Part shown: positions 1 through 64,000 of the stretch, piece by piece
Numbering within the stretch: the stretch's first letter is position 1
Layout of the letters: each line of letters starts with the position of its first letter
Source: Candidatus Bipolaricaulota bacterium
GTDB lineage: Bacteria > Bipolaricaulota > Bipolaricaulia > UBA7950 > UBA9294
Direction of reading: 5' to 3'
Length of the DNA: 64,000 nucleotides
Assembly: GCA_028277345.1 (NCBI GenBank)
Contig: JANQGM010000006.1
Span: 110,535-174,534, forward strand
Translations under genes and position numbers: made by a program
Notes under the pieces: generated by a model
Told to the model about the DNA's origin: nothing
The model's database searches: none
What the model saw: the letters and a program-made list of their open reading frames with translations, nothing else

Positions 1-466
1 CGGAGAGGCATGCCAGCTCATCCAGACATGAGATGGGAATCCCCGTGCTTTCGGCCAGCTCCTCACGTGCACCCCGCTTGGCCACGTTCCTGAGCAGGTG
101 CCGCGTATTCGAGATGCCCTGATCAGCTAGAACTTGCACATGGACAGAATCGACGTTCGGGAGCTTGCCCAATGAGACCGGGTTGGGCAGGTAGCTGTTA
201 GCCTCGCGCCTCAGGAGTGAGAGATAGTCCACCGACAGGTCCGTCTCGGAAGCGACCTGCACGATCGTTGCCTTTGACTTGAGCGCAGCCAGCAGATCGG
301 CCATCGTGTCGATCCCGATCGCTTCAAGCCGAGCGAATCGTGCGTCGAGATCATCTTTCAGTGCGCGCCGACTGGGGATCATCGTTCGAGACCGCAATGC
401 GTCAGCCAAGGCCTCCAAGCTTATTTGAGACAGGTCCGCGTGATATCGATCAACGGGTTTTGTCAC
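1..466 (-). CDS. partial CDS (3' end outside window), DUF4332-like helix-hairpin-helix protein
   Basis: Own translation of the minus strand. The frame is open from 481 to the window edge: ...DLSQISLEALADALRSRTMIPSRRALKDDLDARFARLEAIGIDTMADLLAALKSKATIVQVASETDLSVDYLSLLRREANSYLPNPVSLGKLPNVDSVHVQVLADQGISNTRHLLRNVAKRGAREELAESTGIPISCLDELACLS. Repeated GI-x-T/N...LL helix-hairpin-helix-like units. Start uncertain (GTG 466, TTG 418/409/397 or ATG 382). Absent from the ORF track because it runs off the window. Confidence 0.45.
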   Translation of the reverse strand, partial: MTKPVDRYHADLSQISLEALADALRSRTMIPSRRALKDDLDARFARLEAIGIDTMADLLAALKSKATIVQVASETDLSVDYLSLLRREANSYLPNPVSLGKLPNVDSVHVQVLADQGISNTRHLLRNVAKRGAREELAESTGIPISCLDELACLS

Positions 467-1458
467 GATACGTTCACCGCCTTACTGTACTTGTGCGCCT
501 CTCGCTTCATGTTTGCCTCCAGCGATTCATAGAGAACGTTGGGCACATTCGGCTCGGCCCCTGAGGCGATCTCGACTGTGTGAATGCCATTCCCCTTCAG
601 GCACGCGAAGCACTCCTGAATCACCGCCTTAGCAAAGCCTCGCCGCCGGAAGTCAGCGTGAGTGCCCACCGGTTCAATGTATCCGAATCCCGCTCGCGCC
701 GTCTCGTGCCACCCCACGCAATAGGCGCCGGGCTGGCCGTCCGGCAAGATGACCATCAAATGGTAGTCGTCGCAGTAATCCGGTGAAGCAAGCTGTCCCG
801 TCAATCGCTCCATCGTGCAGCTCGAATTGTCGAATGCATTTCGTGTGAGCGCAACCCGTCTCTCCAGATCGCCCGATTCTGCCATCGTGCGAATCGAGAA
901 CCCCTTCTCTAGCTGATAGCTCGTATCGAGCTGACTCAGATTGTAGTTGCGCTTGTTCTCACAGTGAGATTCAAACCCGAAACCTCGCGATTCCAGCTGC
1001 TCGATTTCGGCGGCATCCTCGGCGCACACATAGACGTCAATCTTCTTTCGTTTCGTAGACCAAGTTCCCTCCGCCCAATCTAGGATGGCCGGGTAAAGAC
1101 CGTGGTAGTCAGGGTGGTCTTCGATGATCATGTCATCGCAACCGTATTCCGAGATGCACAGAGCGACGATCTCTCCGTTCTGGTTTCGCCATGTACGGGC
1201 GTTGTCGCGGAAGAACGCTTCCGACTTATCGGCATACGCCGAATGCCACCAGAAACTCATCCGTCCCGATTCCCACAGCATATTGGGCTCGATGGTCGAT
1301 AGGACATTCAAGAAGTCGCAAGCCTCCTGGTAGTTCGAATTGGCATTATGAGAGGCCTGTCCGAATGTATCCAAAGCAATTCCTTGAGCCTGTATTGGTG
1401 AGTATCGAGGTAGGACAAGGCGGCAGGCTACATCCGTGATTGTAGTGACATGATGCAT
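463..1458 (-). CDS. GNAT family N-acetyltransferase (large, about 330 aa)
   Basis: ORF 463..1551. C-terminal acetyl-CoA binding motif GYIEPVGTHADFRRRGFAKAVIQECFACL. Start placed at ATG 1458 (MHHVTTI) to leave room for the divergent promoter; 1551 is also possible. Confidence 0.7.
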   Translation of the reverse strand: MHHVTTITDVACRLVLPRYSPIQAQGIALDTFGQASHNANSNYQEACDFLNVLSTIEPNMLWESGRMSFWWHSAYADKSEAFFRDNARTWRNQNGEIVALCISEYGCDDMIIEDHPDYHGLYPAILDWAEGTWSTKRKKIDVYVCAEDAAEIEQLESRGFGFESHCENKRNYNLSQLDTSYQLEKGFSIRTMAESGDLERRVALTRNAFDNSSCTMERLTGQLASPDYCDDYHLMVILPDGQPGAYCVGWHETARAGFGYIEPVGTHADFRRRGFAKAVIQECFACLKGNGIHTVEIASGAEPNVPNVLYESLEANMKREAHKYSKAVNVS

Positions 1459-1571
1459 CGATGCAATCGAGATTAGCCAGAAGAAGTCCAAGAAACCCGT
1501 AAACCAATTGCTGTGATGAACTGCGGGGGATTCCCGGTTCGCAGGTTTCAATCAGACGGTCTGTTTTATTT

Positions 1572-1640
1572 CAATCGGACGATGTTTATAGTTGCAATTG
1601 GACGCATATAAAACTTACAATTAGACGATATGAACGATGG
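1572..1640 (+). promoter_or_regulatory. three direct repeats CAAT[CT][GA]GACG phased every 23 bp in the GNAT/ATPase divergent region
   Basis: CAATCGGACG at 1572, CAATTGGACG at 1595, CAATTAGACG at 1618. The last unit ends 2 nt before the ATG at 1630. Confidence 0.5.
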
Positions 1641-2874
1641 ACGACTATACCCTCGCTATGTGGAGGGACAACTCTCAGCTGCCATCGAGGATAGTCCGGT
1701 GATTCTGATTCACGGCCCTCGGCAATGCGGGAAAACAACGCTTGCTCAGATTTTCGGCAATGCGGCTGGGTATCAGTACTTCAGTTTCGACGATGCCGTG
1801 ATGGCTGAAGCAGCGGCTGAAGATCCGGCGGGATTCATCGGCGATCTTCCCGCCCGCGCAATCCTAGATGAAGTACAGCATGTCCCCGAGGTGTTCTCAG
1901 CACTGAAGATGTCCATCGATCGCGAACGTACTCCCGGCAGGTTCATTCTCACGGGGTCAGCCAATACCTTGTTGGTTCCTCGTCTGGCCGACTCGCTCGC
2001 CGGACGAATGGACATCATACGTTTGCATCCTCTGGCACAGTGCGAGCTTGCGAGACAGCCATCCGCGTTTCTCGACAAGCTCTTCGGAGGAGGATTTAGA
2101 ACTGGATTACACGAGAGGCTTCGCGGGCATCTCGTTTCCCGGATTGTCGCAGGAGGATATCCAGCCGCACTCGCACGCACATCGACAATGCGAAGTCGTG
2201 CATGGTATCGAAACTACATCTCGACACTTATCCAACGAGACGTCAAGGACCTCAGCCGGATTCGCAACCTGGCCGCCCTGCCTCGTTTGCTCTCACTCAT
2301 CGCGACACAGACCGCGCAGCTTCGCAATATCTCCAGCCTCGCCGCCCCCTTTCAAGAGAGCCGTGTAACCATTCACGACTACGTCACATTGCTGAAAAAC
2401 ATCTTCCTCATCGACATCTTGTCGCCGTGGCACACCAACCGAGGAAAGCGCTTGCTCAAGACACCGAAAATCCATATCGGAGATACCGGCGTGGCCACAT
2501 CGCTCATGGGAATGGATGAAGCTACTCTCGCAGCAGATCGTTCTACTCTAGGACGACTCGCCGAAACGTTCGTCTTTCAAGAGCTGCGAAGACTGGCAAG
2601 CTGGCATCCGGATGAGATTCGATTTCACCACTTCCGAGATAAGGACGGCTATGAGGTGGATATCGTTCTCGAGCGAAGTGCGGGAGAAGTCGTAGGGGTC
2701 GAGGTCAAGGCTTCTGCCTCCATCAAACGCAGCGACTTCGCAGGATTGCGAAAGTTGCAGACGCTCGCGAAATCAGGATTCAAGGCAGGAATCGTTCTCT
2801 ACGACGGAGAGGCCTGCGTCAGCTTTGGTGACAAACTGCAAGCCGTGCCTCTGCGCATGCTCTGGGAAAGCTAA
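1630..2874 (+). CDS. AAA+ ATPase, DUF4143 / COG1373 family
   Basis: Walker A GPRQCGKTT, Walker B AILDEVQ, C-terminal GYEVDIVLE...VEVKAS nuclease-fold-like segment typical of DUF4143 proteins. Confidence 0.85.
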   Translation: MNDGRLYPRYVEGQLSAAIEDSPVILIHGPRQCGKTTLAQIFGNAAGYQYFSFDDAVMAEAAAEDPAGFIGDLPARAILDEVQHVPEVFSALKMSIDRERTPGRFILTGSANTLLVPRLADSLAGRMDIIRLHPLAQCELARQPSAFLDKLFGGGFRTGLHERLRGHLVSRIVAGGYPAALARTSTMRSRAWYRNYISTLIQRDVKDLSRIRNLAALPRLLSLIATQTAQLRNISSLAAPFQESRVTIHDYVTLLKNIFLIDILSPWHTNRGKRLLKTPKIHIGDTGVATSLMGMDEATLAADRSTLGRLAETFVFQELRRLASWHPDEIRFHHFRDKDGYEVDIVLERSAGEVVGVEVKASASIKRSDFAGLRKLQTLAKSGFKAGIVLYDGEACVSFGDKLQAVPLRMLWES

Positions 2875-3101
2875 GACATTCCGACTCGTCGATATATCAG
2901 ACAACCTTTCTCCCGTGATTTCCACCGCCACTCCTAGGTCCATTTCGTATTGCTACAACATCCCAGCTAATTCCATCCTTGTCTCCTCACACGCTTGAGA
3001 GGACCATCGGTACATTGCTCGTGCTAGCAGCCGCTTGAAAAACGAATTGAGTACTATGTTCCCGGAACACGGAACCCATTGCTCGCACCAGGAGAAATTG
3101 A

Positions 3102-3965
3102 ATGCACGTCAACCAGAACAAACTGAGAATTTCAACAAGCCAATTCCCTGTGACGGGAGATATCAAGCAGAATGCCAAATACCTCTCCCGGCATATCCAA
3201 CTCGCCGCCAGCCAAAGCGCCAATGCCATCCTCTTCGCCGAAGGCGCTCTGTCGGGATACGGGAGACATACGATGTCGTTCTCTGGGTACGATTGGGGTC
3301 AACTTCGCCGCTCAACGCAAACAATCGTCGAGCTCGCAAGAGAATGCAAAATCTGGGTGCTGCTCGGTTCTGCTCATTTCTTAAGCTCGACTGCCCCGCC
3401 AACGAACTGCCTTTACATCATCTCGCCAACCGGAGAGGTCGCCGATCGGTACGACAAATCGATGCTGATTGGCCACGAGTTTGAACGATACTCAGGAGGA
3501 AATCACCCCGTGGTTTTGAATCTAGGGGGTTGGAAATGTGGTTTCGCAATCTGCTATGACTCGCACTTTCCGGAGTTATTCGCGCGCTATCGCCAAATGG
3601 GAGTACAGATATTGTTTCTCGCGATGAATTGTGCGGGAGTCAAAGAGGTCACGCCGCATGTAAAGCTCCTCTCGAAACTAGCACTCGCTCAATTCAGAAC
3701 GCGCGCCACGGACAATCGCATGTGGATCGTCGTTTCGAATTCCTCAGCCATTCACTCATGCGCACCCGCTATGATCGTTCGCCCGGATGGATCCATTCGC
3801 AAGAAACAACTGGGGTGTGCGGGATTGCTTTATCACGATTTTCCGGATGAACAACTTGGGATGCTATACAACGACAAGATGATGCTGCTTTCCGAGGAAG
3901 AAGTTTTTCACAATGGCACACCATCGAACCACCTCCGCATTTTGAACCGCCAGTCTCTTCCTTAA
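3102..3965 (+). CDS. carbon-nitrogen hydrolase (nitrilase superfamily) protein
   Basis: Catalytic triad contexts: FAEGAL (Glu), YDKSML (Lys), FAICYDSHFPE (Cys). Confidence 0.8.
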   Translation: MHVNQNKLRISTSQFPVTGDIKQNAKYLSRHIQLAASQSANAILFAEGALSGYGRHTMSFSGYDWGQLRRSTQTIVELARECKIWVLLGSAHFLSSTAPPTNCLYIISPTGEVADRYDKSMLIGHEFERYSGGNHPVVLNLGGWKCGFAICYDSHFPELFARYRQMGVQILFLAMNCAGVKEVTPHVKLLSKLALAQFRTRATDNRMWIVVSNSSAIHSCAPAMIVRPDGSIRKKQLGCAGLLYHDFPDEQLGMLYNDKMMLLSEEEVFHNGTPSNHLRILNRQSLP

Positions 3966-4052
3966 GTGGAGCTTGGCGAAGATAGGATTTCGTTCGCACG
4001 GACAGTAATACATATCAAGATGGCAATGCACCTACAAGCAATGATCTGGCAC

Positions 4053-4693
4053 TCACAATCCGCCAGGATTCTTCACCATTTCCCAGTTTGGAAGACCGAT
4101 CAACGGAAGATCGATTCTCTCGACCACCTTGAACCCGAAGTGCTCGTACATCGATACGTTGTCTTCGCTTCCCGCTCCGACATACAGAGGCAGGTCCATC
4201 TGCTCCGCGTTTTGGACTGCAGACGGACCAATTGCCCGCCATAACCTTTGCCCCGGTGTCGATCGGGAACGCCAAGCACGAGTAGATAGAGGAAATCCAT
4301 GCCCGCGAAGTGCTGGTTCCGATACTCAGTGACGGGCTTGAATGCGTCTCCAGCCTTCTTCGCGACACGCCCTCCCATTCTCGTCGCGGCACTCAAACCT
4401 CCGATCCGAATGAGTTGCCACAAGCCGAGATCGAGATGCGCTCCGGGAATCCATGCAACGATCCCCTCAAGCCCCGGTGACATAGCAACCGCTTCACCAT
4501 AGGCCAGAGATTGGCGAAGCGGGATCTCAAAAATGGCACGCAGCCTCTTGTCGATGTTCGATTCTCCCTCGCAAATCGCACTCCAGATGGGATCGTTCTG
4601 AAAGGCGTCGGCAAGAATGCGAGCAGCCCTCCGGGTATCCGCCTTCTGAATCGGGTACAGCACCTCCATCTCTTCCCCCTCGAAATCAATCAA
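4053..4693 (-). pseudogene. GNAT N-acetyltransferase, frameshifted paralogue of 6904..7557
   Basis: ORF 4100..4693 matches the 6904..7557 protein up to GKGYGGQLV, then diverges. DNA comparison shows a 1-nt deletion near 4222 (GCAGACGGACC versus GCAGCACGGACC in the intact copy). Restoring it gives ...PNWEMVKNPGGL* with the stop at 4053. It could also be a sequencing error. Confidence 0.6.
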
Positions 4694-5007
4694 GCGGTAC
4701 TATACGACTGACATTTCTTCACAGCCAACCATGAGTCTCCCTCTGGAGGGTAGAGGTTCATGAGACACTGATTGATTGGACGAGTTATCCATGGCCTTAT
4801 AGATGAGAAACCTTTAGTAGCTCTGTCATCGTTCAATCGATGTCGGTCTCCGACACTCGAAATCTTCAGGCGCAGGATGAACCTACGGTTTCCGAACTAC
4901 TGGCTTGCCGGGCGCCAAGTTCGAGGGATGAAACTCGAAGAAACTAGGGCCATGCTCCTCTGCTTCGACAGATCGACTGAGACTATTGCGATGAAATCAG
5001 CGTTCTG

Positions 5008-6066
5008 TCATGCGAGCAGGATTTTGCAGGCACGCAGGATCGACAAGCTAACCCAAAGCTGAAGCTCTCTCGTCTTGGCGTTCTCGGCCGCCTTGTGGAT
5101 CTTGGAATAGGAGTGTTTCCACAATCCCGACGACGTTTGATTCTCGACCAGCCAGTCCAAAGCTTGAGTAATTCGCGGGTGATCCAGCGTGAACCCGAGG
5201 AGAGACAGAGAATCCAATGCTGAAACGAGATCCGTCCACCAAAAGGGGTACTGGAACCGGAGCCAATTGTCGGGATGCTGATAGGACGAGTGATTGTTCC
5301 TCTTGAAGAGCGAATCCGCCAACAGCTGTCCCGCCTGCTTGGCTTCTGGAGACGTTGAGTAGAACGAATGCGTTACGAACCCCCGGATGACCATGCCTGT
5401 TCCCGCATGCCCAAACGGCTGATCGCGATCGAAATCTCTTCGAGTCCCGACAAACTGGGTCGTCAGCGCATCCCGCTCCTCGCGCGAGTAGGTGCCCATG
5501 CATCCCGGACTCCCGATCACCCAGCCGCCATCGTTTTGCCGCATCGACAGTAGCCAATTCATGGCAGCCTTTACCCGAGGATCGTCCTCATATCCCGAGC
5601 GGTTGAGGTTAGCCACGATGATGCCGTTGTAATACGGTGCGTATTGCTCGCCAATGATTCCGCGGATGTCGCCCTCGTCCGTTTGGCAAGAAAACAGATA
5701 CTCCGCCGCCCGCTCGATACAGGGGTGCGATCGATTCAATCCATATTGATTCACCAGGATGTTGGTGAATCGAAACGTTTCCAGGAGATCGTAGTTCTGT
5801 GCCGGATGCTTGGCCTTGTTCGCAGATTTCGACAGCCAATGTCCGTCGGCGGTTTGCCTCTTGATGATGTCCCGGACGTCGTCCAAGGCCCAGATCTCAG
5901 ATAGGTCCCGGACCGGCTCCTGAAGGAGATCCCTTCGCGTGAAGTAAATGACGGCAGGATTACCTGATTCCAACAATGGCGTCACGGGATCATATGCAAA
6001 ACACTTGACCCAACTGACTGCCGTCATGTTCAGTCCATCCTTTGAGACACAGTTGCCCCAATCCAT
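5008..6066 (-). CDS. prenyltransferase / squalene-cyclase-repeat (alpha/alpha toroid) protein
   Basis: Recurrent QW-type repeats: KRQTADGHW, SCQTDEGD, MRQNDGGW, ENQTSSGLW. About 350 aa, no signal peptide seen. Confidence 0.7.
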   Translation of the reverse strand: MDWGNCVSKDGLNMTAVSWVKCFAYDPVTPLLESGNPAVIYFTRRDLLQEPVRDLSEIWALDDVRDIIKRQTADGHWLSKSANKAKHPAQNYDLLETFRFTNILVNQYGLNRSHPCIERAAEYLFSCQTDEGDIRGIIGEQYAPYYNGIIVANLNRSGYEDDPRVKAAMNWLLSMRQNDGGWVIGSPGCMGTYSREERDALTTQFVGTRRDFDRDQPFGHAGTGMVIRGFVTHSFYSTSPEAKQAGQLLADSLFKRNNHSSYQHPDNWLRFQYPFWWTDLVSALDSLSLLGFTLDHPRITQALDWLVENQTSSGLWKHSYSKIHKAAENAKTRELQLWVSLSILRACKILLA

Positions 6067-6131
6067 GCTGTTTCGAGCAATCGGACGAGGGGCACCGCAG
6101 TCATTCTATCCGCAGCCTCTGTCGTCAACCT

Positions 6132-6824
6132 TCACACGACGTTCGAAGCCTCGTTCGGAGTTGGAGCAGCTGTTGCGGCAGGCGGCTTTCGCACCAGTGT
6201 CAAGGGATGCTGCTCGTCCTTCTCGACGTACTGCTCGCCGTATCCGTGTCCAAGGATTCGTTCCCGAACGATCTCGAACCCTACACCCTCAAGCAGTTCC
6301 ATGGTGTCCGAGAAGCTCAGCTTGCTCCAGTACATGTCATTGCCGAAGAAATCGTGCTTGATATAGGGTTCAGTCCTATCCTTTGTCAATGAAACCAAGA
6401 AATACCCGCCCGGGCGCAGCCACGCCCAGACTCTCTCAAACAGCCGACCGTGCTCATCTCTTGGCAGATGGAACAGCATGAAGATGGCGACGACTGCATC
6501 GTACGCATTCTCAGCCAGCACAAGGCCGGAAACGTCACCAAGCTCAAATCGGGCCTCCGGAACATTGACTTCGGCCAACCTGACCATCGCTTCCGAGATA
6601 TCGACGCCGGTCACGCGATAGCGCTCCGATAGCGCGCGAGCAATAGGAACACCAGCACCGCAACCAAGATCGAGAACCGCCGATCCTTCGGGAAGCACCC
6701 CAAGGAGGGGAATGATCTGATCAGCATCATCTTCCGCTCTTCGGGGTGCATAGACATCTGCACAGGCATTGTACCCATCGCGCACAATCGCCTTGGGATC
6801 GATTCTCTGAGTGATGCGCTCCAT
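6132..6824 (-). CDS. class I SAM-dependent methyltransferase
   Basis: Motif I VLDLGCGAGVPIA, motif II/III AIFMLFHLP, LRPGGYFLV. Start moved to ATG 6824 (MERITQ), which has AAGGAG 8 nt upstream. The ORF-track start 6950 would overlap the GNAT gene. Confidence 0.85.
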   Translation of the reverse strand: MERITQRIDPKAIVRDGYNACADVYAPRRAEDDADQIIPLLGVLPEGSAVLDLGCGAGVPIARALSERYRVTGVDISEAMVRLAEVNVPEARFELGDVSGLVLAENAYDAVVAIFMLFHLPRDEHGRLFERVWAWLRPGGYFLVSLTKDRTEPYIKHDFFGNDMYWSKLSFSDTMELLEGVGFEIVRERILGHGYGEQYVEKDEQHPLTLVRKPPAATAAPTPNEASNVV

Positions 6825-6903
6825 CGCGGCGTCTCCTTTCGCCCTCGCCAGTTGCTCAGGCATAGACGAAGGAGTGTATGGTACTCGTGTTGCCTCCCAC
6901 GGC

Positions 6904-7557
6904 TCACGGTCTGCCAGGATTCCACACCATTTCCCAGTTTGGCAGGCCAATCAACGGAAGATCGATTCTCTCGACCACCTTGAATCCAAAGTGCTCGTAC
7001 ATCGATACGTTGTCTTCGCTTCCCGCTCCGACATACAGAGGCAGGTCCATCTGCTCCGCGTTTTGGATTGCAGCACGGACCAGTTGCCCGCCAAAGCCTT
7101 TGCCCCGGTGTCGATCGGGAACGCCAAGCACGAGTAGATAGAGGAAATCCATGCCCGCGAGATGCTGGTTCCGATACTCGGTGACGGGTTTGAATGCGTC
7201 TCCAGCCTTCTTCGCGACACGCCCTCCCATTCTCGTCGCGGCGCTCAAGCCTCCGATCCGAAAGAGTTGCCACACTCCGAGATCGAGATGCGCTCCGGGA
7301 ATCCACGCAACGATCCCCTCAAGCTCCGCTGACGTGGCAACCGCTTCACCGTAGGCCAGCGCTTGGCGAAGCGGGATCTCGAAGATGGCTCGTCGCCTTT
7401 TGTCAGTGTTCGATTCTCCATCGCAAATCGCACTCCAGATGGGATCGTTCTGAAAAGCATCAGCAAGAATGCGGGAAGCTCTCTGGATATCCGCCTTCTG
7501 AATCGGGTACAGCATCTCCATCTCCTCACTCTCAGCATCATCGGCGATGCGCGACAA
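6904..7557 (-). CDS. GNAT family N-acetyltransferase (intact copy)
   Basis: Motif A LLVLGVPDRHRGKGFGGQLVRAAI. 217 aa. About 85-90 percent identical by eye to the 4053..4693 copy. Confidence 0.85.
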   Translation of the reverse strand: MSRIADDAESEEMEMLYPIQKADIQRASRILADAFQNDPIWSAICDGESNTDKRRRAIFEIPLRQALAYGEAVATSAELEGIVAWIPGAHLDLGVWQLFRIGGLSAATRMGGRVAKKAGDAFKPVTEYRNQHLAGMDFLYLLVLGVPDRHRGKGFGGQLVRAAIQNAEQMDLPLYVGAGSEDNVSMYEHFGFKVVERIDLPLIGLPNWEMVWNPGRP

Positions 7558-7744
7558 TCACTTTAGCAGCCATCGATCGCATGTCGTTCCCATAAGCGGG
7601 ATGGTTCATGGGAACGCGCCGTTGAGAACGCCACGGATCAACCGAAAAACACCTAACCCTTAGCAGCTCTAACATCACTCGACAGATGCCGTGCTCCAGT
7701 ATTCGAAGTCATCCGACTGCAGCTGAACCCAGGTATCCGAGCCT

Positions 7745-7880
7745 CCCGCCAATCTCTTCCGTGAGATAGCCGATGTTTCGGAACAGATCCTTCGCAAACT
7801 GCTACTCGGAATCGAGTTCCTTATAGGAATTCTGGAGGTCACGAATGCATGGATTCTCTTCTGGCCGTCGCTTCACTCTT
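7745..7880 (-). pseudogene. decayed N-terminal remnant of a MazG-like gene
   Basis: DNA aligns with 15560-15700 and 12780-12900. Translation ...ENPCIRDLQNSYKELDSE*QFAKDLFRNIGYLTEEIG carries an in-frame TAG and lacks the C-terminal half. Confidence 0.6.
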
Positions 7881-8038
7881 AAGCACTCTCCCTGCAATCA
7901 ATCTGGCTAACTATATCCGGAACGCTTTAGTGAGGTTCCACGCATCCTCCGGCGCAAGCTCTCTGCTCATGCACTTGTGAATTAGGTATATGTCCCCCGG
8001 AGTTTTGCATTTGTCACATCAATTGGGTCGGTTGCCTA

Positions 8039-8067
8039 TTGAACGACCTGCTATTCTGTGTTACTAT
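8039..8067 (+). promoter_or_regulatory. putative sigma70-type promoter of the PadR operon
   Basis: TTGAAC-17 nt-TACTAT, 48 nt upstream of ATG 8115. Confidence 0.35.
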
Positions 8068-8114
8068 ATACCGGTAGTGAGTATTGCTTAATAGCATGGA
8101 AAGAGGATTTTGAG

Positions 8115-8441
8115 ATGGAAAACCTTACGGAAATGCTCAAGGGGATCTTGGAAGGCTGTGTCCTCGAAATAATCAGCCACGAGGAAATCTATGGCTACGA
8201 AATCACTCGGCGCCTGAACGCTCTCGGTTTTTCGGACGTTGTGGATGGAACAACCTATACGATCTTGATCCGGCTTGAGAAAAATGAGCTCGTAGACATA
8301 GAAAAAAGGCCATCCGATATGGGACCACCAAGGAAATTCTACACGCTCAGCAATGCGGGACGCCAGGAACTCCGACACTTCTGGGAAAAATGGGAGTTCA
8401 TTGCGTCAAAAATCAGCGAATTAAAGGAGAGGCATTCATGA
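8115..8441 (+). CDS. PadR family transcriptional regulator
   Basis: LEGCVLEIISHEEIYGYEITRRL...DGTTYTILIRLEKNELV winged-helix pattern. Start at ATG 8115 with AAGAGGA upstream. Confidence 0.85.
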   Translation: MENLTEMLKGILEGCVLEIISHEEIYGYEITRRLNALGFSDVVDGTTYTILIRLEKNELVDIEKRPSDMGPPRKFYTLSNAGRQELRHFWEKWEFIASKISELKERHS

Positions 8442-8800
8442 GAAATCCAATTACGTATTTCAAATACATCGCTCAGGAGAAGCGCAGGTACAAACACATG
8501 CTAGCCCGCGCCAAAGCGTTGCCAGAGGAATACGCTTTCATGTTCGACAAGATTCAACAGTACATGTGGATTCATGCGGCGGGCGACGGCATGGGGATGA
8601 TATCGATTCTCAGCGGTTTGCTTGATCTGTTTGAGGCAGGCGTGACAGAAGGCAAACGCGTCCTCGAAATAACAGGTGCTGACGTAGCCACGTTCTGCGA
8701 TGAGCTTTTGCGTAACACGAAAACGTGGACCGCAGACTGGCAAAAGGCATTGAATCGCGACGTCAGAAGGAAACTCGAACGGGAGAGCGATTTCAAATGA
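8438..8800 (+). CDS. DUF1048 domain protein (usual PadR partner)
   Basis: ARAKALPEEYAFMFDKIQQYMW...LLDLFEAGVTEGKRVLEITGADVATFCDELL. ATGA overlap with the PadR stop. Confidence 0.7.
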   Translation: MRNPITYFKYIAQEKRRYKHMLARAKALPEEYAFMFDKIQQYMWIHAAGDGMGMISILSGLLDLFEAGVTEGKRVLEITGADVATFCDELLRNTKTWTADWQKALNRDVRRKLERESDFK

Positions 8801-9570
8801 CTGATTTAGCGATACGTACAAAGGGATTGAAAAAGTCGTATCAGACGGCAGAAGTCCTAAAAGGCGTTGACTTCGATGTGCAGCGCGGCGAGGTTTTCGC
8901 CCTGCTTGGCTCGAACGGAGCAGGGAAGACGACGATCATAAGAATTCTCGTCACTTTGTTGAGGCCCGACGGGGGCACGGCATCTGTGAGTGGCTTTGAT
9001 GTTTCGAGAGCACCCGAAAAAGTACGGCAGTCAATCAGCTTAACCGGGCAATTTATCGCTGTGGATGAGGTGCTGACCGGACGGGAAAACCTGCACATGA
9101 TTGCTAGGCTACGCCATCTCGATGACCCTCGCGGTATCGTCGAGAAATTGCTAGAACGCTTCGGGCTAACAGACGTCGCTGATCGCAAAGCGGGAATGTA
9201 TTCAGGCGGAATGAAACGCAAGCTTGACCTTGCCATGAGCCTTGTGGGTAACCCCTCGGTGGTCTTCCTTGATGAGCCTACGACGGGGCTTGATCCGGAA
9301 GCACGCCGTGAGGTTTGGGAAATGATAAAAGAGCTCGCGAACATCGGCACTACGGTTTTTCTGACTACTCAATACTTGGAGGAGGCTGAAAAACTCGCGG
9401 ATCGAGTTGCGATATTGCATGAAGGCCGAATTATCGTTGATGCGACGCTTTCAGAGCTGAGAAAACCTCTCCCACCCACCCAAGTCGAATATGTGGAAGC
9501 CCAACCGACACTGGAGGAGATCTTCCTGTATATAACCGGAAAGGAAGTGAGCAAGAAGGGAGGAAACTAA
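8797..9570 (+). CDS. ABC transporter ATP-binding protein (DrrA/ABC-2 type exporter)
   Basis: Walker A GSNGAGKTT, signature YSGGMKRKL, Walker B VVFLDEPTTGLD. ATGA overlap with the upstream gene. Confidence 0.9.
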   Translation: MTDLAIRTKGLKKSYQTAEVLKGVDFDVQRGEVFALLGSNGAGKTTIIRILVTLLRPDGGTASVSGFDVSRAPEKVRQSISLTGQFIAVDEVLTGRENLHMIARLRHLDDPRGIVEKLLERFGLTDVADRKAGMYSGGMKRKLDLAMSLVGNPSVVFLDEPTTGLDPEARREVWEMIKELANIGTTVFLTTQYLEEAEKLADRVAILHEGRIIVDATLSELRKPLPPTQVEYVEAQPTLEEIFLYITGKEVSKKGGN

Positions 9571-10341
9571 ATGGAAACGAGATACTTCTTCAGTGACATG
9601 AGCATAATGTTGGGGCGTTCCATGCGGCATATCTTTCGCAGTATGGACACTATCTTCACGGTCGCTATCACGCCGCTCGCGCTGATGCTCTTGTTCGTTT
9701 ACGTGTTCGGCGGTGCGATTCAGTCAGGGGTGGATAATTACGTGAACTATCTGCTACCAGGTATCCTTCTCATTACCATTGCCAGCGGCATCGCATATAC
9801 GGCGTATAGGCTGTTTCAAGATGTGCAAAGGGGGATATTCGAACGGTTCCATTCCATGCCAATCGCTCACTCAGCCGTTCTGTGGGGACATGTTCTGACA
9901 TCACTGGTTTCGAATGCGATTTCGATTGTTCTTATCTTGCTTGTCGCGCTGTTGATGGGGTTCCGTTCGCCTGCCGGTGTATTGTCATGGCTTGCCGTGA
10001 TCGGAATACTCGCACTTTTTACCTTGACACTGACCTGGATTGCCACTATCGCTGGACTATCGGCAAAAACCATTGACGGAGCGAGCGCATTTTCGTATCC
10101 GCTTATACTTCTCCCCTTTATCAGCTCGGCCTTCGTACCGACAGATACGATGCCTACCATTGTTCGGGTTTTCGCAGAACATCAACCGGTAACTTCGATC
10201 GCAGACGCTATACGTGCGCTGCTGTCGAACCAGCCAGTCGGGAACAACCTCTGGATTGCCGTCGCGTGGTGTGCCGGAATCATGGCTGTAGCGTATGTCT
10301 TTGCCATGAGGGCGTATAAACGTCGAGTACTAGGCCGTTGA
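9571..10341 (+). CDS. ABC-2 type transporter permease
   Basis: Six hydrophobic segments. Abuts the ATPase gene (stop 9570, ATG 9571). Confidence 0.85.
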   Translation: METRYFFSDMSIMLGRSMRHIFRSMDTIFTVAITPLALMLLFVYVFGGAIQSGVDNYVNYLLPGILLITIASGIAYTAYRLFQDVQRGIFERFHSMPIAHSAVLWGHVLTSLVSNAISIVLILLVALLMGFRSPAGVLSWLAVIGILALFTLTLTWIATIAGLSAKTIDGASAFSYPLILLPFISSAFVPTDTMPTIVRVFAEHQPVTSIADAIRALLSNQPVGNNLWIAVAWCAGIMAVAYVFAMRAYKRRVLGR

Positions 10342-10738
10342 TCAGTCTTATGCCAGAGATATGCTCAGAATCGTTCATTCAGTTCTAAGCTTGCGTTTAT
10401 TCGAGAATAGTAACCCGCATAGCATCGTTACACTTCCAGTGCCCTTCAAATTGCTGACGATATCCGTGTGAAGTTGATCGCCGTACACCCCATCGAGAAC
10501 TCGATGGCACATCAATCGAGACCTAAATCTAGGCAGTCAACCTATGATTAGTGTGCAAACTTCCGGGATAGCACAAAAGTGCTCTCCTCTCTGATTTCCT
10601 GCAACTTAACCGCCATCATCTTGGCTTGTCGTTGCCAAGTTACACCATTCCGCAACCGATCAGCTGATGATAGCCCTCGCAAAGGAGACATAATTGTCGA
10701 GTGAATCGTTTCCGCCGCCGTTCAACTGCAGCCGCTGG

Positions 10739-10975
10739 CTAGGTCGCACTTTCGTCAGTGGACTGTACATCGCGGTACTCAACCCTGACAGTCAAATGAG
10801 GTTTGATGCCGGATAGCGCAGGCAAAAGGTGGTTCAGCACCTGCTCAGCAGTCGCTCGAAATTCGCGTCCTTGGGTGCTGACTTTAACCCAGCCCTGGCC
10901 GTCACGGTAATACCGCTCCGTGGCGTTTGCTGTATCAATCAGGATGACGTAGCTGTCATTGGTAAGCTTCATCAC
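10739..10975 (-). CDS. hypothetical small protein (cassette-like ORF)
   Basis: 78-aa ORF. GTTAGGA lies 7 nt upstream of its ATG, and the stop is embedded in CCTAGC. No recognisable family. Confidence 0.45.
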   Translation of the reverse strand: MMKLTNDSYVILIDTANATERYYRDGQGWVKVSTQGREFRATAEQVLNHLLPALSGIKPHLTVRVEYRDVQSTDESAT

Positions 10976-10982
10976 GATTGCA

Positions 10983-11053
10983 TCCTAACGCTTGAGTTCA
11001 GCGGCGACAAAGCCGCGTAGCGAGTTTGCCGTCCGACTGCACGATTTGCTAGG
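10983..11053 (-). other. candidate attC-like recombination site
   Basis: Minus strand GCCTAGCAAATCGTGCAGTCGGACGGCAAA-loop-TTTGTCGCCGCTGAACTCAAGCGTTAGGA. An imperfect palindrome with bulges, ends resembling R'' (CCTAGC) and R' (GTTAGG). It sits exactly between two minus-strand ORFs. Confidence 0.35.
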
Positions 11054-11405
11054 CATCAGTATGCTTGATGTTGGTTGTGCCGCCGAACGATAGTTTGTTT
11101 CCATCTGGGTCAAGATAAGTTACCTTGCATATTTCATTCGGGAAAAACTCTCGGCTACCAACCTCCAAGCCGCGCTGCGCAATAGCCTCTATCGTTGATT
11201 CCAGAGATTCGACCATCTGCATGAGAATTGCGTGTCCAGCGTGTTCTGGAGCCAATACGATGTATACATACTGATGATCAGCGAGCTTCCACACTGCTTC
11301 CGTTTCATGCGGGGAAAAATCCGGTTTCCTCCCGAATATAAGCTCATACCAGCCAAGAGATCTCTGGAAGTCAGTGACTGGCACACCAGAGAAGAGATCG
11401 CTCAT
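11049..11405 (-). CDS. VOC / glyoxalase-bleomycin resistance family protein
   Basis: 118 aa, VTDFQRSLGWYELIFG...VTYLDPDGNKLSF. GTTAGGC lies 7 nt upstream of the ATG. Confidence 0.8.
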   Translation of the reverse strand: MSDLFSGVPVTDFQRSLGWYELIFGRKPDFSPHETEAVWKLADHQYVYIVLAPEHAGHAILMQMVESLESTIEAIAQRGLEVGSREFFPNEICKVTYLDPDGNKLSFGGTTNIKHTDA

Positions 11406-11549
11406 CTTTGATGCCTAACCATGAATAGTGTGCAGACATACGGTAACGAGCTAGAAAATTCCATCTCTGATTTTCTATGAATAGAACGCGACACCTTTAA
11501 TTCCCCCCTCTGTATTGGCGTTGATATTCTCGCATGCCATGCTCCTATC

Positions 11550-11745
11550 ATGATACTTCTCGATCAAGTTTACTCCGCATTCTCCACTAAGCACTACTCC
11601 CCACGGGCGGAGGATGCGTATGTGCAATGGATTGATAGATCTTTGCAGTTCCACCCACAAGCAAGAAGGGATGGATTCTTCCTCGTGACATAACGGCAGA
11701 GCACGTGAAGTCGTTTCTCACAGACCTTGCTGTCCATCGCCACTC
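11550..11745 (+). pseudogene. truncated, frameshifted integron-type tyrosine recombinase (N-terminal SAM-like domain only)
   Basis: Own translation: MILLDQVYSAFSTKHYSPRAEDAYVQWIDRSLQFH, stop at 11691. A shifted frame then gives ILPRDITAEHVKSFLTDLAVHR. Compare IntI-type ...[33 protein letters not shown]...EVEAFLSWLANERKVS. The catalytic domain is absent; the sequence is cut where the amidohydrolase gene ends. Confidence 0.6.
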
Positions 11746-11749
11746 CTGG

Positions 11750-12541
11750 TCATGTCTCCATTGGAAGCGATGTTCGTGTGTGCTCGCGCAAGAATCGCAA
11801 CGGATTCTCCCACGCAATCCTGCTGAGATCAGTTTCGCTGAATCCCAAAGATTGGAAAGCCATGAGCGCATCGTCAAACGAGAACTCAGGATAGTCGCTT
11901 CCCCACAGAAGCCGATCCTCAGGGACTAGATCGAGAAGCCACTTGAAGTGAGGCGCATAGGTGCTATTCGCGAACACGTTCTGTGTGGCCGAGGTATCGA
12001 AGTAGAGATTGTCAGGGATGCCATGCTTGAGCCAAACGGAAAGCTGCAGAAACTGAGGGCCTCCCGAGTGAACCATGACGACGGGAAGTTCGACCTCGTG
12101 TGCGAAAAGCGCAGTCTGGAGCGGAATGCCAAGATCGGAGTCCGTGACCGGACTCGAATGCACTTGAATGATCCATGGCTTGCTCTTGATACGCTCGATC
12201 ACAGGACCGATCACAGAACGATAGTCCGATCCAACGAAGCTGTTCGGATAGATCTTGATCCCGATGATGTTCGGGTTATCCCCGAACTGCTCAATGTCCT
12301 CTATCCCTTCCGCGAGATTCTGACCATAGACATGAAGCAGGCCCTTAAACCGGCTATCGTGCTCGGTGACGGCGCGATCGAGTGTTTCAGCAGGCAGGCC
12401 GTGCGCGACGATGCCAAGTTCGATTCCCGACTGATCCATCAAGCCCAGGGTTGTGCTCACATGCTTCCGGAATTCATCACTCCAGGAATCGTCGACCCCA
12501 TCCTTCGAGAGGTGCATATGACTATCGATCATGCGCTTCAC
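11750..12541 (-). CDS. amidohydrolase-2 family metal-dependent (TIM barrel) hydrolase
   Basis: N-terminal MIDSHMHL metal-binding motif, internal VHSS/VMVHSGG, C-terminal LLWGSDYP. Confidence 0.8.
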   Translation of the reverse strand: MKRMIDSHMHLSKDGVDDSWSDEFRKHVSTTLGLMDQSGIELGIVAHGLPAETLDRAVTEHDSRFKGLLHVYGQNLAEGIEDIEQFGDNPNIIGIKIYPNSFVGSDYRSVIGPVIERIKSKPWIIQVHSSPVTDSDLGIPLQTALFAHEVELPVVMVHSGGPQFLQLSVWLKHGIPDNLYFDTSATQNVFANSTYAPHFKWLLDLVPEDRLLWGSDYPEFSFDDALMAFQSLGFSETDLSRIAWENPLRFLREHTRTSLPMET

Positions 12542-12563
12542 TCCACGCCACCTCCCATTGCGC

Positions 12564-12926
12564 TCATTCCGAAGCTTCGTCAGTTCTCCAAGATCGATCG
12601 AGATTCTTCTCCATCTTGGTCAGATAAGCACTCTGCAGATCGACCTCAGCATAGTTCGCAAGCTTGAGGATGTAGGCAAGGCAATCGGCGAGTTCCTCGC
12701 CGACATGCGCTCTGGCACGCTCAATGTCGTTGGATTCAGACGCTCGTTTCAGTGCACGCGCCGCCTGGACCACCTCACCAACCTCTTCCGTGAGATATGC
12801 GATATTTCTGAACAGATCTGTGTCAAACTCTTTCTCGGAATCGAGCTCTTCGTGGAATGCCTGCAGATCTCGTAAACGTTCGGTATCTACCAATCTTGCA
12901 TTCAATCCCCAATACACCTCGTACAT
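12564..12926 (-). CDS. MazG-like nucleotide pyrophosphohydrolase domain protein
   Basis: LTEEVGEVVQAARAL...VGEELADCLAYILKLAN (EExxE / EExxD metal-binding helices). Paralogue of 15365..15736. Confidence 0.75.
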   Translation of the reverse strand: MYEVYWGLNARLVDTERLRDLQAFHEELDSEKEFDTDLFRNIAYLTEEVGEVVQAARALKRASESNDIERARAHVGEELADCLAYILKLANYAEVDLQSAYLTKMEKNLDRSWRTDEASE

Positions 12927-13036
12927 TCGAAAGTTCTTTGCTGCCGAGTAGAGCTAGCTGATCAACTGCGGCCAGTGCTTTGGCGGCTTCATCACAAACC
13001 TACTTCTAAACAAGCAGTCAGTCTTTGGTGAACCAA

Positions 13037-13450
13037 CTACCAAACGTGCTTGCACACCTTGCATCTGCGATCTTTGTAAAGCAAGAGCCAAAGGGGATTA
13101 GCCGTTAGAAGGCACAACAAGACAATCACACTACGGAACAGAGTATTTCGATTGATCTCCTGAGATTGACAGGCTGGGCACTGAGATTCAATGTGCTCCC
13201 GATATCGCATTTGCTTTTCGTAATACCCATCGAGAACCCTCTTCGCATGCTCGTAATCAGAGCTGTCAACTAGGAGCTTCACACCCCCTATCGCGGGTGA
13301 GTAGAGAGGTTGAATGGCTACAGTATGTTCATCAACCAACTCAGAATGGATGTTCTCGCCTTCAAGATACAGTTTCGCTAATCGCGCGTCTATCGGCTCT
13401 CTAAAAGCCCCTGCTATGATTTGATTCTTCTGAATAGCCATATCCATCAA
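13037..13450 (-). CDS. DUF2007-like protein with C-terminal CxxC...CxxC and a TM segment
   Basis: N-terminal half resembles the putative signal-transducing DUF2007 fold (ARLAKLYLEGENI...VDSSDYEHAKRVL). Then CPACQS, a hydrophobic helix, and CKVCKH. Confidence 0.55.
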   Translation of the reverse strand: MMDMAIQKNQIIAGAFREPIDARLAKLYLEGENIHSELVDEHTVAIQPLYSPAIGGVKLLVDSSDYEHAKRVLDGYYEKQMRYREHIESQCPACQSQEINRNTLFRSVIVLLCLLTANPLWLLLYKDRRCKVCKHVW

Positions 13451-13675
13451 CTGTCGTTGCCCTTGACCCTCTTTTTTTGCAATGCTCCGCCTTTACAATC
13501 CTTTTCTCATATATTAGCATAAATGCCCGAACACCGCCGGATTCAGACACACCTAACACTCACCGACGAATCCACAACCATTGTGTGGAGCGCCCGTGCA
13601 GTAGCTCGTGCAGACAAGGTGGGGATTCAACCTGAATCCAAGCAGGCTAACTATTCACAGATCTGCAGATGAAGT

Positions 13676-13845
13676 GTCATTGGCTTTCACGCGACGCATA
13701 GTTGCAATCCGCGCGGCTGAAGGAGGGATATGCGCAAACGACACATGGTTCTGGGGGCAAGTGGGCCGATCGCCGCCTACAAGGCGGTCGAGGCGGCGAC
13801 CAAGCTCGTTGGCGAAGCCTCGTTCCGAGACATCCCAGATTTGTC
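13676..13845 (+). pseudogene. displaced copy A of the coaBC promoter plus 5' coding end
   Basis: TTGGCT(13680)-17-TGCAAT(13703), GAAGGAG, ATG 13730. Translates MRKRHMVLGASGPIAAYKAV/EAATKLVGEASFR with a 54-bp internal deletion relative to 18688..., then a stop. Confidence 0.7.
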
Positions 13846-14017
13846 CTATCGGTATGTGTACGCCCCCAAGTAGTCGCCGAGCGCGCTGGCAACGTCCCCG
13901 CCAACCGTCATCCTTGCTCTGCCTTGGGTGGCCACTTTGCCGCACGGAGGTTCTGCGGTTGCGCCGCGAGATAGGTCTTCCTATAGTGGTTGGCCGATAG
14001 ACGGAGGAACCAGGAGT

Positions 14018-15181
14018 ATGGCGCAAAAACGCATCACTTCAATCGATATCATGAGAGGCCAGATGATTGCGTTCATGGCTCTCGACCACGCCGGGGTGTT
14101 TCTATTTCGCGGTCTGCACGACACATCGGAAGCCTGGGATATAGCGGTTCGGGTTCACCCTTCATTCGTTTCGTTTCTAACGCGCAACCTCTCGCACCTC
14201 TCGGCTCCAGGGTTCGCGTTGCTACTTGGAGTATCCTTCGCGATGTTCGCGAGATCACGCAAAAGCCGTGGCTGGAGCGATGTCCGGATCGCCCGTTTCT
14301 ACGCAACTCGCGGTCTCCTGCTCATCGCCATCGAGCAACTCGTGGTGAATCCGGCATGGCTGCTGCAATTCCTTCCGCGAACGCCCGACTGGACGTTGGC
14401 TTCGTCAGCCGCATCGGACGTATCCGGCGTATTCCTCGCGTTCGGAATCCTCTCTACCCTTGGCATAGCCATGGTGCTCTGGTCGTTCTGCCGAAGTCTG
14501 GCATCGTGGGCAGTCGCCATCCTTTCGGCAGCGGCGATATTGACGACATCGATTTTCATCCCGGCGATTGATCAGGCTGGAACGACGTTTCATCCGCTCT
14601 ACACGCTTTTTGTATTGAACGGAATATCGCCGCCTCTCTCGGCGAGCTTCCCGATTCTCCCGTGGTTTGGAGTGGTCGGTCTCGGAATCCTCCTCGGTCG
14701 ATGGATGCTCAAGGAAACATCGAATCATCCGCGTGGATTTCTTCTAGCTGGCCTCGTTTCGCTGTCGCTATTCGTCGTGATCCGATCGATAGGTGGATTC
14801 GGTAACATTCACCCGCCGTCGGGCGGATTCTACGCATTCTTCGCACTCACCAAGTATCCGCCAAGCCTGGTGTTTCTACTGCTCTACCTTGGACTCAACT
14901 TGATCGTACTCGCCGGCTTGAGCTATGCGTTTGACCAACGCCGAACCGGCGGAGGCATTCTCAAGAGCTTCGGCTCATCGTCGCTCTTCTTCTACGTTGT
15001 TCATCTTTATGTCTATGGCATCCTGGGAATCGTGGTGTGGGTCGTCACCCCGTTCCCGCGCGGACTCATCTGGGTCTATCCATTCTGGTTTCTCGGCCTG
15101 GCGCCACTCTACTTCGCCTGTCGCGGCTACCGTAGCTTCAAAGAGTCGCGAAGCCCTAACTCTATCTGGCGAATGTTGTAG
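14018..15181 (+). CDS. DUF1624 / heparan-alpha-glucosaminide N-acetyltransferase-like membrane acyltransferase
   Basis: RITSIDIMRGQMIAFMALDHAGVF N-terminal signature, followed by about 10 hydrophobic segments. Start moved to ATG 14018 (GGAGGAACCAGGAG upstream). Confidence 0.75.
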   Translation: MAQKRITSIDIMRGQMIAFMALDHAGVFLFRGLHDTSEAWDIAVRVHPSFVSFLTRNLSHLSAPGFALLLGVSFAMFARSRKSRGWSDVRIARFYATRGLLLIAIEQLVVNPAWLLQFLPRTPDWTLASSAASDVSGVFLAFGILSTLGIAMVLWSFCRSLASWAVAILSAAAILTTSIFIPAIDQAGTTFHPLYTLFVLNGISPPLSASFPILPWFGVVGLGILLGRWMLKETSNHPRGFLLAGLVSLSLFVVIRSIGGFGNIHPPSGGFYAFFALTKYPPSLVFLLLYLGLNLIVLAGLSYAFDQRRTGGGILKSFGSSSLFFYVVHLYVYGILGIVVWVVTPFPRGLIWVYPFWFLGLAPLYFACRGYRSFKESRSPNSIWRML

Positions 15182-15364
15182 CCCGCTGGATGATCCCACG
15201 GTAGATTGGCCCGGATAAAGCTCTCCCTTTCGACTGCCTACAGTACTGTCCCCACCGACCAAGGCGTCTGAATCGGGATTCCGCAAAAAGCGCAGCCGCT
15301 GCCTTGTCGAGCAATGGCCATTCGCTTCGTCTCTGCTGAGAAGTCGCCGCGCCTGCTCATGTCG

Positions 15365-15736
15365 CTATCTCCACGATCGATCGATGTTCTGCTTCATCTT
15401 CGACAGATAGGCTCTCTGAAGATCGACTTCGGCATAGTTCGCGAGCTTGAGAATGTAAGCGAGGCAGTCGGCAAGCTCTTCACCAACATGTGCCCTGGCA
15501 CACTCAATGTCGTTGGATTCGGACGCTCGTTTCAGTGCACGCGCCGCATGGACCACTTCGCCAATTTCTTCTGCCAGATACGCGATGTTCCGAAACAGAT
15601 CGGTGTCGAATTGCTTCTCGGAATCGAGTTTCTCATGGAAAACCTGGAGGTTACGAATGCATGGATTCTCTTTTGGCAGTCTCTTCACTCTCACATACCC
15701 TCCTGCGTCAAGTTCTAGCCATGTCTCTGGGAACAA
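15365..15736 (-). CDS. MazG-like nucleotide pyrophosphohydrolase domain protein
   Basis: LAEEIGEVVHAARAL...VGEELADCLAYILKLAN. About 85 percent identical by eye to 12564..12926. Confidence 0.75.
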   Translation of the reverse strand: MFPETWLELDAGGYVRVKRLPKENPCIRNLQVFHEKLDSEKQFDTDLFRNIAYLAEEIGEVVHAARALKRASESNDIECARAHVGEELADCLAYILKLANYAEVDLQRAYLSKMKQNIDRSWR

Positions 15737-15841
15737 CCTGACGTATCCCAGTCATCACCCGATCCTAGGTCCCGCCACTCACGCACAGGCGGATTTGAGG
15801 GATATGCTCCCGGAATCCCCACCGAACTCCACCAAGAGCCT

Positions 15842-16735
15842 CTACTCATTGTCGTTACCTTCTTCATATTCGATATCCAACAGCGAACTAGGAAGATCGA
15901 TGGGGAGAGACTTCGGGGAGGGAGGCAGTTCGACGCGCAAAATCCGTGCAATGCCTTTCCTAATGGCCTTGGCGAGCATGTCAGCATGAAGGCGAAATTT
16001 CCTCAAGTCAGCAGCATCCAAATCACTACGTGCATGTGCGAGGTCAATCCGGCTTTCGTAGACCTCTTCGGCACTGGCCCTGTCATAGCCTAGGATATCG
16101 CTTAATAAGTGAGTGACACGCTCTCTCAATCCGGGCCCAATTTTCTCTTCCCAACCGCAATTCTTGCATATGCGCACCCTCCCAGGGGCCCCGGTTTCTA
16201 TGCCGGCTAGTAAATCGAGCGCATTGTTGAAGGCAATCAATCGATCGATGCCATCGTCAGAACTCAGACCTCTCGCCCACCACCTGATCACACGCATGGT
16301 TTTCGCGTCGACATCAAGTGAGAGCCATTTGGCAGAAAGTTGAGCAGAGTCAACAACACCCTTAGCTTTCATCGCACCAGCAATAAAGCGATATTTCGGA
16401 GGCGAATCAGCGATTCGTCGCTTTAAACTGACCCCTCCGCGAACCCGTACTGGCCAACCTAAACTGAGCGTGGCAAGAGCGACAATCTTGTCAACAAGGT
16501 CCTTACCGCGTTCGTAGATCAAGTGTGGTTCTAGAGGTCCATCCGTGTTGTTGTCTATCGATATCACTGCTTCGAGTTTGTGAACTCCTGTCCACTCTGA
16601 GCTAGGCCCAAACTCGGGAGAGATCTCAAGACGCCGTACTCCCTCAACAGGCGGTGACGTAGAATCGAGTTGCTCGTCGACGATGAAAAACTCCCCCTGC
16701 AACTTTGCATGCACAATCCACTCCTCTGTTGACAC
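15842..16735 (-). CDS. hypothetical protein, 297 aa, with CxxC and an Rx4H (HEPN-like) motif
   Basis: Long ORF with coding-like composition. RICKNCGWEE, then ESRIDLAHARSD in a helical C-terminal part. No family recognised. Confidence 0.6.
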   Translation of the reverse strand: MSTEEWIVHAKLQGEFFIVDEQLDSTSPPVEGVRRLEISPEFGPSSEWTGVHKLEAVISIDNNTDGPLEPHLIYERGKDLVDKIVALATLSLGWPVRVRGGVSLKRRIADSPPKYRFIAGAMKAKGVVDSAQLSAKWLSLDVDAKTMRVIRWWARGLSSDDGIDRLIAFNNALDLLAGIETGAPGRVRICKNCGWEEKIGPGLRERVTHLLSDILGYDRASAEEVYESRIDLAHARSDLDAADLRKFRLHADMLAKAIRKGIARILRVELPPSPKSLPIDLPSSLLDIEYEEGNDNE

Positions 16736-17035
16736 ATCTCCTCCCCTACACTTATTTGGGCCAATTGCTCAGCTGTGGACTGTTCCATCCTATGGATTAT
16801 CCGTTCTGTCCGCAATCCGATCCATCTTCAGCCCTCACTCGCTGTGGAAAGTAGATCTCGCGATACTCGAAGGGATTCAGTCGCACAACAGAGATCAGGC
16901 TTTGAACCATACGGCGCAAACACATCCTGAGCCCCAAACTAGAGGTTTCCACGCGCATATCCACAACCTGAGCGTCAGGTGAATAGGTCTGCGCGATGTC
17001 TCAAATCGCTTGTACGAAATCGCGGTGCATTGGCT

Positions 17036-17159
17036 TCAGATCCTTCCCCCGATACAATCCGCGCGGCTGAAGGAGAGACACGCACGAACGTCACGTAGTT
17101 CTGGGAGTGAGTGGGGCGGTCGCCGCTTACAAGGCAGTGAATTTGGCCAGCAAGCTGAC
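17036..17159 (+). pseudogene. displaced copy B of the coaBC promoter plus 5' coding end
   Basis: TTGGCT(17040)-17-TACAAT(17063), GAAGGAGAGAC. The start codon is mutated to ACG. Matches coaBC to ...AAYKAVNLASKLT, then diverges at 17160. Confidence 0.7.
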
Positions 17160-17314
17160 AGTCGGTTCAGAAGACATGCGATCTTTATAGGCAATCCATC
17201 CCACACAGATAATCAGCTGGGGAAACCTGACTGACAGTCATGACACCATTCCTCTCTCGCAGTCATGTGGCTAGCGCTTCTCAGACCAGTGCATCATCGT
17301 GAAATTCCCAACAA

Positions 17315-17343
17315 TTGACTTGTTCGAGAGATTCTTGTAAATT
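17315..17343 (+). promoter_or_regulatory. putative promoter of the second DUF4143 ATPase
   Basis: TTGACT-17 nt-TAAATT in an AT-rich stretch, 45 nt upstream of ATG 17389. Confidence 0.3.
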
Positions 17344-17388
17344 AAATATTGAATGTTGAATTTACGCGACCGACAAGGAGGAACCAAT

Positions 17389-18585
17389 ATGCTGCCACGA
17401 ACACTTGAGTCTGTGATTCGTCAGGCGGCCCGACGCTATCCTGTGGTAACACTGACGGGGCCCCGACAATCGGGCAAGACCACGCTTGCCCAGATGGCAT
17501 TCCCTAACTACGCCTATGTCGGCTTGGAGGACCTAGATCAGCGGGAGTTCGCGACCTCCGATCCTCGAGGCTTCTTGTCGCAGTTCGACGGTCCTGTCAT
17601 CCTCGATGAAGCACAACGAACCCCCGAGTTATTCTCGTATATCCAGACACGGGCCGATGCGTCTGGCAAGAATGGCCAATTCGTGCTCACAGGCTCACAA
17701 AGCTTCCTGCTCATGAAATCCATCAGCCAATCCTTGGCGGGAAGAGCGGCCATCCATCATCTCTTGCCGTTCTCACAGGCTGAATTGCTGGGGCGCGAGA
17801 CGATCCCAAAGGGGCAGATTGGCACGTCCATTCCTCGTGCGCATCGGTCCGCGAAGAATTCATTGATGGAGACGCTGTTCACAGGCAGCTATCCAAGGAT
17901 TCACAACACGAAAGTTCCACCTCAGGACTGGCTGGCCAATTACTACCGCACCTACGTCGAGCGCGACGTACGCGAACTCCTGAATGTGGGGGACCTCGAA
18001 ACCTTCGGAAGGTTCATCGGCCTGTGCGCAGGCAGGACAGGGCAGCTCTTGAATCTATCTTCTTTATCGAACGATTGCGGGGTCTCTCAGCCAACTGCGC
18101 GACGTTGGATGTCCGTTCTGGAGGCAAGCTTCCTGGTTTTCCTCTTGCGCCCGCACCATCGCAATTTCAACAAGAGGCTCGTCAGGAGTCCGAAGCTATA
18201 CTTCATCGATTCCGGCCTACTCACCTATCTCCTGCGTATTCGATCGTCAGAGGAGCTGTACAACCACTCTGCACGCGGTGCAATCTTCGAGAGTTTCGTG
18301 ATATCCGAATTGCTCAAGAGGGCACTCCACCGCGGGCAGGAGCCAAATCTCTACTTCTGGAGGGATTCCACAGGACACGAGATTGACGTCCTGCTCGACC
18401 ACGGCAGCGCCCAGATCCCCATTGAGATCAAGTCCAGCGAAACACTCGCAAGCGATTTCTACAGAGGCTTGAGGTACTGGCTTGATCTTGCAGCATCCCC
18501 AGATGGCGCCGCCGCACTGATCTATGGCGGCGATCAATCCACGCTTCGAGAGGGCATCGCCACCTACTCGTGGAGGGAATTGTAG
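17389..18585 (+). CDS. AAA+ ATPase, DUF4143 / COG1373 family
   Basis: Walker A GPRQSGKTT, Walker B VILDEAQ, C-terminal GHEIDVLLD...IEIKSS. Start at ATG 17389 with CAAGGAGGAA upstream. Confidence 0.85.
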   Translation: MLPRTLESVIRQAARRYPVVTLTGPRQSGKTTLAQMAFPNYAYVGLEDLDQREFATSDPRGFLSQFDGPVILDEAQRTPELFSYIQTRADASGKNGQFVLTGSQSFLLMKSISQSLAGRAAIHHLLPFSQAELLGRETIPKGQIGTSIPRAHRSAKNSLMETLFTGSYPRIHNTKVPPQDWLANYYRTYVERDVRELLNVGDLETFGRFIGLCAGRTGQLLNLSSLSNDCGVSQPTARRWMSVLEASFLVFLLRPHHRNFNKRLVRSPKLYFIDSGLLTYLLRIRSSEELYNHSARGAIFESFVISELLKRALHRGQEPNLYFWRDSTGHEIDVLLDHGSAQIPIEIKSSETLASDFYRGLRYWLDLAASPDGAAALIYGGDQSTLREGIATYSWREL

Positions 18586-18630
18586 CGCCCTCCCTGACAC
18601 GGCGAAGTAAAGTCCAAATGGGATGTGGCT

Positions 18631-18659
18631 TTGGCTTTCGCGCGCCGCGTAGTTACAAT
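18631..18659 (+). promoter_or_regulatory. putative sigma70-type promoter of coaBC
   Basis: TTGGCT-17 nt-TACAAT, 29 nt upstream of ATG 18688. The same element is conserved in copies A and B. Confidence 0.45.
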
Positions 18660-18687
18660 CCGCCCGGATCGGAGCAGAAGGAGAGAC

Positions 18688-19884
18688 ATGCACGAACGAC
18701 ACGTAGTTCTGGGAGTGAGTGGGTCGATCGCCGCCTACAAGGCGGTGGATCTGGCCAGCAAGCTGACGCAGGCGGGAGTCGCCGTTCATGTCGTGATGAC
18801 CGAGGCGGCCACCAAGCTCGTCGGCGAAGCCTCGTTTCGCGCCATCACAGGCTATCCCGTGTCCACCAGCATGTTCGAGTTGACCAATCCTCACTCCATC
18901 GAACACATCTCCCTCTCCGAAATCGCTGACCTGTTCTTGATTGCACCGGCCACAGCCAATGTGATCGCCAAGGTCGCTGTCGGACTGGCCGATGACCTTC
19001 TCACGTGCACGGCACTGGCGACGCGTGCGCCCATCCTCATTGCGCCCGCCATGCACACGGCGATGTGGGAGAATGCGGCAACCCAAGCCAATGTGAAGAC
19101 GCTGCGAGAACGCGGTGTCGGGTTCGTGGGTCCTGACGAAGGGCGCCTCGCCTCGGGAGGTTACGGTGCCGGGCGGTTCGCGCCAGTTCCTGACATCCTC
19201 GGCGAGGCACACAAGCTCCTTGGAGCCAACGGGGATTTGGCGAGCAAGAAGCTCGTTATCACGGCAGGGGGCACGCGCGAAGCCATCGATCCCGTCCGCT
19301 TCCTCGGCAATCGCTCGACCGGCAAGATGGGAGTTGCCTTGGCCAAAGCAGCACGAGATCGGGGCGCGGATGTAACGCTGATTTCGGGACCGACAGATCG
19401 CTCAACGCCAACGGGAATGAATGTGATCCCCATTACATCCGCTGATGACATGTTGCGGGCCGTTCAAGACGCCTCGCCGGAGGCAGACGCCCTCATCATG
19501 GCGGCTGCGGTCGCAGACTATGCGCCAGCCAAACCGTCTCCTGAGAAGCTAAAGAAGGAAGATGGACCGCTCTCGATCGATCTGGAGCGAACGATCGACA
19601 TCCTCGATTCCGTTCGCAACGTTCCCGTACGGGTGGGGTTCGCGGCAGAATCGCAGGACCTGCTGGAGAACGCCGCACAAAAGCTGGACGCCAAGGGCCT
19701 CGATCTGATCGTCGCCAACGACATTTCGCGACCGGACATCGGATTCGCTTCGGACCACAACGCATGCACGTTGATTGATCGATCAGGCAGCATCGAAAAC
19801 ACCCCTATCCTCAGCAAGCGCGAGGTCGCGAATCACATCCTCGATCGCGTCGTCGGATTGCTGGATCGTGCAGCGGCAAAGTAG
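18688..19884 (+). CDS. coaBC: bifunctional phosphopantothenoylcysteine decarboxylase / phosphopantothenate-cysteine ligase
   Basis: VVLGVSGSIAAYKA flavoprotein N-terminus, PAMHTAMWEN, then ligase half ITAGGTREAIDPVRFLGNRSTGKMG...AAAVADY. Start at ATG 18688 with GAAGGAGAG upstream. Confidence 0.9.
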   Translation: MHERHVVLGVSGSIAAYKAVDLASKLTQAGVAVHVVMTEAATKLVGEASFRAITGYPVSTSMFELTNPHSIEHISLSEIADLFLIAPATANVIAKVAVGLADDLLTCTALATRAPILIAPAMHTAMWENAATQANVKTLRERGVGFVGPDEGRLASGGYGAGRFAPVPDILGEAHKLLGANGDLASKKLVITAGGTREAIDPVRFLGNRSTGKMGVALAKAARDRGADVTLISGPTDRSTPTGMNVIPITSADDMLRAVQDASPEADALIMAAAVADYAPAKPSPEKLKKEDGPLSIDLERTIDILDSVRNVPVRVGFAAESQDLLENAAQKLDAKGLDLIVANDISRPDIGFASDHNACTLIDRSGSIENTPILSKREVANHILDRVVGLLDRAAAK

Positions 19885-19890
19885 GCGGCC

Positions 19891-20778
19891 ATGACACAAC
19901 CCACTCTCGCCTTCATCGGAGCCGGAACTCTGGGCACGGCGCTCGCGTACGGCGCCACCGCTGCCGGATACACGGTTACAACGATCTTCAGCCGTGACTT
20001 CGAAGATGCCAAGCGATTGGCGGATCCCCTGCCCAAGGCCACGGCGGCATCGTCGATACATGAGGTCGTTTCGGCAGACCTCATCTTCCTCACCGTGCCC
20101 GACGATGAGATCATGGCGGCCTGCAAGAGCGTCCATTGGCGATCCGGATCCTACGTCGTGCATTGCAGCGGAGCCCTTTCGCTGGAGGCTCTGGAGTCCG
20201 CGGCGGCGCGTGGAGCCAAGACAGGAAGCCTACATCCTCTGCAAACGTTTGCTCGCGGGGAACAGCAAGTCGCCCGCTTGGCTGACATTGCCTACGCCAT
20301 CGAAGCCTCCGACGGCTCCATCCGCAGGATCATGGAGGAGTTCGTTCGCGACCTCGGTGGACGATCTCAGTGGATTCGTGGAGCAGACAAGCCGCTTTAC
20401 CACGCCAGCGCAGCGATGGCGTCCAACTACTTAGTCGCTCTGCTTGGGGATGCTTCGAAGCTGTGGGAGACCTTTGGCTTGACCCGAGAGCAAGGCATGC
20501 ACTCGTTGCTGCCGCTGGTAAAGGGAACGCTGGACAACCTTCAGGGCATCGGGTTCCCGGACGCGCTCACCGGCCCCATTGCCCGAGGCGATGTCGAGAC
20601 CGTGGAGATCCATTTGCGAGCCCTAAAGGACTCGCAGCCGGACATCATCCCCTCCTATGTCGCCATGGGCAAACGCACGATCGCGATGGCACTGGAGAAG
20701 GGAACGTTGGCCGTGGAATCCGCCGAAGCCATCGTGCAACTCCTGGATGCAGCCGAAGGAAGGGAGACGGCATCATGA
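19891..20778 (+). CDS. Rossmann-like plus DUF2520 domain protein (candidate ketopantoate reductase)
   Basis: N-terminal LAFIGAGTLGTALA dinucleotide fold. C-terminal LTGPIARGDVETVEIHLRAL typical of DUF2520. Sits between coaBC and panB with an ATGA stop/start overlap to panB. Confidence 0.75.
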   Translation: MTQPTLAFIGAGTLGTALAYGATAAGYTVTTIFSRDFEDAKRLADPLPKATAASSIHEVVSADLIFLTVPDDEIMAACKSVHWRSGSYVVHCSGALSLEALESAAARGAKTGSLHPLQTFARGEQQVARLADIAYAIEASDGSIRRIMEEFVRDLGGRSQWIRGADKPLYHASAAMASNYLVALLGDASKLWETFGLTREQGMHSLLPLVKGTLDNLQGIGFPDALTGPIARGDVETVEIHLRALKDSQPDIIPSYVAMGKRTIAMALEKGTLAVESAEAIVQLLDAAEGRETAS

Positions 20779-21623
20779 GAGTGACCACCTCGCAAATCCA
20801 CGCGATGAAGCGCGAAGGTAAACGCTTTGCCGCCCTGACGGCCTATGACGTTGTGACGGCCAAGTTGGTCGACGAAGCGGGAATTCCCATCATCCTCGTC
20901 GGAGACAGCCTGGGCATGGTCGTCCTCGGATACGACAATACCATTCCAGTCACGCTGGATGACATCATCCATCACACCCGGGCCGTCACCCGAGGAAGCC
21001 AACAGGCGATGATCGTCGCCGACCTGCCGTTCATGACCTATCACCAATCGCCGGAACAAGCGCTTGAGAGCGCGGCGCGATGCATGCGTGAAGGTGGCGC
21101 GCAAGCCGTGAAGCTGGAAGGCGGCCGGGTGATGGCGCCGACGATTCAGCGATTGACCGAATCCGGAATTGCCGTGATGGCACACATCGGGCTGACGCCG
21201 CAATCCGTCAATCAACTCGGCGGGTTCAAGGCTCAGGGGAAGACGAGCGAGCAGGCCACACGGGTGATGGAAGATGCCCTCGCCGTGCAGGCGGCAGGTG
21301 CCTTTTCGGTCGTTCTGGAATGCGTGCCTGCGGCCCTGGCAAGCTTGATCACCGATCGATTGAGGATTCCCACGATCGGAATCGGATCCGGGCCCGGGTG
21401 TGATGCCGAAATCCAGGTGATCAGCGACATCCTGGGCTGGTTCACCGACTTCAAGCCAAAGCATACCAAGCGCTTCGCGCAGCTGGCCGATGACGCGAAA
21501 CGCGCCATCGAGCAATACAACGCTGACGTCAGTGAAGGCGCCTTTCCGACGCTGGACCATGGCTTCACCATCGATGAGGAGGTCGTGCGGGACGTCGAGA
21601 CGGCGTTCCCCCAAGAACGATGA
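20775..21623 (+). CDS. panB: 3-methyl-2-oxobutanoate hydroxymethyltransferase
   Basis: LTAYD, ILVGDSLGMVVLGYD, VKLEGG, AHIGLTPQS motifs. True start ATG 20775 inside the longer track ORF. Confidence 0.9.
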   Translation: MRVTTSQIHAMKREGKRFAALTAYDVVTAKLVDEAGIPIILVGDSLGMVVLGYDNTIPVTLDDIIHHTRAVTRGSQQAMIVADLPFMTYHQSPEQALESAARCMREGGAQAVKLEGGRVMAPTIQRLTESGIAVMAHIGLTPQSVNQLGGFKAQGKTSEQATRVMEDALAVQAAGAFSVVLECVPAALASLITDRLRIPTIGIGSGPGCDAEIQVISDILGWFTDFKPKHTKRFAQLADDAKRAIEQYNADVSEGAFPTLDHGFTIDEEVVRDVETAFPQER

Positions 21624-22474
21624 ACATCGCCAAGACCTTGCGCGAATTCCGGAGCCTCCGAGAACAATTGCCATCGCCCGTCGGGTTCGTACCGACGATG
21701 GGCTATTTACACGACGGTCACCTATCGCTTGCCCGAATGGCGAGGGAGGATGGTGCCTCCGTCGTTGCCAGCATCTTCGTCAACCCAACGCAGTTCGCGC
21801 CCACCGAGGATCTCGACGCGTATCCGCGCGATCTGAAGCGAGATCTGGAATTGCTCGAAGCGGAAGGCACGGACCTCGTGCTCACGCCGGAAACCAATGA
21901 CGAATTCTATCCTGCCGGATACGATACCTGGGTTGATGTGGCCGGAATTACGCGCGTGCTTGAGGGCGCCTCTCGGCCCACGCATTTTCGCGGCGTCGCC
22001 ACCGTGGTCGCTAAGCTGTTCAACGTCGTGCAGCCGGATCGCGCCTACTTCGGCCAAAAGGACGCGCAACAAGCCCTCGTCATTCGTCAGCTCATCCGCG
22101 ACCTCAATTTCCCTATCGAACTCGTCCTCGGCCCCACCATCCGCGAAGACGATGGCTTAGCGATGAGCAGCCGAAACGCGTATCTGTCAGCCGAACAACG
22201 CACCGCCGCTCCTGTGCTGCGGCGCAGCCTCGACCGCGTGGAAGCCCTGTACGAGGGCGGAGAACGCCGTGGAAATGTGCTGCGCGACGCGATGCAGGAG
22301 CTGATCGATACGGAGCCACTGGCCACCATCGATTACGTCAGCGTGGCGAATCTGGAAACGCTGGAGGAAGCCGATGTGTTGGAAGGGAAAGCCTTGGTCA
22401 GCCTCGCCGTCCGCTTCGGAAAGACCAGGCTCATCGACAATACGATTCTTCCCCGAGGGGCTTCGCTTATCTAG
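21620..22474 (+). CDS. panC: pantoate-beta-alanine ligase
   Basis: VPTMGYLHDGHLSL, IFVNPTQF, FGQKDAQQ motifs. ATGA overlap with panB. Confidence 0.9.
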   Translation: MNIAKTLREFRSLREQLPSPVGFVPTMGYLHDGHLSLARMAREDGASVVASIFVNPTQFAPTEDLDAYPRDLKRDLELLEAEGTDLVLTPETNDEFYPAGYDTWVDVAGITRVLEGASRPTHFRGVATVVAKLFNVVQPDRAYFGQKDAQQALVIRQLIRDLNFPIELVLGPTIREDDGLAMSSRNAYLSAEQRTAAPVLRRSLDRVEALYEGGERRGNVLRDAMQELIDTEPLATIDYVSVANLETLEEADVLEGKALVSLAVRFGKTRLIDNTILPRGASLI

Positions 22475-22704
22475 AGGACGAAAGCTATCTGAGGAGCGCT
22501 CGTGCTCGAAGAGCACGCATCGACAATACACTTTTGCCCCCCGGAACCTCTCTCGTGTGAAACTCGTTCAATTCGACGAAGCTGCTCACGTACTCAAAGA
22601 GTACGCCACGCCATTCCTTCATCGAACGTCCATCCCCGCCCCATCCGATCGTGCTAGTCTGGGATGATGGATGCCTCTTCGGCTTCCATTGGAAAGGAGA
22701 GATC

Positions 22705-23076
22705 ATGGAACTTGGAGCATTCTCGATCAGTCTTGCGGTTAAGGACCTTCAGGCCTCCAAGGCCTTTTATGAGAAATTCGGTTTCACGGTTTTCGGAGGT
22801 GATGCGTCGCAAAACTGGCTCATCCTAAAGAACGGCGAGCACGTCATCGGACTCTTCCAGGGCATGTTCGAGAAGAACACGCTGACGTTTAACCCGGGCT
22901 GGGACCAGGATGCCAAGGAGCTTGACGAGTTCACCGACATTCGCGACCTTCAGCGCAAGCTCAAGGCAGAGGGCGTGGAGTTCATCACGGAAGCCGATGA
23001 ATCAACATCCGGTCCAGCCAGCTTTACACTTCTCGATCCCGACGACAACCCCATCTTGGTTGACCAACACCGCTGA
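22705..23076 (+). CDS. VOC / glyoxalase family protein
   Basis: [27 protein letters not shown]...[13 protein letters not shown]. Start at ATG 22705 with GGAAAGGAGAG upstream. Confidence 0.75.
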
Positions 23077-23141
23077 GACTGGGTACAGTGCCCGCGGATG
23101 AAGAGAACGTCAATCCGTACGCATAGGGATCAGGGGGGCAA

Positions 23142-23918
23142 ATGCTGCTCGTTATTGATGTGGGAAACACCAACATCGTTCTGGGCGTGTTTCGAGGCGG
23201 CGAACTCGCCTATCAATGGCGTCTGTCATCAGAACGCACGCAAACGGCGGACGAGCTTCGCATGGCCGTTCGCAGCTTGCTTGACGAAGCCGAGCTGGAT
23301 GTTTCGGATATCGATGGCGTTGCCATCGCATCGGTCGTGCCCTCGCTGAATCGGACCTTGGCTAAGTCGTTCGAATCGCTCTTGCCTTCCGCCAAGATCG
23401 GATTCCTTAATTCGGAAACGTCACCGATCGCGCTCGCCGTCGAGGCGCCCAGCCGCGTCGGCGCCGACCGTATCGCCAATTGCATCGGCGCCTATGCCTT
23501 GCACGGCGGACCGATTCTCGTCCTCGATTTCGGCACGGCGACCACCTTCGACCTCGTCTCCGAAGAGGGAAGCTTTCTCGGTGGAGCGATCGCTCCCGAA
23601 ATGCGGTTGGCGGCCCGTGCCTTGACGGAACGCGCGGCACAGCTTCACGCCGTTGAGCTGAAGATTCCCGAATCCGTGATCGGAAAGAACACGGAAACCA
23701 ACATCCAAGCCGGCGTCGTCCTCGGCTACTTCTCACTCGTTGACGGACTCATCGCACGCTTCCGCTCCGAAGTCTCCGCCGATTTAAAGGTGATGGCGAC
23801 CGGCGGCAAGGGCCAACTCTTTTACGAGAACCTCGATTCGATTCAGCTTTACGATGACGTTCTGACACTCAAGGGGCTCAAACGCTGGTGGGGGCAATAC
23901 GCGTCGCAACTCAGTTGA
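23142..23918 (+). CDS. coaX: type III pantothenate kinase
   Basis: MLLVIDVGNTNIVLGVF, VGADRIAN, LVLDFGTATTFD, ATGG motifs. Confidence 0.9.
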   Translation: MLLVIDVGNTNIVLGVFRGGELAYQWRLSSERTQTADELRMAVRSLLDEAELDVSDIDGVAIASVVPSLNRTLAKSFESLLPSAKIGFLNSETSPIALAVEAPSRVGADRIANCIGAYALHGGPILVLDFGTATTFDLVSEEGSFLGGAIAPEMRLAARALTERAAQLHAVELKIPESVIGKNTETNIQAGVVLGYFSLVDGLIARFRSEVSADLKVMATGGKGQLFYENLDSIQLYDDVLTLKGLKRWWGQYASQLS

Positions 23919-23971
23919 TCGCATTCGGCCTCACGGATATGCTGTGAAGACCATCGAAAGGCGGCGATCAC

Positions 23972-24613
23972 ATGCTCTGGAAGAAGCAACGCGAGATTGA
24001 GGAATTGGTTTTCGAACATCTCAATCGAGTCGATGAATCGCTGAGGTTCTTCCTCTGTTCCCTGAACAGCTACGTCCAAGAGGGCGATGTGGACAAAGCC
24101 GAAGAGTACGCTCTAGAGACACACAAGACCGAGGGGCAAGCCGACGATGTTCGCCGCCGTGTCGAGACCCAGCTCCTAACAGGTGCGCTGATGCCGGCGT
24201 CTCGCCGCGACATCCTGCAGCTCGTCGAGCAGGTCGATCGATTGGCCAATGCCGCGGAAAACGCGCTCGATCACTTGCTGTTGCAACGCATTCAGATTCC
24301 CGAGGACTTGCGCCCCGCTATTCTGGAGATCACGAACAAGACCGAAATCATCTTCGCACACGTGAAAGACGCCATCAGCGTCCTGTTCAAGAACATGGAA
24401 GCCGCTCTTGAGCACACCCAGCAGATCGAGCAAATCGAAGGGCAGATTGACCATATTGAGCGCAAGACGATCAAGCACATCTTCGAGCTTGATCTCGAAC
24501 TCGCCCACAAGCTACAGGTCAACAACTTCGTGCGTTCCGTCGTCGAACTCTCGGATCGTGCCGAAGACCTGTCCGATCACATCGAGCTGATGGTGGCGCA
24601 GAAGCACCTTTAG
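23972..24613 (+). CDS. DUF47 / TIGR00153 (PhoU-like) protein
   Basis: All-helical 213 aa with the usual layout (ADDVRRRV...RRDILQLVEQVDRLANAAE...DRAEDLSDHIELM). Adjacent to a PiT transporter. Confidence 0.75.
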   Translation: MLWKKQREIEELVFEHLNRVDESLRFFLCSLNSYVQEGDVDKAEEYALETHKTEGQADDVRRRVETQLLTGALMPASRRDILQLVEQVDRLANAAENALDHLLLQRIQIPEDLRPAILEITNKTEIIFAHVKDAISVLFKNMEAALEHTQQIEQIEGQIDHIERKTIKHIFELDLELAHKLQVNNFVRSVVELSDRAEDLSDHIELMVAQKHL

Positions 24614-24625
24614 CCGGTCTGCCGC

Positions 24626-25582
24626 CTATCCTTGAATCAGCAACACAACCTTGTAGAGCACGTAGGCGAATACCCCAGCGATCGTCGGCGTGGCCACCCA
24701 TCCCACAGCAATGCCTGCGATTTTCCCGCGCTTGACCGTCCTCAGGCCATGCACCAGCCCCACGCCGATCACGGCGCCAACGACGGCTTGCGAGGTTGAG
24801 ATCGGTATGCCCAACAGTGAGAAGTAATGAATGGCGAGGGCGGCCGACAACTGGGCAGAGAAGGCGCTGACCGGATCGAGCATGGTGATCCCTCCGCCGA
24901 CGGTTTCTGTGACGCGGCGGCCGAATGTCAGCGTCCCCAGCGCCAGCGCAACCCCTCCCACAGCCCCCAACCACGAGGGCTGAATCCCGAGATTCGCGAT
25001 CGGCCCCATCGCATTTCCAACGTTGTTCGCGCCCATCGAGAAGGCCACGTAGCACGCGCTGATCACCAACAGCGCATTCGGCGCGCGCTGCCAAATCGAG
25101 TTGGCGCCCACCCGTCGCAACAGCCACGAAGAGAACCCGTAAATCAGGAAGGCGAGGATGCCTGTCAGGAAGGGGCAGATGATCCATACTTGAGCGATAT
25201 CGGCCAACGTCATCAGATTGACGTCGGCTCCTGCCGCCAATCCGACACCGGCAACACCGCCGACGATCGATTGAGACGTCGACACCGGCAACCGAAACAG
25301 CGTCGCCAAGGTGACAAACAGTCCCGAGCAGATGAGCGCGGTGATGATGGCGACCACCGAGATCTCGCTGGTGACGATGCCCTTGCCGATCGTCTTCATC
25401 ACGTTTCCGCCCTGAAGAACCGCGCCGAGAATGGCGAAGGCGCTGACCAGCAGCGCCGCACGTCGAAAGGAAAGCAAGCCGGAGCCCACCGTCGTGCCGA
25501 TGCAATTGCCCGCATCGTTCGCGCCGATGTTCCAACCGACGTACATCCCAGCTAATAAGAGCGGTATCAGACCCGCAGACAT
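24626..25582 (-). CDS. inorganic phosphate transporter, PiT family
   Basis: Duplicated signature GANDAGNCIGT and GANNVGNAMGP. Polytopic membrane protein. Confidence 0.9.
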   Translation of the reverse strand: MSAGLIPLLLAGMYVGWNIGANDAGNCIGTTVGSGLLSFRRAALLVSAFAILGAVLQGGNVMKTIGKGIVTSEISVVAIITALICSGLFVTLATLFRLPVSTSQSIVGGVAGVGLAAGADVNLMTLADIAQVWIICPFLTGILAFLIYGFSSWLLRRVGANSIWQRAPNALLVISACYVAFSMGANNVGNAMGPIANLGIQPSWLGAVGGVALALGTLTFGRRVTETVGGGITMLDPVSAFSAQLSAALAIHYFSLLGIPISTSQAVVGAVIGVGLVHGLRTVKRGKIAGIAVGWVATPTIAGVFAYVLYKVVLLIQG

Positions 25583-25861
25583 AGGTGGACTTTATAGACT
25601 TTGTAGGCCTAAGGGTCAAGTTGGCTCTTGACCGCATAGAGGACCGCGATTTATCACAGGAAGCCAACAATGTGAGCCATGAGCATCTGTCGCGGCGCCA
25701 CTCCGTACGAGCATTTCACGTGTCCCACACGTGTGAGATTAGGCCAATTGATGGTGTCACAACGCCAATGAACACCGCCTCTACACCCCTAATTGATCGA
25801 ATTTGCATAGCGGTGCAGGCATAGATACTCTCACGGCATCTGAGCAAGAGTGGAGGGTTTA

Positions 25862-26986
25862 ATGGGCAAGTACAAGATTGCGCTACTCCCCGGAGATGGG
25901 GTCGGGGGAGACGTACTCGACGCGGCACTGAAGGTTCTCGATGTCGTTGGCTTCGAGGCCGAGTACACCCAAGGAGACATCGGTTGGGAGTTCTGGCGAA
26001 CGGAAGGTAACCCGTTGCCGGACCGAACTATCGAACTACTGGGAGAGATGGATGCCAGTCTGTTCGGCGCCATCACATCCAAACCAAAGGAAGAAGCGGC
26101 GCGAGAGCTGGTTCCTGAACTCCAGAACAAGGGATTGGTCTACTCCAGCCCGATCGTCGGACTGCGCCAGCGATTCAGCCTGCACACCAACCTTCGCCCG
26201 TGCAAGGCCTACGAGGGCAATCCGCTGAACCTGCGAGATGACATCGACCTCGTCGTCTTCCGAGAGAACACGGAAGGACTCTATGTCGGCGTCGAGTTCC
26301 ATCCCGTGCCGGATGATGTTCGCGCGGCCTTGTCAGTCCATCCCAAGATGAAGCGATTCGCCGACGTGCCGGGAGAAGACATGGCCATCTCCACCCGCGT
26401 ATTCACGCGCAAGGGCTGCCAGTCCATCGTCGGCCAGGGATTCAAGTACGCGAAGGCGCACGGGTATCCGACCGTGACGATCTGTGAAAAGCCCAACGTG
26501 ATTCGGGAGACATCCGGCCTCATGTTGCGCGAGGCACGCAAGATCGCCGAAGGATACGCGGGCATCGAACTGTGGGAGACCAACATCGACGCCATGTGCA
26601 TGTGGCTCGTCAAGAACCCGCAGGATTACGGCGTCATCGTCTCGTCCAACATGTTCGGCGATATCCTGTCCGATCTGGCGGCTCAGATCGTTGGGGGACT
26701 CGGCTTTGCCTGCGCCGGCAACATCGGTGACAACTTCGCCGTCTTCGAGCCGACGCACGGTTCCGCGCCCAAGTACGTGGGACAGAACAAGGTAAATCCG
26801 ATCGCCATGATCCGCTCGGCGAAGATGATGCTGGACTATCTCGGCGAGACCGAGAAGGCCAACAAGATCGAAACCGCGGTTGCGGAAACGATCCACGAGG
26901 GCCGCGTGCAAACCTACGACATGGGTGGAACCTCCACCACGACCGAAATGGCCGAGGCAATCGCCAACGCCGCCAAGGAGGCGTAG
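25862..26986 (+). CDS. isocitrate / isopropylmalate dehydrogenase family oxidoreductase
   Basis: KIALLPGDGVGGDV, NLRP, FRENTEGLY, NMFGDILSDLAAQIVGGLG, FEPTHGSAP motifs. Substrate not assignable. Confidence 0.85.
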   Translation: MGKYKIALLPGDGVGGDVLDAALKVLDVVGFEAEYTQGDIGWEFWRTEGNPLPDRTIELLGEMDASLFGAITSKPKEEAARELVPELQNKGLVYSSPIVGLRQRFSLHTNLRPCKAYEGNPLNLRDDIDLVVFRENTEGLYVGVEFHPVPDDVRAALSVHPKMKRFADVPGEDMAISTRVFTRKGCQSIVGQGFKYAKAHGYPTVTICEKPNVIRETSGLMLREARKIAEGYAGIELWETNIDAMCMWLVKNPQDYGVIVSSNMFGDILSDLAAQIVGGLGFACAGNIGDNFAVFEPTHGSAPKYVGQNKVNPIAMIRSAKMMLDYLGETEKANKIETAVAETIHEGRVQTYDMGGTSTTTEMAEAIANAAKEA

Positions 26987-28363
26987 ATGGGCTCCATCAG
27001 CCGCACGATGGCACAGTTCGCGCTATCCCTTACCTACGACCAGATTCCCGAACCGGCGTTGAAAGAAGCCAAGCGCTTCATGCTTGACTCCGTCGGCTGT
27101 GCGCTGGCCGCCCTCGATCACGAGGATATGCAGCAGGCCTATGAATTCATTCAGATGCTTGGGGGTCACGAGCAAGGAACGATCATCGGCCATGGCACCC
27201 AGACCAATATGGGCAACGCGACCCTGATGAATGCGCTGCTTATCCGGGCGATGGACTACAACGACATCTACTGGAAGCAGGATCCTTCTCATCCCTCCGA
27301 CATCATTCCGGCCGCGCTGACACCGGCGGAATGCAAGGGGCTGAATGGGAAAGACCTGCTCGTCGGCATCCTCATCGCCTACGAACTGGAGATGCGGCTC
27401 TGTCTGACTGCATTCCCGGGCGTTCGCGAAGTCGGCTGGCATCATGCCAGCCTGACGCAGTTTGTCTCACCGTTGGTCGCCGCCCGCATGCTCGGCCTGA
27501 CCGAGGATCAAGCGGTCGCCGCGTGCGGCATCTCCGGCTCCAGCCACTTCACGCTCGGAGGCGTTGTGGCCGGACACCTGACGAACATGAAGAACACGGC
27601 CGATCCGATGGCCACCGAAGCCGGTGTCCGTGCCGCCATGCTCGCCTCGACCGGCTACTCCGGTCCCGTCGAGTTGTTCGAGGGCAAGGAAGGCGTGTTC
27701 GAGGTCGTCGGCAACGTCGAGTGGAAGACTGAAGAAATGGTCAAGGGCTTGGGCCGTGATTTCCTGATCACGGAATGCGGATACAAGGCCTTCCCCACCG
27801 AAGCCTTGACCCATCAGCCCATCACGGCTGTGATGGATGCAATGAGCGAGAACAACGTCGATCCGCACAAGGTCACCGAGGTGAGGATCGAAACCACCTC
27901 GCGTGGCGCCGACATCCTCTCGGATCCGTCGAAGTACGAGCCGCGAACCAAGGAAACGGCCGACCACTCGCTGCCTTATTGCATCGCCGTCGCCGTGACC
28001 AAGGGCAACGTGCTGCCGTCCGACTTCACGGACGAAGCGATCAAGGATCCGTTCGTCTGGGAAACGCTTCCCAAGATTGTGGTTGTCGCCAATCCGGAAA
28101 TCGACGCCATGTTCCCTGGGGTGAAACGCGCCATCGTGACGATCACGACCGAAGATGGGTCGTCGTACACGAAGCAGGCCGATCACGCCAAGGGCCGCGC
28201 TGAGAATCCGTTGACGGATGCCGAGCTCATCGATAAGTTCACGGCCAACGCCTCGCACGCGATGTCCGACGAGCGGATGAAGCAGGTCGTGGAGGCCACG
28301 TTTGCGCTTGAGTCCTCCGCGAACGTCGCCGACTACATGAAACTGCTCACCCGCGACAAGTAG
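26987..28363 (+). CDS. MmgE/PrpD family protein (2-methylcitrate dehydratase-like)
   Basis: 458 aa. LDSVGCALAA, AMDYNDIY..HPS, WHHAS segments typical of the family. The start abuts the upstream stop. Confidence 0.85.
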   Translation: MGSISRTMAQFALSLTYDQIPEPALKEAKRFMLDSVGCALAALDHEDMQQAYEFIQMLGGHEQGTIIGHGTQTNMGNATLMNALLIRAMDYNDIYWKQDPSHPSDIIPAALTPAECKGLNGKDLLVGILIAYELEMRLCLTAFPGVREVGWHHASLTQFVSPLVAARMLGLTEDQAVAACGISGSSHFTLGGVVAGHLTNMKNTADPMATEAGVRAAMLASTGYSGPVELFEGKEGVFEVVGNVEWKTEEMVKGLGRDFLITECGYKAFPTEALTHQPITAVMDAMSENNVDPHKVTEVRIETTSRGADILSDPSKYEPRTKETADHSLPYCIAVAVTKGNVLPSDFTDEAIKDPFVWETLPKIVVVANPEIDAMFPGVKRAIVTITTEDGSSYTKQADHAKGRAENPLTDAELIDKFTANASHAMSDERMKQVVEATFALESSANVADYMKLLTRDK

Positions 28364-28421
28364 CCGATCATAGGCGGCTGCAGCCCCGCGCTGCAGCCGT
28401 TTCTTCTTTAGGAGATGATGC

Positions 28422-29534
28422 ATGAAAGCCGATCTGAGCCGCGCTCTGTTGGACTGGTATGAGATCGAAGCGCGAGATCTCCCGTGGCGCAGAACGCAGG
28501 ATCCCTATGCCATTTGGATTTCGGAGATCATGCTTCAGCAGACCCAAGTTGACACCGTTCTGTCGTACTACCAGCGCTTCCTTGAGCGATTCCCGAACCT
28601 TGAAGCCTTGGCGAAGGCCTCCGTCGACGACGTGCTGAAGGCGTGGGAAGGACTCGGCTACTACCGCCGCGCCGTCAATTTCCATCGAGCGGCCACGATC
28701 GTGCAGAACGAGCACAGTGGCGCCATTCCATCGACAGCCGCGCAGCTGTGGCAGCTTCCCGGCATCGGCCCCTACACCGCCGCCGCCATTGCCTCCATCG
28801 CCTTCGGGGAAGACGTGCCCGTGCTGGACGGCAACGTCATCCGCGTCATTACGCGTCTCTTCTGCATTGAAGGAGATGTGGGCAAGTCCGCGACCAAGAC
28901 CGAGCTGTTACGAACGTTGGAAAGCCTCGTACCGCCGGGTGAAGCCAGTGCTTTCAACCAGGCGCTGATGGATCTGGGCGCGCGCATCTGTCGACCCAAG
29001 AATCCGGCATGCGTATCTTGTCCCGTGAGGGCATCCTGTTCGGCGCTTCAGTCGGATCGCGTTCTCGACTTCCCGCACCGCGGTCCTCGCAAAGCGGTCC
29101 CTCATCGAGATGTCGTGGCTGGCGCCATCTGGGATGGCGAACCGTTTGCCGAAAACTCCAAGCTCCTCATTGCCCAGCGCAAACTCCACGATATGTTGGG
29201 CGGGTTGTGGGAACTGCCTGGCGGGGGCGTGGAAGACGGCGAGAGCTTCGAGGAAGCGCTACACCGCGAGCTGGATGAAGAGCTCGCGATCCAGGTCGAG
29301 ATCCTGGAGCCGATGATGACGATTCAGCATACCTACTCGCACTTTCGGATGTCGCTTCACGTCTTCCACTGTCGGCACACACACGGTGAGCCCCAACCTA
29401 TCGACGTCGCCGATTGGACTTGGGCTCGCCCGAGCACCTTGGATCAGTACGCCTTCCCCGGCGCCGATCGCAAGATCCTGGAGGCTCTGAAGGGCCAAAC
29501 CACCGAGGACGCGGAGGATGCAAAGAGGACCTAA
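28422..29534 (+). CDS. mutY: A/G-specific adenine DNA glycosylase with C-terminal NUDIX-like domain
   Basis: YAIWISEIMLQQTQV, LPGIGPYTAAAI HhH, 4Fe-4S loop CRPKNPACVSCPVRASC, C-terminal GGLWELPGG. Confidence 0.9.
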   Translation: MKADLSRALLDWYEIEARDLPWRRTQDPYAIWISEIMLQQTQVDTVLSYYQRFLERFPNLEALAKASVDDVLKAWEGLGYYRRAVNFHRAATIVQNEHSGAIPSTAAQLWQLPGIGPYTAAAIASIAFGEDVPVLDGNVIRVITRLFCIEGDVGKSATKTELLRTLESLVPPGEASAFNQALMDLGARICRPKNPACVSCPVRASCSALQSDRVLDFPHRGPRKAVPHRDVVAGAIWDGEPFAENSKLLIAQRKLHDMLGGLWELPGGGVEDGESFEEALHRELDEELAIQVEILEPMMTIQHTYSHFRMSLHVFHCRHTHGEPQPIDVADWTWARPSTLDQYAFPGADRKILEALKGQTTEDAEDAKRT

Positions 29535-29578
29535 GCGACACGGCACGGCTCACCCCGGAACGCAGAAGGCGCCATCCC

Positions 29579-29618
29579 AAAAACACACAGAAATCCACAA
29601 CTTCGTAGATCTCTGTGT
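29579..29618 (-). terminator. rho-independent terminator downstream of 29646..30245
   Basis: Minus strand ACACAGAGATC-loop-GATTTCTGTGT (10 of 11 bp), followed by GTTTTTGG. Confidence 0.6.
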
Positions 29619-29645
29619 CGTATAGAGCAGCTTCCGTTCGAGCTT

Positions 29646-30245
29646 CTACAGCCCGATCTCGAAGCCGATGGCATAGCTTGGAATTTGGAAGTTCCTTGTT
29701 GCGACTTCGATGTACAACTGCGCGTTCTCTGAGATCGTGAGGACGAGACCAGCTGCAACATCATGAAGCAATCCGCCGCCTCCGATTGGATAGATGGGCT
29801 GATACGCGAAATAGAGCGGGATCACATTCAGGTCAAGGAAAATGCTCCCGAAAATCCCCCACCCCAACAGGTGCGCCCCATATCCTCCGCCGAACCCCGC
29901 AGCCAAAGAGAGCGACTCAGGATTGTCGACAATAGAGAACTTGAAATCGCCTGTCGCGCCAAGCCAAAGCGGCTCGCCTGTCGACAGGGCGATCATCGCA
30001 CCCGTATGAAGCCCGAAGTTGATCGTATCGGACAGACCAAACGCCAACCGTGCCTGAGGCGTGAGACTCCAGGCCGTAGCTTCGCCATCGATATTCAAAG
30101 GGATAACGCCGGACCCTATCAGCAGTGAAACATCGCCCGACTGCACCATCTGGGCCGTTTGGAAGATATTGAACAGACAACCGCTCAATGCGATGACAGG
30201 CACGAGAAGCCCGATCGCGATCGAAATACGCAATGCTCGTTTCAT
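29646..30245 (-). CDS. lipoprotein, beta-rich (possible small outer-membrane barrel)
   Basis: Signal peptide with lipobox VIALSGC. Alternating hydrophobic glycine-rich strands through to the C-terminus. Confidence 0.6.
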   Translation of the reverse strand: MKRALRISIAIGLLVPVIALSGCLFNIFQTAQMVQSGDVSLLIGSGVIPLNIDGEATAWSLTPQARLAFGLSDTINFGLHTGAMIALSTGEPLWLGATGDFKFSIVDNPESLSLAAGFGGGYGAHLLGWGIFGSIFLDLNVIPLYFAYQPIYPIGGGGLLHDVAAGLVLTISENAQLYIEVATRNFQIPSYAIGFEIGL

Positions 30246-30409
30246 TCTTACCCCCTCATATTTCTACTAGACTCTCCTACTCTGCCGTGGATCGAGAAAC
30301 AAGTCAACTCCCATCGACGGATCGACCCAACGGATTCGATGGTTTGCCGACTGAAATGACCCTTGCTATGATGTGGACACTGATCTGAACAACGATTTGG
30401 GGGAACTTC

Positions 30410-31174
30410 ATGGCCGGTCATTCAAAATGGGCAAACATCAAATACCGCAAGGAGCGTCAGGACAAGAAACGCTCCAGCATGTTCGGGAAGTTGATCAAGG
30501 AGATCACGCTGCAGGCACGCAACGGAGATCCCAATCCAGAGCACAATCCCGGCCTGGCTCAAGCGCTTGAACGCGCCAAGGCAGCGAATCTTCCCAAGGA
30601 CAACATCGAGCGCGCCATCAAACGCGCAACGGGTGAGTTGGAAGGCGTCAACTACGAGGAAGCCACCTACGAAGGCTATGCCAATGACGGCGTCGCCGTC
30701 CTCGTTCGCTCGGTAACTGATAACAAGAATCGGGCCGCCGCCGATATTCGCCACATCTTCAGCAAGAACGGGGGCTCGATGGCCTCGGTGGGCAGCGTCT
30801 CGTGGCTCTTCGATCGCAAGGGCATTGTCGTCGTCTCCGATCTCCCGGAGGACCTCGATCGGGACGAACTGGAGTTCGCGCTGATCGACGCTGGAGCTGA
30901 GGACATCGTCGATGAAGAGGGCTCGGTTGAGGCCACCTGCGAAGCATCCGATCTCGTCGAGCTCACCGATGCCGTCAAGGCTCAAGGCCTGACGCCGGTT
31001 CGAGCCGAGGTGACGATGATTCCCAAAAGCACGGTTCATGTTGAAGGAGCTTCCGCGGACAAGGTCCTGAAGATCGTCAACGCACTGGATGAACACGAGG
31101 ATGTGCAAGAGGTGTACGCGAATTTCGATATCGATGACGAGTACTTCGAAAAGCTCGAAGCGGAAAACGCATAA
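30410..31174 (+). CDS. yebC: YebC/PmpR family DNA-binding transcriptional regulator
   Basis: MAGHSKWANIKYRKERQDKKRS N-terminus is diagnostic. 254 aa. Confidence 0.9.
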   Translation: MAGHSKWANIKYRKERQDKKRSSMFGKLIKEITLQARNGDPNPEHNPGLAQALERAKAANLPKDNIERAIKRATGELEGVNYEEATYEGYANDGVAVLVRSVTDNKNRAAADIRHIFSKNGGSMASVGSVSWLFDRKGIVVVSDLPEDLDRDELEFALIDAGAEDIVDEEGSVEATCEASDLVELTDAVKAQGLTPVRAEVTMIPKSTVHVEGASADKVLKIVNALDEHEDVQEVYANFDIDDEYFEKLEAENA

Positions 31175-31198
31175 GGTGAGGAACTGAAGGAGGTTGGA

Positions 31199-31558
31199 AT
31201 GAAGAAACGAATCGTCGCCCTGAGTGTGAGCGTTCTGTTGATCGCCACCACGGTGGGCGCTATGGCGCAAACCAACGACGCATGGATTCCGGGACTCGGA
31301 TCGTTCGTCCTTCCCGGATTGGGACAGCTGATCAACGATCAAATGGACAAGGCCATCATCCACTTCGGAGCAAGCGTGGCCATTTGGACGCTCGGCTTCT
31401 ATGGCGGCATTTACCTTCCGCCGCTTGCCTACGCGACGCCGGCGTTGGCGCTCGCCTGGCACATCTACAGCGGTCTGGATGCCTACAACGTCGCCCAGGA
31501 TCAAGGATTCCGATTCGGCTTCGTGGAGAACGGCATCGGTTTCCAGATGACCTTCTAG
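31199..31558 (+). CDS. hypothetical exported/membrane protein
   Basis: Signal peptide ...TTVGAMAQ, then two hydrophobic helices (PGLGQLIND...). RBS GGAGG upstream. Confidence 0.5.
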   Translation: MKKRIVALSVSVLLIATTVGAMAQTNDAWIPGLGSFVLPGLGQLINDQMDKAIIHFGASVAIWTLGFYGGIYLPPLAYATPALALAWHIYSGLDAYNVAQDQGFRFGFVENGIGFQMTF

Positions 31559-32445
31559 ATCCACCACAGCACAGCCGCCGCGAGAATCGCGGCGCTGACC
31601 GAAAGCAATCTCATGACCCCTGGTCGCCAATCGACGGGGGTCTTTTCTATGGGAACCAGGGCGTTGGATCCGACCTCGACGGCGTTCGAGTCCTCATTCA
31701 GCACCAGCTCCAAACGCCCGATCGTTTGGGCGAAATAGCCGGACTGCACGACAATGCTTTCCCCAACCTTTCGTGGTGTTGGCGTCATCTCATGCGAGTG
31801 GCCGGAGATAAAAAGATCGATCTGCGGAACCTGCCGTACGACCCCCGCAGCATGATCGACGGAGATGTGCCCGGTGACGAAGACCCAATCGTAGGTTCCA
31901 GCCTGTTTCTCCAACGTTACACGGACCGCGTCGACGGGCTCCAGATAGCGAAAGGTCGGATAGGCGGGGATGGGAAGAAACTCAGGTGTTGTGAGCCCGA
32001 TGACGAGAATGCGAACCCCTTCAAGCTCCAGGAGAATCGAGGGCTGAATGCCGGAAGCCGACCCTCCTCTCGACCGCCAGTTGGCGGACAGCACGGGGAA
32101 TCGCGCGCGCGCAAGCAAGCTCCTCATTCTCGGCAGGCCCCAGTAGGTGTCGTGATTGCCGATCGCCATCGCTGCATACTCCACCGCGTTCATCCACTCC
32201 AGCGTGGCGTCATCGCCCCACACGTTGGTCAGCAGAAAGCGATGATCCTGCCAAGCGTCTCCCGCATCGAAAAGCAACACGTGGCGCCCATCGGCACGCG
32301 CTTCAGCGATCAGACGCTCCATCTCCGGGAATCGATCCAATCGGGCGTGCAGATCGTTTGTGTACAGGATCGTCAGATCCGTTCCTAAAACCACGGACGC
32401 CAACGCTGTCACGATGACGACAGCGAAAAGGGCGCGCCGCCTCAT
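31555..32445 (-). CDS. calcineurin-like metallophosphoesterase, membrane anchored
   Basis: ILYTNDLHARLD, DAGDAWQD, GNHD, GHSH motifs. Start at ATG 32445 (MRRRALF), ATGA overlap with the upstream gene. C-terminal TM helix. Confidence 0.8.
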   Translation of the reverse strand: MRRRALFAVVIVTALASVVLGTDLTILYTNDLHARLDRFPEMERLIAEARADGRHVLLFDAGDAWQDHRFLLTNVWGDDATLEWMNAVEYAAMAIGNHDTYWGLPRMRSLLARARFPVLSANWRSRGGSASGIQPSILLELEGVRILVIGLTTPEFLPIPAYPTFRYLEPVDAVRVTLEKQAGTYDWVFVTGHISVDHAAGVVRQVPQIDLFISGHSHEMTPTPRKVGESIVVQSGYFAQTIGRLELVLNEDSNAVEVGSNALVPIEKTPVDWRPGVMRLLSVSAAILAAAVLWWI

Positions 32446-33011
32446 GGCACACCTCCGATAGAGAACGACATCGCGTTGGGAGCCACGGTCAGGGAAAGTT
32501 CCCATGCCGCGGTCGCCCACGGAAACCAGCGCCACCCGATTTGGGGAGTGATGCTCCCTTCGCTCTCGCGAACCCCCACGACAAACGTCAGCTTCGGATG
32601 CACAACCACCTGCGCCCACGCCCATCGCTCAGGCTGAATCCAAGACCGTCCCAGATCGATCGATGCCGGACCAAAGAACAGGGTGAGATAGCCCGTGACC
32701 TCCGAAAGTGAGACTTCGGCCGATAGGAAGGCGGGAGCAAGTTGGAGAGGAAGATGGCATTGCACGCTGAGATCGAGATCACCCTGCGTTGATGCGCGTC
32801 CGTGGATTTCAGCAAATGTTGTGATCGCACGCGTCAGCGATAGCTCGGCGTAATCTCGCCCCGTGGCCGTCAACTGGAACGCGGTCGTACCGGAGTCATA
32901 CATGGGAAGAGCGGAAAGCCACGGCTTTCCGGGGCGTGCGTTCGTCCCGCAACTCAGCGCCACAATCATCAGCAAAAGCAGCCATCCTGTGCAGCATCTT
33001 CGGTACGCCAT
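32442..33011 (-). CDS. hypothetical lipoprotein
   Basis: Signal peptide with lipobox-like VALSCG. Translationally coupled to the phosphoesterase gene. Confidence 0.5.
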   Translation of the reverse strand: MAYRRCCTGWLLLLMIVALSCGTNARPGKPWLSALPMYDSGTTAFQLTATGRDYAELSLTRAITTFAEIHGRASTQGDLDLSVQCHLPLQLAPAFLSAEVSLSEVTGYLTLFFGPASIDLGRSWIQPERWAWAQVVVHPKLTFVVGVRESEGSITPQIGWRWFPWATAAWELSLTVAPNAMSFSIGGVP

Positions 33012-33090
33012 CCTGGCGCGAGCTTACCGCCAAAATGCGTCCGACCCAAGCATTGCATTCGAAAATCGAAGCCGCCACAATCGAGCCATC

Positions 33091-34491
33091 ATGCTGTTGA
33101 CGTCCGTTCGCGAGGCGATAATCGAGCACACGATGCTCCGTTCGGGTCAGCGGGTGCTCGTTGCCGTCTCTGGAGGCCTTGATTCCATCGTCCTTCTCGA
33201 TGCCCTGCATCAGCTCACTCCTGATCTGGACCTAACCCTTGCCGTCGGACATGTCAATCACGGCCTGCGAGGCACGGCATCCGATCGTGATGCCGACTTC
33301 GTCGAGTCCATCGCTGCGACGTACGGACTCCCCTTCGCCGGTCACGTCATTCCCGAGGAAGCCTGGGAACCTTATCGACAGTTGGGCTACGAAGCCTCGG
33401 CCCGGGCCATTCGATACGAAGCCCTAGAGCGCATGGCTTCTGAGTTGGACATGGAGCGAATCGCTCTCGCGCATACATTGAATGACCAAGCGGAAACCCT
33501 TCTCTATCGCCTCGCGCGAGGCACGGGCCCCACGGGACTCGTGGGGATCCCAGCCGTTCGAGGTCCCTACATTCGCCCCCTTCTCTCCGTCCCCCGGATC
33601 GATATCGAGGCCTACGCACGCGAGCGAACCCTTGCGTGGCGTGAAGACGAGAGCAACCGTGATCTCTCGATCGCCCGAAACCGGATCCGACATCGCGTCA
33701 TTCCCGAACTCGAAGCCATCAATCCCCGCGTGTTGAATTCACTTCAACGGGCAAGCCGTCTCATTCACGACCAACTTGAGGTCTGCGGCCCCTTGATTCG
33801 CGAGACCTTGGACGCTCTCACGCTCTCGGAAACGGCGACCGAACTGAGGTTGGATCGAGAACGATTGGCTCGGCTGCCGTCCGCCCACCAACGCCTGCTT
33901 CTTCGCGCGGCTATCGAAGCCGTACGCGGACACCTTCGAGGCGTCGATTGCGATCACATCGATGCGCTCGTACGCTGGGCACCTTCTGACCGCCTTCATG
34001 GCAGCCTTTCCTTCCCCGGACTCCATATTCGCATTCAGGGAGAACAACTCATTCTCTCAATGAACGCGACGAGCGCAGCGACGGAACCTCCAAACTGGAC
34101 CGTTCCGCTCTCGCTTGGGCTCAATGAGCTTCCCATTCTCGAAGCGACGCTTGAGCTTTCCATCGTTCCACGGGATGCCATTGATTTGGACGACCTGCGA
34201 ACGTGCCGCTGGACCGAGGGCGTTGATGCGGATCGTCTCGCATTCCCACTCTCAGCTCGTTCGCGACAATCCGGCGATCGATTCCAACCGATCGGTGCGA
34301 CCCATTCGGCGAAACTCAAGGAGTTTTTGATCAATCATCATGTGCCTCACGAGCGCCGAAACCACGTTCCCTTGGTCTGTGACCGCCATCGCATCCTATG
34401 GGTCGCCGGATATCGACTGTCCGATTGCGTTAAGATCACGGCATCGACGCAACGGGTGCTGTTGATGCGGATGAAGGGATTGGAGTCATGA
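33091..34491 (+). CDS. tilS: tRNA(Ile)-lysidine synthetase
   Basis: PP-loop VAVSGGLDS, HVNHGLRG, HTLNDQAET. Start moved to ATG 33091 (MLLTSVREA). Confidence 0.85.
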   Translation: MLLTSVREAIIEHTMLRSGQRVLVAVSGGLDSIVLLDALHQLTPDLDLTLAVGHVNHGLRGTASDRDADFVESIAATYGLPFAGHVIPEEAWEPYRQLGYEASARAIRYEALERMASELDMERIALAHTLNDQAETLLYRLARGTGPTGLVGIPAVRGPYIRPLLSVPRIDIEAYARERTLAWREDESNRDLSIARNRIRHRVIPELEAINPRVLNSLQRASRLIHDQLEVCGPLIRETLDALTLSETATELRLDRERLARLPSAHQRLLLRAAIEAVRGHLRGVDCDHIDALVRWAPSDRLHGSLSFPGLHIRIQGEQLILSMNATSAATEPPNWTVPLSLGLNELPILEATLELSIVPRDAIDLDDLRTCRWTEGVDADRLAFPLSARSRQSGDRFQPIGATHSAKLKEFLINHHVPHERRNHVPLVCDRHRILWVAGYRLSDCVKITASTQRVLLMRMKGLES

Positions 34492-35783
34492 CGTTTTTAG
34501 TCTTTGCGGGTTCGATTCTTGTGCTGGTGGGTATTCACGAAGCCGGTCATTTCTTCATGGCCCGCGCTTTTGGCGTGTTCATCAAGGAGTTCGCCATTGG
34601 GTTTGGCCCCAAGCTGTTCGCTGTGCGCGGCAAGGAGACGGTGTACTCGCTACGCCTGATTCCTTTCGGCGGCTACGTTCGAATGGCGGGGGAAGATCGG
34701 CTCGAAGACGACGAGGATATCCCCAGCCATCGCGTACTCTACAACAAGCCCCCGTGGGCGCGGATGCTGATCAGCTTGGCGGGGCCTTTCGCCAATTTGC
34801 TCCTCTCCTTCACGATCATCCTCATCGTTGTGTGGTCAATGGCCTTCCCAGTGCTTCAAGTCGCTGGCGTTGTACCTGACTCCCCTTCGATTGGCGTTCT
34901 CGAGTTCGGGGACCGGATCCTGACGATGAATGACCAGCGGATTCTCACGCGCGACCAGTTCACAGCCGTCGTGGATGGTTCGCGCGGCACTCCCATTGCC
35001 TTCACGATCGAGCGTGACGGCGAGCGCGTTGAACTCTCCTTGGCTCCGGACTATGTCGAAGACGAGAGCCGGTACGTCGTGGGCGCCTATATCTTCACGG
35101 CCGCCTGGACCAATGAGTTCGTTAACTCGGATTCCGCCTCGTTGCTGGACGCTCACGGCCTTCGAGCCCGCGATCGAATTACGGCGGTTAACGGTCAGGA
35201 AACCGCCACCTACATCGAAATTCAGCTGGCCACCGAAGCCGCACTTCCTGCAGACAGCCTCACGTTTTCCGTCGACCGATCCGGCGAACGCATCGACCTG
35301 ATCATCCCGACTACGGGACGCACGTTAGTCAGCCTTTTTGAAGGCACTGTCTTCGCGGATTTGGGCACCGAGGTTCGTCGGGCCGGACTCCGAGAAGGCC
35401 TTGCCATGGCCGCTGATCAGTTTGTCGGCTACATCCGCGCCTTGGCCGATGTCATCCACAGTGTGTTTGTCGGCCGGGTCGATGCCGGCGACGTCTTCCA
35501 AGGCCCTGTCGGGGTCGCTCAGATTCTCGGCGAGGGGATTCGAGTCAGCATCGCCTTCTTCTTCCAGTTGCTTGCATTTCTGAGTTTGAATTTCGGGCTG
35601 ATCAATCTTGTTCCCTTCCCGGCATTGGACGGCAGCCGCGCCGCCTTCGCGCTCTATGAATGGATCCGAGGGAAACCCATTCCGCCTCAACGCGAGGGCA
35701 TCATTCACGCCATTGGATTCGCGATCCTGATCGGGTTGATGATCTTGATTACCTATCGAGATATTGCCCGGCTGTTTCAATAA
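34488..35783 (+). CDS. rseP: RIP (site-2) zinc metalloprotease
   Basis: HEAGHFFMARAFGV, PDZ-like middle, C-terminal NLVPFPALDGS. ATGA overlap with tilS. Confidence 0.85.
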   Translation: MTFLVFAGSILVLVGIHEAGHFFMARAFGVFIKEFAIGFGPKLFAVRGKETVYSLRLIPFGGYVRMAGEDRLEDDEDIPSHRVLYNKPPWARMLISLAGPFANLLLSFTIILIVVWSMAFPVLQVAGVVPDSPSIGVLEFGDRILTMNDQRILTRDQFTAVVDGSRGTPIAFTIERDGERVELSLAPDYVEDESRYVVGAYIFTAAWTNEFVNSDSASLLDAHGLRARDRITAVNGQETATYIEIQLATEAALPADSLTFSVDRSGERIDLIIPTTGRTLVSLFEGTVFADLGTEVRRAGLREGLAMAADQFVGYIRALADVIHSVFVGRVDAGDVFQGPVGVAQILGEGIRVSIAFFFQLLAFLSLNFGLINLVPFPALDGSRAAFALYEWIRGKPIPPQREGIIHAIGFAILIGLMILITYRDIARLFQ

Positions 35784-36255
35784 GGCAAATCGCCATACAC
35801 GCGATGCCTTCGCCGTAGCCCCATGACTGCAGCCCTTCGTTCGTCGTCGCCTTTAGCCCGATGCGCTCCGTGGGGAGTCCCAGAATGGGGGCCAACGCGG
35901 CCTTCATTGCCGGAAAGTGCGGCGCGAGCTTTGGTGCCTGAGCAATCACCGTTAGATCAACGTTGACTGGAACGTACGCAGCCTTCCGCAGAAGCTCGAT
36001 CACACGGCGAAGGAGAATGCGGCTGTCGATGCTCGCATAGGCTGGATCCGAATCCGGGAACTGATGCCCAATATCATCCAGTCCCGCCGCTCCCAACAGC
36101 GCATCGCAGAGCGCGTGAATCAGCGCATCGGCATCCGAATGTCCCAGCAAGCCGTCGTGCTCGCGAATGCGTACGCCGCCCAGCACAAGGGCGCGTTCGG
36201 CTGCGAACGGATGGACATCGAATCCCATTCCGACCCGTTGCCGCGTCTCAGTCAT
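35749..36255 (-). CDS. ispF: 2-C-methyl-D-erythritol 2,4-cyclodiphosphate synthase
   Basis: RVGMGFDVHPF, GHSDADALIHALCDALLGA motifs. Start at ATG 36255 (MTETRQ). Confidence 0.9.
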   Translation of the reverse strand: MTETRQRVGMGFDVHPFAAERALVLGGVRIREHDGLLGHSDADALIHALCDALLGAAGLDDIGHQFPDSDPAYASIDSRILLRRVIELLRKAAYVPVNVDLTVIAQAPKLAPHFPAMKAALAPILGLPTERIGLKATTNEGLQSWGYGEGIACMAICLIETAGQYLDR

Positions 36256-36691
36256 CGGCCAGCTCCTTTTCCAGATCCCGTAGCACCTGATAAACAATGC
36301 TTCGGGAGAAGCCCCTTCGCGACAAGAAGGCTATCGTACGCTGACGCCGTTTCTGTGGCTCCACGCTGTGAAGGCGGACGAATCGCGCGTCGGCGAGCCC
36401 TCGCGCCAGCTCGATCTCTCGAACAGCGGGATACTCGCTCTCCAGCGTTAAAGCAATCAAATCGGAGGCGATGCCCTTCGCTCGGAGCTCGCGAGCGATC
36501 GCTGCGCGGGAAAGGGGATGATGCCACATCCGATCTCTTATCCAGAGCTTCGTGAATGCGGCATCATCCAATTGATCGGTCGCGATGGCGGAGGCGATCG
36601 TTTCTTCGATATCGTCCGGGCCGTATCCCTGCTCCGTCATGCGGCGTCTGGCTTCGGCAATGCTTCGTGGCCGATACCGCAAGAGCAGCAT
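36248..36691 (-). CDS. recX: RecA regulator RecX
   Basis: Three-repeat helical protein immediately downstream of recA. Start moved to ATG 36691 (MLLLRYRPRS); the longer track ORF would overlap recA. Confidence 0.7.
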   Translation of the reverse strand: MLLLRYRPRSIAEARRRMTEQGYGPDDIEETIASAIATDQLDDAAFTKLWIRDRMWHHPLSRAAIARELRAKGIASDLIALTLESEYPAVREIELARGLADARFVRLHSVEPQKRRQRTIAFLSRRGFSRSIVYQVLRDLEKELADD

Positions 36692-36707
36692 CAGGTAGGA
36701 CCAAGGA

Positions 36708-37754
36708 TTAGTCTTTGGCGTCTTCGGCTGCTTGGTCGTCGTTGCTCTCCTCGGCCTTCGCGGATTCGCCCCAACCGGCCTTCTCGCGAATGGCGGTTTC
36801 CAGTGCATCCGCCAGTTTCGGCTCGTCGTCCAACGTTTGCGCGCTGTTTCCGATGCCCTGTCCCAGTCGCTCATCGCCGAACGAGTACCACGACCCACTA
36901 CGCGCGACCAGGCCCATGGCTTCTCCGGTGTTGATCAGATCTCGCGAGCGAACGATGCCCTTTCCGTAGATGACATCAAAGGTCGCTTCTTTGAACGGTG
37001 GCGCCACCTTGTTCTTGACTACACGTACATTGACGTGCGTTCCCACGCGCTCGGTGCCCTCCTCGATGCGGCCGGACGCCCACATTTGCAGGCGAACGGA
37101 GGCATAGAATTTCAGCGCCCAGCCACCGGCCGTGGTGGTCGAGGGTCCGAAGCGCGAGGTGCTGATGGTCGAGCGCATTTGGTTGGTGAACACGACGATG
37201 GTGTTGGACTGCGCAATCGCACCGGAGAGCTTTCGCATCGCCTGAGACATGAGGCGCGCCTGCAACCCAACCTGAGAATCGCCCATCTGTCCCTCAATTT
37301 CCGCCGTTGGCACAAGGGCAGCAACCGAGTCGATGACGATGATGTCGATGGCGCCCGATCGCGTCAGCTGTTCGGTAATTTCCAGCGCCTGTTCTCCCGA
37401 GTTCGGCTGCGAAATCAGCATGTGATCGAGATCGACGCCCAAGGCGCGGCTGTAGGTGGGATCCAATGCGTGCTCCGCGTCGATGAAGGCGGCTGTGCCT
37501 CCGGCGCGCTGGACTTCGGCGATCATGTGCAGGGCAAGCGAGGTCTTACCGGAGGATTCCATGCCGAAGACTTCGATGATGCGTCCTCGGGGAATGCCGC
37601 CGACGCCTAGAGCGATGTCCAGAGCGAGTGAACCGGTCGGGACAGCTTCAACCTGAAGGATCTGCGCCCCGTCACCGAGCCACATGATGGACCCTTCACC
37701 GTACGATTTCTTGATTTGCTTGAGTGTGCTTTCCAGGACTTCGCGCTTACCCAT
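36708..37754 (-). CDS. recA: recombinase RecA
   Basis: GEGSIMWLGD, Walker A GMESSGKTS, FIDAEHALDP, IIVIDSVAAL, FTNQMR. Start at ATG 37754 with GGGGGGAGA upstream. Confidence 0.95.
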   Translation of the reverse strand: MGKREVLESTLKQIKKSYGEGSIMWLGDGAQILQVEAVPTGSLALDIALGVGGIPRGRIIEVFGMESSGKTSLALHMIAEVQRAGGTAAFIDAEHALDPTYSRALGVDLDHMLISQPNSGEQALEITEQLTRSGAIDIIVIDSVAALVPTAEIEGQMGDSQVGLQARLMSQAMRKLSGAIAQSNTIVVFTNQMRSTISTSRFGPSTTTAGGWALKFYASVRLQMWASGRIEEGTERVGTHVNVRVVKNKVAPPFKEATFDVIYGKGIVRSRDLINTGEAMGLVARSGSWYSFGDERLGQGIGNSAQTLDDEPKLADALETAIREKAGWGESAKAEESNDDQAAEDAKD

Positions 37755-37859
37755 ATTGATGTCTCCCCCCACAGGTTCTTTGTGTGATTCTAGGTCAAGC
37801 GTGGACATGGTTCAATACGATTCTTCAGATAGATTCCGGCAATTCGAGCTAAGAACTGG

Positions 37860-38840
37860 CTAATCGTGAGGCGTCGAACGGCCCTCCGGAACAGATTGGA
37901 ACGTGGCCGCCCGTTCCCTTGCTCGTTCCACGAAGTCGCACGCGCGCGACGGATCCACGCCCTTGAGTTGGAAGTTGCCCTCCGGCGCCTCGATCGTGAG
38001 GGTGCCGCCCTTGTGCCGCAACGAAAGGCCCGCCGTCTCCATCTCGCGTGGAATGCGCATCGCGGAGAAGGGAGCGCCGATCAGAGCCTGGGTGAACCGG
38101 GCGATGCGCCGCTGCAAGAAGGCGGAGAACGCACCATCTTCGTTGGCCTTGGCATTCTGGAGTTGGGATAACGCATCGCGGATCTCTTGCTTGGCGTCCT
38201 TGGCCAGTTCGACAACGATGGTCCCGCGTTCCGTGAGAATCAAGGTGATCTGATCGACGGCATCGGACACGCGTGCCAGCTCCTTCATCCAAACCACCTC
38301 AGACAACGGCGCCGAGCCGATGCCCTTGAGCACGCGCTCTCCAATCGGAATGAAGTGAAGGCCCTCGGACAAGGATGTCCCCGCGCAAAGATCGGTGGGA
38401 ACGAGAATCTGGCCGCTTTTGGCGTGTCCCGACAACCGTTGCGCGAGATTGACGGAGTGTCCGATGAAATCGATGTCCGTCATGACAGGCGTTCCCGTCG
38501 CGATTCCGATGCCGACATCGATCGGCTCATCCGGATTCTCGGAATTGCGCTCTCGGAACGCCTGCTGAATGGCCACCGCGGATAAGATGGCCAGTTCGGC
38601 GCTCTCAAAGGCCGCCATCACACCATCCCCCAACGACTTGACGAGGATGCCGTATTCGGAGATCCGATCCTTCAGAATGCCTTCATGAAGCTGCGTGAGG
38701 CGAAAGGCGGCGCGATCCCCCTTCTTGGCGGCATAGGTCGAGAATCCGCGAATATCGGAGAAGAGGAGGGCGATATCCTCTCCCATCTCAAGCTGAGCTC
38801 GTAGTAGTTGGCGAACCTTCAGTGTGCGGCTCCAGGACAC
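37860..38840 (-). CDS. class III adenylate/guanylate cyclase domain protein
   Basis: ALLFSDIRGFS, KSLGDGVMAAF, IGIATG, GHSVNLAQRL. C-terminal about 130 aa unassigned. Confidence 0.85.
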   Translation of the reverse strand: MSWSRTLKVRQLLRAQLEMGEDIALLFSDIRGFSTYAAKKGDRAAFRLTQLHEGILKDRISEYGILVKSLGDGVMAAFESAELAILSAVAIQQAFRERNSENPDEPIDVGIGIATGTPVMTDIDFIGHSVNLAQRLSGHAKSGQILVPTDLCAGTSLSEGLHFIPIGERVLKGIGSAPLSEVVWMKELARVSDAVDQITLILTERGTIVVELAKDAKQEIRDALSQLQNAKANEDGAFSAFLQRRIARFTQALIGAPFSAMRIPREMETAGLSLRHKGGTLTIEAPEGNFQLKGVDPSRACDFVERARERAATFQSVPEGRSTPHD

Positions 38841-38923
38841 GCGTGCTCCCTTCGGCTGGAAAACCCTGACTACGTATTATATCATCGAAATCAGCTTCGA
38901 GTGCCGCTGAAAGGAGCGACCAC

Positions 38924-39352
38924 ATGGACAACAAGCAAATCATTGCCCTCCTAAAAGACACCCCGATCTTCGCCGACACAAGTGAGAAAAGCCTGGAATC
39001 GATGCTCAAGTCTGCCGTGACAAAGACCGTTCCTGCGGGCGACAAGGTCGTCCAGGAAGGTCAAGGCGGAGTCGGTTTCTATCTCATCCTTGAGGGCAAG
39101 GCAGAAGTCGTCAAAGAGGGAGAGAAGCTGGCCGAAATCGGCGCTGGCAACTTCTTCGGCGAGCTCGGCGTCATCGATGGACAGCCTCGCACAGCCGATG
39201 TCATCGCTTTGACGGAAACCAAGTGTTGGATTCTTTCCCAGTGGGCGATGAAGTCGATTATCGCCAATCACCCCGAAGTCGCTCTTTCCATGCTGGAAGA
39301 ACTGGCACGGCGCTTGAGAGCTACCGACGCAGCACGAGTCAGTACGGACTAG
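38924..39352 (+). CDS. stand-alone cyclic nucleotide-binding (CAP-effector) domain protein
   Basis: FFGELGVIDGQPRTADVIA phosphate-binding cassette. 142 aa, no output domain. Confidence 0.85.
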   Translation: MDNKQIIALLKDTPIFADTSEKSLESMLKSAVTKTVPAGDKVVQEGQGGVGFYLILEGKAEVVKEGEKLAEIGAGNFFGELGVIDGQPRTADVIALTETKCWILSQWAMKSIIANHPEVALSMLEELARRLRATDAARVSTD

Positions 39353-39353
39353 T

Positions 39354-40091
39354 TTGACCGATCAGATTCCGCTCGTTTGTCTCGGGTCGGGTGCGGCACT
39401 CACGGACGGCCGAGACTGGAGTTCATTGCTGTTGGATGAGCACATCCTTCTGGATTTGCCGCCATCGGCCATTCCTCGTTTGATCCGGCATGGGGGCGAT
39501 TTCTCCACGATTGAGCACATCTTTATCAGTCACCTTCATGCCGACCACATGTTCGGCTTGCCCTTCTTGCTGTTGGAGTATTGCGTCCGACGCAGCCGGG
39601 AGAATCCCCTGTACATCATCGGTCCGCCCAAGATCGAAGAACTCACGTTCCAGTTATGCGATCTCGCCTGGCCCGATCTGCGAAAGCACGGCTTTGAGCC
39701 GCACGTCCCCCTCCACTTCATCGAGGTTGAAGAGGAGGGTGAGTATCAGGCCGGGGCGCTCGCATTCACAGCCATCCCCATGGAGCACTTTACCTTGGAT
39801 GCCTTTGGGTTCCGATTTGAGTACAAGGGACGATCCATCGGGTATTCAGGAGATACGGCCGAGTGTGTGGAACTCGATCGGCTTCTGGAGGGCACAGACG
39901 TGGCCATCCTGGAACTCACGTACCCCCGTGAATCCAACGATCCCGGACACATGGATTCGCCCGGCTTCCGCCGCATGGCTTCGAAACTGAAAGTCCAGGG
40001 AACAACCGTGATCGCCACACACATGAGCGAAACGCCGGCGCCTATTGAGGGCGTTCTCTTCTGCGAAGACGGCAAGACCATTTACATTTGA
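39354..40091 (+). CDS. MBL-fold metallo-hydrolase
   Basis: ISHLHADHMFGL (HxHxDH), later GDT and ATHMSE. TTG start 1 nt after the upstream stop. Confidence 0.75.
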   Translation: MTDQIPLVCLGSGAALTDGRDWSSLLLDEHILLDLPPSAIPRLIRHGGDFSTIEHIFISHLHADHMFGLPFLLLEYCVRRSRENPLYIIGPPKIEELTFQLCDLAWPDLRKHGFEPHVPLHFIEVEEEGEYQAGALAFTAIPMEHFTLDAFGFRFEYKGRSIGYSGDTAECVELDRLLEGTDVAILELTYPRESNDPGHMDSPGFRRMASKLKVQGTTVIATHMSETPAPIEGVLFCEDGKTIYI

Positions 40092-40178
40092 GTCGCTGCC
40101 TACGCAAGAACGGCCGTACGCGCCGCACTAGCTCTATAAGATGCGCAGTGGGAAGCCATCGTTCTACACGCATCCAAC

Positions 40179-40237
40179 ACGAGAAGCCTCCCATTCTTGC
40201 TTCTCGTCCTTACGCAAGATCAAAGGTCTTGCGTAGG
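40179..40237. terminator. two tandem hairpins between the convergent MBL and tdk genes
   Basis: ACGAGAAGC-11 nt-GCTTCTCGT (perfect 9 bp) and TACGCAAGA-loop-TCTTGCGTA. No clear U-tract, so efficiency is uncertain. Confidence 0.35.
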
Positions 40238-40239
40238 CT

Positions 40240-40833
40240 CTAGCCAGGGACATAGCAGTTACGGCATCGGGCTTCGTAGCTGCCCACACCGCCGACTTGA
40301 ATCGTCGGCCCATCCTTGGGCGCTGGCACGCCATCGATCAATCGCTGCGATCGCGTGGCCACGCCGCCGCATTTCACGCACACCGCATGAAGCTTGTCCA
40401 CACGATCCGAAAGGCTCATCAGAGGGCCCATCGGCCCGAACGGCTCTTCGGCAAAGGTGAGATCGAGCCCCGCCACGATGACACGTTTCCCCATCGCCAC
40501 AAGATCCTGGCACAGTTGGGTGAGCTTCTCACCGAAGAAATTGCCTTCATCAAAGGCGATGACCGAGGCCTTGGCCAGCTGCTCCTCACCAACGATTGAG
40601 ATCAGCGTCTCAATCGTCTCTTTTCCTGGAGGCAGTTCGTGAGCCGCGAACTCGCGGCCGTAATGCGTCACGATTGCCTTGGCCGCATACCGATCGTCGA
40701 TCGTCGGCTTGAAGAGGAGGATGGTCCTTCCAGCGATGCGAACGCGCTCCAGGCGGCGAATGAGTTCTTCGGTTTTGCCCGAGAACATGCACCCCGTGAT
40801 GACCTCCAACTGCCGGTTGACCATGTGCAACAT
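40240..40833 (-). CDS. tdk: thymidine kinase
   Basis: GCMFSGKTEELIRR P-loop, FDEGNFF, zinc ribbon CVKCG...CRNC. Confidence 0.9.
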   Translation of the reverse strand: MLHMVNRQLEVITGCMFSGKTEELIRRLERVRIAGRTILLFKPTIDDRYAAKAIVTHYGREFAAHELPPGKETIETLISIVGEEQLAKASVIAFDEGNFFGEKLTQLCQDLVAMGKRVIVAGLDLTFAEEPFGPMGPLMSLSDRVDKLHAVCVKCGGVATRSQRLIDGVPAPKDGPTIQVGGVGSYEARCRNCYVPG

Positions 40834-40835
40834 GC

Positions 40836-41831
40836 CTACTCCTCCCCCATCTGCGGTAGTACGCCATCGGTATAAAGTTCGTCCAACTCGAACGCTTTTG
40901 TCATCAACTCATTCGCCAACAGGAACTGCTGCATCTCCGCCCAAACCGTCTCATCCGCGTGGAACGCACCGCGTGCGAAGAGCGGGACCGTGACATCGAA
41001 TGAGCGGCGATTCAGCGGATCATCGAGCTCCGGGAAGCGACCGAAGAAGATGCCAAGCGCATCCGCCGGATAATCGGTCGTCCACTCGATCGCGCGCGCG
41101 AGGGCTCGCAAGAAGCCCTCCGCTTCTGTTGTGCGGTCTTTCAGGAAGTTGGGATGCGTCACCAGAATGATCTCGTACGTCGTCGGCACGCAGAAGTCTT
41201 CTTGCGGAAAGAAGATGGGTTCAACCCCCAGCTCCTCCAGCTGCAGCACTTCATAGTTGCAGAAGGCGCCGACCGCATCAACATGGCCCGCCAATAGGGC
41301 CGTGATTGTGTTGAACCCTACGTTGATCAGGTTAACATCCGCCGCATCGATGCCCGCGCATTGCAGGACAGTCTCCCACAGAATGGGCTCCAGAGGCTCA
41401 AGCGCATACCCGATTCGCTTGCCTGCCAGATCGTCCAAAATGCCGACGCCCTCATCGCGAAGCGCCACCAACCCACCGAGCGGCCGGTCGATCAATGCAC
41501 CGATTGCGATCAGGGGCAAGCCTTCGGATCGGGCGATAAGGTAGTTGATCTGAGGCGTCAGAGCGATCTCCACCGCCCTTGCGGCGGCGAGCTTCACGGG
41601 ATCGGACGGATTGGCGGGAACGAAGATATCGATGCTCACACCTTCGTCTTCAAAGAACCCCTTCTCCAGCGCCACGTACAGCGGGACATGGTTAGGGTTG
41701 GCGAAGAAATCCAGACTCACGCGGATGGGAGCCGCCATGACGTGGCACGACACGGCCAAGACAAGAATCCCCCCCAGTAATCGGCAGATCAGCCGCAAAT
41801 CAGACCTCCTGAACGTCCTTTCGCGGAGCAC
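40836..41831 (-). CDS. ABC transporter substrate-binding protein, NMT1/THI5-like (NitT/TauT family)
   Basis: Signal anchor, then FFANPNHVPLYVALEKGFFEDEGV pattern typical of NMT1/THI5-like binding proteins. Confidence 0.8.
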   Translation of the reverse strand: MLRERTFRRSDLRLICRLLGGILVLAVSCHVMAAPIRVSLDFFANPNHVPLYVALEKGFFEDEGVSIDIFVPANPSDPVKLAAARAVEIALTPQINYLIARSEGLPLIAIGALIDRPLGGLVALRDEGVGILDDLAGKRIGYALEPLEPILWETVLQCAGIDAADVNLINVGFNTITALLAGHVDAVGAFCNYEVLQLEELGVEPIFFPQEDFCVPTTYEIILVTHPNFLKDRTTEAEGFLRALARAIEWTTDYPADALGIFFGRFPELDDPLNRRSFDVTVPLFARGAFHADETVWAEMQQFLLANELMTKAFELDELYTDGVLPQMGEE

Positions 41832-42576
41832 GCCAGTGCACCACCCGTCGTTCGATTATGCGGAGTAGGCCGAACAGCGACAACCCGAGAATCGCCAGCA
41901 TGAGAATGGCCGCGAACACCAAATCCATACGCAGCCGGGCATTCGACTGTAGCATCAGATAGCCGAGACCTTGGTGTGCTCCTACCCACTCCCCTATGGT
42001 CGCTCCGACAACGGCCAATGTGGCCGAGACCTTGAGTCCGGAAAACAACGTCGGCAGGCACGCGGGCCAGCGAAGCTTTCGAAAGATCTGTCCTCGCGTC
42101 GCTCCCAGAGAGCGAAAGAGATCGACGGACTCCTCCGTCGGCTCTCTGAGTCCGTCGGAGACATTAACCACGAGCGGGAAAAAGCTGATCAGTGCGGCCA
42201 CCGTCACCTTCGGCCACAGGCCGTACCCCATCCAAACGATCAGAATGGGAGCGATGGCGAAAACGGGAATCATCTGAGAACTGATGATCAGCGGATAGAG
42301 CGCCTTGTCCAACAGCGGCGAGTAGAAGACGGAAATGGCAAGTAGGATGCCGCCAATCGCGCCCAAGAGCAGGCCAACGACGATTTCAAGCAACGTCACC
42401 ACGCCGTGCCAACCCAGGAGCTGAATGTTGCTGATGAAGGCCAACGCGATCCGTGACGGCGCGGGAAGAATGAACGCGCGTACGTTGAAGCCGCGGACTC
42501 CGAGCTCCCAGGCAGCCAGCAGCAGAAGCAACAGCACAATCGGCGCCAGGATTCGCGTAAGCCGCCCGTTCATCAC
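41800..42576 (-). CDS. ABC transporter permease (NitT/TauT family)
   Basis: Six TM segments. EAA-like loop DLFRSLGATRGQIFRKLRWPACLP. Confidence 0.85.
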   Translation of the reverse strand: MMNGRLTRILAPIVLLLLLLAAWELGVRGFNVRAFILPAPSRIALAFISNIQLLGWHGVVTLLEIVVGLLLGAIGGILLAISVFYSPLLDKALYPLIISSQMIPVFAIAPILIVWMGYGLWPKVTVAALISFFPLVVNVSDGLREPTEESVDLFRSLGATRGQIFRKLRWPACLPTLFSGLKVSATLAVVGATIGEWVGAHQGLGYLMLQSNARLRMDLVFAAILMLAILGLSLFGLLRIIERRVVHWRAPRKDVQEV

Positions 42577-43331
42577 GCACCTCCGGAAACCAAGAGAAGA
42601 TCCAACAGAGCCGTTTTGCGTGCGACAAGGTCAGCCGAGCCTCGATCGCGGGGGCGAGGCAATTCGACGGCTTGATCTCGCTGAAGGCTCGCCGGTCGTT
42701 CCGAAAGCACGAGGACGCGATCGGAAAGCAGTAGCGCTTCTTCAGCATCGTGGGTGACAAGGAGAACGGTCTTACGCAACTCGCTCCACACCTCCAGCAG
42801 CCACGTTTGCAAGGTCGCCCGCGTCAATGGATCGAGTGCTCCCAGCGGTTCATCCAGCAGGAGGATCGGACGGTGCGCCAAAAACGTACGGATAAGGGCC
42901 AGCCGTTGCCGCATCCCTCCCGACAGCTGATGCGGATAGACAAACTCAAATCCCCCCAAACCGAAGTGCTCGAACAACTCGATGGCTTCACGCTTCGCCT
43001 CTTTCAGCGAACGCCCATCAATTTCCGACGCCAAGATGGCGTTCCCAAGTGCATCCCTCCAGGGCAAAAGCGTGTCGTGTTGAGGTAAATAGGCAATGGA
43101 GCCCAATTGTGGAACCTGCGCCCCATCGACCAGCACCGTTCCTGAATCCGCCCTCTCCAACCCAACGAGGATCTTGAGAAGCGTGGTCTTTCCACAACCG
43201 GACGGTCCGAGAATCGTCGTCCACGTTCCCCCCTCCAATGCGAAGGACAATCGATCCAATACGTGCACATTTATCCCACGCTGGCGATAGTGCTTGCTCA
43301 GATCGTGGACCTGAAGAAGAGAGGACGACAT
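42573..43331 (-). CDS. ABC transporter ATP-binding protein
   Basis: Walker A GPSGCGKTT, signature LSGGMRQRL, Walker B LLLDEPLGALD. Confidence 0.9.
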   Translation of the reverse strand: MSSSLLQVHDLSKHYRQRGINVHVLDRLSFALEGGTWTTILGPSGCGKTTLLKILVGLERADSGTVLVDGAQVPQLGSIAYLPQHDTLLPWRDALGNAILASEIDGRSLKEAKREAIELFEHFGLGGFEFVYPHQLSGGMRQRLALIRTFLAHRPILLLDEPLGALDPLTRATLQTWLLEVWSELRKTVLLVTHDAEEALLLSDRVLVLSERPASLQRDQAVELPRPRDRGSADLVARKTALLDLLLVSGGA

Positions 43332-43386
43332 CGCTTCACTCCTTTAGTGAGATGCTGCACACATGGTAGCGCACCCATCTCCATCA

Positions 43387-43421
43387 CCAAACAAACCGCA
43401 GCACAGTCGCCTGTGCTGCGG
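43387..43421 (-). terminator. rho-independent terminator (perfect 11-bp stem, GCGA loop, T-run)
   Basis: Minus strand CCGCAGCACAG-GCGA-CTGTGCTGCGG-TTTGTTTGG. Lies 55-90 nt upstream of the ABC operon ATG and directly after a GGACCACCA tRNA-end-like stub. Confidence 0.7.
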
Positions 43422-44134
43422 TGGTGGTCCATAGTGGATGCCCTTTGTACCGCACCCATGCCGAGGTTGCCAGTTCATACGTAGTTGGGGAAGGGGCTTA
43501 GGACCATTCCACAACACGCGCAGATACTACTACTCAATGCCCCAACCTCGCATGTCAGAACAGTACGAGGTAAGTGCTCACTACGTGCGATGGCTTGGCG
43601 TCATCTGCATCCTGGGAACAGGTCAATTGCCCAGAAAGCGGTTCATTGGGGACAACCGATTAGCCAAAACCTCCCCAGCGGAAGCCAAATCCCGCGTGAA
43701 TACTCTGGCTGCACTGGAGTTGGTCTCCAGACAAGACACCTATCGACTGACCATCGATGTTGGTGTGGGACTGTAGCGCCCGGTCCTGCGGCAAAGCGGT
43801 GTAATGCAAGTGACGACGCCTATGCAATAAACGATCAATGCGAACGGCAACAATCCCCAGGAGCTGAGTCTGCTCCGTGCAGGCCATTCATCAGGCCAAG
43901 ATTGCATTTGGGGAGCCGGGGGAGTGGCTCGCCAAACAAGCGATCGATAAACGCACCTTCAATTCGTCACCCAAAGCCATCAACATCTCATAGCCAGCCG
44001 ATTGCTCTGTGAGATGGCCGGGGCACTACGGGTGGGGTAGTGTTGCCAATTGCACCGCCATTACTTCCCGCCCGCGTTTCGGGCTGGCGCATTGGTTTCT
44101 GTGCATGGCGGGTTCGAATCTCCGATTCGCGAAT

Positions 44135-45793
44135 TCATTTCCTTGTAGCCGTCAAGATCAAAGCTAGATTGTTGACTCTTATGATCTGTTGGTCCCTCGC
44201 AAATCCCGAGAAGAAGCCCTGCAGTGCCCGAGATGAAAACTGCTCAGACCTCAGTCCTTCTTTCGCCAGAATGGTTCTTTTGTCATCAAGAAGGAACGGG
44301 TGAAGATCCACGTCTCGGTAGCTTGCTCGCCGGATTGATAGCGCATCCTCCGAGTCGTTGTACACACTAACAATCAATCTACCACCGGGCTTTAACACCC
44401 GCTTGATCTCGTCAGCCACCTTGCGCTTGACAGAATCCTCCCCCAGATTGCCAAACGTATTGGTCATGCACACGACTAGATCAAATGAATCAGTCGCAAA
44501 GGATGTTTTCTGGGCATCTTCAAGTCGAAATCCTACTTTCTTTCCGTGTTTCTCGTACATAGGTTGAAACCGACGTGCCATCACCCAGTTTGTATCGATC
44601 CCTTGCACGTCTTCAACTCCCCCGTCAACCAATATCTCCATGTGTCGACCCCAACCACAACCAATGTCTAGGGCCGCTGTTACCGTTCCTAATTTCGCCA
44701 ACTCATCTTTCAGCACACGTTCCTCTTCCTTGCGCCACTCCAAGAGCTTCGTGTTCTTGGGCACTATCTCCTCTACCCACTTCTTGAAGAAATCGAGAGA
44801 GAAGAAATCCGTATCGCCTGGTGTTCCAACGGGAATCGTAGTACCGATAGTTGAGGTGTAATTCCGCCACAGGGTTCCTTGATCGACGTGCTTGCAAATG
44901 AGCTGATATACTTCTCGCGCCAGTTCCCTTGGCATCCTATCTTTCGTATCACATGGGTTCTCTCTCTCATACCACCAGAGGTGCTCATCTTCTTCAACGG
45001 TCATGTTAATGAGAAGGAAGTCTGGGAATGGAACACTGTAAACATCGTCTGGGGTACTGCGGCGCATCCAGTCGCCGAGTCTACTCATCCTGCTCATAGC
45101 AGGCTTCTCATCAAGAATGCTTTGATTTAGGCGCTTAGAGAGATTCTTGAGCTTCTCCCTGTCAGAGTTGCTCAGTTTGCGGACCAATCGCTCACGTACA
45201 ATCGGAATGCAGTGAACTCGGGCGATCGCGTGCATCTGGATGAGCGCCAAGATCTCTGTTTCGTGTTCTGCATATGCGTCTTCTGTGTAGATCAGGAGCC
45301 TGAGAGCTGAAAAGCTCGGATCAATCTCCCCCTGAGCAATCCGTCTGACCATCTGCAATCCCGAGGCTTGGAACACTCGATTGTCATGCTCATCTGTGCT
45401 GAACTCGATTCCCCCATGCTGAATCCCGTATTCGATTATATGCTTCACGTCGTTCAGTGTTAGGTAGTACATGAAGGTCGGACTTCGCCACAAAGCTATC
45501 TCCTTGCTCGAGATTGCGAAGTAGTTGTAGCCAGCCTTCACGATTGCATCATCGAATGCGTTGACCCGTCGAGGAACTTCAGGCTGAGGTAGAGGCGGGA
45601 TGAACAAAAGCACTACAACGAGATGAGAGAGAAACACACTGACCACGCCAAACAGAAACTGGAAAATCCACCAAGCTGACGAGTATGTCTGCAAAAGTGC
45701 TGAGCCAGTAATGGGTCCCGCAATGACGGAAATCCCTAATCCCACTAGGAAGGATATAATGTAGTCTTTTCGCGTAACGTTGTACCGATTCAC
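44135..45793 (-). CDS. membrane protein with unassigned central region and C-terminal class I SAM methyltransferase domain
   Basis: Two N-terminal TM helices. About 250 aa without a recognisable motif. C-terminal ALDIGCGWGRHMEIL, FDLVVCMTNTFGNL, LKPGGRLIV. Confidence 0.7.
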   Translation of the reverse strand: MNRYNVTRKDYIISFLVGLGISVIAGPITGSALLQTYSSAWWIFQFLFGVVSVFLSHLVVVLLFIPPLPQPEVPRRVNAFDDAIVKAGYNYFAISSKEIALWRSPTFMYYLTLNDVKHIIEYGIQHGGIEFSTDEHDNRVFQASGLQMVRRIAQGEIDPSFSALRLLIYTEDAYAEHETEILALIQMHAIARVHCIPIVRERLVRKLSNSDREKLKNLSKRLNQSILDEKPAMSRMSRLGDWMRRSTPDDVYSVPFPDFLLINMTVEEDEHLWWYERENPCDTKDRMPRELAREVYQLICKHVDQGTLWRNYTSTIGTTIPVGTPGDTDFFSLDFFKKWVEEIVPKNTKLLEWRKEEERVLKDELAKLGTVTAALDIGCGWGRHMEILVDGGVEDVQGIDTNWVMARRFQPMYEKHGKKVGFRLEDAQKTSFATDSFDLVVCMTNTFGNLGEDSVKRKVADEIKRVLKPGGRLIVSVYNDSEDALSIRRASYRDVDLHPFLLDDKRTILAKEGLRSEQFSSRALQGFFSGFARDQQIIRVNNLALILTATRK

Positions 45794-46011
45794 TGATCCC
45801 TCCTCAACTACGTCCTCACGTTTTCATCATACTTCAGAAAAACCGTAGCGCCAACGAGCAAAAACGCTTCATGCCCCAATGCTAGAGTGGTCGCCAGCAC
45901 GGTTTATCTTGCCCACGAGACAACTGGATTGGGATCAGCAAAAACGCGATCATCCTCTGATCTACATCGACATGCATGACAGCACAGCTAAGGATCTTGG
46001 TTAGCAGGTCC

Positions 46012-46476
46012 TCATTTCGGCACAATCGCGCGCTTCATCATTTCCTCGAATCTGTGCTCCAGGGCCGCTGGCCAATTGGACGCAGACCGGATTCTCTCAA
46101 TATACGGATATAGAGGAACTGCCGATGATCCGGCAGCTTCCAAAGCTGTTAGAGCAACTTCGATTTCGTCAGATACGCCCGAAGAGAGCCTGATAGCCTG
46201 TCTCAGGAAGTAGAGCAAGCTGCTCCCTGAATCTGCATCATCGACCACAAGAGATTCAACAGCAAGACATACGGCGACATCGACAAGTGCGAGCTGGGAG
46301 CGAAACAAACGCTCCATAGCACTACTCGCCTTGTCAAGTTTGCCCGTCAGGCGGGAATCAATGCGCGACTCCACAGTTCGTGCGAGATATGCTAGGTATC
46401 CGCCCAAAACGGAAACCAGTAGCGTTAGCACCGTAAGCAATACTGTTAGTATTCCGACTATTACTTCAGGGTCCAT
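46012..46476 (-). CDS. hypothetical single-pass membrane protein
   Basis: N-terminal TM helix (IVGILTVLLTVLTLLVSVLGGYL), then a helical soluble part. Overlaps the receiver gene by 11 nt. Confidence 0.5.
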   Translation of the reverse strand: MDPEVIVGILTVLLTVLTLLVSVLGGYLAYLARTVESRIDSRLTGKLDKASSAMERLFRSQLALVDVAVCLAVESLVVDDADSGSSLLYFLRQAIRLSSGVSDEIEVALTALEAAGSSAVPLYPYIERIRSASNWPAALEHRFEEMMKRAIVPK

Positions 46477-46903
46477 TCTTGATAACCTCCTCGACGGATT
46501 TCAGAGAAAGAGGCTTTCGGAGGATATGGACATCAGATCGTTCGGCCATCGCATCAACTTGAGGCTCATCTCTCCAATTGGTTATGAGAACAGTCTTCGG
46601 CAATCCGTTCTTCGCAATTTGCTCATCAGATCGCACTACTTCCAATAGCCGAAGACCAGTGTAGCGACCATCTGCTGTCTCTTCCAGATCAAAAACCTTG
46701 CCAGGCGGCAACATCACATCGATGAAGATGACCCCATAGGATTCCCACATGAGCTTCTCGATTGCCTCCGCTGGAGTCCTTACATAGTCCACTTCATGTC
46801 CAGAAAGCTTTAGATGAGTGATTGCTGCATCAACGGTCATGAAATCATCGTCCACAAACAGGATTCTCAAATCACCGACTCCTCTTTCCGATCTCAAGCT
46901 CAA
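46466..46903 (-). CDS. stand-alone response-regulator receiver domain protein
   Basis: ILFVDDD...VIFIDVMLPPG (phospho-acceptor Asp context)...TNW...LRKP. 145 aa, no output domain. Confidence 0.8.
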   Translation of the reverse strand: MSLRSERGVGDLRILFVDDDFMTVDAAITHLKLSGHEVDYVRTPAEAIEKLMWESYGVIFIDVMLPPGKVFDLEETADGRYTGLRLLEVVRSDEQIAKNGLPKTVLITNWRDEPQVDAMAERSDVHILRKPLSLKSVEEVIKNGP

Positions 46904-48098
46904 AGACAGTCAAATCGCCAGTCTCATCAAGCAACCTCACACGTCCCCCCAATCGTTGGGCAATACCCCTGCACACGCTAAGACCAATTCCCATTCCTCT
47001 GGAGTCCCGCCGCTTTGCCTCCTCCCCTCGATAGCGAGGCTCGAAAATGCGAAAACGGTCCTCCCCCTCGATTGGCAGACCTCGGTTTCTTACTCCGACC
47101 CTATAATTCTCTTTGTCATCGACGTTTCCATAAACCTCAATTGTCGTATTGTCATCTGCATACTTAATAGCATTCGACAGCAGATTGAATAAGAGGAATC
47201 GCAAGAGCTCGGGATCAGTGTTCACCTTGCCGCAGTTTCTGACTTCATCGTAGCGAAAAGAAAGATTCTTCTGTTCTGCTTCGTGGTACCAAAGATGAGT
47301 TATGGGCATAAGCAGATCATAGAGGCTCTCTTCGCTCAGGTGAGCCTCAATCTCCTGTGGCCCACCAAACGCAAGACGATATTGGTGCAATCGGTTGATT
47401 AGGAGTTCGGCTACGAGGCGTAAATCCTCAAGCTTCATTCTCTTTTGGTCCTCCGTTACACGATTGGAGCTTAGGTACTCAAGCAAGAAATCGCTGTTTG
47501 AATAAATGAAGTCGAGAGGAGAAGCGAGCTCATGAACAGCGCGCTCCCAGTCTTCAGCCTTCGTTGATTGCTCCTCTCGCAACACCGCAAGAAAGAGACG
47601 CTCGGAAACACGTCGAAGAACAGTCCGCCGCTCACTAGAGAAGACCCATTCCTCGGAGTTGGATGCAAGAGCTTCCACAAATACGATGCTGTTGTGACTA
47701 TCGCAACGATAAAGAGCAATACCGAATTGCCCTACGGGATGGTTGCCGAATACTGCGCGAAGTTGCCTAGCTACGGGCTGATCACCTGAATCCGAAAACG
47801 TGTGGATCGCAGTTTCTCCTATTCCTTCGTAGAGTTCTATCCAGCCTTTGTTGAAAGAGAGGTGCCCTTCAGCTATGCGTTTCAGGATATCCCTCTGCAA
47901 CCCACAATGTGCAATTACCCTGATGCGCTTGTCCACATCATGGCAATGAGCTATCAGGTAATGACAACAATAGCTTCTCTCCGATCGAATGCGCTTCAGC
48001 TCATCGCCCAAAAGCTTCCTTAGTGCCTGCAGTTGAAGTTGCTGAGTGGCCACGTTTTTGAGCTTCAGAATTGTTGTTAGCATGATCTCAGCGAGCAC
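46872..48098 (-). CDS. cytoplasmic sensor histidine kinase
   Basis: H-box AVHELASPL, N-box LLSNAIKYA, G-boxes RNRGLPI...GMGIGLSVCRGIA. N-terminal about 190 aa GAF-like, no TM helices. Confidence 0.85.
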   Translation of the reverse strand: MLAEIMLTTILKLKNVATQQLQLQALRKLLGDELKRIRSERSYCCHYLIAHCHDVDKRIRVIAHCGLQRDILKRIAEGHLSFNKGWIELYEGIGETAIHTFSDSGDQPVARQLRAVFGNHPVGQFGIALYRCDSHNSIVFVEALASNSEEWVFSSERRTVLRRVSERLFLAVLREEQSTKAEDWERAVHELASPLDFIYSNSDFLLEYLSSNRVTEDQKRMKLEDLRLVAELLINRLHQYRLAFGGPQEIEAHLSEESLYDLLMPITHLWYHEAEQKNLSFRYDEVRNCGKVNTDPELLRFLLFNLLSNAIKYADDNTTIEVYGNVDDKENYRVGVRNRGLPIEGEDRFRIFEPRYRGEEAKRRDSRGMGIGLSVCRGIAQRLGGRVRLLDETGDLTVFELEIGKRSR

Positions 48099-48330
48099 CT
48101 TATCGCATTTGCCGCTACAAAGAAAAGCAAAATGTTAGTCCCCTTGTCGCCATTTCACCATCAGACAGAACGCCGCCCTAACGATGCTCAACCTTGTGCA
48201 AAGTCTTCGAAGTGGATTCACGGATAGCTTCGCCATCCACAACACGCGTTGAAATACGTGCGACGAATGGGAGAGCTCTGGGTTTAGCACGACCTTCAAT
48301 CACGCAGCATAGACTATTCATTCAGACCTA

Positions 48331-49098
48331 CTAGCCAGCCTTCGAAGCTAAATTCTGTCCAAAGAAGTAACCAAGTATGAGCAAGAAAGCACTGGTCACG
48401 ATTTCTGTGGGCTGAGTTTGAGTGAACATCGCGTAGAGAAGTGAACCACCCATTGCGAGGAGTAAGACCATCCCAACAACTGATGCGATCATCGGGCGAC
48501 TCAAGTATCCGCTCCACAGATTTAATCTGCTCTCTCGCTCCATGATCCGACTCATCAACTCCCTTTCTTGAATCGAAAGTGCCGACTTCAGCTGCTCCTC
48601 GCTGGTTTGCTCTGCCTCGCGAGCAAGCTCCTCACTGCGAAGTACAAGTTCTTTCACGCGATCCTTCAGCTCTTGCGAAGCAGAGACATCCTTGAATCCT
48701 TCCTGGAGATCTTCAACTAGCTTATCGACGCTTTTCGAGTAGTTCTGAGTCTCTAGGGTTCTTATGCGCTCGATGCAGAGCTTCTTTCGTTCAAGAAGGA
48801 GAGGCATGATCCCAATCTCTTCCCTGGAACCAACTGAAGTTGACGCCCCAAGTGTGCCGACCGACAAAGTGGCACCCCTCGTGAATCCTCCAAATTGCTC
48901 GGGGTGTTGGAGTGCATCGTTGAGCCTGTCGAGCGTGTGCGTGAGTTCCTCAAGAGACTGAGTCTTGATTCCGTCTTCAGAGAAGCCCAAACGATCAATG
49001 ATTTCCTCAAAGTGCCTCTCCAAGTCAGCAGAGTAACCAGCGGAGTAATCTCCCAGCCAAGCTGGCCTCTTCTTCTTCTTTTTCTTCTTCATTACCAT
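48331..49098 (-). CDS. hypothetical coiled-coil protein with two C-terminal TM helices
   Basis: N-terminus MVMKKKKKKKRP, long charged helical region, C-terminal hydrophobic pair (IASVVGMVLLLAMGG..., AFLLILGYFFG). Confidence 0.55.
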   Translation of the reverse strand: MVMKKKKKKKRPAWLGDYSAGYSADLERHFEEIIDRLGFSEDGIKTQSLEELTHTLDRLNDALQHPEQFGGFTRGATLSVGTLGASTSVGSREEIGIMPLLLERKKLCIERIRTLETQNYSKSVDKLVEDLQEGFKDVSASQELKDRVKELVLRSEELAREAEQTSEEQLKSALSIQERELMSRIMERESRLNLWSGYLSRPMIASVVGMVLLLAMGGSLLYAMFTQTQPTEIVTSAFLLILGYFFGQNLASKAG

Positions 49099-49682
49099 GT
49101 ATCAGCACTCCTCTTCTGACCAAAGATATTTGTAAGTAGGGCAATTATACCGTGTGTGCGAATCCTACAGTAAAACACATGGCTTGCGAGCGAACACACC
49201 GTTCTTGTTGATCCAATCCCTGCGCTTCTCCCCGGCAATTGATTCATGTAGCAATCGACGCATTTCACTATTTCCACCAATCCTGCAATTTCCTCCATCC
49301 ATCAGCCTTTTGAGAGCGTTGATGCGTCTCTGGCGTTGGCCATATCGCAGTTCCCTTGCAACTTTTTGCTGACACCAAGACGATCATGCAATCAAATCCT
49401 GGAGGTGTATCGTGGCAATAACGCAAAACCTTGCTTCGGAGTTCGAACTAACTGAGGACCAGATAGCCAGCCTTATCCACCTTGCAAACTCATTTCAGGA
49501 TCGAGTAATCCTTTGCCTGCTTCTGCATGTATCGAAGCATGTAACTGAGCAAGGAGACCTGAAATATGGACACCATTCCGGAACTAGGCATACCAGGCTA
49601 ACGAGACACTCTAAGGCTGTAGAGAAGCTATGTTTCTGATATAATACCGTTAGGGTGATTCAGAATAATTGAAAAGCGCCTG

Positions 49683-50081
49683 TTGAGATTTGGAGCAATT
49701 GCCTTGCTCTCTCTCATCGTCGTCTTTCTATCTTCTTGTAGTCTCTTCCCACCACCACTGGATGTAACAGGAAGATGGAGTGGCAGTCTCATCGTAAACA
49801 GCGTCGCATTCCCCATGGAGCTAGACCTGGTCCAAACCGGGATCTCACTAACAGGACATATGAACGTAAGGCCATATGAGTACACTCGCGCGATTCCAAT
49901 TCAGTCCGGATCCATTGATCAGAAAGCTAAAACAGTATTCATTAAGACCGAACAACACTATGAGGAGGGGGGAATGGCTCAGTTTACCCTGTATGGTGAT
50001 TGCAGTGCCGATGATTATATGTCTGGCACAGGAATCGCAGCCTCTGGAGTAGCCGTCACATGGTACGCTTCCCATCCATAA
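49683..50081 (+). CDS. hypothetical lipoprotein
   Basis: Signal peptide with lipobox FLSSCS. 132 aa, no recognised family. Confidence 0.5.
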   Translation: MRFGAIALLSLIVVFLSSCSLFPPPLDVTGRWSGSLIVNSVAFPMELDLVQTGISLTGHMNVRPYEYTRAIPIQSGSIDQKAKTVFIKTEQHYEEGGMAQFTLYGDCSADDYMSGTGIAASGVAVTWYASHP

Positions 50082-50340
50082 TACGCATTGTTCTACAAGG
50101 AAGCAGAGAGTAGTCAGCATCGTGTTTCTGTATGTCTTCTGCTTGCCCTGATGAAAGTCAGTTTTTCATCGCTACTGAAAGGAGGGTTTCGCCAATCTCC
50201 CAGTTGATCGCTTCTAGACTTCGCCTATTCTGCGTCCTACATTGCCCTCGTACTTCGCCAGATCACGATAATGGGATGCGAAGTTGGTTAATACTCTGGC
50301 TTTGAACTTCGATGCCATCAGCGAAAGTATAGTCCCTACC

Positions 50341-50374
50341 TACAGAAACGTCTTCAGCGAAATTGCTGAAGGCG
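50341..50374 (-). terminator. hairpin plus T-rich tail following tRNA-Glu
   Basis: Minus strand CGCCTTCAGC-AATTTC-GCTGAAGACG, followed by TTTCTGT. Begins 14 nt after the tRNA CCA end. Confidence 0.45.
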
Positions 50375-50387
50375 TCAGGTGTGCGTG

Positions 50388-50463
50388 TGGTGGTCCCAGG
50401 GGGATTTGAACCCCCGTCGACGGGATGAGAGCCCGCTATCCTAGGCCACTAGACGATGGGACC
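50388..50463 (-). tRNA. tRNA-Glu (anticodon CUC), CCA encoded
   Basis: Hand-folded cloverleaf: acceptor GGTCCCA/TGGGACC, anticodon stem GCGGG/CCCGT, loop CTCTCAT, T arm GGGGG-TTCAAAT-CCCCC, discriminator A plus CCA. Confidence 0.95.
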
Positions 50464-50540
50464 ATATCTACATCGAATTATCTCCAACGAACCTAACATC
50501 CTCAAGGCAACCAGCACAAAAGGATAGAGGTTCGCCGCGA

Positions 50541-50810
50541 CTACTCGCTCGCTGGCTTATTGGCCTTACGCGTCTCGATGATGTCCTTAGCCGCAGCGAT
50601 TGAGGCGACAAGTTCATCGTAGAACTCTACGGGAATGGCAATTCCCTTGCGCGTTGGCTTCCATTCGCCATTCTCATCTTCGTAGTAGTTGCGAATGTCA
50701 AGGTAATCGCGATCCTTGAACTCCGAGATGCGCACATGGATGCGGTTCCCTAGCGTCTTGTCGATTGCTTGAACGAGGATTTCTTCCCCTTGGATGTTTT
50801 CGTTCGCCAT
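50541..50810 (-). CDS. PC4/p15-like (YdbC-type) ssDNA-binding protein
   Basis: 89 aa. RIHVRISEFKDRDYLDIRNYYEDENGEWKPTRKGIAIPVEFYDEL matches the bacterial PC4-like pattern. Confidence 0.7.
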   Translation of the reverse strand: MANENIQGEEILVQAIDKTLGNRIHVRISEFKDRDYLDIRNYYEDENGEWKPTRKGIAIPVEFYDELVASIAAAKDIIETRKANKPASE

Positions 50811-51112
50811 GTCGTTCTCCTTTCCAAACTAAGCCGAACCTATATGATTACTTCTTCTGTTACAAGTAGTTGTGTGTTTCAGGCCGCCCGCAAACTAGAA
50901 CGTCGCCTGGCTGAGAAGTGTACTCAAAATCCCATTTCTCACCAGATTCTGCGGTCACGTGATTGAAAGAGAAGCTGTGACACGGTCCTCTGAACGAGAC
51001 AGCATCACAGCGATGTGTAATCCAGCCTCAAGGGCAATCTGGAATTAGAGATCCTCGCGAAAGTTGATCCATCCCGTGGAGAGCACCTACAATGCCACCT
51101 CAAGGGGGGAAA

Positions 51113-52306
51113 ATGGGGTTCATCCGCCTGGCGTGCACATTCCTTGTTATCATCATCCTGTCAATCTGCGTTTTCGCTGACAGCAATATCGACCCCGTTG
51201 ACAAGTGGGCGTGGGGAACCAATATCGGTTGGATCAACTTCGCGCCACAAAACGGCGGCGTCTGCGTCTATCGCGATCACCTTGAAGGCTATGCTTGGGG
51301 CGAGAACGTCGGCTGGATTCGGATGGGTACGTACGAAGGCGGGGACGAACACACCTACGAGAATTCGGCCCCCACCAACTACGGTGTCAACCGGGATCAC
51401 AACGGATTCCTATCCGGGTATGCGTGGGGCACGAACATCGGCTGGATCAACTTCGCCCCTGAGCATGGAGGCGTTCGCATTAATCCTCAGACGAATGAGT
51501 TTGAGGGAGACGCTTGGGGAGAAAACGTTGGATGGATTCGATTCAAGGGAGACGGCTATCTCGTCCTCTTTACCGGCTTCCCGCCCGTACCCATTCCTCC
51601 CAGCGGCTCGGGCTCGAATCTGCTACCCATCCCGGATGCTGGGCCGGATCAGACTGTCTGCGTGGGCGAACGAGCGATCCTCGATGGGAGCCGCTCGCAT
51701 GATGGAGAAGCGGCAGCACCTGCCACCGCTCTCCACGCTCAAAACGTCTCGAACCTCGAATCGGATCTTAGTTACCGCTGGACCTTTTCCATTCGTTACA
51801 TGGCAGCGGGAGTCCCCGTCTACATGATCCCTGGAGGCAGCAACTGCTTCGCGTCGTGTCGGGGTTTCGATCAGCCGATCGCCTCGTTCATCCCGGATGT
51901 GGAGGGCGACTACACGCTGACGTTGTACGTCACCGATGTGGGTGGCGAGACCACGTTCGATCAAACCGTTGTTACCGCCGTGTTCGACCCAGCCTTCATC
52001 CCAGAGGAACCTGACTCAGAATCCCTGGATGTTGAACAGATCGTCTGTTTCCCCAATCCGTTTTCCGGCCAGATCTCGTTCGGCTTCGTCGGAACGGGAA
52101 CGCCGGATCAAATCGATGTCTCCGTCTTCGATCTCTGCGGCCATCCCGTCTGGCAAGGCAGCATCTCTGACGCCACGCATCTGCTTTGGGACGGCACGGC
52201 ACCATCCGGAGACCGTCTTCCGAACGGAGGCTACATCTGCATCGTGGTCATCCGTGGGAACGGCACTATCACCTCTGAGAAAGCCGTCGTCGTCATTCGC
52301 CGCTAG
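51113..52306 (+). CDS. secreted repeat protein: 4x AWGxNxGWI repeats, PKD-like segment, T9SS/FlgD-Ig-like C-terminal domain
   Basis: Signal anchor. Repeats at aa 38-152 of the track ORF. DAGPDQTV...LDGSRSHD. C-terminal CFPNPFSGQISF...LPNGGYICIV. Start at ATG 51113 (AAGGGGGGAAA upstream). Confidence 0.7.
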   Translation: MGFIRLACTFLVIIILSICVFADSNIDPVDKWAWGTNIGWINFAPQNGGVCVYRDHLEGYAWGENVGWIRMGTYEGGDEHTYENSAPTNYGVNRDHNGFLSGYAWGTNIGWINFAPEHGGVRINPQTNEFEGDAWGENVGWIRFKGDGYLVLFTGFPPVPIPPSGSGSNLLPIPDAGPDQTVCVGERAILDGSRSHDGEAAAPATALHAQNVSNLESDLSYRWTFSIRYMAAGVPVYMIPGGSNCFASCRGFDQPIASFIPDVEGDYTLTLYVTDVGGETTFDQTVVTAVFDPAFIPEEPDSESLDVEQIVCFPNPFSGQISFGFVGTGTPDQIDVSVFDLCGHPVWQGSISDATHLLWDGTAPSGDRLPNGGYICIVVIRGNGTITSEKAVVVIRR

Positions 52307-52314
52307 GAGGTCCC

Positions 52315-53058
52315 ATGCAAGCTCGCAAATCCTTGATCGCTGTGCTGATTCTATTCGTCTTCGCCGTCGGCCTCTTCGCTGGCCGGCAGCTCGTCAAGAT
52401 GGGGAACACCAATTCGCCATCTATGCCGGAAACCACCGAATCCTACACTCTCGAAGACGTGTACAACCGACTCGACAAAGGAGCTCCGGGAACAGCCACA
52501 TCGTTCGTCGAACCGGCTTCAGGACCGGATACAGGAACAATGCACACAATCGATGACATCATGGAGCTAGCAGGCACAGCGTGCACACAGTGCAACCCGC
52601 CAAGCGAACTGTCTGAGAATTACCGTTGGTGCGACAACAAAGATGGAACAGTCACCGATATGTCAACGGGCCTCATCTGGTTGAAGAAAGCAGATTGGGG
52701 AGGCGCGCAGGCGTGGGATGATTTGTTGGGGAACCAACCCGCGCGGGATCGAGTGAAGATATTAGGAGCTGAACTCGCCTCAGCCGAGCTCAGCGATGGA
52801 TCAGAGGCAGGGGATTGGAGACTTCCGACGCGCAGAGAGCTCAACACGTTGGGAAACGGAACGGAGCCAGTTCGGGCAAGCAATCCACGTTTCTTTACAG
52901 GCCTTCCGGGTGAATCTAGCTTCGAGTACTGGTCCAACACCCCGTATGCCGAAGATGCGGATCGAGCTTGGTTCGCTAGACCCATGCAAGGAACAAGCAA
53001 CCACGCCCCTGTAAACATGACTTTCGAGGTTTGGCCTGTTCGCAGCAAAACGCCTTGA
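52315..53058 (+). CDS. DUF1566 (Lcl C-terminal domain) protein
   Basis: DGTVTDMSTGLIWLKKADW, WRLPTRRELNTL, YWSNT motifs. N-terminal signal anchor. Confidence 0.75.
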   Translation: MQARKSLIAVLILFVFAVGLFAGRQLVKMGNTNSPSMPETTESYTLEDVYNRLDKGAPGTATSFVEPASGPDTGTMHTIDDIMELAGTACTQCNPPSELSENYRWCDNKDGTVTDMSTGLIWLKKADWGGAQAWDDLLGNQPARDRVKILGAELASAELSDGSEAGDWRLPTRRELNTLGNGTEPVRASNPRFFTGLPGESSFEYWSNTPYAEDADRAWFARPMQGTSNHAPVNMTFEVWPVRSKTP

Positions 53059-53080
53059 CCTCACAGCAACAAGGAGAAAA

Positions 53081-53740
53081 ATGAGAGCTAGAACGTTTCT
53101 AGCTATGCTCGGACTTGTGTTTTTTTTCGCCGTAGGCCTGTTGGCCGGACGGCAGCTCGTCAAGATGGGGAACACCGACGCCATCTCTGGCCCAGACGCA
53201 ACCATTGAGTACACGCTTGAGGATCTCTATACGCGTCTGATAGAAGGAACGATGGACAACGTGCAGATGGGTACTTTCGAGGAGCCTCAAGTTGCACCAG
53301 GGACGGGCACCATGCACACCATCCAGGATCTGATGCTGATTGCGCCGGGCTTCATTGACCATGGAGACGGCACGGTGACCGATCTTCGGACGGGGCTTAT
53401 GTGGGCAAAAGACGCCGGGCATCGGCCTGCAAACCATCAAGCTGCTATTGATTACTGTTCAAGTTTGGTGCTAGCTGGCTACGATGACTGGTCTGTGTCG
53501 GCCGTCACCCAGGTCGCAGGACTCCTTGATCCTCGAGAGGGATCAGTTGTTCGAAACGGTCATCCGTTCTTAAATGTGAGTGAATCCTACTGGGGGAAGC
53601 ACACATTCTTCAGCAATGGCCTGCAACATGCCCTCGTGATTCATTTGTCGAAAGCTGATTATGACCCCATGCAGTTAAGCAATGTACTTGTAGATGCTGA
53701 CATGCTACCCATCCATGTCTGGCCCGTTCGCGGACCCTAG
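53081..53740 (+). CDS. DUF1566-like protein, tandem paralogue
   Basis: DGTVTDLRTGLMWAKDAG, YDDWSV, YWG. The first about 90 aa are collinear with 52315..53058 (FAVGLxAGRQLVKMGNT...YTLEDxYxRL...GTGTMHTI). Confidence 0.7.
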   Translation: MRARTFLAMLGLVFFFAVGLLAGRQLVKMGNTDAISGPDATIEYTLEDLYTRLIEGTMDNVQMGTFEEPQVAPGTGTMHTIQDLMLIAPGFIDHGDGTVTDLRTGLMWAKDAGHRPANHQAAIDYCSSLVLAGYDDWSVSAVTQVAGLLDPREGSVVRNGHPFLNVSESYWGKHTFFSNGLQHALVIHLSKADYDPMQLSNVLVDADMLPIHVWPVRGP

Positions 53741-53970
53741 CTATTAATCACCTCAAGTATGGATTTTCCATTGCGGATAGCCCGTGACGCATCAGGAAAG
53801 CGAGATAAAGTAAAAAGCCAGGACAAGATGCGGACGCCGCTCTTCTGTGTTCTTGCTTCGCCTTCGAAATCAGCTTTCATTCTACGCGAACCCAGCATCC
53901 ATCCGCGATCCTAGCTAAAAAGGACTAAGGTGCTCAGAACCGCTTCATGTACCTACCGCATGCTGCAAGG

Positions 53971-54504
53971 TTAGTTCTCTGGAACAGGGAGGCTCTCGAA
54001 GACTCGTTGGTACTCCTCGACCAACTCAACCGGCATGCTCACGCTTGTTTGAAAGAGAAGATTCTCTTTTACGTATACGTAGCTACCAAGGAATCCTGTA
54101 AACGCTTCGTAATAGTCTTTCACCATCTGAAGATTATCCTCACTGCTGAACGAGAAAATTCGGAATCCATGGTCAGGAGAAACACTAGGAACTACGCATC
54201 GCACTCCCTCCGAGAAGGTTTTCGGTACCGGTGATGAATCCGACGTTGAAATCGGCGTAGGTTCTAGACACTCCAAGCCTGCATTCTCAAACGCCTTGAT
54301 GGCTTGCACTACGGTCAAGCTGGGCGCGCCATCGCTTGCGCGCGCCACTTCTGTACTCCCTATCTCTTCACGCGAGCTCTCCTGATCATCTCCAGTAGCT
54401 ATTTCATCGCGATGTTGATTCACGTTTTGGCCACAAGCCGCGCAGAGAACAAGAATGGCTGCAGACAGTGCAACACAAAGAACTACCACGTATGTTCGCT
54501 TCAC
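53971..54504 (-). CDS. hypothetical lipoprotein
   Basis: Start set at GTG 54504 (GGAGAAAAC upstream), giving (M)KRTYVVVLCVALSAAILVLCAACG. The track ORF extends to 54669 without support. Confidence 0.5.
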   Translation of the reverse strand: MKRTYVVVLCVALSAAILVLCAACGQNVNQHRDEIATGDDQESSREEIGSTEVARASDGAPSLTVVQAIKAFENAGLECLEPTPISTSDSSPVPKTFSEGVRCVVPSVSPDHGFRIFSFSSEDNLQMVKDYYEAFTGFLGSYVYVKENLLFQTSVSMPVELVEEYQRVFESLPVPEN

Positions 54505-55047
54505 GTTTTCTCCTCTCGTTCTATATGCTCCTGAGATCTCGCAAGCATCCAAGCAACAGACCGAAGGGGCCTCTTGCGTACCTACTATCATGAGAGATTC
54601 AGCCAGCCCTCTTTCTGTTTCGGCGGAAGAATGTATGGGGGAAAGCTTGCCCAAGTTCTTCCTATTCATCGTTCAGTATTCATGTGTTCCAACAGAGTAG
54701 GTTCATATAGTATTTTAATCAATTGGTATATCTCCATGTTTCTCGAAAAGTGATCAGACTAGCCGCCTGCACTACTTCTTGGGACTCGCGCACTGAATGC
54801 CTCGCCAAAATGAGCACTCAGTTCGGTTGGCCTGTTCTTGAGCCGAACCGCTGCAGTCTTTCTGGTGATCACACGCCTTTCACACCTAAATGAAAGAGCC
54901 TCCAGTGACGCTTCGCTCCCCGGGGTTGATTTCTATACCCGCTGCACTCTGACTTTTCTCGAAGACTCAGCATGCTCTGATCGCCTATCTCATTTGCATC
55001 GTCAAGTTGGACAAAACGCGATACCTTTTGCCTGAAGGAAGGGACGA

Positions 55048-56085
55048 ATGAGACGTTTCAAGCTGTGGAAATCAGCTTCCGATATCGATGCCGTTCTACG
55101 CGCGCGTATCCGTCAAGCCTATCAAGACGTTCCCCTCTATCAGCGCCTTGGGGAGATGTTTCGGATTCAACCGGAATCGATCCGAACTGTGTACGATCTT
55201 TCGACCCTTCCCATCATTTCGAAGACCGACCTGGTCCGCGATACCCCGGAAGATCATCTGCATCCCAACGCGCTGACTCGCAAAACGCAGGTCAGGGTCA
55301 CCAGCGGAACAACGGGATGGGAAGTCGATACCCATATGACCCGAGCCGAACTGAATTTCCGCCGCTACATTTTCCTGCGCCGAATATGGTTCAGCGCCGG
55401 AAGACCCTTCCCCATGAAGCTGGCCCAAGCCGGATCCTGGATCGAACCGGGTCCCCAAGGCGAGGTTCGCCACACGGGAACGTGGCCGCTTCACGTTGTC
55501 CACATTTCCCGGCGGCTGTCTCCCAAGCAACAGGCAGCCGTCCTCGCTGCAGAACGTGCAACCGTGATCATCGGGTGTCCAAGCGCGCTCGATGTCATCG
55601 CCGCCGAGCTGCCTGATCTCGATGTACGTTGGCATCGGCCGAGACTCATCATCACACGAGGCGAGATTCTGCGGCCACAGATGAAACGAAACCTTGAACA
55701 CGCCTTTCGTTCCAGTGTTCTCGATTTCTACAGCGCGGAGGAAACAGGACTCATTGCTTGGCAGTGCCCGGAGAACCCAGACATCATGCATGTTGAGCAG
55801 GACGCCTGCATCGTGGAGATCGTCGACCCTTCGGGGGTGCCCGTGCCTGCTGGAACTCCCGGGGATATCGTTGTCACGAATCTGTTCAATCGAACCATGC
55901 CACTGATTCGATACCGAATTGGAGATCAGTCGGAAGTCGCTTCAAAATCGGACTTCACGTGTACCTGCTCCCGCATCGGGACAAGCATCCGCGCTCCGTT
56001 CGGTCGTCCGGATGATTTCATCATCCTGCCCGACGGAGAACGCATTTCGCCCACAATTGATACAGTAGGACTAACAGCAGTCCCT
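55048..56085 (+). pseudogene. 3'-truncated adenylate-forming enzyme (phenylacetate-CoA ligase / F390 synthetase-like)
   Basis: VTSGTTG AMP motif, YSAEETG, NLFNRTMPLIRYRIGD, GRPDDFIILPDGERISP. Similarity stops about aa 335. The ORF then reads through the tRNA-Ile terminator and gene, and the C-terminal subdomain is missing. Confidence 0.6.
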
Positions 56086-56114
56086 CAAAGAAAAAACCCG
56101 AGCAAGGGCTCGGG
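56086..56114 (-). terminator. rho-independent terminator of tRNA-Ile
   Basis: Minus strand CCCGAGC-CCTT-GCTCGGG, followed by TTTTTTCTTT. Begins 6 nt after the tRNA 3' end. Confidence 0.75.
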
Positions 56115-56120
56115 TGTCTT

Positions 56121-56194
56121 TGGGCCTGCCTGGATTCGAACCAGGGACCTCCCGCTTATCAGGCGAGCGCTCTAACCAGCTGAGCTACAGACCC
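56121..56194 (-). tRNA. tRNA-Ile (anticodon GAU), CCA not encoded
   Basis: Hand-folded: acceptor GGGTCTG/CAGGCCC, D arm GCTC-AGCTGGTTA-GAGC, anticodon loop CTGATAA, T arm CCTGG-TTCGAAT-CCAGG. Confidence 0.95.
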
Positions 56195-56272
56195 GGAATT
56201 GGCGACAAGTCTAGCCTGCGCCATTCGGACTGTCAAGGGAAAACCGGAACCCAATGCAGATCCAGGCCGCGA

Positions 56273-57340
56273 TTACTCTTCCAATGCCTCTTCCGCCGCC
56301 TTGGCGCGAAGCGCATCCGTCAAGGCATCGAAGTTGCCCTCAAGCACGCCCGAAAGGTCGTACAGCGACAGACCAATGCGGTGATCGGTCACGCGATTCT
56401 GCGGGAAATTGTAGGTGCGGATCTTCTCGGAGCGATCGCCGGAGCCGATATGGCTTCGCCGGGTGGCCGAAAGCTCGGCCTGTTTCTCTTGCTCCATCCG
56501 ATCGTGGAGCCGCGTCCGCAGGACACGCATGGCTTGGGCGCGGTTCTTGAGCTGCGATTTCTCGTCTTGACAACTGACGACAATTCCGGTGGGAACGTGC
56601 GTGATGCGAACGGCGGAATCGGTCGTATTGACGGACTGCCCTCCGGGCCCGGAGGAGCGGAAGGTATCGATGCGCAGATCGTTGGGATCGATGTCGATTT
56701 CCACTTCTTCGGCTTCGGGCATGACAACCACGGAGGCCGTCGAGGTGTGGATTCGCCCCTGCGATTCGGTTTCCGGAACCCGCTGCACCCGATGCACGCC
56801 GGATTCGTAACGAAACGCCCCATACGCCGCCTTGCCTCCAACGGAGAATGTCAGCTGGCGGAAGCCACCCAATGGCGTGGGATGAGAATCAAGCAACTCG
56901 ATCTTCATCTTGTGTTTCTCCGCGAACCGTGAATACATGCGAAGCAGATCGGCCGCGAACAACGTGGACTCATCGCCACCTGTTCCGGCTCGGATTTCGA
57001 CGATTGCCGTCTTTTCGTCATTGGGATCCGGAGGCACGAGGTACTGCTTGAACTTCACATCCAGTTCATCGAGCTTGGCGCGGTCATCGGCCAGAGCCGC
57101 TTCAAGCTCCTCGCGAAGGTCCTCTTCCGTCTCCAACATTTCCTCTTCTTCACGGATCGACGACTGGACCTTCTCCCACTCCTCGCCGACCTCAATCAGC
57201 GTTCGCAACCACGCGTAACGCTGTGTGAGTTCGCGATAGCCCGGGCTGGTCACGACATCCGGATCGGCCATCTTCAGTTCGATCTCGGCGCGCTCGTCCC
57301 GCGCTTGCGCAAGTCGGTCGGGAATGGTTAATGGAGACAT
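56273..57340 (-). CDS. prfA: peptide chain release factor 1
   Basis: [39 protein letters not shown] (GGQ), no internal frameshift. Start at ATG 57340 (MSPLTIP). The tripeptide reads PET. Confidence 0.9.
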
Positions 57341-57386
57341 GATGGGATAAACGTACGGAATGGGTGAGACGGTTTCAAGACAGCGC

Positions 57387-57641
57387 TTATGAAAGCTGCT
57401 GTCGCAGGAAACCAACTTCATCCTTGAGGCATTGGATTTGCTCCTGCTTGTCCTCAAGGCGGCAGTAGAGTTCGCCAATCATTCCGTGCGTGCCGAGAAC
57501 GGTCTCTTGCCGGACTTCGCGAAGCTGCTCGCGAAGGAAGACCACTTGCTCGGCGAGAATGCGCTCCACATCGGAAGCCCAGTCAATGCCCTCAAGAGAG
57601 GTCTCATCCAGAAGCTTTTGCACGAAATCGTTGGTTTCCAT
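57387..57641 (-). CDS. hypothetical small coiled-coil protein
   Basis: 84-aa heptad-rich ORF directly upstream of and co-oriented with prfA. No family recognised. Confidence 0.45.
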
Positions 57642-57833
57642 CTCATCCTGAGATTAGGAGATCCATTCCTCTCGCGATGGGACATTCGACCCGTCGCGAG
57701 GGGACGTTGCGTCGTCTCCAAGTTGCACACCGGGCGCCATCGGCCCCGCCAACGTCCATCCCAACGCGTATCCCTGTCGCGGCGAACGCAATCTCAGCAT
57801 CTAGAATCGTAGGGAGCAAGGAGATTCAACCCT

Positions 57834-58712
57834 ATGGCGAAGATCACGATTGATGAGACGGCCTGCATTCGTTGTGGGAAGTGTGTTGATGTGTGTGGGC
57901 TAGCAAGGGTCTACGAGCTATCGTCCGAGAGTTCGGTTCCCGTCAACGCGGACCACTGCTGGTTCTGCGGACAGTGTGTGGCCGGCTGTCCGACCGACGC
58001 CATCGACCACGAGGCTTTCCCCCTTGAGGATTGTCCGATCATCGATACCGCCACGCTGCCCAATCGCGACGATCTGATCGCCGCCTACCGCTTCCGCCGT
58101 TCTCAGCGCGTCTTTCATGATACCGCCATCGATCGTGAGGTCATCCGCGACCTCGTGACATTGGGACGTTGGGCGCCCACAGCCAGCAACAGCCAATCCG
58201 TGGACTGGCTTGCCTTCGACGATCCGGCGCGCATCGAGGAACTCAGCCGTGGCACGGTGCGCGAGATGACAAAGCTCATCCGATTGGCGAATAACCCGCT
58301 CGTCCGCCCCTTCCTTCCGTTGTTCATCGGCAGGGAAGGAAGCCGCCAATTGAAGCGCGCAAGCGGATCGTTCGACCGGCTTCAAGACGCCATCAATCAA
58401 GGCGAAGATCCGATTTTCTATCGTGCGCCCGTTGTCCTGATCGGGCACGGTCCCGCCGGGAATCGGTTTGGCCGCGACGATGCCGTCTATGCGACCTACA
58501 ACATGATGCTGGCCGCCGATTCCTTCAACCTCGGCACCTGTCAGATCGGATTCTTCCAAGTGATGGCCGAACGTAGTGGGCGACTCACGAAACAACTTGG
58601 GCTCCCCAAAGGCCGCGTTCCACAAATCGCGCTGGCCGTTGGCTATCCCCGTCATGACTTCCGGCGCGCACTGCCGCGCCGCAGTCCGAATCTCACCTGG
58701 AATCCGCGTTAG
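57834..58712 (+). CDS. 2x[4Fe-4S] ferredoxin domain fused to a nitroreductase family domain
   Basis: CIRCGKCVDVC and CWFCGQCVAGCP clusters. Then RRSQRVF...GRWAPTASNSQ nitroreductase signature. Confidence 0.85.
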   Translation: MAKITIDETACIRCGKCVDVCGLARVYELSSESSVPVNADHCWFCGQCVAGCPTDAIDHEAFPLEDCPIIDTATLPNRDDLIAAYRFRRSQRVFHDTAIDREVIRDLVTLGRWAPTASNSQSVDWLAFDDPARIEELSRGTVREMTKLIRLANNPLVRPFLPLFIGREGSRQLKRASGSFDRLQDAINQGEDPIFYRAPVVLIGHGPAGNRFGRDDAVYATYNMMLAADSFNLGTCQIGFFQVMAERSGRLTKQLGLPKGRVPQIALAVGYPRHDFRRALPRRSPNLTWNPR

Positions 58713-58775
58713 TCAGTCTGTTTTCGTTGTTGATCCCACTTCCACAGCCTATCCTTACATCCGTAAGGAGGCGTC

Positions 58776-59132
58776 GTGACATTCGAACAGATTCATCGCT
58801 ATCTGCTTTCGCAGCCTGGAGCGACCGAGGATCGCCCATTCATGCCGGAAATCCCCGTCTACAAGGTGGGCGGGAAGATGTTCGCTTACTCGTCGCCTGA
58901 CGATTCTCCACCGAGCATCACCATCAAACTTGATCCGATGCACGGCCAGCTTCTTCGCGCGACCTATGCCGCTGTCAGTGCCGGCTACCACATGAACAAA
59001 GAGCACTGGAACACCATTCAGCTTGATGGCACCATCCCGGATGATGAACTGCTGACGTGGATCGATGAGTCCTACATGCTGGTCTTCTCCAAGCTTCCGA
59101 AGAAGGTCCGAGCGGCCCTTCGCCAAGAGTAA
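58776..59132 (+). CDS. MmcQ/YjbR family DNA-binding protein
   Basis: YLLSQPGATEDRPF...VYKVGGKMFAY...MNKEHWNTIQLDG pattern. Confidence 0.8.
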   Translation: MTFEQIHRYLLSQPGATEDRPFMPEIPVYKVGGKMFAYSSPDDSPPSITIKLDPMHGQLLRATYAAVSAGYHMNKEHWNTIQLDGTIPDDELLTWIDESYMLVFSKLPKKVRAALRQE

Positions 59133-59155
59133 CCGGCTCACACAAGGAGAAGCCC

Positions 59156-60922
59156 ATGCCCGACACTCTCTCCATGGATATCTGGACCCTTGCCGCGAAA
59201 GGCGATGTCGAGGGCGTCAAGGCCGCGCTTGCCGATGACGGTAAAGCAGCCATGCAGCGCGCTCCGGACGGAGGCATCGCCCTTCATCATGCAGCCTATG
59301 GCGGCAGTCGAGAGATTCTTGAACTGTTGCTGCGTGCTGGGTCTGACCCCATGTTCCGTACCACCAACGGAATGACGCCTTTGCACTATGCCGCTTTTGG
59401 AGGCCAACCCGGAGCCTTCCAGCGTTTGCTCGACGAAGGTGCAGACCTGCACGCCGTCGATGATTCTCTGACAACGATGCTTCATGGCGCGGCATCCAGC
59501 GGATCTATGGAACTCGTGGAACGGTTGCTTGGCGAGGGGATTCAGCCGGATGTCGCCAACTGCTACGACGAACGCCCCGTCCATCGCGCCGCCCAGCAAG
59601 ACCGCTTGGCCGTCGTTCGCAAGCTACTCACACTCAGCGCTCAGCAGAACCCCATTGACAAGTACGGTATGACGCTCTTGCACAAAGCCGCTGTAGGTGG
59701 GGCACGTGAAACTGCGGCCTGGCTGTTGGATCGCGGCGACGATCCAGGCACGGGCGATCTGATCGGCGACACGCCATTGCATGCGGCAGCGTCACTCGGG
59801 CGCCGCCCTTACATCGATCTCTCCATCGAGTGCGAGTTATCACTGGATGCCGTGAGTAAGGAGGGGCGAACGCCGCTTCATTGCGCGGCGGTAGGAGGGC
59901 ATCTTGAGATTGTGCAACTGCTGATGGAGCAAGGGTGTCACGCCGACGCGACGGATGCATCGAAGCGCACGCCCCTTCACTTGGCCAGCGCCTTAGGGCG
60001 AAACGAGTGCGTCAGGGTACTTGCGACATCGACTGCGGGGTCGGCTGGAGAAGATGCGCATGGATGCACGCCACTCGATCTCGCCGCGCACTACGGTCGG
60101 ACGGCCGCTTGGCGTGCGCTGGCAACCGCTGAATCGACATCTCCATCGCCGGAGAACGTCCGAGAGCTTCTGAGCGCGCCCGTGCAACTTGGAGATCTGG
60201 TTGCATGGTATTTGGGCCATAGTGGGTGGGCGGTTCGAACAGCTCAGCACCTGTTCATTCTCGACTACGCTCCAGGAGAGCCGGAGGACGCCGAATCCTC
60301 GCTGCTCAATGGAAGAATCAACCCAGAGGAATGGAGCGACCTAACCGTTGTCGCCGTCATCACGCATCACCACACCGATCATTTCGATCGCCGCGTGTTG
60401 GATTGGGAGCACCCCAATCTTCGCGTGATCTATGGCTGGGATGCGCCTGAGGATCTCACGGGATTCCGTTTCGAGGGAAGGATGACCAAGCGAATCGGCA
60501 ACGTGATCGTCGCCTCGGCTCCGGCCACGGATGCCGGCAGCGCCTTCCTCATCGAGGCCGATGGGGTCAGCTTCTACCATGCCGGCGATCACGCTGCAAG
60601 CCAGGCTCCTCCTGAGCGCGATTTCTCGGATAGCGTCGCCTGGTTCGCCGAGCAGTTCGCGCCCATTCAAGCTGCCTTTCTGCCTGTCTTCGGCTGCGGA
60701 CTTCCCAGCCCTGCGACGCTTCGAGCCGGCAACGCCTTCACGATCGATCAGCTTCAACCTGAAGCGACATTTCCCATGCATATCGGATGGACCGCTCACT
60801 TCTACCGCGAGTTTGCTCAATGGGCCGATGAGATGAAGCTACGGACTCACGTTGCGGTCGCCGAGTTTCCGGGCGATCGATTCCTCCTCAGCCACGGATC
60901 GCTGGCCGAACACGGATTCTGA
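59156..60922 (+). CDS. ankyrin-repeat protein fused to a C-terminal MBL-fold hydrolase-like domain
   Basis: About 9 ankyrin units (G.TPLH.AA..G......LL..GAD). C-terminal VITHHHTDHFD, YHAGDH. Confidence 0.8.
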   Translation: MPDTLSMDIWTLAAKGDVEGVKAALADDGKAAMQRAPDGGIALHHAAYGGSREILELLLRAGSDPMFRTTNGMTPLHYAAFGGQPGAFQRLLDEGADLHAVDDSLTTMLHGAASSGSMELVERLLGEGIQPDVANCYDERPVHRAAQQDRLAVVRKLLTLSAQQNPIDKYGMTLLHKAAVGGARETAAWLLDRGDDPGTGDLIGDTPLHAAASLGRRPYIDLSIECELSLDAVSKEGRTPLHCAAVGGHLEIVQLLMEQGCHADATDASKRTPLHLASALGRNECVRVLATSTAGSAGEDAHGCTPLDLAAHYGRTAAWRALATAESTSPSPENVRELLSAPVQLGDLVAWYLGHSGWAVRTAQHLFILDYAPGEPEDAESSLLNGRINPEEWSDLTVVAVITHHHTDHFDRRVLDWEHPNLRVIYGWDAPEDLTGFRFEGRMTKRIGNVIVASAPATDAGSAFLIEADGVSFYHAGDHAASQAPPERDFSDSVAWFAEQFAPIQAAFLPVFGCGLPSPATLRAGNAFTIDQLQPEATFPMHIGWTAHFYREFAQWADEMKLRTHVAVAEFPGDRFLLSHGSLAEHGF

Positions 60923-60977
60923 TTGCCCAGTACAGGAACTGATCGCATAATGAGCGATAAGGGTGACAAGGAGACTT

Positions 60978-61625
60978 ATGAGAAGCCGCATCTATACGTT
61001 TGAGTCTGACGACATCATCGTCCATTGGGACTATGTTCGGTGCATCCACGTCGAAGCCTGTATCCGAGCGTTGCCCGCCGTCTTCGACCGCAACCGCAGG
61101 CCATGGATCGATCCCACCTTGGCCACGGCCGACGATGTCGCCGCGGCTTGCGAAGCCTGTCCGACTGGAGCGCTGCATTACGAGCGAAAAGACGGCGGCG
61201 ATGGCGAGCAAATCTCGAAGAGCAATGCCATTACCGTCTCCGCCGATGGTCCACTCTTCGTCAAGGGCGACCTTGAGATTAAGTCCGAGTCCGGCGAGCT
61301 GCTTCTAAAGGAGACGCGCGCCGCCCTCTGCCGTTGTGGCGAAACGCGCAACAAGCCGCTGTGCGACGGCAGTCACAGGGAAATCGAGTTCACAGCGGAA
61401 AGCGCCCTCACCCCAGCAGCCATGGAGCGCGATGACGGCGATACGCCGGAAGAGTGCAAGTTGACCATTCGTGTATCGGATCCAGGACCGCTGATGATCC
61501 GCGGTTCTGCGCAACTGGGCTCCGATCGCAGCGGCGATTGCGCGCACGTGCGAACGGGAGCGTTTTGCTGCTGCGGCAAATCGAAGACCAAGCCCTTCTG
61601 CGACGGCAGCCACGACCTGCCATAG
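60978..61625 (+). CDS. CDGSH iron-sulfur domain protein with an N-terminal Cys-rich domain
   Basis: Two CDGSH motifs, CRCGETRNKPLCDGSH and CCCGKSKTKPFCDGSH. N-terminal C..H.E.C...C.ACP segment. Start at ATG 60978 (AAGGAGAC upstream). Confidence 0.8.
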   Translation: MRSRIYTFESDDIIVHWDYVRCIHVEACIRALPAVFDRNRRPWIDPTLATADDVAAACEACPTGALHYERKDGGDGEQISKSNAITVSADGPLFVKGDLEIKSESGELLLKETRAALCRCGETRNKPLCDGSHREIEFTAESALTPAAMERDDGDTPEECKLTIRVSDPGPLMIRGSAQLGSDRSGDCAHVRTGAFCCCGKSKTKPFCDGSHDLP

Positions 61626-61627
61626 CC

Positions 61628-62503
61628 ATGCCTTCCGCCGCAAAGCGCCTTGAGCTGTCGACGATCGGCCGCCCCATCGACTGGTCCACCCGCACGAATC
61701 GGGCCATCGTCTATCTCTCACTTTTGGCCCTCATTGCGGGCCTGGTCGCCGCTCTGTTCCAGCGGACTCCCGTAGGGCAGTCCGTGCTGCAAGGCTTGCG
61801 TTGGGGCGCTGCCACCTTTCTCGCTTGGGCGTTGGGGCGAGAATGCGATCCCGATCGCCCAATCTCCGCGTTTTTCGCTGCAGCGGGCGCCCTAGTGTCA
61901 GCTATCGTCCTTGGATCGCCGAGCTTTCTCTTCGCGTTCTGGTTTCTGCTGGCTATGCGCTATATCAACCGATCGACCGGGCTTCCGCCGGGCATCCTGG
62001 ATTTCGGCGCGTTGTACGGCATCAAGTTTTGGCTAGGTTTTAGCGCGCACTGGACGATTCCCCTGCTCACCTTCCCAACCGTATTCTTTGGCGATATCCA
62101 GCGCTTTCCGCGTTGGGCGAGGTATGTGCTTCCGCTCATCATGCCTGTGGCCGCCGTCATTCTGGGATTCACACGTGGCTGGTCATTTGCTATTCCGCAG
62201 TGGGGATGGCTCGAGATTGTGGGACTCGTCGGAATCACGCTTCTCATGATCCCCGTGCTGGCCTCGTATCGCGTGGTGTTAAGCGTGGGAGACCGTTCCG
62301 AGCAGCCGCTCAAACCCCATCGGGTTCAATGGGCCATCGGCTGGATCAGCCTGGCCACGTTGATTCTCACCCTCACCGGAACCGCCAGCATTCAGGAACT
62401 GGCCCCCATTTGGGCGGCCTTGGCCGGCACATTCCTCGGCTGGCTTCTTCAAACCATCCGCAGTAGGACATCAAACATGGGTAGCGAAGTCCACCGCACG
62501 TAG
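61628..62503 (+). CDS. hypothetical polytopic membrane protein
   Basis: Start ATG 61628, 2 nt after the CDGSH stop. About 8 hydrophobic segments. No family recognised. Confidence 0.6.
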   Translation: MPSAAKRLELSTIGRPIDWSTRTNRAIVYLSLLALIAGLVAALFQRTPVGQSVLQGLRWGAATFLAWALGRECDPDRPISAFFAAAGALVSAIVLGSPSFLFAFWFLLAMRYINRSTGLPPGILDFGALYGIKFWLGFSAHWTIPLLTFPTVFFGDIQRFPRWARYVLPLIMPVAAVILGFTRGWSFAIPQWGWLEIVGLVGITLLMIPVLASYRVVLSVGDRSEQPLKPHRVQWAIGWISLATLILTLTGTASIQELAPIWAALAGTFLGWLLQTIRSRTSNMGSEVHRT

Positions 62504-62544
62504 CTGCTCCTCTGAGCAGCTACTGCGACGAACCGGGATGTCCC

Positions 62545-63237
62545 CTACGGGGACAGGTTCGCAGGGTATCGCCAATCGATGAACTGACGGATGCCGTTGA
62601 GAATGCCTTGGGCAATCTGCTGCTGATAGGCAGGATCGATGAGACGGGCGCGTTCCTCTGGGTTGGTGATGTATCCCGTTTCCACGGATACGGCCGGGAA
62701 AGTCGCTCGCTGCAAGTAGGATTCCTGCGAGCGTGTTCCCCGATCCCGCGCACCCGTAGCTTCCGTCACGCTGCTCTGGATCAACTCCGCAAGCACCCAT
62801 GCGTCATCATCCTGTTCTCGAGTGTCATCGATGATCGTCTCGATGCCATGTGGATCAGCATTGAAATAGGAGTTGACGTGGATCGTGACGTACACCTCCG
62901 CCCCGGCTTCTGCGGCTTGGAGAATCCGATCCTCCAGCGAGATAAAGATATCGAGCGTGCGAATTTGCTCGGCGGCAAAGTCCGGCTCTGCATCGACCAA
63001 CTCGCGGAGCATTTCCACAATGGCGAGATTGATGTCCTTCTCATAGACGTTCGGCTCGACATCCTCGGCAATCGCGCCGGGATCGCGCCCGCCATGGCCG
63101 GCATCGATGGCGATCACATAAGATGGCACCGGTTCCGACTGCGCAAGCCAGTTAAACGGATCAGCCAAGAACACGACGAATGCCGCAGCCGCCACCACCC
63201 CAACAGCAACAATCAGAACAACCCCTCGTCTAGTCAT
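62545..63237 (-). CDS. N-acetylmuramoyl-L-alanine amidase (Amidase_3)
   Basis: IDAGHGGRDPGA, VTIHVNS, VSVETGYITNPEE. Start moved to ATG 63237 (MTRRGVVLIVAVG signal anchor). Confidence 0.85.
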   Translation of the reverse strand: MTRRGVVLIVAVGVVAAAAFVVFLADPFNWLAQSEPVPSYVIAIDAGHGGRDPGAIAEDVEPNVYEKDINLAIVEMLRELVDAEPDFAAEQIRTLDIFISLEDRILQAAEAGAEVYVTIHVNSYFNADPHGIETIIDDTREQDDDAWVLAELIQSSVTEATGARDRGTRSQESYLQRATFPAVSVETGYITNPEERARLIDPAYQQQIAQGILNGIRQFIDWRYPANLSP

Positions 63238-63322
63238 GGGGCCAGGATACTCGAAATCGCCGTACGGAAAAACGATTAAACCGCGAACTCCTCTCACCAC
63301 AAAGAGCGCATAAACAAGCCTT

Positions 63323-63749
63323 ACCGCAGAGGTCGCCGAGAGACGTAGAGTAAAACCGGCACAAGTGGAAAGCACAACCTGAATAGGAGAGGTTTTCTTG
63401 GGTCCACCTGTGACGCTGTGTTTCCTCAGCAAACATCCACCGCAGAGGCCGCAAAGAGCTCGGAGATAATCAGGTAGAGAAACCAGGCGGGGGGCACATT
63501 ACTTGATAAAAAAATCTAGGTCTATTCGAATGTGCTCTTCTCCTGCATCGAAATGGATTTCTACTCTGCGCTCCTCAGCGACCTCTGCGGTAGATACCGT
63601 CGTTCAGCAGTAACTTTGCACCGAAGAGATCGCGGAGACAACCCGGGAAGGAACCCAGAAAAGCAGAAGCACATCAAGAAAGCACCTGACCTTCTTAGGC
63701 TATGCCTTTTCCCTTGCCCTGATTCGTTTTCCTCAGCGGCCTCTGCGGT
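63323..63749. repeat. cluster of four REP-like 19-nt motifs [YCTCNGCGR][CCTCTGCGG]T, two per orientation
   Basis: Minus-sense copies at 63323-63340 and 63438-63458. Plus-sense copies at 63571-63593 (CTCCTCAGCGACCTCTGCGGTAG) and 63727-63755 (TTTTCCTCAGCGGCCTCTGCGGTGAAGG). Confidence 0.6.
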
Positions 63750-63814
63750 GAAGGCTTGTAGCGGTAAACGCTTGTGACTGTTTTCTCAAACGGTTCGAGT
63801 TGTTATGCTGGGGC

Positions 63815-64000
63815 ATGAGCCATGAATCGATGACTGTCGCGCAATGCCTGCAAAAAGTGAGGGATAGCTACACCGCCTGGAAGGATCTGTTGGCGAGTGT
63901 GCCTTTTTCTCAGTACGAAGAGCCGCTTCCGGGAAGCCATTGGTCGATCAAGGACATCATCGCCCATATCACGTGGCATGAAGATCAGATGGTTGAAGTG
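63815..64000 (+). CDS. partial CDS (5' end), DinB/ClbS-like four-helix-bundle protein
   Basis: Own translation MSHESMTVAQCLQKVRDSYTAWKDLLASVPFSQYEEPLPGSHWSIKDIIAHITWHEDQMVEV. The W.IKDIIAHIT.H segment resembles DinB/ClbS-type proteins. Runs off the window. Confidence 0.5.
   Translation, partial: MSHESMTVAQCLQKVRDSYTAWKDLLASVPFSQYEEPLPGSHWSIKDIIAHITWHEDQMVEV

Follow-up and report, generated by a model that had tools for sequence, protein, structure and literature searches.

At positions 10535-11743 of the window (the whole 64,000-nt stretch of Bipolaricaulota DNA analysed here), two small minus-strand genes diverge from the truncated 5' end of a plus-strand gene for an integron-type recombinase, intI_B. 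This arrangement had been described in the first-pass annotation, and all three elements are present. The gene nearer to intI_B encodes a protein of 118 aa with the VOC/glyoxalase fold; its Pfam score is under the cut-off, and the assignment is made firm by a match to PDB 4n04 (E 4.4e-32). The second gene encodes a 78-aa protein of a very widespread family, with more than 1,400 homologue clusters at 64-95% identity. Its structure was modelled with confidence and gave no structural match, and it shows weak similarity to RusA (E 0.01-0.08). Each gene is followed by a complete or partial candidate attC site. An attI-like region and a promoter-like block separate the VOC gene from intI_B, and the same kind of elements recur, more decayed, beyond the 78-aa gene. 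Below, the unit of attI, promoter block and intI start is called a platform, with copy B next to the VOC gene and copy A at the far end (Table 1).

Table 1 Features of the locus, with positions in the window.
Feature	Position	Strand	Description and basis
Platform A	10535-10684	+	Older and more decayed platform copy; family-platform alignment, platform HMM and regex core match
Platform A crossover box	10535-10541		Reverse complement GTTGACT
Platform A attI core	10539-10557		AACCTATGATTAGTGTGCA; nearer to the consensus than the core of copy B
Platform A promoter-block remnant	10625-10666		Recognisable in alignment
Platform A intI_A start	10667-10684		ATGATAGCCCTCGCAAAG, ~6 codons; matches the start-codon block of copy B, ATGATACTTCTCGATCAAG
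Junction filler	10685-10711		27 nt that separate the intI_A remnant from the half-site attC2; no platform or attC homology
Cassette 2, 3'-truncated	10712-10988	-	78-aa gene (10739-10975) plus left half of attC2
attC2, left half	10712-10744	-	R'' ACCTAGC, spacer CAGCG, L'' GCTGCAGTTGAACGGCGGCGG; position at the ORF stop
Cassette 1, 430 nt	10989-11418	-	VOC/glyoxalase-fold gene (11049-11405) plus attC1
attC1, complete	10983-11054	-	Covariance models built without attC1
attI_B	11413-11512	-	Crossover box GTTAGGC (11419-11413), core TGCACACTATTCATGGTT (11434-11417), then variable sequence as far as the promoter block
intI_B promoter-like block	11513-11549	+	TATTGGCGTTGATATTCTCGCATGCCATGCTCCTATC, immediately 5' of the ATG; family-wide alignments
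intI_B pseudogene	11550-11743	+	N-terminal SAM-like stub, ~64 codons; Pfam PF13495

The integrase stub consists of two pieces. The first, MILLDQVYSAFSTKHYSPRAEDAYVQWIDRSLQFH, is the translation of 11550-11654 on the plus strand, and the second, KGWILPRDITAEHVKSFLTDLAVHRH, follows a frameshift between 11654 and 11666 and ends 6 nt short of the stop codon (11750) of a convergent amidohydrolase gene (11750-12541). In Pfam, the first piece matches Phage_int_SAM_4 with an E-value of 3.4e-6 and the second is a weak continuation of this match; no catalytic domain was detected in the stub, which bears out the earlier description of a SAM-like N-terminal domain with a single frameshift. The family PF13495 also occurs outside IntI. 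Among NCBIfam models, the stub matches TIGR02249 (E 3e-4) and NF011946 (E 2e-3), both of which describe integron integrases, and nothing else at E ≤ 1.

For comparison with IntI proteins, the two pieces were joined across the frameshift. Over 65 aa, the joined stub has 57% identity (E 9e-16) to the intact IntI of another genome of the same family (G015), a protein that passes TIGR02249 with 383 bits at positions 1-315, the whole model. Identity to two other intact IntIs is 36% and 30%, and a blastp comparison with the Xer-type recombinases of the genome itself gave no match at E ≤ 1. The best similarity is therefore not to Xer or phage families, and its sequence identifies the stub as IntI-type. 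Only residues ~1-64 are left, so the locus has no intI gene with the IntI-specific additional domain expected of a complete integron. No further pieces of IntI were found in the window, and no IntI above the TIGR02249 cut-off is encoded in the 40 contigs of the 2.76-Mb genome. The assembly is 89.6% complete, and an IntI may be encoded in the remainder. A frame near 10637, SSWLVVAKLHHSATDQ, that could have passed for a decayed IntI N-terminus has the wrong spacing and was dismissed as a chance resemblance.

The stop codons of both minus-strand genes are embedded in CCTAGC (11048-11054 and 10738-10744), and related sequences follow, GCAGTCGGACGGC and GCAGTTGAACGGC. At the VOC gene, the box opens an imperfect palindrome of 72 nt (earlier counted as 71) that reads R'' GCCTAGC, a 5-nt spacer AAATC, L'' GTGCAGTCGGACGGC, a loop, L' GTCGCCGCTGAAC, a 6-nt spacer TCAAGC and R' GTTAGGA. 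Two bulged bases, a T and an A, both lie on the L'' arm, which places attC1 on the cassette strand. To search for such sites we used covariance models trained on sites with the pattern RYYYAAC-5 nt-L''...L'-6 nt-GTTRRRY that lie beside intact or decayed intI genes in relatives (G034, G023, G137, G037 and G120). Model R1 was built from five of these sites and model R2 was widened to 11, the window sequence being in neither. R1 finds attC1 with 34.4 bits (E 8e-5 in 203 kb) and R2 with 39.2 bits (E 2.6e-6, filters off), and it is the sole match to the covariance models in the window and in the 2.76-Mb genome. The next-best R2 match in the window scores 13 bits (E 1.3), and a match at 49596-49655 has an E-value of 1.5 and no inner stem and was taken as chance. 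With a model drawn from relatives only, the locus thus has the one or more attC sites on the cassette strand that a complete integron carries.

Other approaches to attC1 were negative. Its folding energy does not exceed that of shuffled sequences (z -0.56), Rfam contains no relevant family, and a regex-plus-stem scan, which was overly strict, did not recover the site. As the folding energy is unremarkable, the sequence is identified as an attC by its architecture and by comparison, and not by thermodynamics.

The second palindrome proposed in the first-pass annotation holds up in part. At the stop of the 78-aa gene, R'', spacer and L'' of a putative site can be aligned with attC1 and with the attC of a homologous cassette on a TARA scaffold (L042). 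The right arm and R' are absent, the full-length models give no match, and the score of a half-site HMM (7.7 bits) is at the level of noise genome-wide, so this half has no independent statistical support; we identify it as attC2 because it lies at the ORF stop and resembles these two sites. A longer attC2 ending in GTTAAGT or GTTGACT was rejected, since the candidate L', GGCGGTTAAGTTGCAGG, belongs to the homology between platforms A and B and no R' follows it. Both R'' boxes at the locus read CTAGC, not CTAAC, a variant shared with the attC of a relative (L036:12461).

On their 5' side, both genes follow a core-site-like box. That of the VOC gene, the GTTAGGC of attI_B, lies 7 nt 5' of the ATG, as had been noted before; at the 78-aa ORF the 7-nt distance separates GTTAGGA (10989-10983) from a GTG, and the next ATG is 10 nt away. 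VOC homologues in three unrelated contigs (L049, L050 and L051) have GTTRGGY 7-8 nt ahead of the start codon and open with GTTGGGCATCAAAGATG, GTTAGGCATCAGAACGTG and GTTAGGTGTTAAAAATG, and the DNA upstream of the GTT is unrelated. Three of the four genes, the window's included, stop inside an R''-like box (RYYYAAC with at most one mismatch), the exception being GCCTAAT in L050. In Reinekea forsetii, the VOC gene stands among small genes that all point the same way, and attC-like matches lie just before it. For the 78-aa gene, the homologue on L042 opens GTTAGGTCGCAACCATG, the equivalent in the window being GTTAGGATGCAATCGTGATG; it starts as GTTAGGT-7 nt-ATG and stops in ACCTAAC. Beyond the stop lie a full attC (34.9 bits) and then a GNAT cassette, which has an attC of its own (37.2 bits); an intI with an internal deletion lies upstream of the homologue.

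The two ORFs thus show what defines a gene cassette, a TTRRRY box on the 5' side, an attC on the 3' side and a varied genomic context, the VOC gene through the homologues in L049, L050 and L051 and the 78-aa gene through that in L042. GTTAGG could also act as a Shine-Dalgarno sequence, AGGA or AGG lying 7-8 nt before both starts. Since homologous cassettes share their GTT boundaries in unrelated contexts, we read the GTT boxes as recombination junctions and not merely as ribosome-binding sites, and sequence comparison identifies both ORFs as true cassettes with these boundaries.

These comparisons bear on the simplest alternative, that the locus resembles an integron by chance: the stub would come from a generic integrase of the Xer or phage kind and lie next to unrelated small genes, GTTAGG would be a ribosome-binding site and attC1 a terminator-like hairpin. 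Such a reading would account for the purine-rich motif ahead of both starts, for a hairpin energy no better than that of shuffles and for a SAM-like domain not confined to IntI. It does not account for independently built covariance models that match attC1 alone in 2.76 Mb, for a stub that matches only IntI models and intact IntI, or for homologous cassettes with identical GTT boundaries in unrelated contexts; nor is there a T-run terminator. We consider a chance resemblance extremely improbable and largely refuted already.

The sequence on the integrase side of the VOC junction belongs to a family of attI sites. Its core, YCYAAC-N-ATGATTAGYGTGCA, lies ~100 nt 5' of the promoter block and ~130 nt before the intI start. 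The core recurs at that distance in five relatives (G003, G170, G144, G145 and G152) and ahead of the intact IntI gene of G015, which is at a contig end, and it accompanies at least 30 stubs or platform copies in the family. Homology to VOC cassettes elsewhere begins precisely at the GTT of attI_B, and the conservation of the attI stops at this crossover; judged by sequence, an attI with a G/TTRRRY crossover therefore lies upstream of intI, as in a complete integron. Plain Smith-Waterman comparison of attI_B with the loci of relatives yielded noise, and the platform family emerged from a DNA search of the family genomes. The promoter-like block has the family consensus TATTGACATTGGTATCCTCGCATGTCATCCTAC and may serve as the promoter of intI_B. 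A simple scan of the cassette strand found neither a sigma-70-like cassette promoter nor a T-run terminator; the cassettes would have been expressed from a promoter within the platform.

The attI region of copy B also explains a repeat that had been reported as 65 bp with about 70% identity. We find ~70% identity between 11416-11476 and 10538-10600, with a Smith-Waterman score of 35 against 17.1 ± 2.3 for shuffled sequences, of which 1 in 1000 attains 35, and nothing else in the 64-kb window matches better. The repeat is part of something larger, a remnant of an attI/promoter platform that extends to the first codons of a second integrase gene. An HMM of the platform, trained on eight relatives, detects copy B with an E-value of 1e-22 and copy A (10537-10599) with an E-value of 0.009 genome-wide. 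It also matches contigs C5, C31 and C2 of this genome, where the copies are stubs with stop codons or without a start. The genome thus holds five copies at four loci, every one a stub. By these alignments, the locus is a pair of tandem dead platforms that bracket two cassettes.

Taken together, the match of attC1 to models built from relatives, a stub that matches only IntI and cassette boundaries that recur in unrelated contexts support the first-pass reading of a chromosomal integron relic with a destroyed integrase. We put the probability that the locus is an inactive relic of this kind at about 90%.

The history that we prefer would begin with an IntI-type tyrosine recombinase that recombined attI with attC at G/TT and in this way inserted circular cassettes at attI_B. 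The 78-aa cassette would have been captured first and the VOC cassette last, since it lies beside attI. Afterwards the integrase gene would have been cut after ~64 codons and frameshifted, and the distal site, attC2, may have been cut at the apex of its hairpin. The cut end of attC2 now abuts an older platform remnant, consisting of attI_A, the promoter block and ~6 codons of intI_A. Unless an IntI were supplied in trans, such a locus would be incapable of recombination and its sequence would drift neutrally. Classical integron capture followed by integrase loss and neutral decay is the best-supported account.

The age of the decay can be gauged from two TARA scaffolds, L040 and L041, that are collinear with the window at 7673-13290 with 93.7% identity and contain the same relic. 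On L040 the loss of 1 nt frameshifts the VOC gene, and three different indels are found in the stub. The window and the TARA relative diverge by 1.2-2.2% in the neighbouring ABC operon and by 3.4-3.9% in the ORFs of the two cassettes, whereas attC1, attI, platform A and the stub differ by 5-7%. Divergence jumps at the stub end, ~11745, and reaches 16.5% in the amidohydrolase gene and 11.3% in MazG. The presence of the relic in the relative and this pattern of divergence indicate that the relic predates the split, evolves approximately neutrally and ends at a recombination boundary. With the VOC gene frameshifted and different indels in the stub of a scaffold of 94% identity, the decay is old and neutral.

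Neutral decay also weighs against the possibility that the array is dormant, with attI_B and attC1 still able to serve as substrates for an IntI whose gene is in the unassembled ~10% of this genome or is carried by a mobile element. Both sites are structurally complete, the VOC gene is intact in this genome, and half of all CALINs occur in genomes that encode an IntI elsewhere (Cury et al. 2016, PMC4889954). Set against this are the 40 contigs with no IntI above the cut-off, the reduction of all five platform copies to stubs and the change of the conserved AAC of R'' to AGC in both attC sites, besides the neutral rate of divergence and the frameshifted VOC gene of the sister lineage. A dormant array is thus very unlikely, and we retain the reading of an inactive relic.

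The platform extends well beyond this genome. When 74 family genomes (G000 included) were searched at the DNA level with 9600-12600 as the query, only the intI 5' region matched. The matches share a conserved module order: a crossover box YCYAAC, the core ATGATTAGYGTGCA, ~80 nt of variable sequence, the block TATTGACATTGGTATCCTCGCATGTCATCCTAC and the start ATG-AAG-CTN-CTC-GAT-CAA. Of the 184 genomes searched in the phylum, 5 encode an IntI above the cut-off and 31 have the 5' platform; within the family the platform is present in 28 of 73 genomes, at ~45 places and with up to 3-6 copies per genome. The stubs range from 19 to 176 codons. We found one intact gene of this intI clade, that of G015, and its 3' two-thirds, used as a 779-nt query, matched in only 8 other genomes. 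Eleven further relic loci have attCs on the expected side and strand. Tandem platforms occur in three relatives: as two stubs 4.7 kb apart (G144:C46), as a stub with its attI followed by three attCs and a distal attI remnant (G145:C15), and as three copies with no attC (G182:C99). In another contig (G145:C2), a platform stub lies directly 5' of coaBC. The genes downstream of stubs are co-oriented with them in 15 of 30 cases and opposed in the other 15. Retention of 5' stubs through promoter capture is unsupported by these even numbers.

Two models, a deletion and an additive integration, could account for the tandem arrangement of the platforms. Under the first model, which we advance tentatively, two complete integrons once stood head to tail, and a single deletion, perhaps initiated by cleavage of an extruded attC hairpin, removed everything between the attC2 loop and codon 7 of intI_A. 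This would place the break where it is found, exactly between L'' and the absent L'. It would also fit the identity of only ~70% between A and B, which resembles that between platforms of different genera, and the layout of G145:C15, where a stub with attI, cassettes with attCs and a distal attI-only remnant stand in the same order. The deleted part has left no trace, however, the junction contains 27 nt of filler, and the tandem stubs of G182:C99 exist without any attC.

In the second model, an additive one, a platform and cargo would have arrived on a homologous fragment, either circular or one-sided, which integrated by a Campbell-type or displacement event and duplicated its anchor. The stub directly 5' of coaBC is suggestive of such events, as are the multiple and in part tandem platforms of family genomes and the point at which the TARA relative becomes more divergent, with 2-7% giving way to 11-16% precisely where the stub ends. 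We regard this origin as doubtful, because neither a donor nor a circular intermediate is known, what lies between A and B is simply B's own cassette array, and the equal numbers of co-oriented and opposed downstream genes leave promoter capture without force as a general driver.

The counts of 5' stubs, of copies per genome, some of them in tandem arrays without attC, and of the few 3' pieces support the idea that this family favours the attI-promoter-intI 5' platform as a module to be retained or duplicated, and that the stubs are not random leftovers; even so, the idea seems unlikely. If the platform is so favoured, the platform might act as a homology anchor for the additive accretion of genes, with coaBC as the other anchor, or might instead be retained for its cassette promoter; either role, if true, would be a mode of integron afterlife hitherto undescribed. 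The wider pattern, which takes in the numerous 5' stubs, the tandem platforms and the sharp recombination boundary at the stub end, could inform both the death of integrons and the growth of accessory regions beside them.

Compared with integrons of the class 1 type, the locus has the same divergent orientation of intI and cassettes, the same G/TTRRRY junctions and the newest cassette beside attI, and its attC follows the same R''-L''-L'-R' plan with 5- and 6-nt spacers and extrahelical bases. In class 1-type integrons the promoter Pc lies inside intI/attI, whereas the promoter scan of the cassette strand revealed no Pc here; the IntI clade and the attI sequence, with its TGCACRCTAATCATGGTT core, are also different, and there are no resistance genes.

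Sedentary chromosomal integrons with an inactivated intI, such as those of Xanthomonas pathovars, are inherited vertically; their intI is frameshifted or truncated, and attI and cassettes persist. The locus is likewise chromosomal and vertically inherited, with a decayed integrase and with attI and cassettes kept. It differs in its tiny array of two cassettes, in attCs that do not form a homogeneous, species-specific repeat family and in the tandem arrangement of two platform remnants.

The closest category is that of CALINs with an intI pseudogene. One proposed origin of CALINs is a complete integron that lost its integrase, and in the survey made with IntegronFinder, intI pseudogenes were found beside 15 of 279 of them (Cury et al. 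2016, PMC4889954). With such elements the locus shares attC cassettes, the lack of a working integrase and an adjoining intI pseudogene; it differs in its single complete attC and in a pseudogene that is an N-terminal stub. In that survey, a CALIN was defined by two or more attC sites, single sites being discarded, and pseudogenes were sought with the C-terminal domain of IntI (Cury et al. 2016, PMC4889954). With one attC and a left half undetected by the models, the locus has fewer than the two or more attCs within 4 kb, without an integrase, that make a CALIN, and with one complete attC only it likewise falls outside the strict definition of an integron as IntI plus attC. Judging from the published criteria, the CALIN and pseudogene steps of IntegronFinder would probably miss such a relic, and relics of this type, with one attC and an N-terminal stub, would probably be overlooked by searches for attC pairs and C-terminal domains. 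As a single locus it is ordinary, a CALIN-like relic of a known kind with an intI pseudogene, and it documents an attI, an attC and an IntI clade for a little-studied uncultured lineage.

Across the end of the integrase stub, the window diverges unevenly from L040, a TARA scaffold that carries the same integron relic. The ABC operon and the relic, to the left, differ by 2-7%, and the amidohydrolase and MazG genes, to the right, by 16.5% and 11.3%. This jump (table) places a recombination boundary exactly where the intI stub ends.

Within the platform, a conserved block (11513-11552 and the family alignment), read by eye, contains TTGACA, a 17-nt spacer and TGTCATCCT. Since the intI ATG lies only ~8 nt beyond TGTCATCCT, the intI mRNA would be leaderless. 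The opposite strand of the block, also by eye, reads TTGATC-17 nt-TAGGAT, lying within codons 4-6 and the same block, which could be the cassette promoter.

Features of the window and of its own genome (G000)
Feature	Location	Strand	Remark
78-aa cassette protein	window 10739-10975	-	member of very large family
R'' boxes of both attC sites	window 10738-10744 and 11048-11054		CCTAGC, versus usual CCTAAC
Divergence jump	window ~11745		intI stub end / amidohydrolase stop; comparison with TARA relative L040
GGCTAAC...GTTAGGG pair, attC-like spacing	window 49596-49655	+	attC model R2: 12.7 bits, E 1.5
Dead attI-promoter-intI 5' platform copy	G000 C5:25280-25480	-
Dead attI-promoter-intI 5' platform copy	G000 C31:6063-6261	+	TetR gene next
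Dead attI-promoter-intI 5' platform copy	G000 C2:35309-35405	-

Homologous cassettes elsewhere have CCTAAC at the R'' box, with TAA as the stop codon; the A-to-G change in both window boxes retains a stop codon (TAG) but breaks the conserved AAC/GTT pairing beside the cleavage point. The CCTAGC variant is also present in one attC of the related genome G137. The attC-like pair farther along the window lies in a low-GC patch within a 75-aa ORF and, lacking an inner stem and scoring poorly with R2, is probably a chance occurrence.

The family of the 78-aa cassette protein comprises >1,400 clusters (64-95% identity) spread over bacterial phyla and one archaeal MAG, with ~24 invariant columns. The protein contains no Pfam domain. 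Its AlphaFold model is confident (pLDDT 82.6), with the order four strands, helix, strand, and no structural match to it was found in the PDB. Similarity to RusA is weak (E 0.01-0.08) and probably due to chance. A homologue occurs in another decayed integron, on TARA scaffold_1087 (L042, 5440-6700), where intI has lost an internal segment, so that LLDQVRDTMRLKYYAYRMEKT now runs directly into the C-terminal MIYTQVLNHGGKGVRSPL; the attI has three AGTTTCTTGCGATC-like direct repeats, and after it come the 78-aa homologue and then a GNAT cassette.

In the related contig G145:C2 (L061, 7303-8801), a 31-codon intI stub and attI have coaBC directly downstream. In the window, inserted blocks lie between stub/attI and coaBC, along with dead 5' copies of coaBC (13676-18880), and this accretion zone may ancestrally have had an integron adjoining coaBC. 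The same contig carries a large cassette-like unit (4261-7300) of two co-oriented genes (401 and 590 aa) ending in an attC of 47.9 bits, possibly a two-gene defence module travelling as an integron cassette.

None of the three further platform copies in G000 has a detectable attC. Because a TetR gene comes after the platform in both C31 and G145:C15, these two suggest an orthologous old relic. Another related contig, G182:C99, has three tandem platform stubs on one strand within 5 kb (L068, 291-5213), with no attC between them; its gene blocks have stubs on either side, a bracketing similar to that of the coaBC scars in the window.

Follow-up and report, generated by a model that had tools for sequence, protein, structure and literature searches.

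Accessory and defence genes often lie in hot spots without a recognisable mobility gene, and their route of arrival is an open question. Some integrative elements restore the gene end that they interrupt, such as SXT/R391 in the 5' end of prfC and phage 21 and e14 in icd. Integrase-less elements can also accrete in tandem, as do CIMEs next to ICEs at fda of Streptococcus thermophilus and tycheposon satellites in Prochlorococcus islands. For T6SS effector-immunity arrays and the 'orphan' C-terminal tips of Rhs/CDI, displacement arrays formed by homology-facilitated illegitimate recombination (HFIR) have been proposed (Jackson 2009; Kirchberger 2017, PMC5361080; de Vries & Wackernagel 2002 and Prudhomme 2002, as cited in PMC5361080). 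Here, we analysed a 64,000-nucleotide stretch of a Candidatus Bipolaricaulota genome (the window), in which genes seem to pile up at coaBC without a dedicated mobility enzyme. Two upstream copies of the coaBC start are best read as non-functional stubs, placed where a core operon (coaBC and pantothenate genes) meets a hypervariable accessory island. The locus offers a testable route of arrival.

As the earlier note had claimed, the coaBC promoter and 5' end are present in three directly oriented copies, A (13680-13838), B (17030-17159) and C (from 18631). C is the live coaBC gene, and A and B, both upstream of it, are dead. The formal alignment that the note had called for found significant similarity: in a self-BLAST with the C region, B was matched at 17053-17159 (85% over 114 nt, E 9e-33) and A in two segments, 13671-13806 (78%, E 2e-28) and 13789-13838 (88%, E 1e-12), with no match beyond A and B across the 64 kb. 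Furthermore, the pattern TTG-N20-TACAATCCG, allowing at most one mismatch, occurred at exactly three sites (13680, 17030 and 18631; expected 0.2), while a fourth, older coaBC copy looked for near a MazG remnant (7747-7879) was not found. B has ACG (17080) at the position of the ATG of C (18688), and A lacks 54 nt (codons 21-38) with the frame kept and then runs into a TAG stop at 13871-13873. Both features had been reported before, as had an off-frame peptide recurring in ORFs 13702, 17010 and 18570, which is present, and a spacer shorter in A and B than in C: a 21-nt leader, CAATCCGCGCGGCTGAAGGAG, is common to A (13705-13725) and B (17055-17075), and the leader of C is 7 nt longer. B had also been said to match C from the -35 box to about codon 27; this stood from the -10 box onward but not for the -35 box and spacer, which are non-homologous (13/25). 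The coding part of A was the most divergent, with 84% identity to C from the RBS to codon 20, compared to 91% for B. The copies form a mosaic that fits insertion: A resembles C and L127, the locus of a close relative, in the promoter, equals B in the 21-nt leader, and B resembles C in codons 1-27.

It is scarcely credible that this arrangement arose in assembly, by stitching strain variants with common coaBC 5' k-mers. Logan contig ends do fall at the repeat (L124 begins at 17172), but Logan contigs (SRR20820733, SRR20820739) were 100% identical over 13510-15596 (A and its junction), about 15572-17201 (B and its junction), 17172-19208 and 17581-20325. Besides, divergence between the copies amounts to 10-23%, and analogous arrays occur in unrelated metagenomes. 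The triple arrangement is not a chimera, since all three junctions were reproduced by independent assemblies.

The left side of the site is native. An integron-integrase-like pseudogene remnant, N-terminal part only (11513-11743, plus strand; tblastn/blastn to a remnant in locus L046, TIGR02249 E 3e-4, PF13495 E 3e-6), is an old coaBC neighbour and marks the edge of the flexible island. It is followed on the minus strand (12564-13450) by MazG-like gene 1 (12564-12926) and a DUF2007 protein gene (13037-13450), both assigned by Pfam. The native flank and native promoter (13458-13704, plus strand; -35 TTGGCT at 13680, -10 TGCAAT at 13703-13708) form the left part of A; the flank is identical to L127 1-232 at 194/232 positions, and its promoter matches L127 at 25/29 and C at 21/25. 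Elsewhere in the window, GNAT genes are duplicated (4052-4681 and 6903-7533, 92%). At the right end stands the live coaBC (18631-19884, plus strand), with promoter TTGGCT-N17-TACAAT (18631-18659), long leader and ATG at 18688; the downstream order of coaBC, a DUF2520 gene and panB and panC homologues is common to all relatives. A tRNA or other RNA gene as target was excluded: the nearest tRNA is at 50 kb, and Rfam (E <= 1, window 1-24000) gave no credible match near the site, its sole match being a weak RtT (9365-9481) taken as chance.

The relative with L127 is close (ATPase 93% in amino acids, E2 92% in nucleotides), and its locus equals the window minus the left inserted block, E1. It consists of the left flank of A, the native promoter, a single stub reaching the junction of B, the ATPase gene and coaBC, with the long leader (25/29 to C), codons 1-27, the junction of B with the start of E2 (49/50), and the promoter of C. 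Since L127 carries E2 without E1, E2 is the older and E1 landed later inside the old stub. This shows that E2 (the ATPase gene with the codon-27 stub) came first and that E1 was inserted into this stub at a later time, where it lies between two 21-nt leader copies. L127 did not arise by a simple A x B deletion, as its leader is long and those of A and B are both short. Thus, the earlier claim of successive insertions, each bringing its own coaBC promoter and 5' piece, stands as far as the scars are concerned but not for the target of E1, which was an old stub rather than the live gene. E2, proposed as one of two integrations in this genome, was indeed inserted but is an old, horizontally moved arrangement whose left junction is common to several lineages.

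E1 is about 3.35 kb long, with limits at about 13705/25 to 17055/75. Its left limit is the first copy of the 21-nt short leader (13705-13725, plus strand), where A equals B at 18/18 aligned positions and L127 and C have the long leader. Because the two leader copies are the limits, the coding part of A and the promoter of B belong to the insert. The coding remnant of A (13730-13873, plus strand) has 47 codons: coaBC codons 1-20 and 39-54, then unrelated codons and the stop. The cargo follows as a membrane acyltransferase (HGSNAT_cat / Acyl_transf_3, 14018-15181, plus strand), MazG-like 2 (15365-15736, minus strand), a paralogue of MazG1 (82% nt), and orf297 (15842-16735, minus strand; 297 aa), which belongs to no family by Pfam or PADLOC; PADLOC gave no match to any E1 protein. 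The right limit (17030-17075, plus strand) is a foreign promoter allele, P_B (TTGGCT-N17-TACAAT), with the second leader copy; P_B matches C at 13/25 and L127 at 16/29 and is nearest to the live promoters of L046/L047. Beyond it lies the remainder of the old stub (17076-17159, plus strand; codons 1-27), ending at a junction of AAGCTGAC with AGTCGG that was also found in L127 and L129-L132. Short, non-native leaders on both sides of E1 would fit the Campbell-type single crossover of a circle that the earlier note proposed no better than the double-crossover import of a cassette already flanked by stubs, or a crossover accompanied by conversion. The MazG1/MazG2 paralogy and the coaBC-like ends are what suggests that E1 may have come from a related genome; a donor search via orf297 homologues found none, the best non-self match being 59% identical, in unrelated contexts without MazG or coaBC.

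E2 (17160-18620, plus strand) comprises a conserved 230-nt leader, a promoter of its own (TTGACT-N17-TAAATT, 17315-17343) with the palindrome ACATTGAATGT, and an ATPase gene (17389-18585). The encoded protein (ATPase2) has the Pfam domains AAA_14 and DUF4143 and matched the PADLOC PDC-S01 profile PDLC04790 over its full length (E 3e-109), as did a second ATPase of the window (1630-2874, E 9e-159). ATPase2 would therefore be a candidate defence protein; the database lists the family as no more than a candidate defence system. Pfam agreed with the gene content previously given for both blocks, and no recombinase was found by Pfam and PADLOC among all block ORFs, as had been stated. The idea that E2 captured the coaBC promoter proved unnecessary, because the ATPase has its own promoter, kept in six lineages; in L043, L046 and L087 it is the stub promoter that has decayed. 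The displaced coaBC promoter of A may drive the acyltransferase gene behind it.

The empty site that the earlier note had proposed to look for in related genomes exists, as do intermediate states: L054, L082 and L042 are stub-free at this site, L127 has one stub, and 17 genome loci are duplicate-free. Positions 1077-2260 of L051 are colinear with the uninterrupted sites of L054 (2471-3680, 78.5%) and L082 (84%). Beyond this genome, the order stub-ATPase-coaBC was seen in at least six further lineages of Bipolaricaulota (L043, L051, L087, L129-L132), and in L046 a remnant keeps the stub and ATPase promoter but has lost the ATPase ORF. Truncated copies of one gene end, each followed by differing DNA, with the intact copy on the conserved side, were found in the window, L101, L131, L043, L051 and L087. 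In addition, one, two or three stubs accompany other cargo in some lineages: L101 has a stub to codon 54 with a small basic ORF as cargo, L131 has three stubs, and L128 has a promoter-only stub. Stub end points vary from the -35 box, where homology between relatives ends abruptly, to codon 54. They form two clusters, one at codon 27 (several lineages) and one at codon 54 (two lineages); shared junction ancestry accounts for the codon-27 cluster, although there may also be a preferred cutting site. Live and stub promoter alleles differ in L051, L101 and window B/C, and the element supplies a replacement end of its target gene. In L051, the stub promoter is 96% identical to the live promoter of L054 and the live promoter is of the L088 type.

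These promoter alleles bear on an in-situ tandem duplication of a unit MazG-X-promoter-coaBC', with one break point inside coaBC followed by divergence and some gene replacement. MazG1 and MazG2 occupy equivalent places, to the left of A and of B respectively, the GNAT pair is likewise duplicated (92%), A and B each resemble C more than they do any other lineage sampled, and L074 carries a 135-nt tandem repeat, a duplication ending at the -35 box. However, the promoter of B is unrelated to those of A and C (11-13/25), and the differing stub and live alleles of L051 and L101 each match live promoters of other genomes (96%, 80%). Moreover, none of the ATPase stubs has another ATPase copy to its left, and neither the genes at position X (DUF2007 and orf297) nor the acyltransferase gene is matched by a paralogue in the other unit, only MazG being duplicated. 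We regard such a duplication as improbable.

ATPase carriers are scattered on the CoaBC tree, with which the ATPase tree disagrees, and pairwise ATPase identities against those of CoaBC were 92% vs 69% (L069-L068), 83% vs 69% (L043-L087) and 78% vs 77% (L051-L068). In L087, L046 and the window, the leader of the stub is of the lineage-specific kind that belongs to its own gene. Given this incongruence and these leaders, descent of stub-ATPase2 by single vertical inheritance was rejected.

Site-specific integration would make E1 and E2 integrase-less, CIME-like elements mobilised in trans by a tyrosine recombinase, for example the now decayed integron-type integrase beside the site; its att would be the palindrome ATCCGSSCGGAT, which immediately follows the -10 box in the leader of coaBC. 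The 21-nt segment identical in A and B on both sides of E1 and a 12-nt palindrome at this leader spot in live genes of relatives are consistent with it, as are IntI-like pseudogene remnants that immediately precede the coaBC promoter in L046, L043, L101, L047, L002 and L064, beside that of the window. Yet no one short core is found at both ends of every element, because B and C, which flank E2, differ by a 7-nt indel at the 21 nt of A and B, and the stub ends are scattered. No intact integrase was found in or next to the blocks, and no intact IntI-type integrase was found in the window and 126 loci by tblastn/phmmer with an IntI1 query. Against all loci and ORFs, this query matched only two truncated intI remnants, that of the window, 2 kb upstream of the site, and L046 9337-9687, disrupted by a stop and an internal deletion. 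Nor was a functional intI with an adjacent attI found. In an integron, attI, the site of integrase action, lies 5' of intI, but coaBC is located 3' of it; a crude scan for attC sites (RYYYAAC ... GTTRRRY) gave none in window 1-19000 and L046. A literature search for Bipolaricaulota and integrons returned nothing usable. On balance, site-specific integration is unlikely.

The ATPase itself could in principle drive its own spread. DUF4143 has been classed in the PD-(D/E)XK superfamily (PMC3424549), and a selfish homing ATPase with this nuclease-fold domain would cut an empty coaBC near codon 27, whereupon repair from a carrier would copy the cassette in with the stub and live gene as arms. An identical junction in diverged lineages, a patchy distribution with incongruent phylogeny, and a very widespread, conserved family (>7000 proteins at E <= 1e-100) agree with homing. 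The same stub type is, however, found with ATPase-less cargo (E1, L101, L131), close ATPase2 homologues also occur away from coaBC (L128, L068, L069), and the family is listed as a candidate defence gene, so that homing in this form appears quite improbable.

The explanation that we favour, and consider probable though far from certain, is displacement of the coaBC 5' terminus at the edge of a flexible island, in which an illegitimate join makes each stub and homologous recombination moves the stub-flanked cassettes. DNA from a related genome would recombine homologously with the conserved coaBC region and so be anchored there, while its other end would join illegitimately within the resident promoter or the first ~55 codons. 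Since coaBC should be essential for CoA biosynthesis, only products in which the incoming DNA gives a complete promoter and 5' end would survive, and the 5' end of the resident gene would be displaced in the upstream direction, truncated to a stub. A cassette with a stub to its left and the live gene to its right would then have arms homologous to the coaBC 5' end of any relative, or to another stub, by which ordinary recombination could copy it into other genomes or remove it. E1 carried coaBC' codons 1-54, the acyltransferase, MazG2, orf297 and the foreign promoter. The recombination enzymes, the illegitimate origin of the first junctions and a circular or linear substrate are what we infer. 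Several points count against 5'-terminal displacement: the donor search for E1 came up empty, the stub ends cluster, recombination is inefficient with arms of ~100 nt at 80-90% identity, and the lineage-specific stub leaders need repeated re-insertion by recombination or gene conversion. A bolder and rather doubtful extension is that the stub-flanked DUF4143 (PDC-S01) cassette is a recombinase-free mobile unit with its own arms to a universally conserved essential gene start (the stub to the left, the promoter and 5' part of coaBC to the right), spreading by homologous recombination across family-level divergence and possibly aided by the nuclease that it encodes, which would cut empty sites; this, if true, would be a general route between genomes for defence genes without mobility genes.

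Displacing the 5' end of a presumed-essential gene would yield cassettes with both flanks matching one conserved gene start, which ordinary recombination can add, stack and remove. L127 and the window, and L054/L082 and L051, are natural before and after states in an uncultured phylum, and in metagenome bins, a housekeeping-gene start that is truncated but keeps intact promoter boxes can be a real recombination scar rather than annotation noise. Compared to laboratory Campbell insertion-duplication, in which a non-replicating circle carries a promoter-proximal fragment, the products are alike (truncated 5' copy, insert, intact copy with promoter), but that substrate is a circle, and the leaders of E1 would fit a double crossover equally well. 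As with SXT/R391 and phage 21/e14, the insert brings a replacement promoter and gene end and leaves the displaced target fragment at its far end; those elements have an integrase and one fixed core, whereas the coaBC site has no integrase and its end points vary. CIMEs and tycheposon satellites likewise line up cargo blocks, each bracketed by a repeated target-gene fragment and mostly without mobility genes, but they need att sites together with a recombinase, either resident or from a helper, and neither sites nor enzyme were found at coaBC. With the Rhs/CDI/T6SS arrays, the coaBC site shares a conserved gene part as the recombination anchor, arrivals that each displace the prior version to leave strings of truncated fragments with different cargo, and formed arrays passed on by homologous recombination with no recombinase. 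It differs from them in that the 5' end and promoter of coaBC go upstream, where there a 3' tip goes downstream, in that the anchor is a housekeeping CoA-biosynthesis gene instead of a toxin gene, and in that the cargo consists of unrelated accessory genes rather than alternative ends of the same protein.

A self-BLAST search with the live coaBC gene and its surroundings (copy C, from 18631) matched direct copies of its promoter and 5' end at two upstream sites: copy B (17030-17159) was matched at 17053-17159 (85% over 114 nt, E 9e-33), and copy A (13680-13838) was matched in two pieces, 13671-13806 (78%) and 13789-13838 (88%). Besides these two truncated copies, or stubs, self-BLAST detected no further coaBC 5' copies in the 64 kb. 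In addition, a scan of the window with a promoter-plus-leader pattern returned sites only at 13680, 17030 and 18631, with 0.2 expected. The triple coaBC unit described in an earlier note on this DNA was thus borne out, and its finer points proved correct on inspection: the start codon of B is ACG instead of ATG; A carries an in-frame 54-nt gap (codons 21-38) followed by a stop at 13871-13873; and a 21-nt leader is common to A and B, the leader of C being 7 nt longer. Pfam likewise supported the gene content given for coaBC and the two intervening blocks, E1 between A and B (an acyltransferase, a MazG-like gene and a 297-aa ORF at 15842-16735) and E2 between B and C (a 398-aa DUF4143 ATPase at 17389-18585). 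Logan contigs assembled independently from runs SRR20820733 and SRR20820739 reproduced both stub junctions with 100% identity, so an assembler chimera was ruled out.

The order of the insertions was read from L127, a TARA scaffold that shares 93% identity with the window in the ATPase and 92% in the E2 DNA. L127 1-232 corresponds to the left flank of copy A (194/232 identical). It is followed by the native promoter, which agrees with both A and C at 25/29 positions and with B at 16/29, and by a long leader (25/29 to C). Codons 1-27 come after the leader and are closest to C (70/80), then to B (64/80) and A (57/80); the B junction with the start of E2 (49/50), the ATPase and the promoter of C complete the series. 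L127 thus has the structure of the window minus a segment of about 3.35 kb that is delimited by the two copies of the 21-nt leader (13705-13725 and 17055-17075). A simple crossover deletion between A and B was ruled out as its origin, because the leader of L127 is long whereas those of A and B are short. L127 represents the earlier state. E2 is accordingly the older block, and E1 went into a stub that already existed; the coding remnant of A and P_B, the promoter allele of B, are part of the inserted DNA. This order explains the mosaic similarity of the three copies: the promoter of A resembles that of C (21/25), the leaders of A and B are identical (18/18), and in codons 1-20 B resembles C (61/67) while A is the most divergent (56/67).

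The E2 arrangement recurs in relatives. A coaBC stub, an orthologous ATPase (71-80% amino acid identity) and coaBC follow one another in L043, L051, L087 and L129-L132; the junction sequence in L129-L132 is the same as in the window, and the stub of L087 is decayed (E 5e-10). L046 has kept the stub and the ATPase promoter and has lost the ATPase ORF, and in L003, L074 and L088 the ATPase lies directly 5' of coaBC on contigs that end before any stub could show. The uninterrupted site was also found: an upstream gene, the promoter and codons 1-17 in L051 (1077-2260) have colinear counterparts in L054 and L082, where they lead straight into an intact coaBC. The stub promoter of L051 is 96% identical to the live promoter of L054, and the promoter of the live L051 gene belongs to the L088 type. 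The coaBC locus provides clean natural before and after states.

ATPase carriers are dispersed on the CoaBC tree, and ATPase and CoaBC identities are incongruent (92% vs 69%, 83% vs 69% and 78% vs 77%). This failure of the ATPase to track CoaBC indicates that the E2 ATPase gene has moved between lineages. Sites away from coaBC hold close homologues too, and the family is very large (>7000 proteins at E <= 1e-100 in a protein search with 17389-18585 as the query); its conservation is unusual for an accessory gene, with 62-65% identity still seen in bins of Planctomycetota, Gemmatimonadota and Deltaproteobacteria. In the L129/L130 lineage, Vsr, DNA methylase and GIY-YIG genes (L129 3156-5362) adjoin the stub-ATPase unit, surroundings that resemble a restriction-modification locus and would suit a defence island. 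A second DUF4143/PDC-S01 ATPase at 1630-2874 (+) of the window is only about 33% identical to the E2 ATPase; orthologues of it (67-69%) also lie 5' of coaBC in L008 and L069.

Other cargo and other stub end points were found. In L101, a 279-nt duplicate (-117 to +161) brackets a small basic ORF, and the two promoter alleles of L101 match live promoters of different genomes. Three consecutive stubs are present in L131, the stub of L128 consists of promoter and leader only, and L074 has a 135-nt repeat. The stubs end at the -35 box (L074), codon 0 (L128), about codons 10-20 (L046), about codon 21 (third stub of L131), about codon 25 (second stub of L130), codon 27 (window B, L127 and first stub of L130) or codon 54 (window A and L101).

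The earlier note had also proposed that displaced coaBC promoters may have been captured to drive the cargo. Capture is not needed for the E2 ATPase, because its own promoter (17315-17343) and the palindrome after it are conserved in six lineages, and the stub promoters 5' of the ATPase are decayed in L043, L046 and L087. About 230 nt of non-coding DNA 5' of the ATPase (17160-17388) is conserved across lineages (L127, L130, L128 and L043); this stretch ends with the promoter and the palindrome ACATTGAATGT at the likely transcription start, and the palindrome may be an operator. In the copy A promoter the hexamers are still good, and neither a terminator-like site nor another promoter-like site was found between copy A and the acyltransferase start at 14018; read-through from the A promoter into the acyltransferase may occur. 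At -50 to -15 of coaBC, a perfect 13-15-bp hairpin with the -35 box in its loop is present in L074, L087, L002, L048, L110, L003 and L059, with arms that vary by lineage yet remain complementary. In the L011/L012 group the hairpin is instead G+C-rich and stops at the -35 box, and the window coaBC has neither type.

The nearest CoaBC proteins (65-87% identity) all belong to Candidatus Bipolaricaulota (Acetothermia) bins and related metagenome contigs. On the 3' side of coaBC, the order is the same in every relative, a DUF2520 oxidoreductase gene and then panB and panC homologues. Upstream of coaBC nothing is conserved among relatives, and homology ends at the -35 box in a 72-sequence alignment. 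G+C content is 0.60-0.62 from 18.6 kb on and 0.47-0.58 before it. The 18 kb upstream form an accessory-gene mosaic (GNAT acetyltransferases, methyltransferase, C-N hydrolase, amidohydrolase, MazG-like genes and the two DUF4143 ATPases), patches of which reappear 5' of coaBC in relatives, and it holds internal duplications. Two GNAT-like genes form a 630-nt direct repeat (4052-4681 and 6903-7533, 92%), with genes for a squalene-hopene-cyclase-like protein and a methyltransferase in between; Pfam gave no match for the left one (4100-4693), which may be damaged. The MazG-like gene occurs three times, at 7747-7879 (a truncated remnant), 12564-12926 and 15365-15736, with about 81-82% nucleotide identity. 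More short direct repeats lie at 52360-52425 and 53126-53189 (86%) and at 51209-51321 and 51422-51540 (71%).

Pfam and PADLOC detected no recombinase genes in the E1 and E2 blocks. An integron-integrase-like pseudogene remnant lies at 11513-11743 (+), a larger one lies directly 5' of the stub in L046 (9337-9687; TIGR02249, E 1e-21), and short remnants of the intI 5' end lie just 5' of the coaBC promoter in several relatives. These remnants suggest that the ancestral order was probably cassette side, intI, coaBC; in this clade, coaBC probably once adjoined a chromosomal integron-type integrase. IntI1-seeded searches of 126 loci and the window found no intact integrase, and a crude scan of window 1-19000 and L046 returned 0 attC sites. 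In L046 the intI remnant, too, has its promoter and first codons in two copies (8275-8430 vs 9211-9366, about 75%, spacing 936 nt), and these flank two small minus-strand ORFs, which is the stub pattern of coaBC at another gene. The stub-forming process therefore also acts at another island boundary.

We propose a process in two parts, stub formation and then cassette spread. Formation would be a one-sided, homology-anchored event in which incoming DNA pairs with the conserved coaBC and its other end is joined illegitimately within the promoter or the first part of the coding region of the resident gene; selection on coaBC, which is expected to be essential, would leave only survivors with a complete promoter and 5' end. 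A stub-flanked cassette would then have two-sided homology to any related coaBC start, so that cassettes could be inserted, stacked or deleted by ordinary recombination, and the landing of E1 in a stub and not in the live gene fits this spread step. What the comparisons show is the order in which the events took place, where the insert begins and ends, the recurrence of the arrangement and the lack of a recombinase; the recombination enzymes, the nature of the donor DNA and the way in which each first junction arose are the inferred part.

Taken together, the coaBC stub feature is real and more general than the earlier note could see from the window. Its setting is best described as a housekeeping gene beside a decayed integron-like island, with the candidate defence gene PDC-S01 in the cargo. 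The array is best filed with terminal-displacement arrays, as a 5'-end-displacement form whose mechanism we infer. The stub process proposed here for coaBC mirrors a displacement model put forward for Rhs tips and T6SS effector-immunity arrays (PMC5361080).

What the first reader, a model, noticed from the sequence alone, without database searches (positions are those of the whole stretch)
43387..50463. About 7-kb island apparently integrated into the 3' end of tRNA-Glu, leaving the old tRNA stub and its terminator 7 kb away
On the minus strand the ABC-operon leader reads GGACCACCA. It is followed immediately by a perfect 11-bp stem with a GCGA loop and then TTTGTTT. GGACCACCA(C) is identical to the end of the tRNA-Glu gene: acceptor 3' strand, discriminator A and the encoded CCA. 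On the plus strand this is GTGGTGGTCC at both 43421-43430 and 50387-50396, and the next 12 nt match at about half their positions. tRNA-Ile in this window shows the same layout of 3' end, 6 nt, hairpin and T-run.
The simplest reading is that tRNA-Glu once ended at 43430 with this terminator. An element then integrated into its 3' end and supplied a new 3' end at 50388. The old stub plus terminator was left as the distal att scar. The enclosed DNA looks AT-richer. It contains 0.7 kb without ORFs, unusual genes and a possible integrase scrap 0.75 kb from the tRNA.
Caveat: the exact repeat is only 10 bp and could be chance.
Basis: partly seen in the sequence, partly recalled or inferred. Interest (0 to 1): 0.65.

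Follow-up and report, generated by a model that had tools for sequence, protein, structure and literature searches.

The report
Integrase-less island in tRNA-Glu gene
A 7-kb piece of foreign DNA was inserted precisely into the end of a tRNA-Glu gene in an uncultivated Bipolaricaulota bacterium, pushing the gene's old tail and terminator 7 kb away; this is a clean but ordinary genomic island, unusual only in carrying no recognisable integrase.

Summary

- **Insertion:** window 43431-50386 (6,956 bp) lies between tRNA-Glu(CTC) and that gene's original terminator. It is bounded by a direct repeat, GGACCACCAC, which is the tRNA 3' end.
- **Empty sites:** in five related Bipolaricaulota lineages the same tRNA-Glu is followed directly by the orthologous GCAGCAC hairpin and the same ABC operon.
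- **A second insert:** a sixth lineage carries a different 4.5-kb insert at the same point.
- **Composition:** the segment is the most deviant 7 kb of the window (GC 0.50 vs 0.57-0.58; GC3 0.52 vs 0.63-0.69).
- **Likely polymorphism:** independent metagenome assemblies, 100% identical to the window, break exactly at both repeat copies. This fits occupied and empty alleles coexisting.
- **No integrase:** no integrase, transposase, phage or conjugation gene was found.
- **Cargo:** a histidine kinase, a receiver-only regulator, small membrane proteins and a rare membrane-anchored methyltransferase.

Best reading: a decayed, or trans-dependent (CIME-like), integrative islet from site-specific recombination at the tRNA 3' end. 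It is a known kind of feature, of modest interest.

The parts
50388..50463 (-). tRNA-Glu(CTC), intact, with encoded CCA. It is the regenerated target gene (attL side).
   Evidence: ARAGORN; Rfam RF00005 at 60.5 bits; 76/76 identical to the tRNA-Glu of relatives L054, L057 and L058.
50477..50505 (-). Promoter-like site (TTGAGG-17-GATAAT) just upstream of tRNA-Glu.
   Evidence: Consensus scan. Similar cTTGATGG...GATAAT boxes precede tRNA-Glu in relatives. Function is inferred.
50387..50396 (-). Copy of the direct repeat GGACCACCAC on the tRNA side: acceptor 3' strand, discriminator A, CCA and one further C. The crossover lies somewhere within it.
   Evidence: The C after CCA is also present in four of the five empty-site relatives.
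50342..50375 (-). Hairpin plus T-rich tail supplied by the island. It is the replacement terminator-like element for tRNA-Glu.
   Evidence: Terminator-like hit, stem 50352-50371 with tail ACGTTTCTGT; -17.4 kcal/mol, z -3.0. Function is inferred.
43431..50386 (.). Inserted segment (island body), 6,956 bp.
   Evidence: Absent from the orthologous site in five related lineages. GC 0.496 and the top tetranucleotide deviation in the window. GC3 0.515. It forms its own assembly unitig, L004 = window 43401-50416, 100% identical, seen in 3 samples.
49683..50081 (+). 132-aa ORF with a lipoprotein-type N-terminus (…LSSC…); no family match.
   Evidence: Translation; no Pfam, PADLOC or PHROGs hit. A gene was called here independently. 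The lipoprotein reading comes from the sequence only.
49412..49639 (+). It has a faint look of tyrosine-recombinase box I/II, which is not supported.
   Evidence: PDB phmmer: XerC-like 4a8e at E=0.4, behind FocB at E=0.28. No Pfam or PHROGs integrase at E<=10. No homologue in the large protein database.
48331..49098 (-). 255-aa orphan protein: poly-Lys N-terminus, predicted helical middle part, hydrophobic C-terminus.
   Evidence: Translation; no Pfam or PHROGs family.
46872..48098 (-). Histidine kinase, about 403-408 aa, with an H-box (HELASPL) and an HATPase_c domain.
   Evidence: Pfam HATPase_c at 1.4e-17; phrog_857 at 1.9e-31; H-box read from the translation.
46466..46903 (-). Receiver-only response regulator, 145 aa. 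It overlaps the kinase gene by 32 nt.
   Evidence: Pfam Response_reg at 1.4e-07, 32.1 bits against a cut-off of 30.2.
46012..46476 (-). 154-aa orphan protein with an N-terminal hydrophobic helix. It overlaps the regulator gene by 11 nt.
   Evidence: Translation; no family hit.
44135..45793 (-). 552-aa protein: two N-terminal membrane helices, a rare uncharacterised middle domain and a C-terminal class I SAM methyltransferase.
   Evidence: Pfam Methyltransf_25 at 2.7e-17. Only 9 full-length homologues, from scattered phyla. The middle domain occurs in 66 clusters out of 1.84 billion. AlphaFold model pLDDT 81.7; only the methyltransferase fold matches the PDB. The middle domain has no significant fold match.
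43431..44134 (.). 0.7-kb stretch at the distal end of the island with no credible gene, GC 0.54-0.56.
   Evidence: No gene called. Six-frame Pfam scan empty at E<=1. Rfam empty. GC profile.
43421..43430 (-). Displaced tRNA-Glu 3' stub, GGACCACCAC (attR side).
   Evidence: It is exactly where Logan contigs L001 and L002 begin.
43385..43422 (-). Original tRNA-Glu terminator: 12-pair hairpin, GCGA loop and TTTGTTTGG tail.
   Evidence: It is orthologous to the hairpin that directly follows tRNA-Glu in L054, L055, L057, L144 and L147.
42573..43331 (-). First gene of the flanking ABC operon (NitT/TauT-type ATPase). It is the core-genome landmark on the distal side.
   Evidence: Pfam ABC_tran. Conserved synteny ABC-TK-...-recA in all relatives.
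50541..50810 (-). PC4-like gene, the core-genome landmark on the tRNA side.
   Evidence: Pfam PC4 at 7.1e-18. A PC4 gene precedes tRNA-Glu in L054, L057, L141, L144 and L147.

Best explanation
Window 43431-50386 is a horizontally acquired islet inserted into the extreme 3' end of the tRNA-Glu(CTC) gene of a Candidatus Bipolaricaulota genome.

Shown:
- The ancestral arrangement was PC4 - tRNA-Glu - terminator hairpin - ABC operon.
- The 6,956-bp segment now separates the tRNA from its original terminator.
- The last 10 nt of the gene region (GGACCACCAC) are present at both junctions in direct orientation.
- The tRNA is intact.
- The incoming DNA brought a new hairpin plus T-tail right after it.
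- The ABC operon keeps its own upstream region.

Inferred:
- The insertion was made by a site-specific (tyrosine-type) integrase. It recombined an element-borne attP, containing an imperfect copy of the tRNA 3' end, with the chromosomal tRNA 3' end. This corresponds to the 'asymmetric 3'-end sublocation' of tDNA integration. The crossover lay inside CCACCAC.
- The integration module has since been lost, or was never on the element. What remains is an att-flanked cargo block, that is, a CIME-like or decayed integrative element.
- The population sampled in the metagenomes probably still contains both occupied and empty alleles.
- The cargo is a small two-component signalling module (kinase plus receiver-only regulator), membrane proteins and a rare membrane-anchored SAM methyltransferase. 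Its biological role is unknown.
For: 1. Empty sites. Five related lineages (ATPase 68-72% identical) have tRNA-Glu(CTC) directly followed by the orthologous GCAGCAC hairpin and the ABC operon. The window's reconstructed empty site aligns collinearly with them.
2. Repeat. GGACCACCAC occurs twice against 0.12 expected, and 15/19 nt match when extended. It sits exactly at the tRNA end and exactly in front of the orthologous terminator.
3. Composition. GC is 0.496 against 0.585 and 0.566, with the highest tetranucleotide deviation in the window. GC3 is 0.515 against 0.692 and 0.631.
4. Assembly graph. Logan contig L004 equals window 43401-50416, that is, the island plus 30 nt (k-1) at each end, and was seen in 3 samples. 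L001 and L002, from two samples, start exactly at 43430 and share that 30-mer. All are 100% identical to the window, and the 30-mer is unique in the window. A node with two predecessors at exactly this base is what a coexisting tRNA-hairpin (empty) allele predicts.
5. Hotspot. L141-L143 carry a different 4.5-kb insert at the same point. It holds one 1,419-aa gene and has GC 0.571 against 0.62-0.63 in the flanks. The stub CCACCAG sits before the old hairpin. The G after CCA is native in relative L147.
6. Cargo. It is rare and phylogenetically patchy. Homologues of the 552-aa protein sit in variable or defence-type neighbourhoods.
7. Literature. A regenerated tDNA plus a displaced fragment is the accepted signature of integrase-mediated islands (PMC4383910). 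Att-flanked elements that have lost their integration genes are known as CIMEs (PMC5704250). A 3'-end sublocation is described (bioRxiv 10.1101/2020.11.02.365908, citing Williams 2002).
Against: - No integrase, excisionase, transposase, relaxase or phage gene was detected. This covers the island ORFs (Pfam, PADLOC, PHROGs) and six-frame translations of its two gene-poor ends. The second insert, L141, also lacks one. Integrase involvement is therefore inferred only from the junction anatomy.
- The exact repeat is short, 10 nt (6 nt in L141), at the low end for tDNA islands.
- No attP or circular form was found. L004 runs 20 nt past the core without branching, and the attP junction is absent from IMG/VR.
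- The exact empty junction of this species was not found in JGI metagenome contigs. The same-species empty allele is therefore inferred from contig ends, not seen.
- On an unrooted ATPase tree, the window and L141 lineages are each other's nearest neighbours on long branches. A single older event with later cargo replacement cannot be excluded.
Confidence: 0.75

Rival explanations
1. The islet is a still-mobile satellite without a recombinase. It is excised and integrated in trans by an integrase encoded elsewhere in the genome or by a co-resident element. On this reading it is a functional cis-mobilizable element rather than a dead remnant.
For: Both att copies are intact and identical. Presence/absence polymorphism is inferred in the population. 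Two unrelated recombinase-less inserts occupy the same site. CIMEs mobilised by related elements are documented (PMC5704250).
Against: No integrase was found in the 20 other window ORFs scanned. The L004 unitig does not branch at its own core copy, so there is no sign of an attP or circular junction. Polymorphism can equally come from ancestral variation or homologous recombination of the flanks.
Confidence: 0.12
2. The insertion did not involve a site-specific recombinase. Foreign DNA was captured at the tRNA 3' end by illegitimate or microhomology-mediated recombination, or by some tRNA-end-directed process. The 6-10 nt repeat is the microhomology.
For: The repeats are very short, 10 nt here and 6 nt in L141. 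No recombinase is present in either insert. The L141 insert is essentially one gene, with no room for a lost integration module.
Against: Two independent events fell within the same about 7 nt of the same tRNA gene. Both regenerated a perfect tRNA and supplied a new hairpin directly after it. That is the hallmark of attP x attB recombination and is not expected from random microhomology joins. The repeat also extends as an imperfect tRNA-like 19-mer on the island side.
Confidence: 0.08
3. There is no insertion. The 10-mer is a chance match or the remnant of an old tandem tRNA-Glu duplication, and the 7 kb is ordinary lineage-specific DNA.
For: The exact repeat is only 10 nt.
Against: Expected copies are 0.12. 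The stub abuts the hairpin that follows tRNA-Glu in five relatives. Those relatives have a single tRNA-Glu and no 7-kb segment. The segment is compositionally deviant. Assembly unitigs break at both repeat copies.
Confidence: 0.02
4. It is an assembly artefact: the island contig was wrongly joined into the tRNA-Glu/ABC junction through the short repeat.
For: The region is a branch point in de Bruijn assemblies.
Against: The repeat (10 nt) is shorter than k = 31. L004 contains 30 nt of unique flank on each side, so k-mers spanning both junctions exist in the reads of three samples. They match the window's independent 174.9-kb contig exactly.
Confidence: 0.02

Closest known systems
tDNA-integrated genomic islands made by tyrosine integrases (Reiter 1989; Williams 2002; Islander database, PMC4383910), 3'-end sublocation
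   Same: An intact, regenerated tRNA gene lies at one end and a displaced 3' fragment in direct orientation at the other. The cargo is foreign in composition and absent from relatives. The same tDNA is used more than once. The crossover lies at the asymmetric 3' end including CCA.
   Different: No integrase gene lies inside the island, and Islander requires one. The identity block is very short (10 nt exact, 15/19 extended). There are no phage, conjugation or replication genes.
CIMEs (cis-mobilizable elements) and decayed ICE/IME remnants (PMC5704250)
   Same: It is flanked by attL and attR and lacks integration and transfer genes. It sits in the 3' end of a tRNA gene.
   Different: No parent ICE or IME and no cognate integrase is known. 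Mobilisation in cis is untested. The host phylum (Bipolaricaulota) has no described conjugative elements that I know of (my own knowledge, not tested).
Cargo and degenerate elements left next to island tRNAs in Prochlorococcus (tycheposon study, bioRxiv 10.1101/2020.12.28.424599)
   Same: A streamlined uncultured or environmental lineage with a variable islet beside a tRNA, partial tRNA copies, and most island material lacking an active element.
   Different: Tycheposons themselves carry integrase and replication modules, and none is seen here. This is a single small islet rather than a large composite island.
Insertion sequences and transposons
   Same: A discrete inserted DNA with a short direct repeat at both ends.
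   Different: There is no transposase and no terminal inverted repeats. The repeat is the functional end of the tRNA rather than an arbitrary target duplication.

Membership tests
tDNA-integrated genomic island (Islander-type, tyrosine integrase) | Intact tRNA/tmRNA gene at one boundary, regenerated by island sequence | tested here: met
   tRNA-Glu(CTC) at 50388-50463 is intact and 76/76 identical to relatives.
tDNA-integrated genomic island (Islander-type, tyrosine integrase) | Displaced fragment of the same tDNA, in the same orientation, at the other boundary | tested here: met
   GGACCACCAC at 43421-43430, 10/10 exact and 15/19 extended, on the same strand. The fragment is short.
tDNA-integrated genomic island (Islander-type, tyrosine integrase) | Tyrosine-recombinase integrase gene inside the island | tested here: not met
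   No Phage_integrase or other recombinase in the ORFs or in six-frame translations of the gene-poor ends. The 75-aa ORF is not significant.
tDNA-integrated genomic island (Islander-type, tyrosine integrase) | Orthologous site unoccupied in related genomes | tested here: met
   Five lineages have tRNA-Glu directly followed by the hairpin and the ABC operon.
tDNA-integrated genomic island (Islander-type, tyrosine integrase) | Anomalous composition relative to the host | tested here: met
   GC 0.496 against 0.57-0.58, top tetranucleotide deviation, GC3 0.515 against 0.63-0.69.
tDNA-integrated genomic island (Islander-type, tyrosine integrase) | Excision to a circular form with attP, restoring attB | not testable with these tools
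   Raw reads cannot be searched. There is only indirect evidence for attB (contig ends) and none for attP.
CIME / decayed integrative element | attL and attR retained | tested here: met
   Identical 10-nt cores at both ends.
CIME / decayed integrative element | Integration and transfer genes absent | tested here: met
   Pfam, PHROGs and PADLOC scans found none.
CIME / decayed integrative element | Derived from, or mobilisable by, a related integrase-bearing element using the same att site | not testable with these tools
   No integrase-bearing element at tRNA-Glu(CTC) was found among the relatives examined. IMG/VR holds no contig with this tRNA 3' end.
Prophage / ICE / IME | Capsid or terminase genes, or relaxase, coupling protein or T4SS genes | tested here: not met
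   No such PHROGs or Pfam families. No DNA similarity to phage or plasmid records.
IS / transposon | Transposase and terminal inverted repeats | tested here: not met
   No transposase domain. No inverted repeat pairs the two island ends.
Intrinsic (rho-independent) terminator, for both hairpins | GC-rich stem-loop followed by a T-run, placed directly after the gene | tested here: met
   Pattern scan and folding. Termination activity itself is not testable here.

The most novel reading that the evidence does not exclude
The CCA end of tRNA-Glu(CTC) in Bipolaricaulota may be a recurrent target of an insertion route that needs no element-encoded integrase. The route could be a chromosomally encoded or otherwise unrecognised recombinase acting in trans, or a tRNA-3'-end-directed capture mechanism. 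Two unrelated inserts with no recombinase share a crossover within CCACCA(C): 6,956 bp with six genes here, and 4.5 kb with a single 1,419-aa gene in L141. Each arrives with its own terminator-like hairpin. Several relatives also carry stacked promoter plus 5'-tRNA-fragment units upstream of the same gene, which suggests the gene is recombinationally active at both ends.
Probability: 0.1. Interest if true: 0.6.

Novelty: new member of a known kind. Interest (0 to 1): 0.3.

Why it matters
This is a precisely mapped horizontal-transfer event, to the nucleotide and with empty-site controls, in Bipolaricaulota. That phylum is uncultivated and almost nothing is known about its mobile DNA.

It shows three things:
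- tRNA-Glu(CTC) is an insertion hotspot in this lineage.
- The site is probably polymorphic within a natural population.
- Cargo can persist there without any recognisable integration gene.

Practically, it gives defined attL, attR and attB sequences that can be looked for in reads. It also flags a rare membrane-anchored methyltransferase family that travels with accessory DNA. It does not change what is known about how tDNA islands work.

Tried and rejected
- Exact empty-junction pattern CTGGGACCACCACCGCAGCACAG in JGI metagenome contigs: 0 hits.
- GTDB representative genomes searched with the ABC ATPase: the best hit was only 45% identical, so no useful relatives.
The scan was wasted.
- attP junction, the tRNA-Glu 3' end and the 552-aa protein in IMG/VR: nothing.
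- Integrase remnant:
  - Six-frame Pfam of 49090-50387 and 43431-44140: none.
  - A direct DNA-reference attempt failed on stop codons.
  - The 75-aa ORF and a stop-free 120-aa pseudo-protein: nothing in Pfam or PHROGs at E<=10.
  - The pseudo-protein matched only itself in the big protein database (one search was a parameter error).
  - A regex hunt for integrases in the fetched loci, to build my own profile, found none.
- PADLOC: only domain-level hits (methyltransferase to mad2, kinase ATPase domain to PDC-M43B). I rejected these as evidence for a defence system.
- Rfam on 42.5-51.5 kb: only the tRNA.
- blastn and tblastx of the island against all fetched loci and the rest of the window: only the methyltransferase homologues, and no similarity to the L141 insert.
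- Plasmid and phage collections: no DNA match.
- Structure of the 552-aa protein's middle domain: a confident model (pTM 0.83) but no significant PDB match. A weak enrichment of PLD-like folds (E>=0.5) was noted and not used. A profile search against PDB sequences was empty.
- Repeat of the tRNA-Ile 3' end, to test a second island: none found.
- Williams 2002 could not be read because it is not held. The sublocation concept is cited through a paper that summarises it.

Full report

Yes. ARAGORN finds tRNA-Glu(CTC) at 50388-50463 on the minus strand, and tRNA-Ile(GAT) at 56121-56194. Rfam confirms the tRNA at 60.5 bits.

On the plus strand, GTGGTGGTCC lies at 43421-43430 and 50387-50396. On the minus strand this is GGACCACCAC: the acceptor 3' strand, discriminator A, an encoded CCA and one more C. 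These are the only two copies in the 64 kb. Shuffles expect 0.12 copies, and 0 of 100 shuffles reached 2. Extended without gaps, the two sites match at 15 of 19 positions (D11).

The copy at 43430 is followed at once by a 12-pair hairpin with a GCGA loop and TTTGTTTGG. Its energy is -27.3 kcal/mol, z -4.6, and it is flagged terminator-like. tRNA-Ile has the same gene-spacer-hairpin-T-run layout.

**2. Is the enclosed DNA different?**

Yes.
- GC of 43431-50386 is 0.496, against 0.585 for 30001-43430 and 0.566 for 50387-64000.
- Among all sliding windows of that size, those centred on the island have the largest tetranucleotide distance from the whole window, 0.283-0.287.
- Third-position GC of the six island genes is 0.515 +/- 0.04. 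It is 0.692 +/- 0.07 for 17 genes to the left and 0.631 +/- 0.06 for 11 genes to the right.

**3. Whose genome is this, and what do relatives look like?**

The flanking ABC ATPase (42573-43331) has homologues at 68-76% identity. Where they carry a name, they are called Candidatus Bipolaricaulota. No close relative is among the GTDB representative genomes.

I looked up the contigs that encode six of these homologues. All share the window's gene order: RF - tRNA-Ile - ... - PC4 - tRNA-Glu - ABC operon - thymidine kinase - ... - recA.

Five lineages have tRNA-Glu(CTC) followed directly by a hairpin on the same GCAGCAC...GTGCTGC core, a T-run, and the ATPase start 90-120 nt later:

| Lineage | Locus | Sequence after the tRNA |
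|---|---|---|
| P0019 | L054 | ...GGGACCACCA-CTT-GCAGCACAGG-TTTC-TGTGCTGC-TTTGCTTTTG |
| P0038 | L055/L056 | same layout |
| P0044 | L057/L058 | ...GGGACCACCA-CTC-GCAGCACG-AAGT-CGTGCTGCG-TTTCTCTTTTG |
| P0043 | L144/L145 | same layout |
| P0010 | L147-L154 (eight places shown) | same layout |

The tRNA is 73-76/76 identical to the window's.

I then joined the window's tRNA to the sequence that starts at the stub. The result aligns collinearly with these native sites. The alignment runs through the hairpin, a conserved GCTACCAT box (probably the ABC -10 element, 43363-43370), the AAGGAG ribosome-binding site and the start codon.

The hairpin at 43395-43422 is therefore the original tRNA-Glu terminator. 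The 10 nt before it are the original end of the gene region.

**4. Independent support from assembly graphs**

Three kinds of Logan (k = 31) contigs are 100% identical to the window.
- L001 (15.9 kb, SRR20820740) and L002 (SRR20820733) carry the ABC operon. Both begin exactly at window 43430, with GGACCACCACCGCAG....
- L004 (7,016 bp, seen in 3 samples) equals window 43401-50416 exactly. That is the island plus 30 nt (k-1) of flank at each end.
- The last 30 nt of L004 are the first 30 nt of L001 and L002, and that 30-mer is unique in the window.

In a de Bruijn graph, a contig ends at a (k-1)-mer with two predecessors or two successors. The 30-mer that begins at the stub must therefore be preceded by something other than the island's T in those samples. 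An allele in which tRNA-Glu (...CTG) runs straight into GGACCACCACCGCAG predicts exactly this break. It also predicts the matching break after the tRNA's copy of the core.

The hairpin sequence is species-specific, because relatives differ in it. A co-occurring relative therefore cannot explain the left break.

L004 runs 20 nt past its own core copy without branching. An attP (circular) junction is thus not present at assembler-visible coverage.

I take this as good but indirect evidence for presence/absence polymorphism, at about 0.7. I could not search reads, and the exact empty junction is not in JGI contigs.

By contrast, Logan contig L142, from the lineage with the other insert, reads straight through tRNA, insert and ABC operon.

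**5. A second insert at the same point**

L141 is from NCBI assembly GCA_963679985.1; L142 and L143 are Logan contigs of the same lineage.
- After PC4, tRNA-Glu ends ...GGGACCACCAC and is followed by CTAGAC... and a new hairpin (-24.8 kcal/mol).
- Next come 4.5 kb holding a single 1,419-aa gene on the opposite strand. Its only Pfam hit is 3keto-disac_hyd.
- Then comes ...GCAAG-CCACCA-G-CCGCAGCAC-AAACACA-CGTGCTGCGG-TTTTCTCTT, and the ABC ATPase follows.
- The insert has GC 0.571 against 0.62-0.63 in the flanks.
- It shares no similarity with the window's island.
- The G after CCA in its stub is the native base in relative L147. The stub is therefore old attB sequence, and the crossover lay within CCACCA.

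tRNA-Glu(CTC) is thus used at least twice, within the same few nucleotides.

One caution applies. On an unrooted NJ tree of the ATPase, the window and this lineage pair on long branches. One older event followed by cargo replacement is not excluded.

**6. What the island carries**

All main genes are on the minus strand, the same direction as the tRNA and the ABC operon.
- A 255-aa orphan (48331-49098).
- A histidine kinase with an H-box and HATPase_c (46872-48098).
- A receiver-only response regulator (46466-46903).
- A 154-aa orphan with a hydrophobic N-terminus (46012-46476).
- A 552-aa protein (44135-45793) with two N-terminal membrane helices, an uncharacterised middle domain and a C-terminal class I SAM methyltransferase.

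The kinase, regulator and 154-aa genes overlap each other. Near the tRNA, on the plus strand, lie a 132-aa lipoprotein-like ORF and a 75-aa ORF. The distal 0.7 kb (43431-44134) has no gene.

The 552-aa protein is rare.
- It has nine full-length homologues at 33-47% identity in 5.8 billion proteins. They come from Thermoplasmatales, Dehalococcoidia and Deltaproteobacteria MAGs.
- Its middle domain is found in 66 of 1.84 billion representative clusters, mostly in the same architecture.
- One homologue sits next to a restriction-modification pair and a KAP NTPase (L059). Another lies in a variable stretch with a toxin-antitoxin pair (L060).
- The AlphaFold model (pLDDT 81.7) matches the PDB only through the methyltransferase fold, of small-molecule type.
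- The middle domain modelled alone (pTM 0.83) has no significant match. Weak hits at E>=0.5 lean towards PLD-like folds, and I do not rely on them.
- PADLOC hits are domain-level only.

The cargo's role is unknown. I would guess a membrane-associated sensing and modification module, at low confidence.

**7. Mobility genes**

None were found.
- Pfam, PHROGs and PADLOC on all island ORFs give no integrase, excisionase, transposase, relaxase or phage protein.
- Six-frame translations of the two gene-poor ends are empty at E<=1.
- No terminal inverted repeats pair the ends.
- There is no DNA similarity to plasmid or phage records.

By eye it recalls box I (LTEDQIASL...DRVILCLLL) and box II (L.RHS.A) of tyrosine recombinases. 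PDB phmmer does list a XerC-like protein (4a8e), but at E=0.4 and behind an unrelated protein at E=0.28. Pfam and PHROGs find no integrase at E<=10, even after stops are removed. The large protein database returns only the ORF itself. I treat it as unsupported rather than disproved.

Twenty further ORFs in the lower-GC parts of the window also lack an integrase.

**8. How it most likely works**

Shown: an insertion of foreign DNA exactly at the tRNA 3' end. The end of the gene is duplicated, the tRNA is perfectly preserved, the incoming DNA supplies a new hairpin after the tRNA, and the old terminator and the ABC upstream region are preserved.

Inferred: this anatomy is the accepted signature of attP x attB recombination by a tyrosine integrase at a tDNA (PMC4383910). 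Here it would be at the asymmetric 3'-end sublocation (summarised in bioRxiv 10.1101/2020.11.02.365908). The imperfect 19-nt tRNA-like sequence on the island side fits an attP that carried a diverged copy of the tRNA end.

No integrase remains. The element is therefore a decayed remnant, or an att-flanked element dependent on an integrase in trans, that is, a CIME (PMC5704250). Similar decay next to island tRNAs is described for Prochlorococcus (bioRxiv 10.1101/2020.12.28.424599).

My estimates:

| Reading | Probability |
|---|---|
| Insertion at the tRNA end | about 0.93 |
| Integrase-mediated origin | about 0.7 |
| Dead remnant vs trans-mobilised | about 5:1 |
| Non-integrase capture route | about 0.08 |

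**9. Novelty and verdict**

This is a textbook kind of feature, a tRNA-associated genomic islet, resolved to the nucleotide in a phylum where mobile DNA is essentially undescribed.

It fails the operational definition of an Islander-type island, which requires an integrase inside. It fits the known category of att-flanked, integrase-less remnants. I rate it a new member of a known kind, with interest about 0.3.

The most novel reading still open is a recombinase-independent or trans-acting route targeting the CCA end of tRNA-Glu. I give that about 0.1.

Noticed in passing
L054 2420-2690; L141 5090-5283; L147 3790-4160: Upstream of tRNA-Glu(CTC), several relatives carry one or two tandem units. 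Each unit has its own promoter-like box (cTTGATGG-N17-GATAAT), the first 10-16 nt of the tRNA (GGTCCCATCGTCTAGT) and then non-tRNA sequence with a conserved stem (GAGCCAC...GTGGCTGTCCTGGGG). Neither ARAGORN nor Rfam calls them tRNA. The window has none: only 77 nt separate PC4 from the tRNA. They could be scars of recombination at the 5' or D-loop side of the gene, or small RNA genes.
   Followed up: partly
L144 9560-9790; L054 2300-2370; L147 3710-3775: A different repeated unit of about 110 nt (CGTCTAGTT[A/G]GGGAGTGGATAACCC...GGGTTGTCC, able to form a hairpin) lies between PC4 and tRNA-Glu. There are two copies in L144 and one each in L054 and L147. No Rfam family matches it.
   Followed up: partly
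window 50900-55000: There is a second variable segment between PC4 and the CapK-like gene and tRNA-Ile. It holds a 404-aa protein, two Lcl_C-domain proteins and a 232-aa orphan, with local GC down to 0.49. The tRNA-Ile to PC4 distance is 5.3 kb here, 2.95 kb in L057 and 0.75 kb in L141. No repeat of the tRNA-Ile 3' end was found.
   Followed up: partly
window 50787-50816: Logan contig L003 starts at 50787, inside the 5' end of the PC4 gene. The window's exact PC4 protein is not on record in the contig collection. This suggests another strain-level branch point close to the tRNA, as expected if a co-occurring strain differs here.
   Followed up: no
window 1630-2874 and 17353-18585: Two AAA_14 + DUF4143 ATPase genes bracket the lower-GC stretch at 1-18 kb (GC 0.49-0.56 against about 0.59 further on). 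That stretch holds acetyltransferases, methyltransferase, ABC-2 transporter and amidohydrolase genes. It may be another accessory region.
   Followed up: no
window 37860-40091, equivalent to L001 3340-5571 and present in all relatives: A conserved trio lies next to recA in every Bipolaricaulota relative examined: a cNMP-binding protein, a metallo-beta-lactamase-fold protein hitting the Anti-Pycsar Apyc1 family, and a guanylate/adenylate cyclase. It appears to be a core cyclic-nucleotide module rather than a phage anti-defence gene.
   Followed up: no
window 50388-50390 vs 56121: tRNA-Glu(CTC) encodes its CCA end, here and in all relatives. tRNA-Ile(GAT) in the same window does not: it ends ...GGCCCA and is followed by AAG.
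   Followed up: no
window 55048-56175 (+): The longest ORF for the CapK-like/AMP-binding gene runs 55 nt into tRNA-Ile on the opposite strand, so its stop-proximal end or its frame is probably over-extended. The Pfam match covers only residues 151-277.
   Followed up: no
L059 273-6788: The closest longer-context homologue of the island's 552-aa methyltransferase fusion sits directly upstream of an N6/N4 DNA methyltransferase, an MvaI/BcnI-type restriction endonuclease and a 970-aa KAP NTPase. This is a defence-island-like neighbourhood.
   Followed up: no
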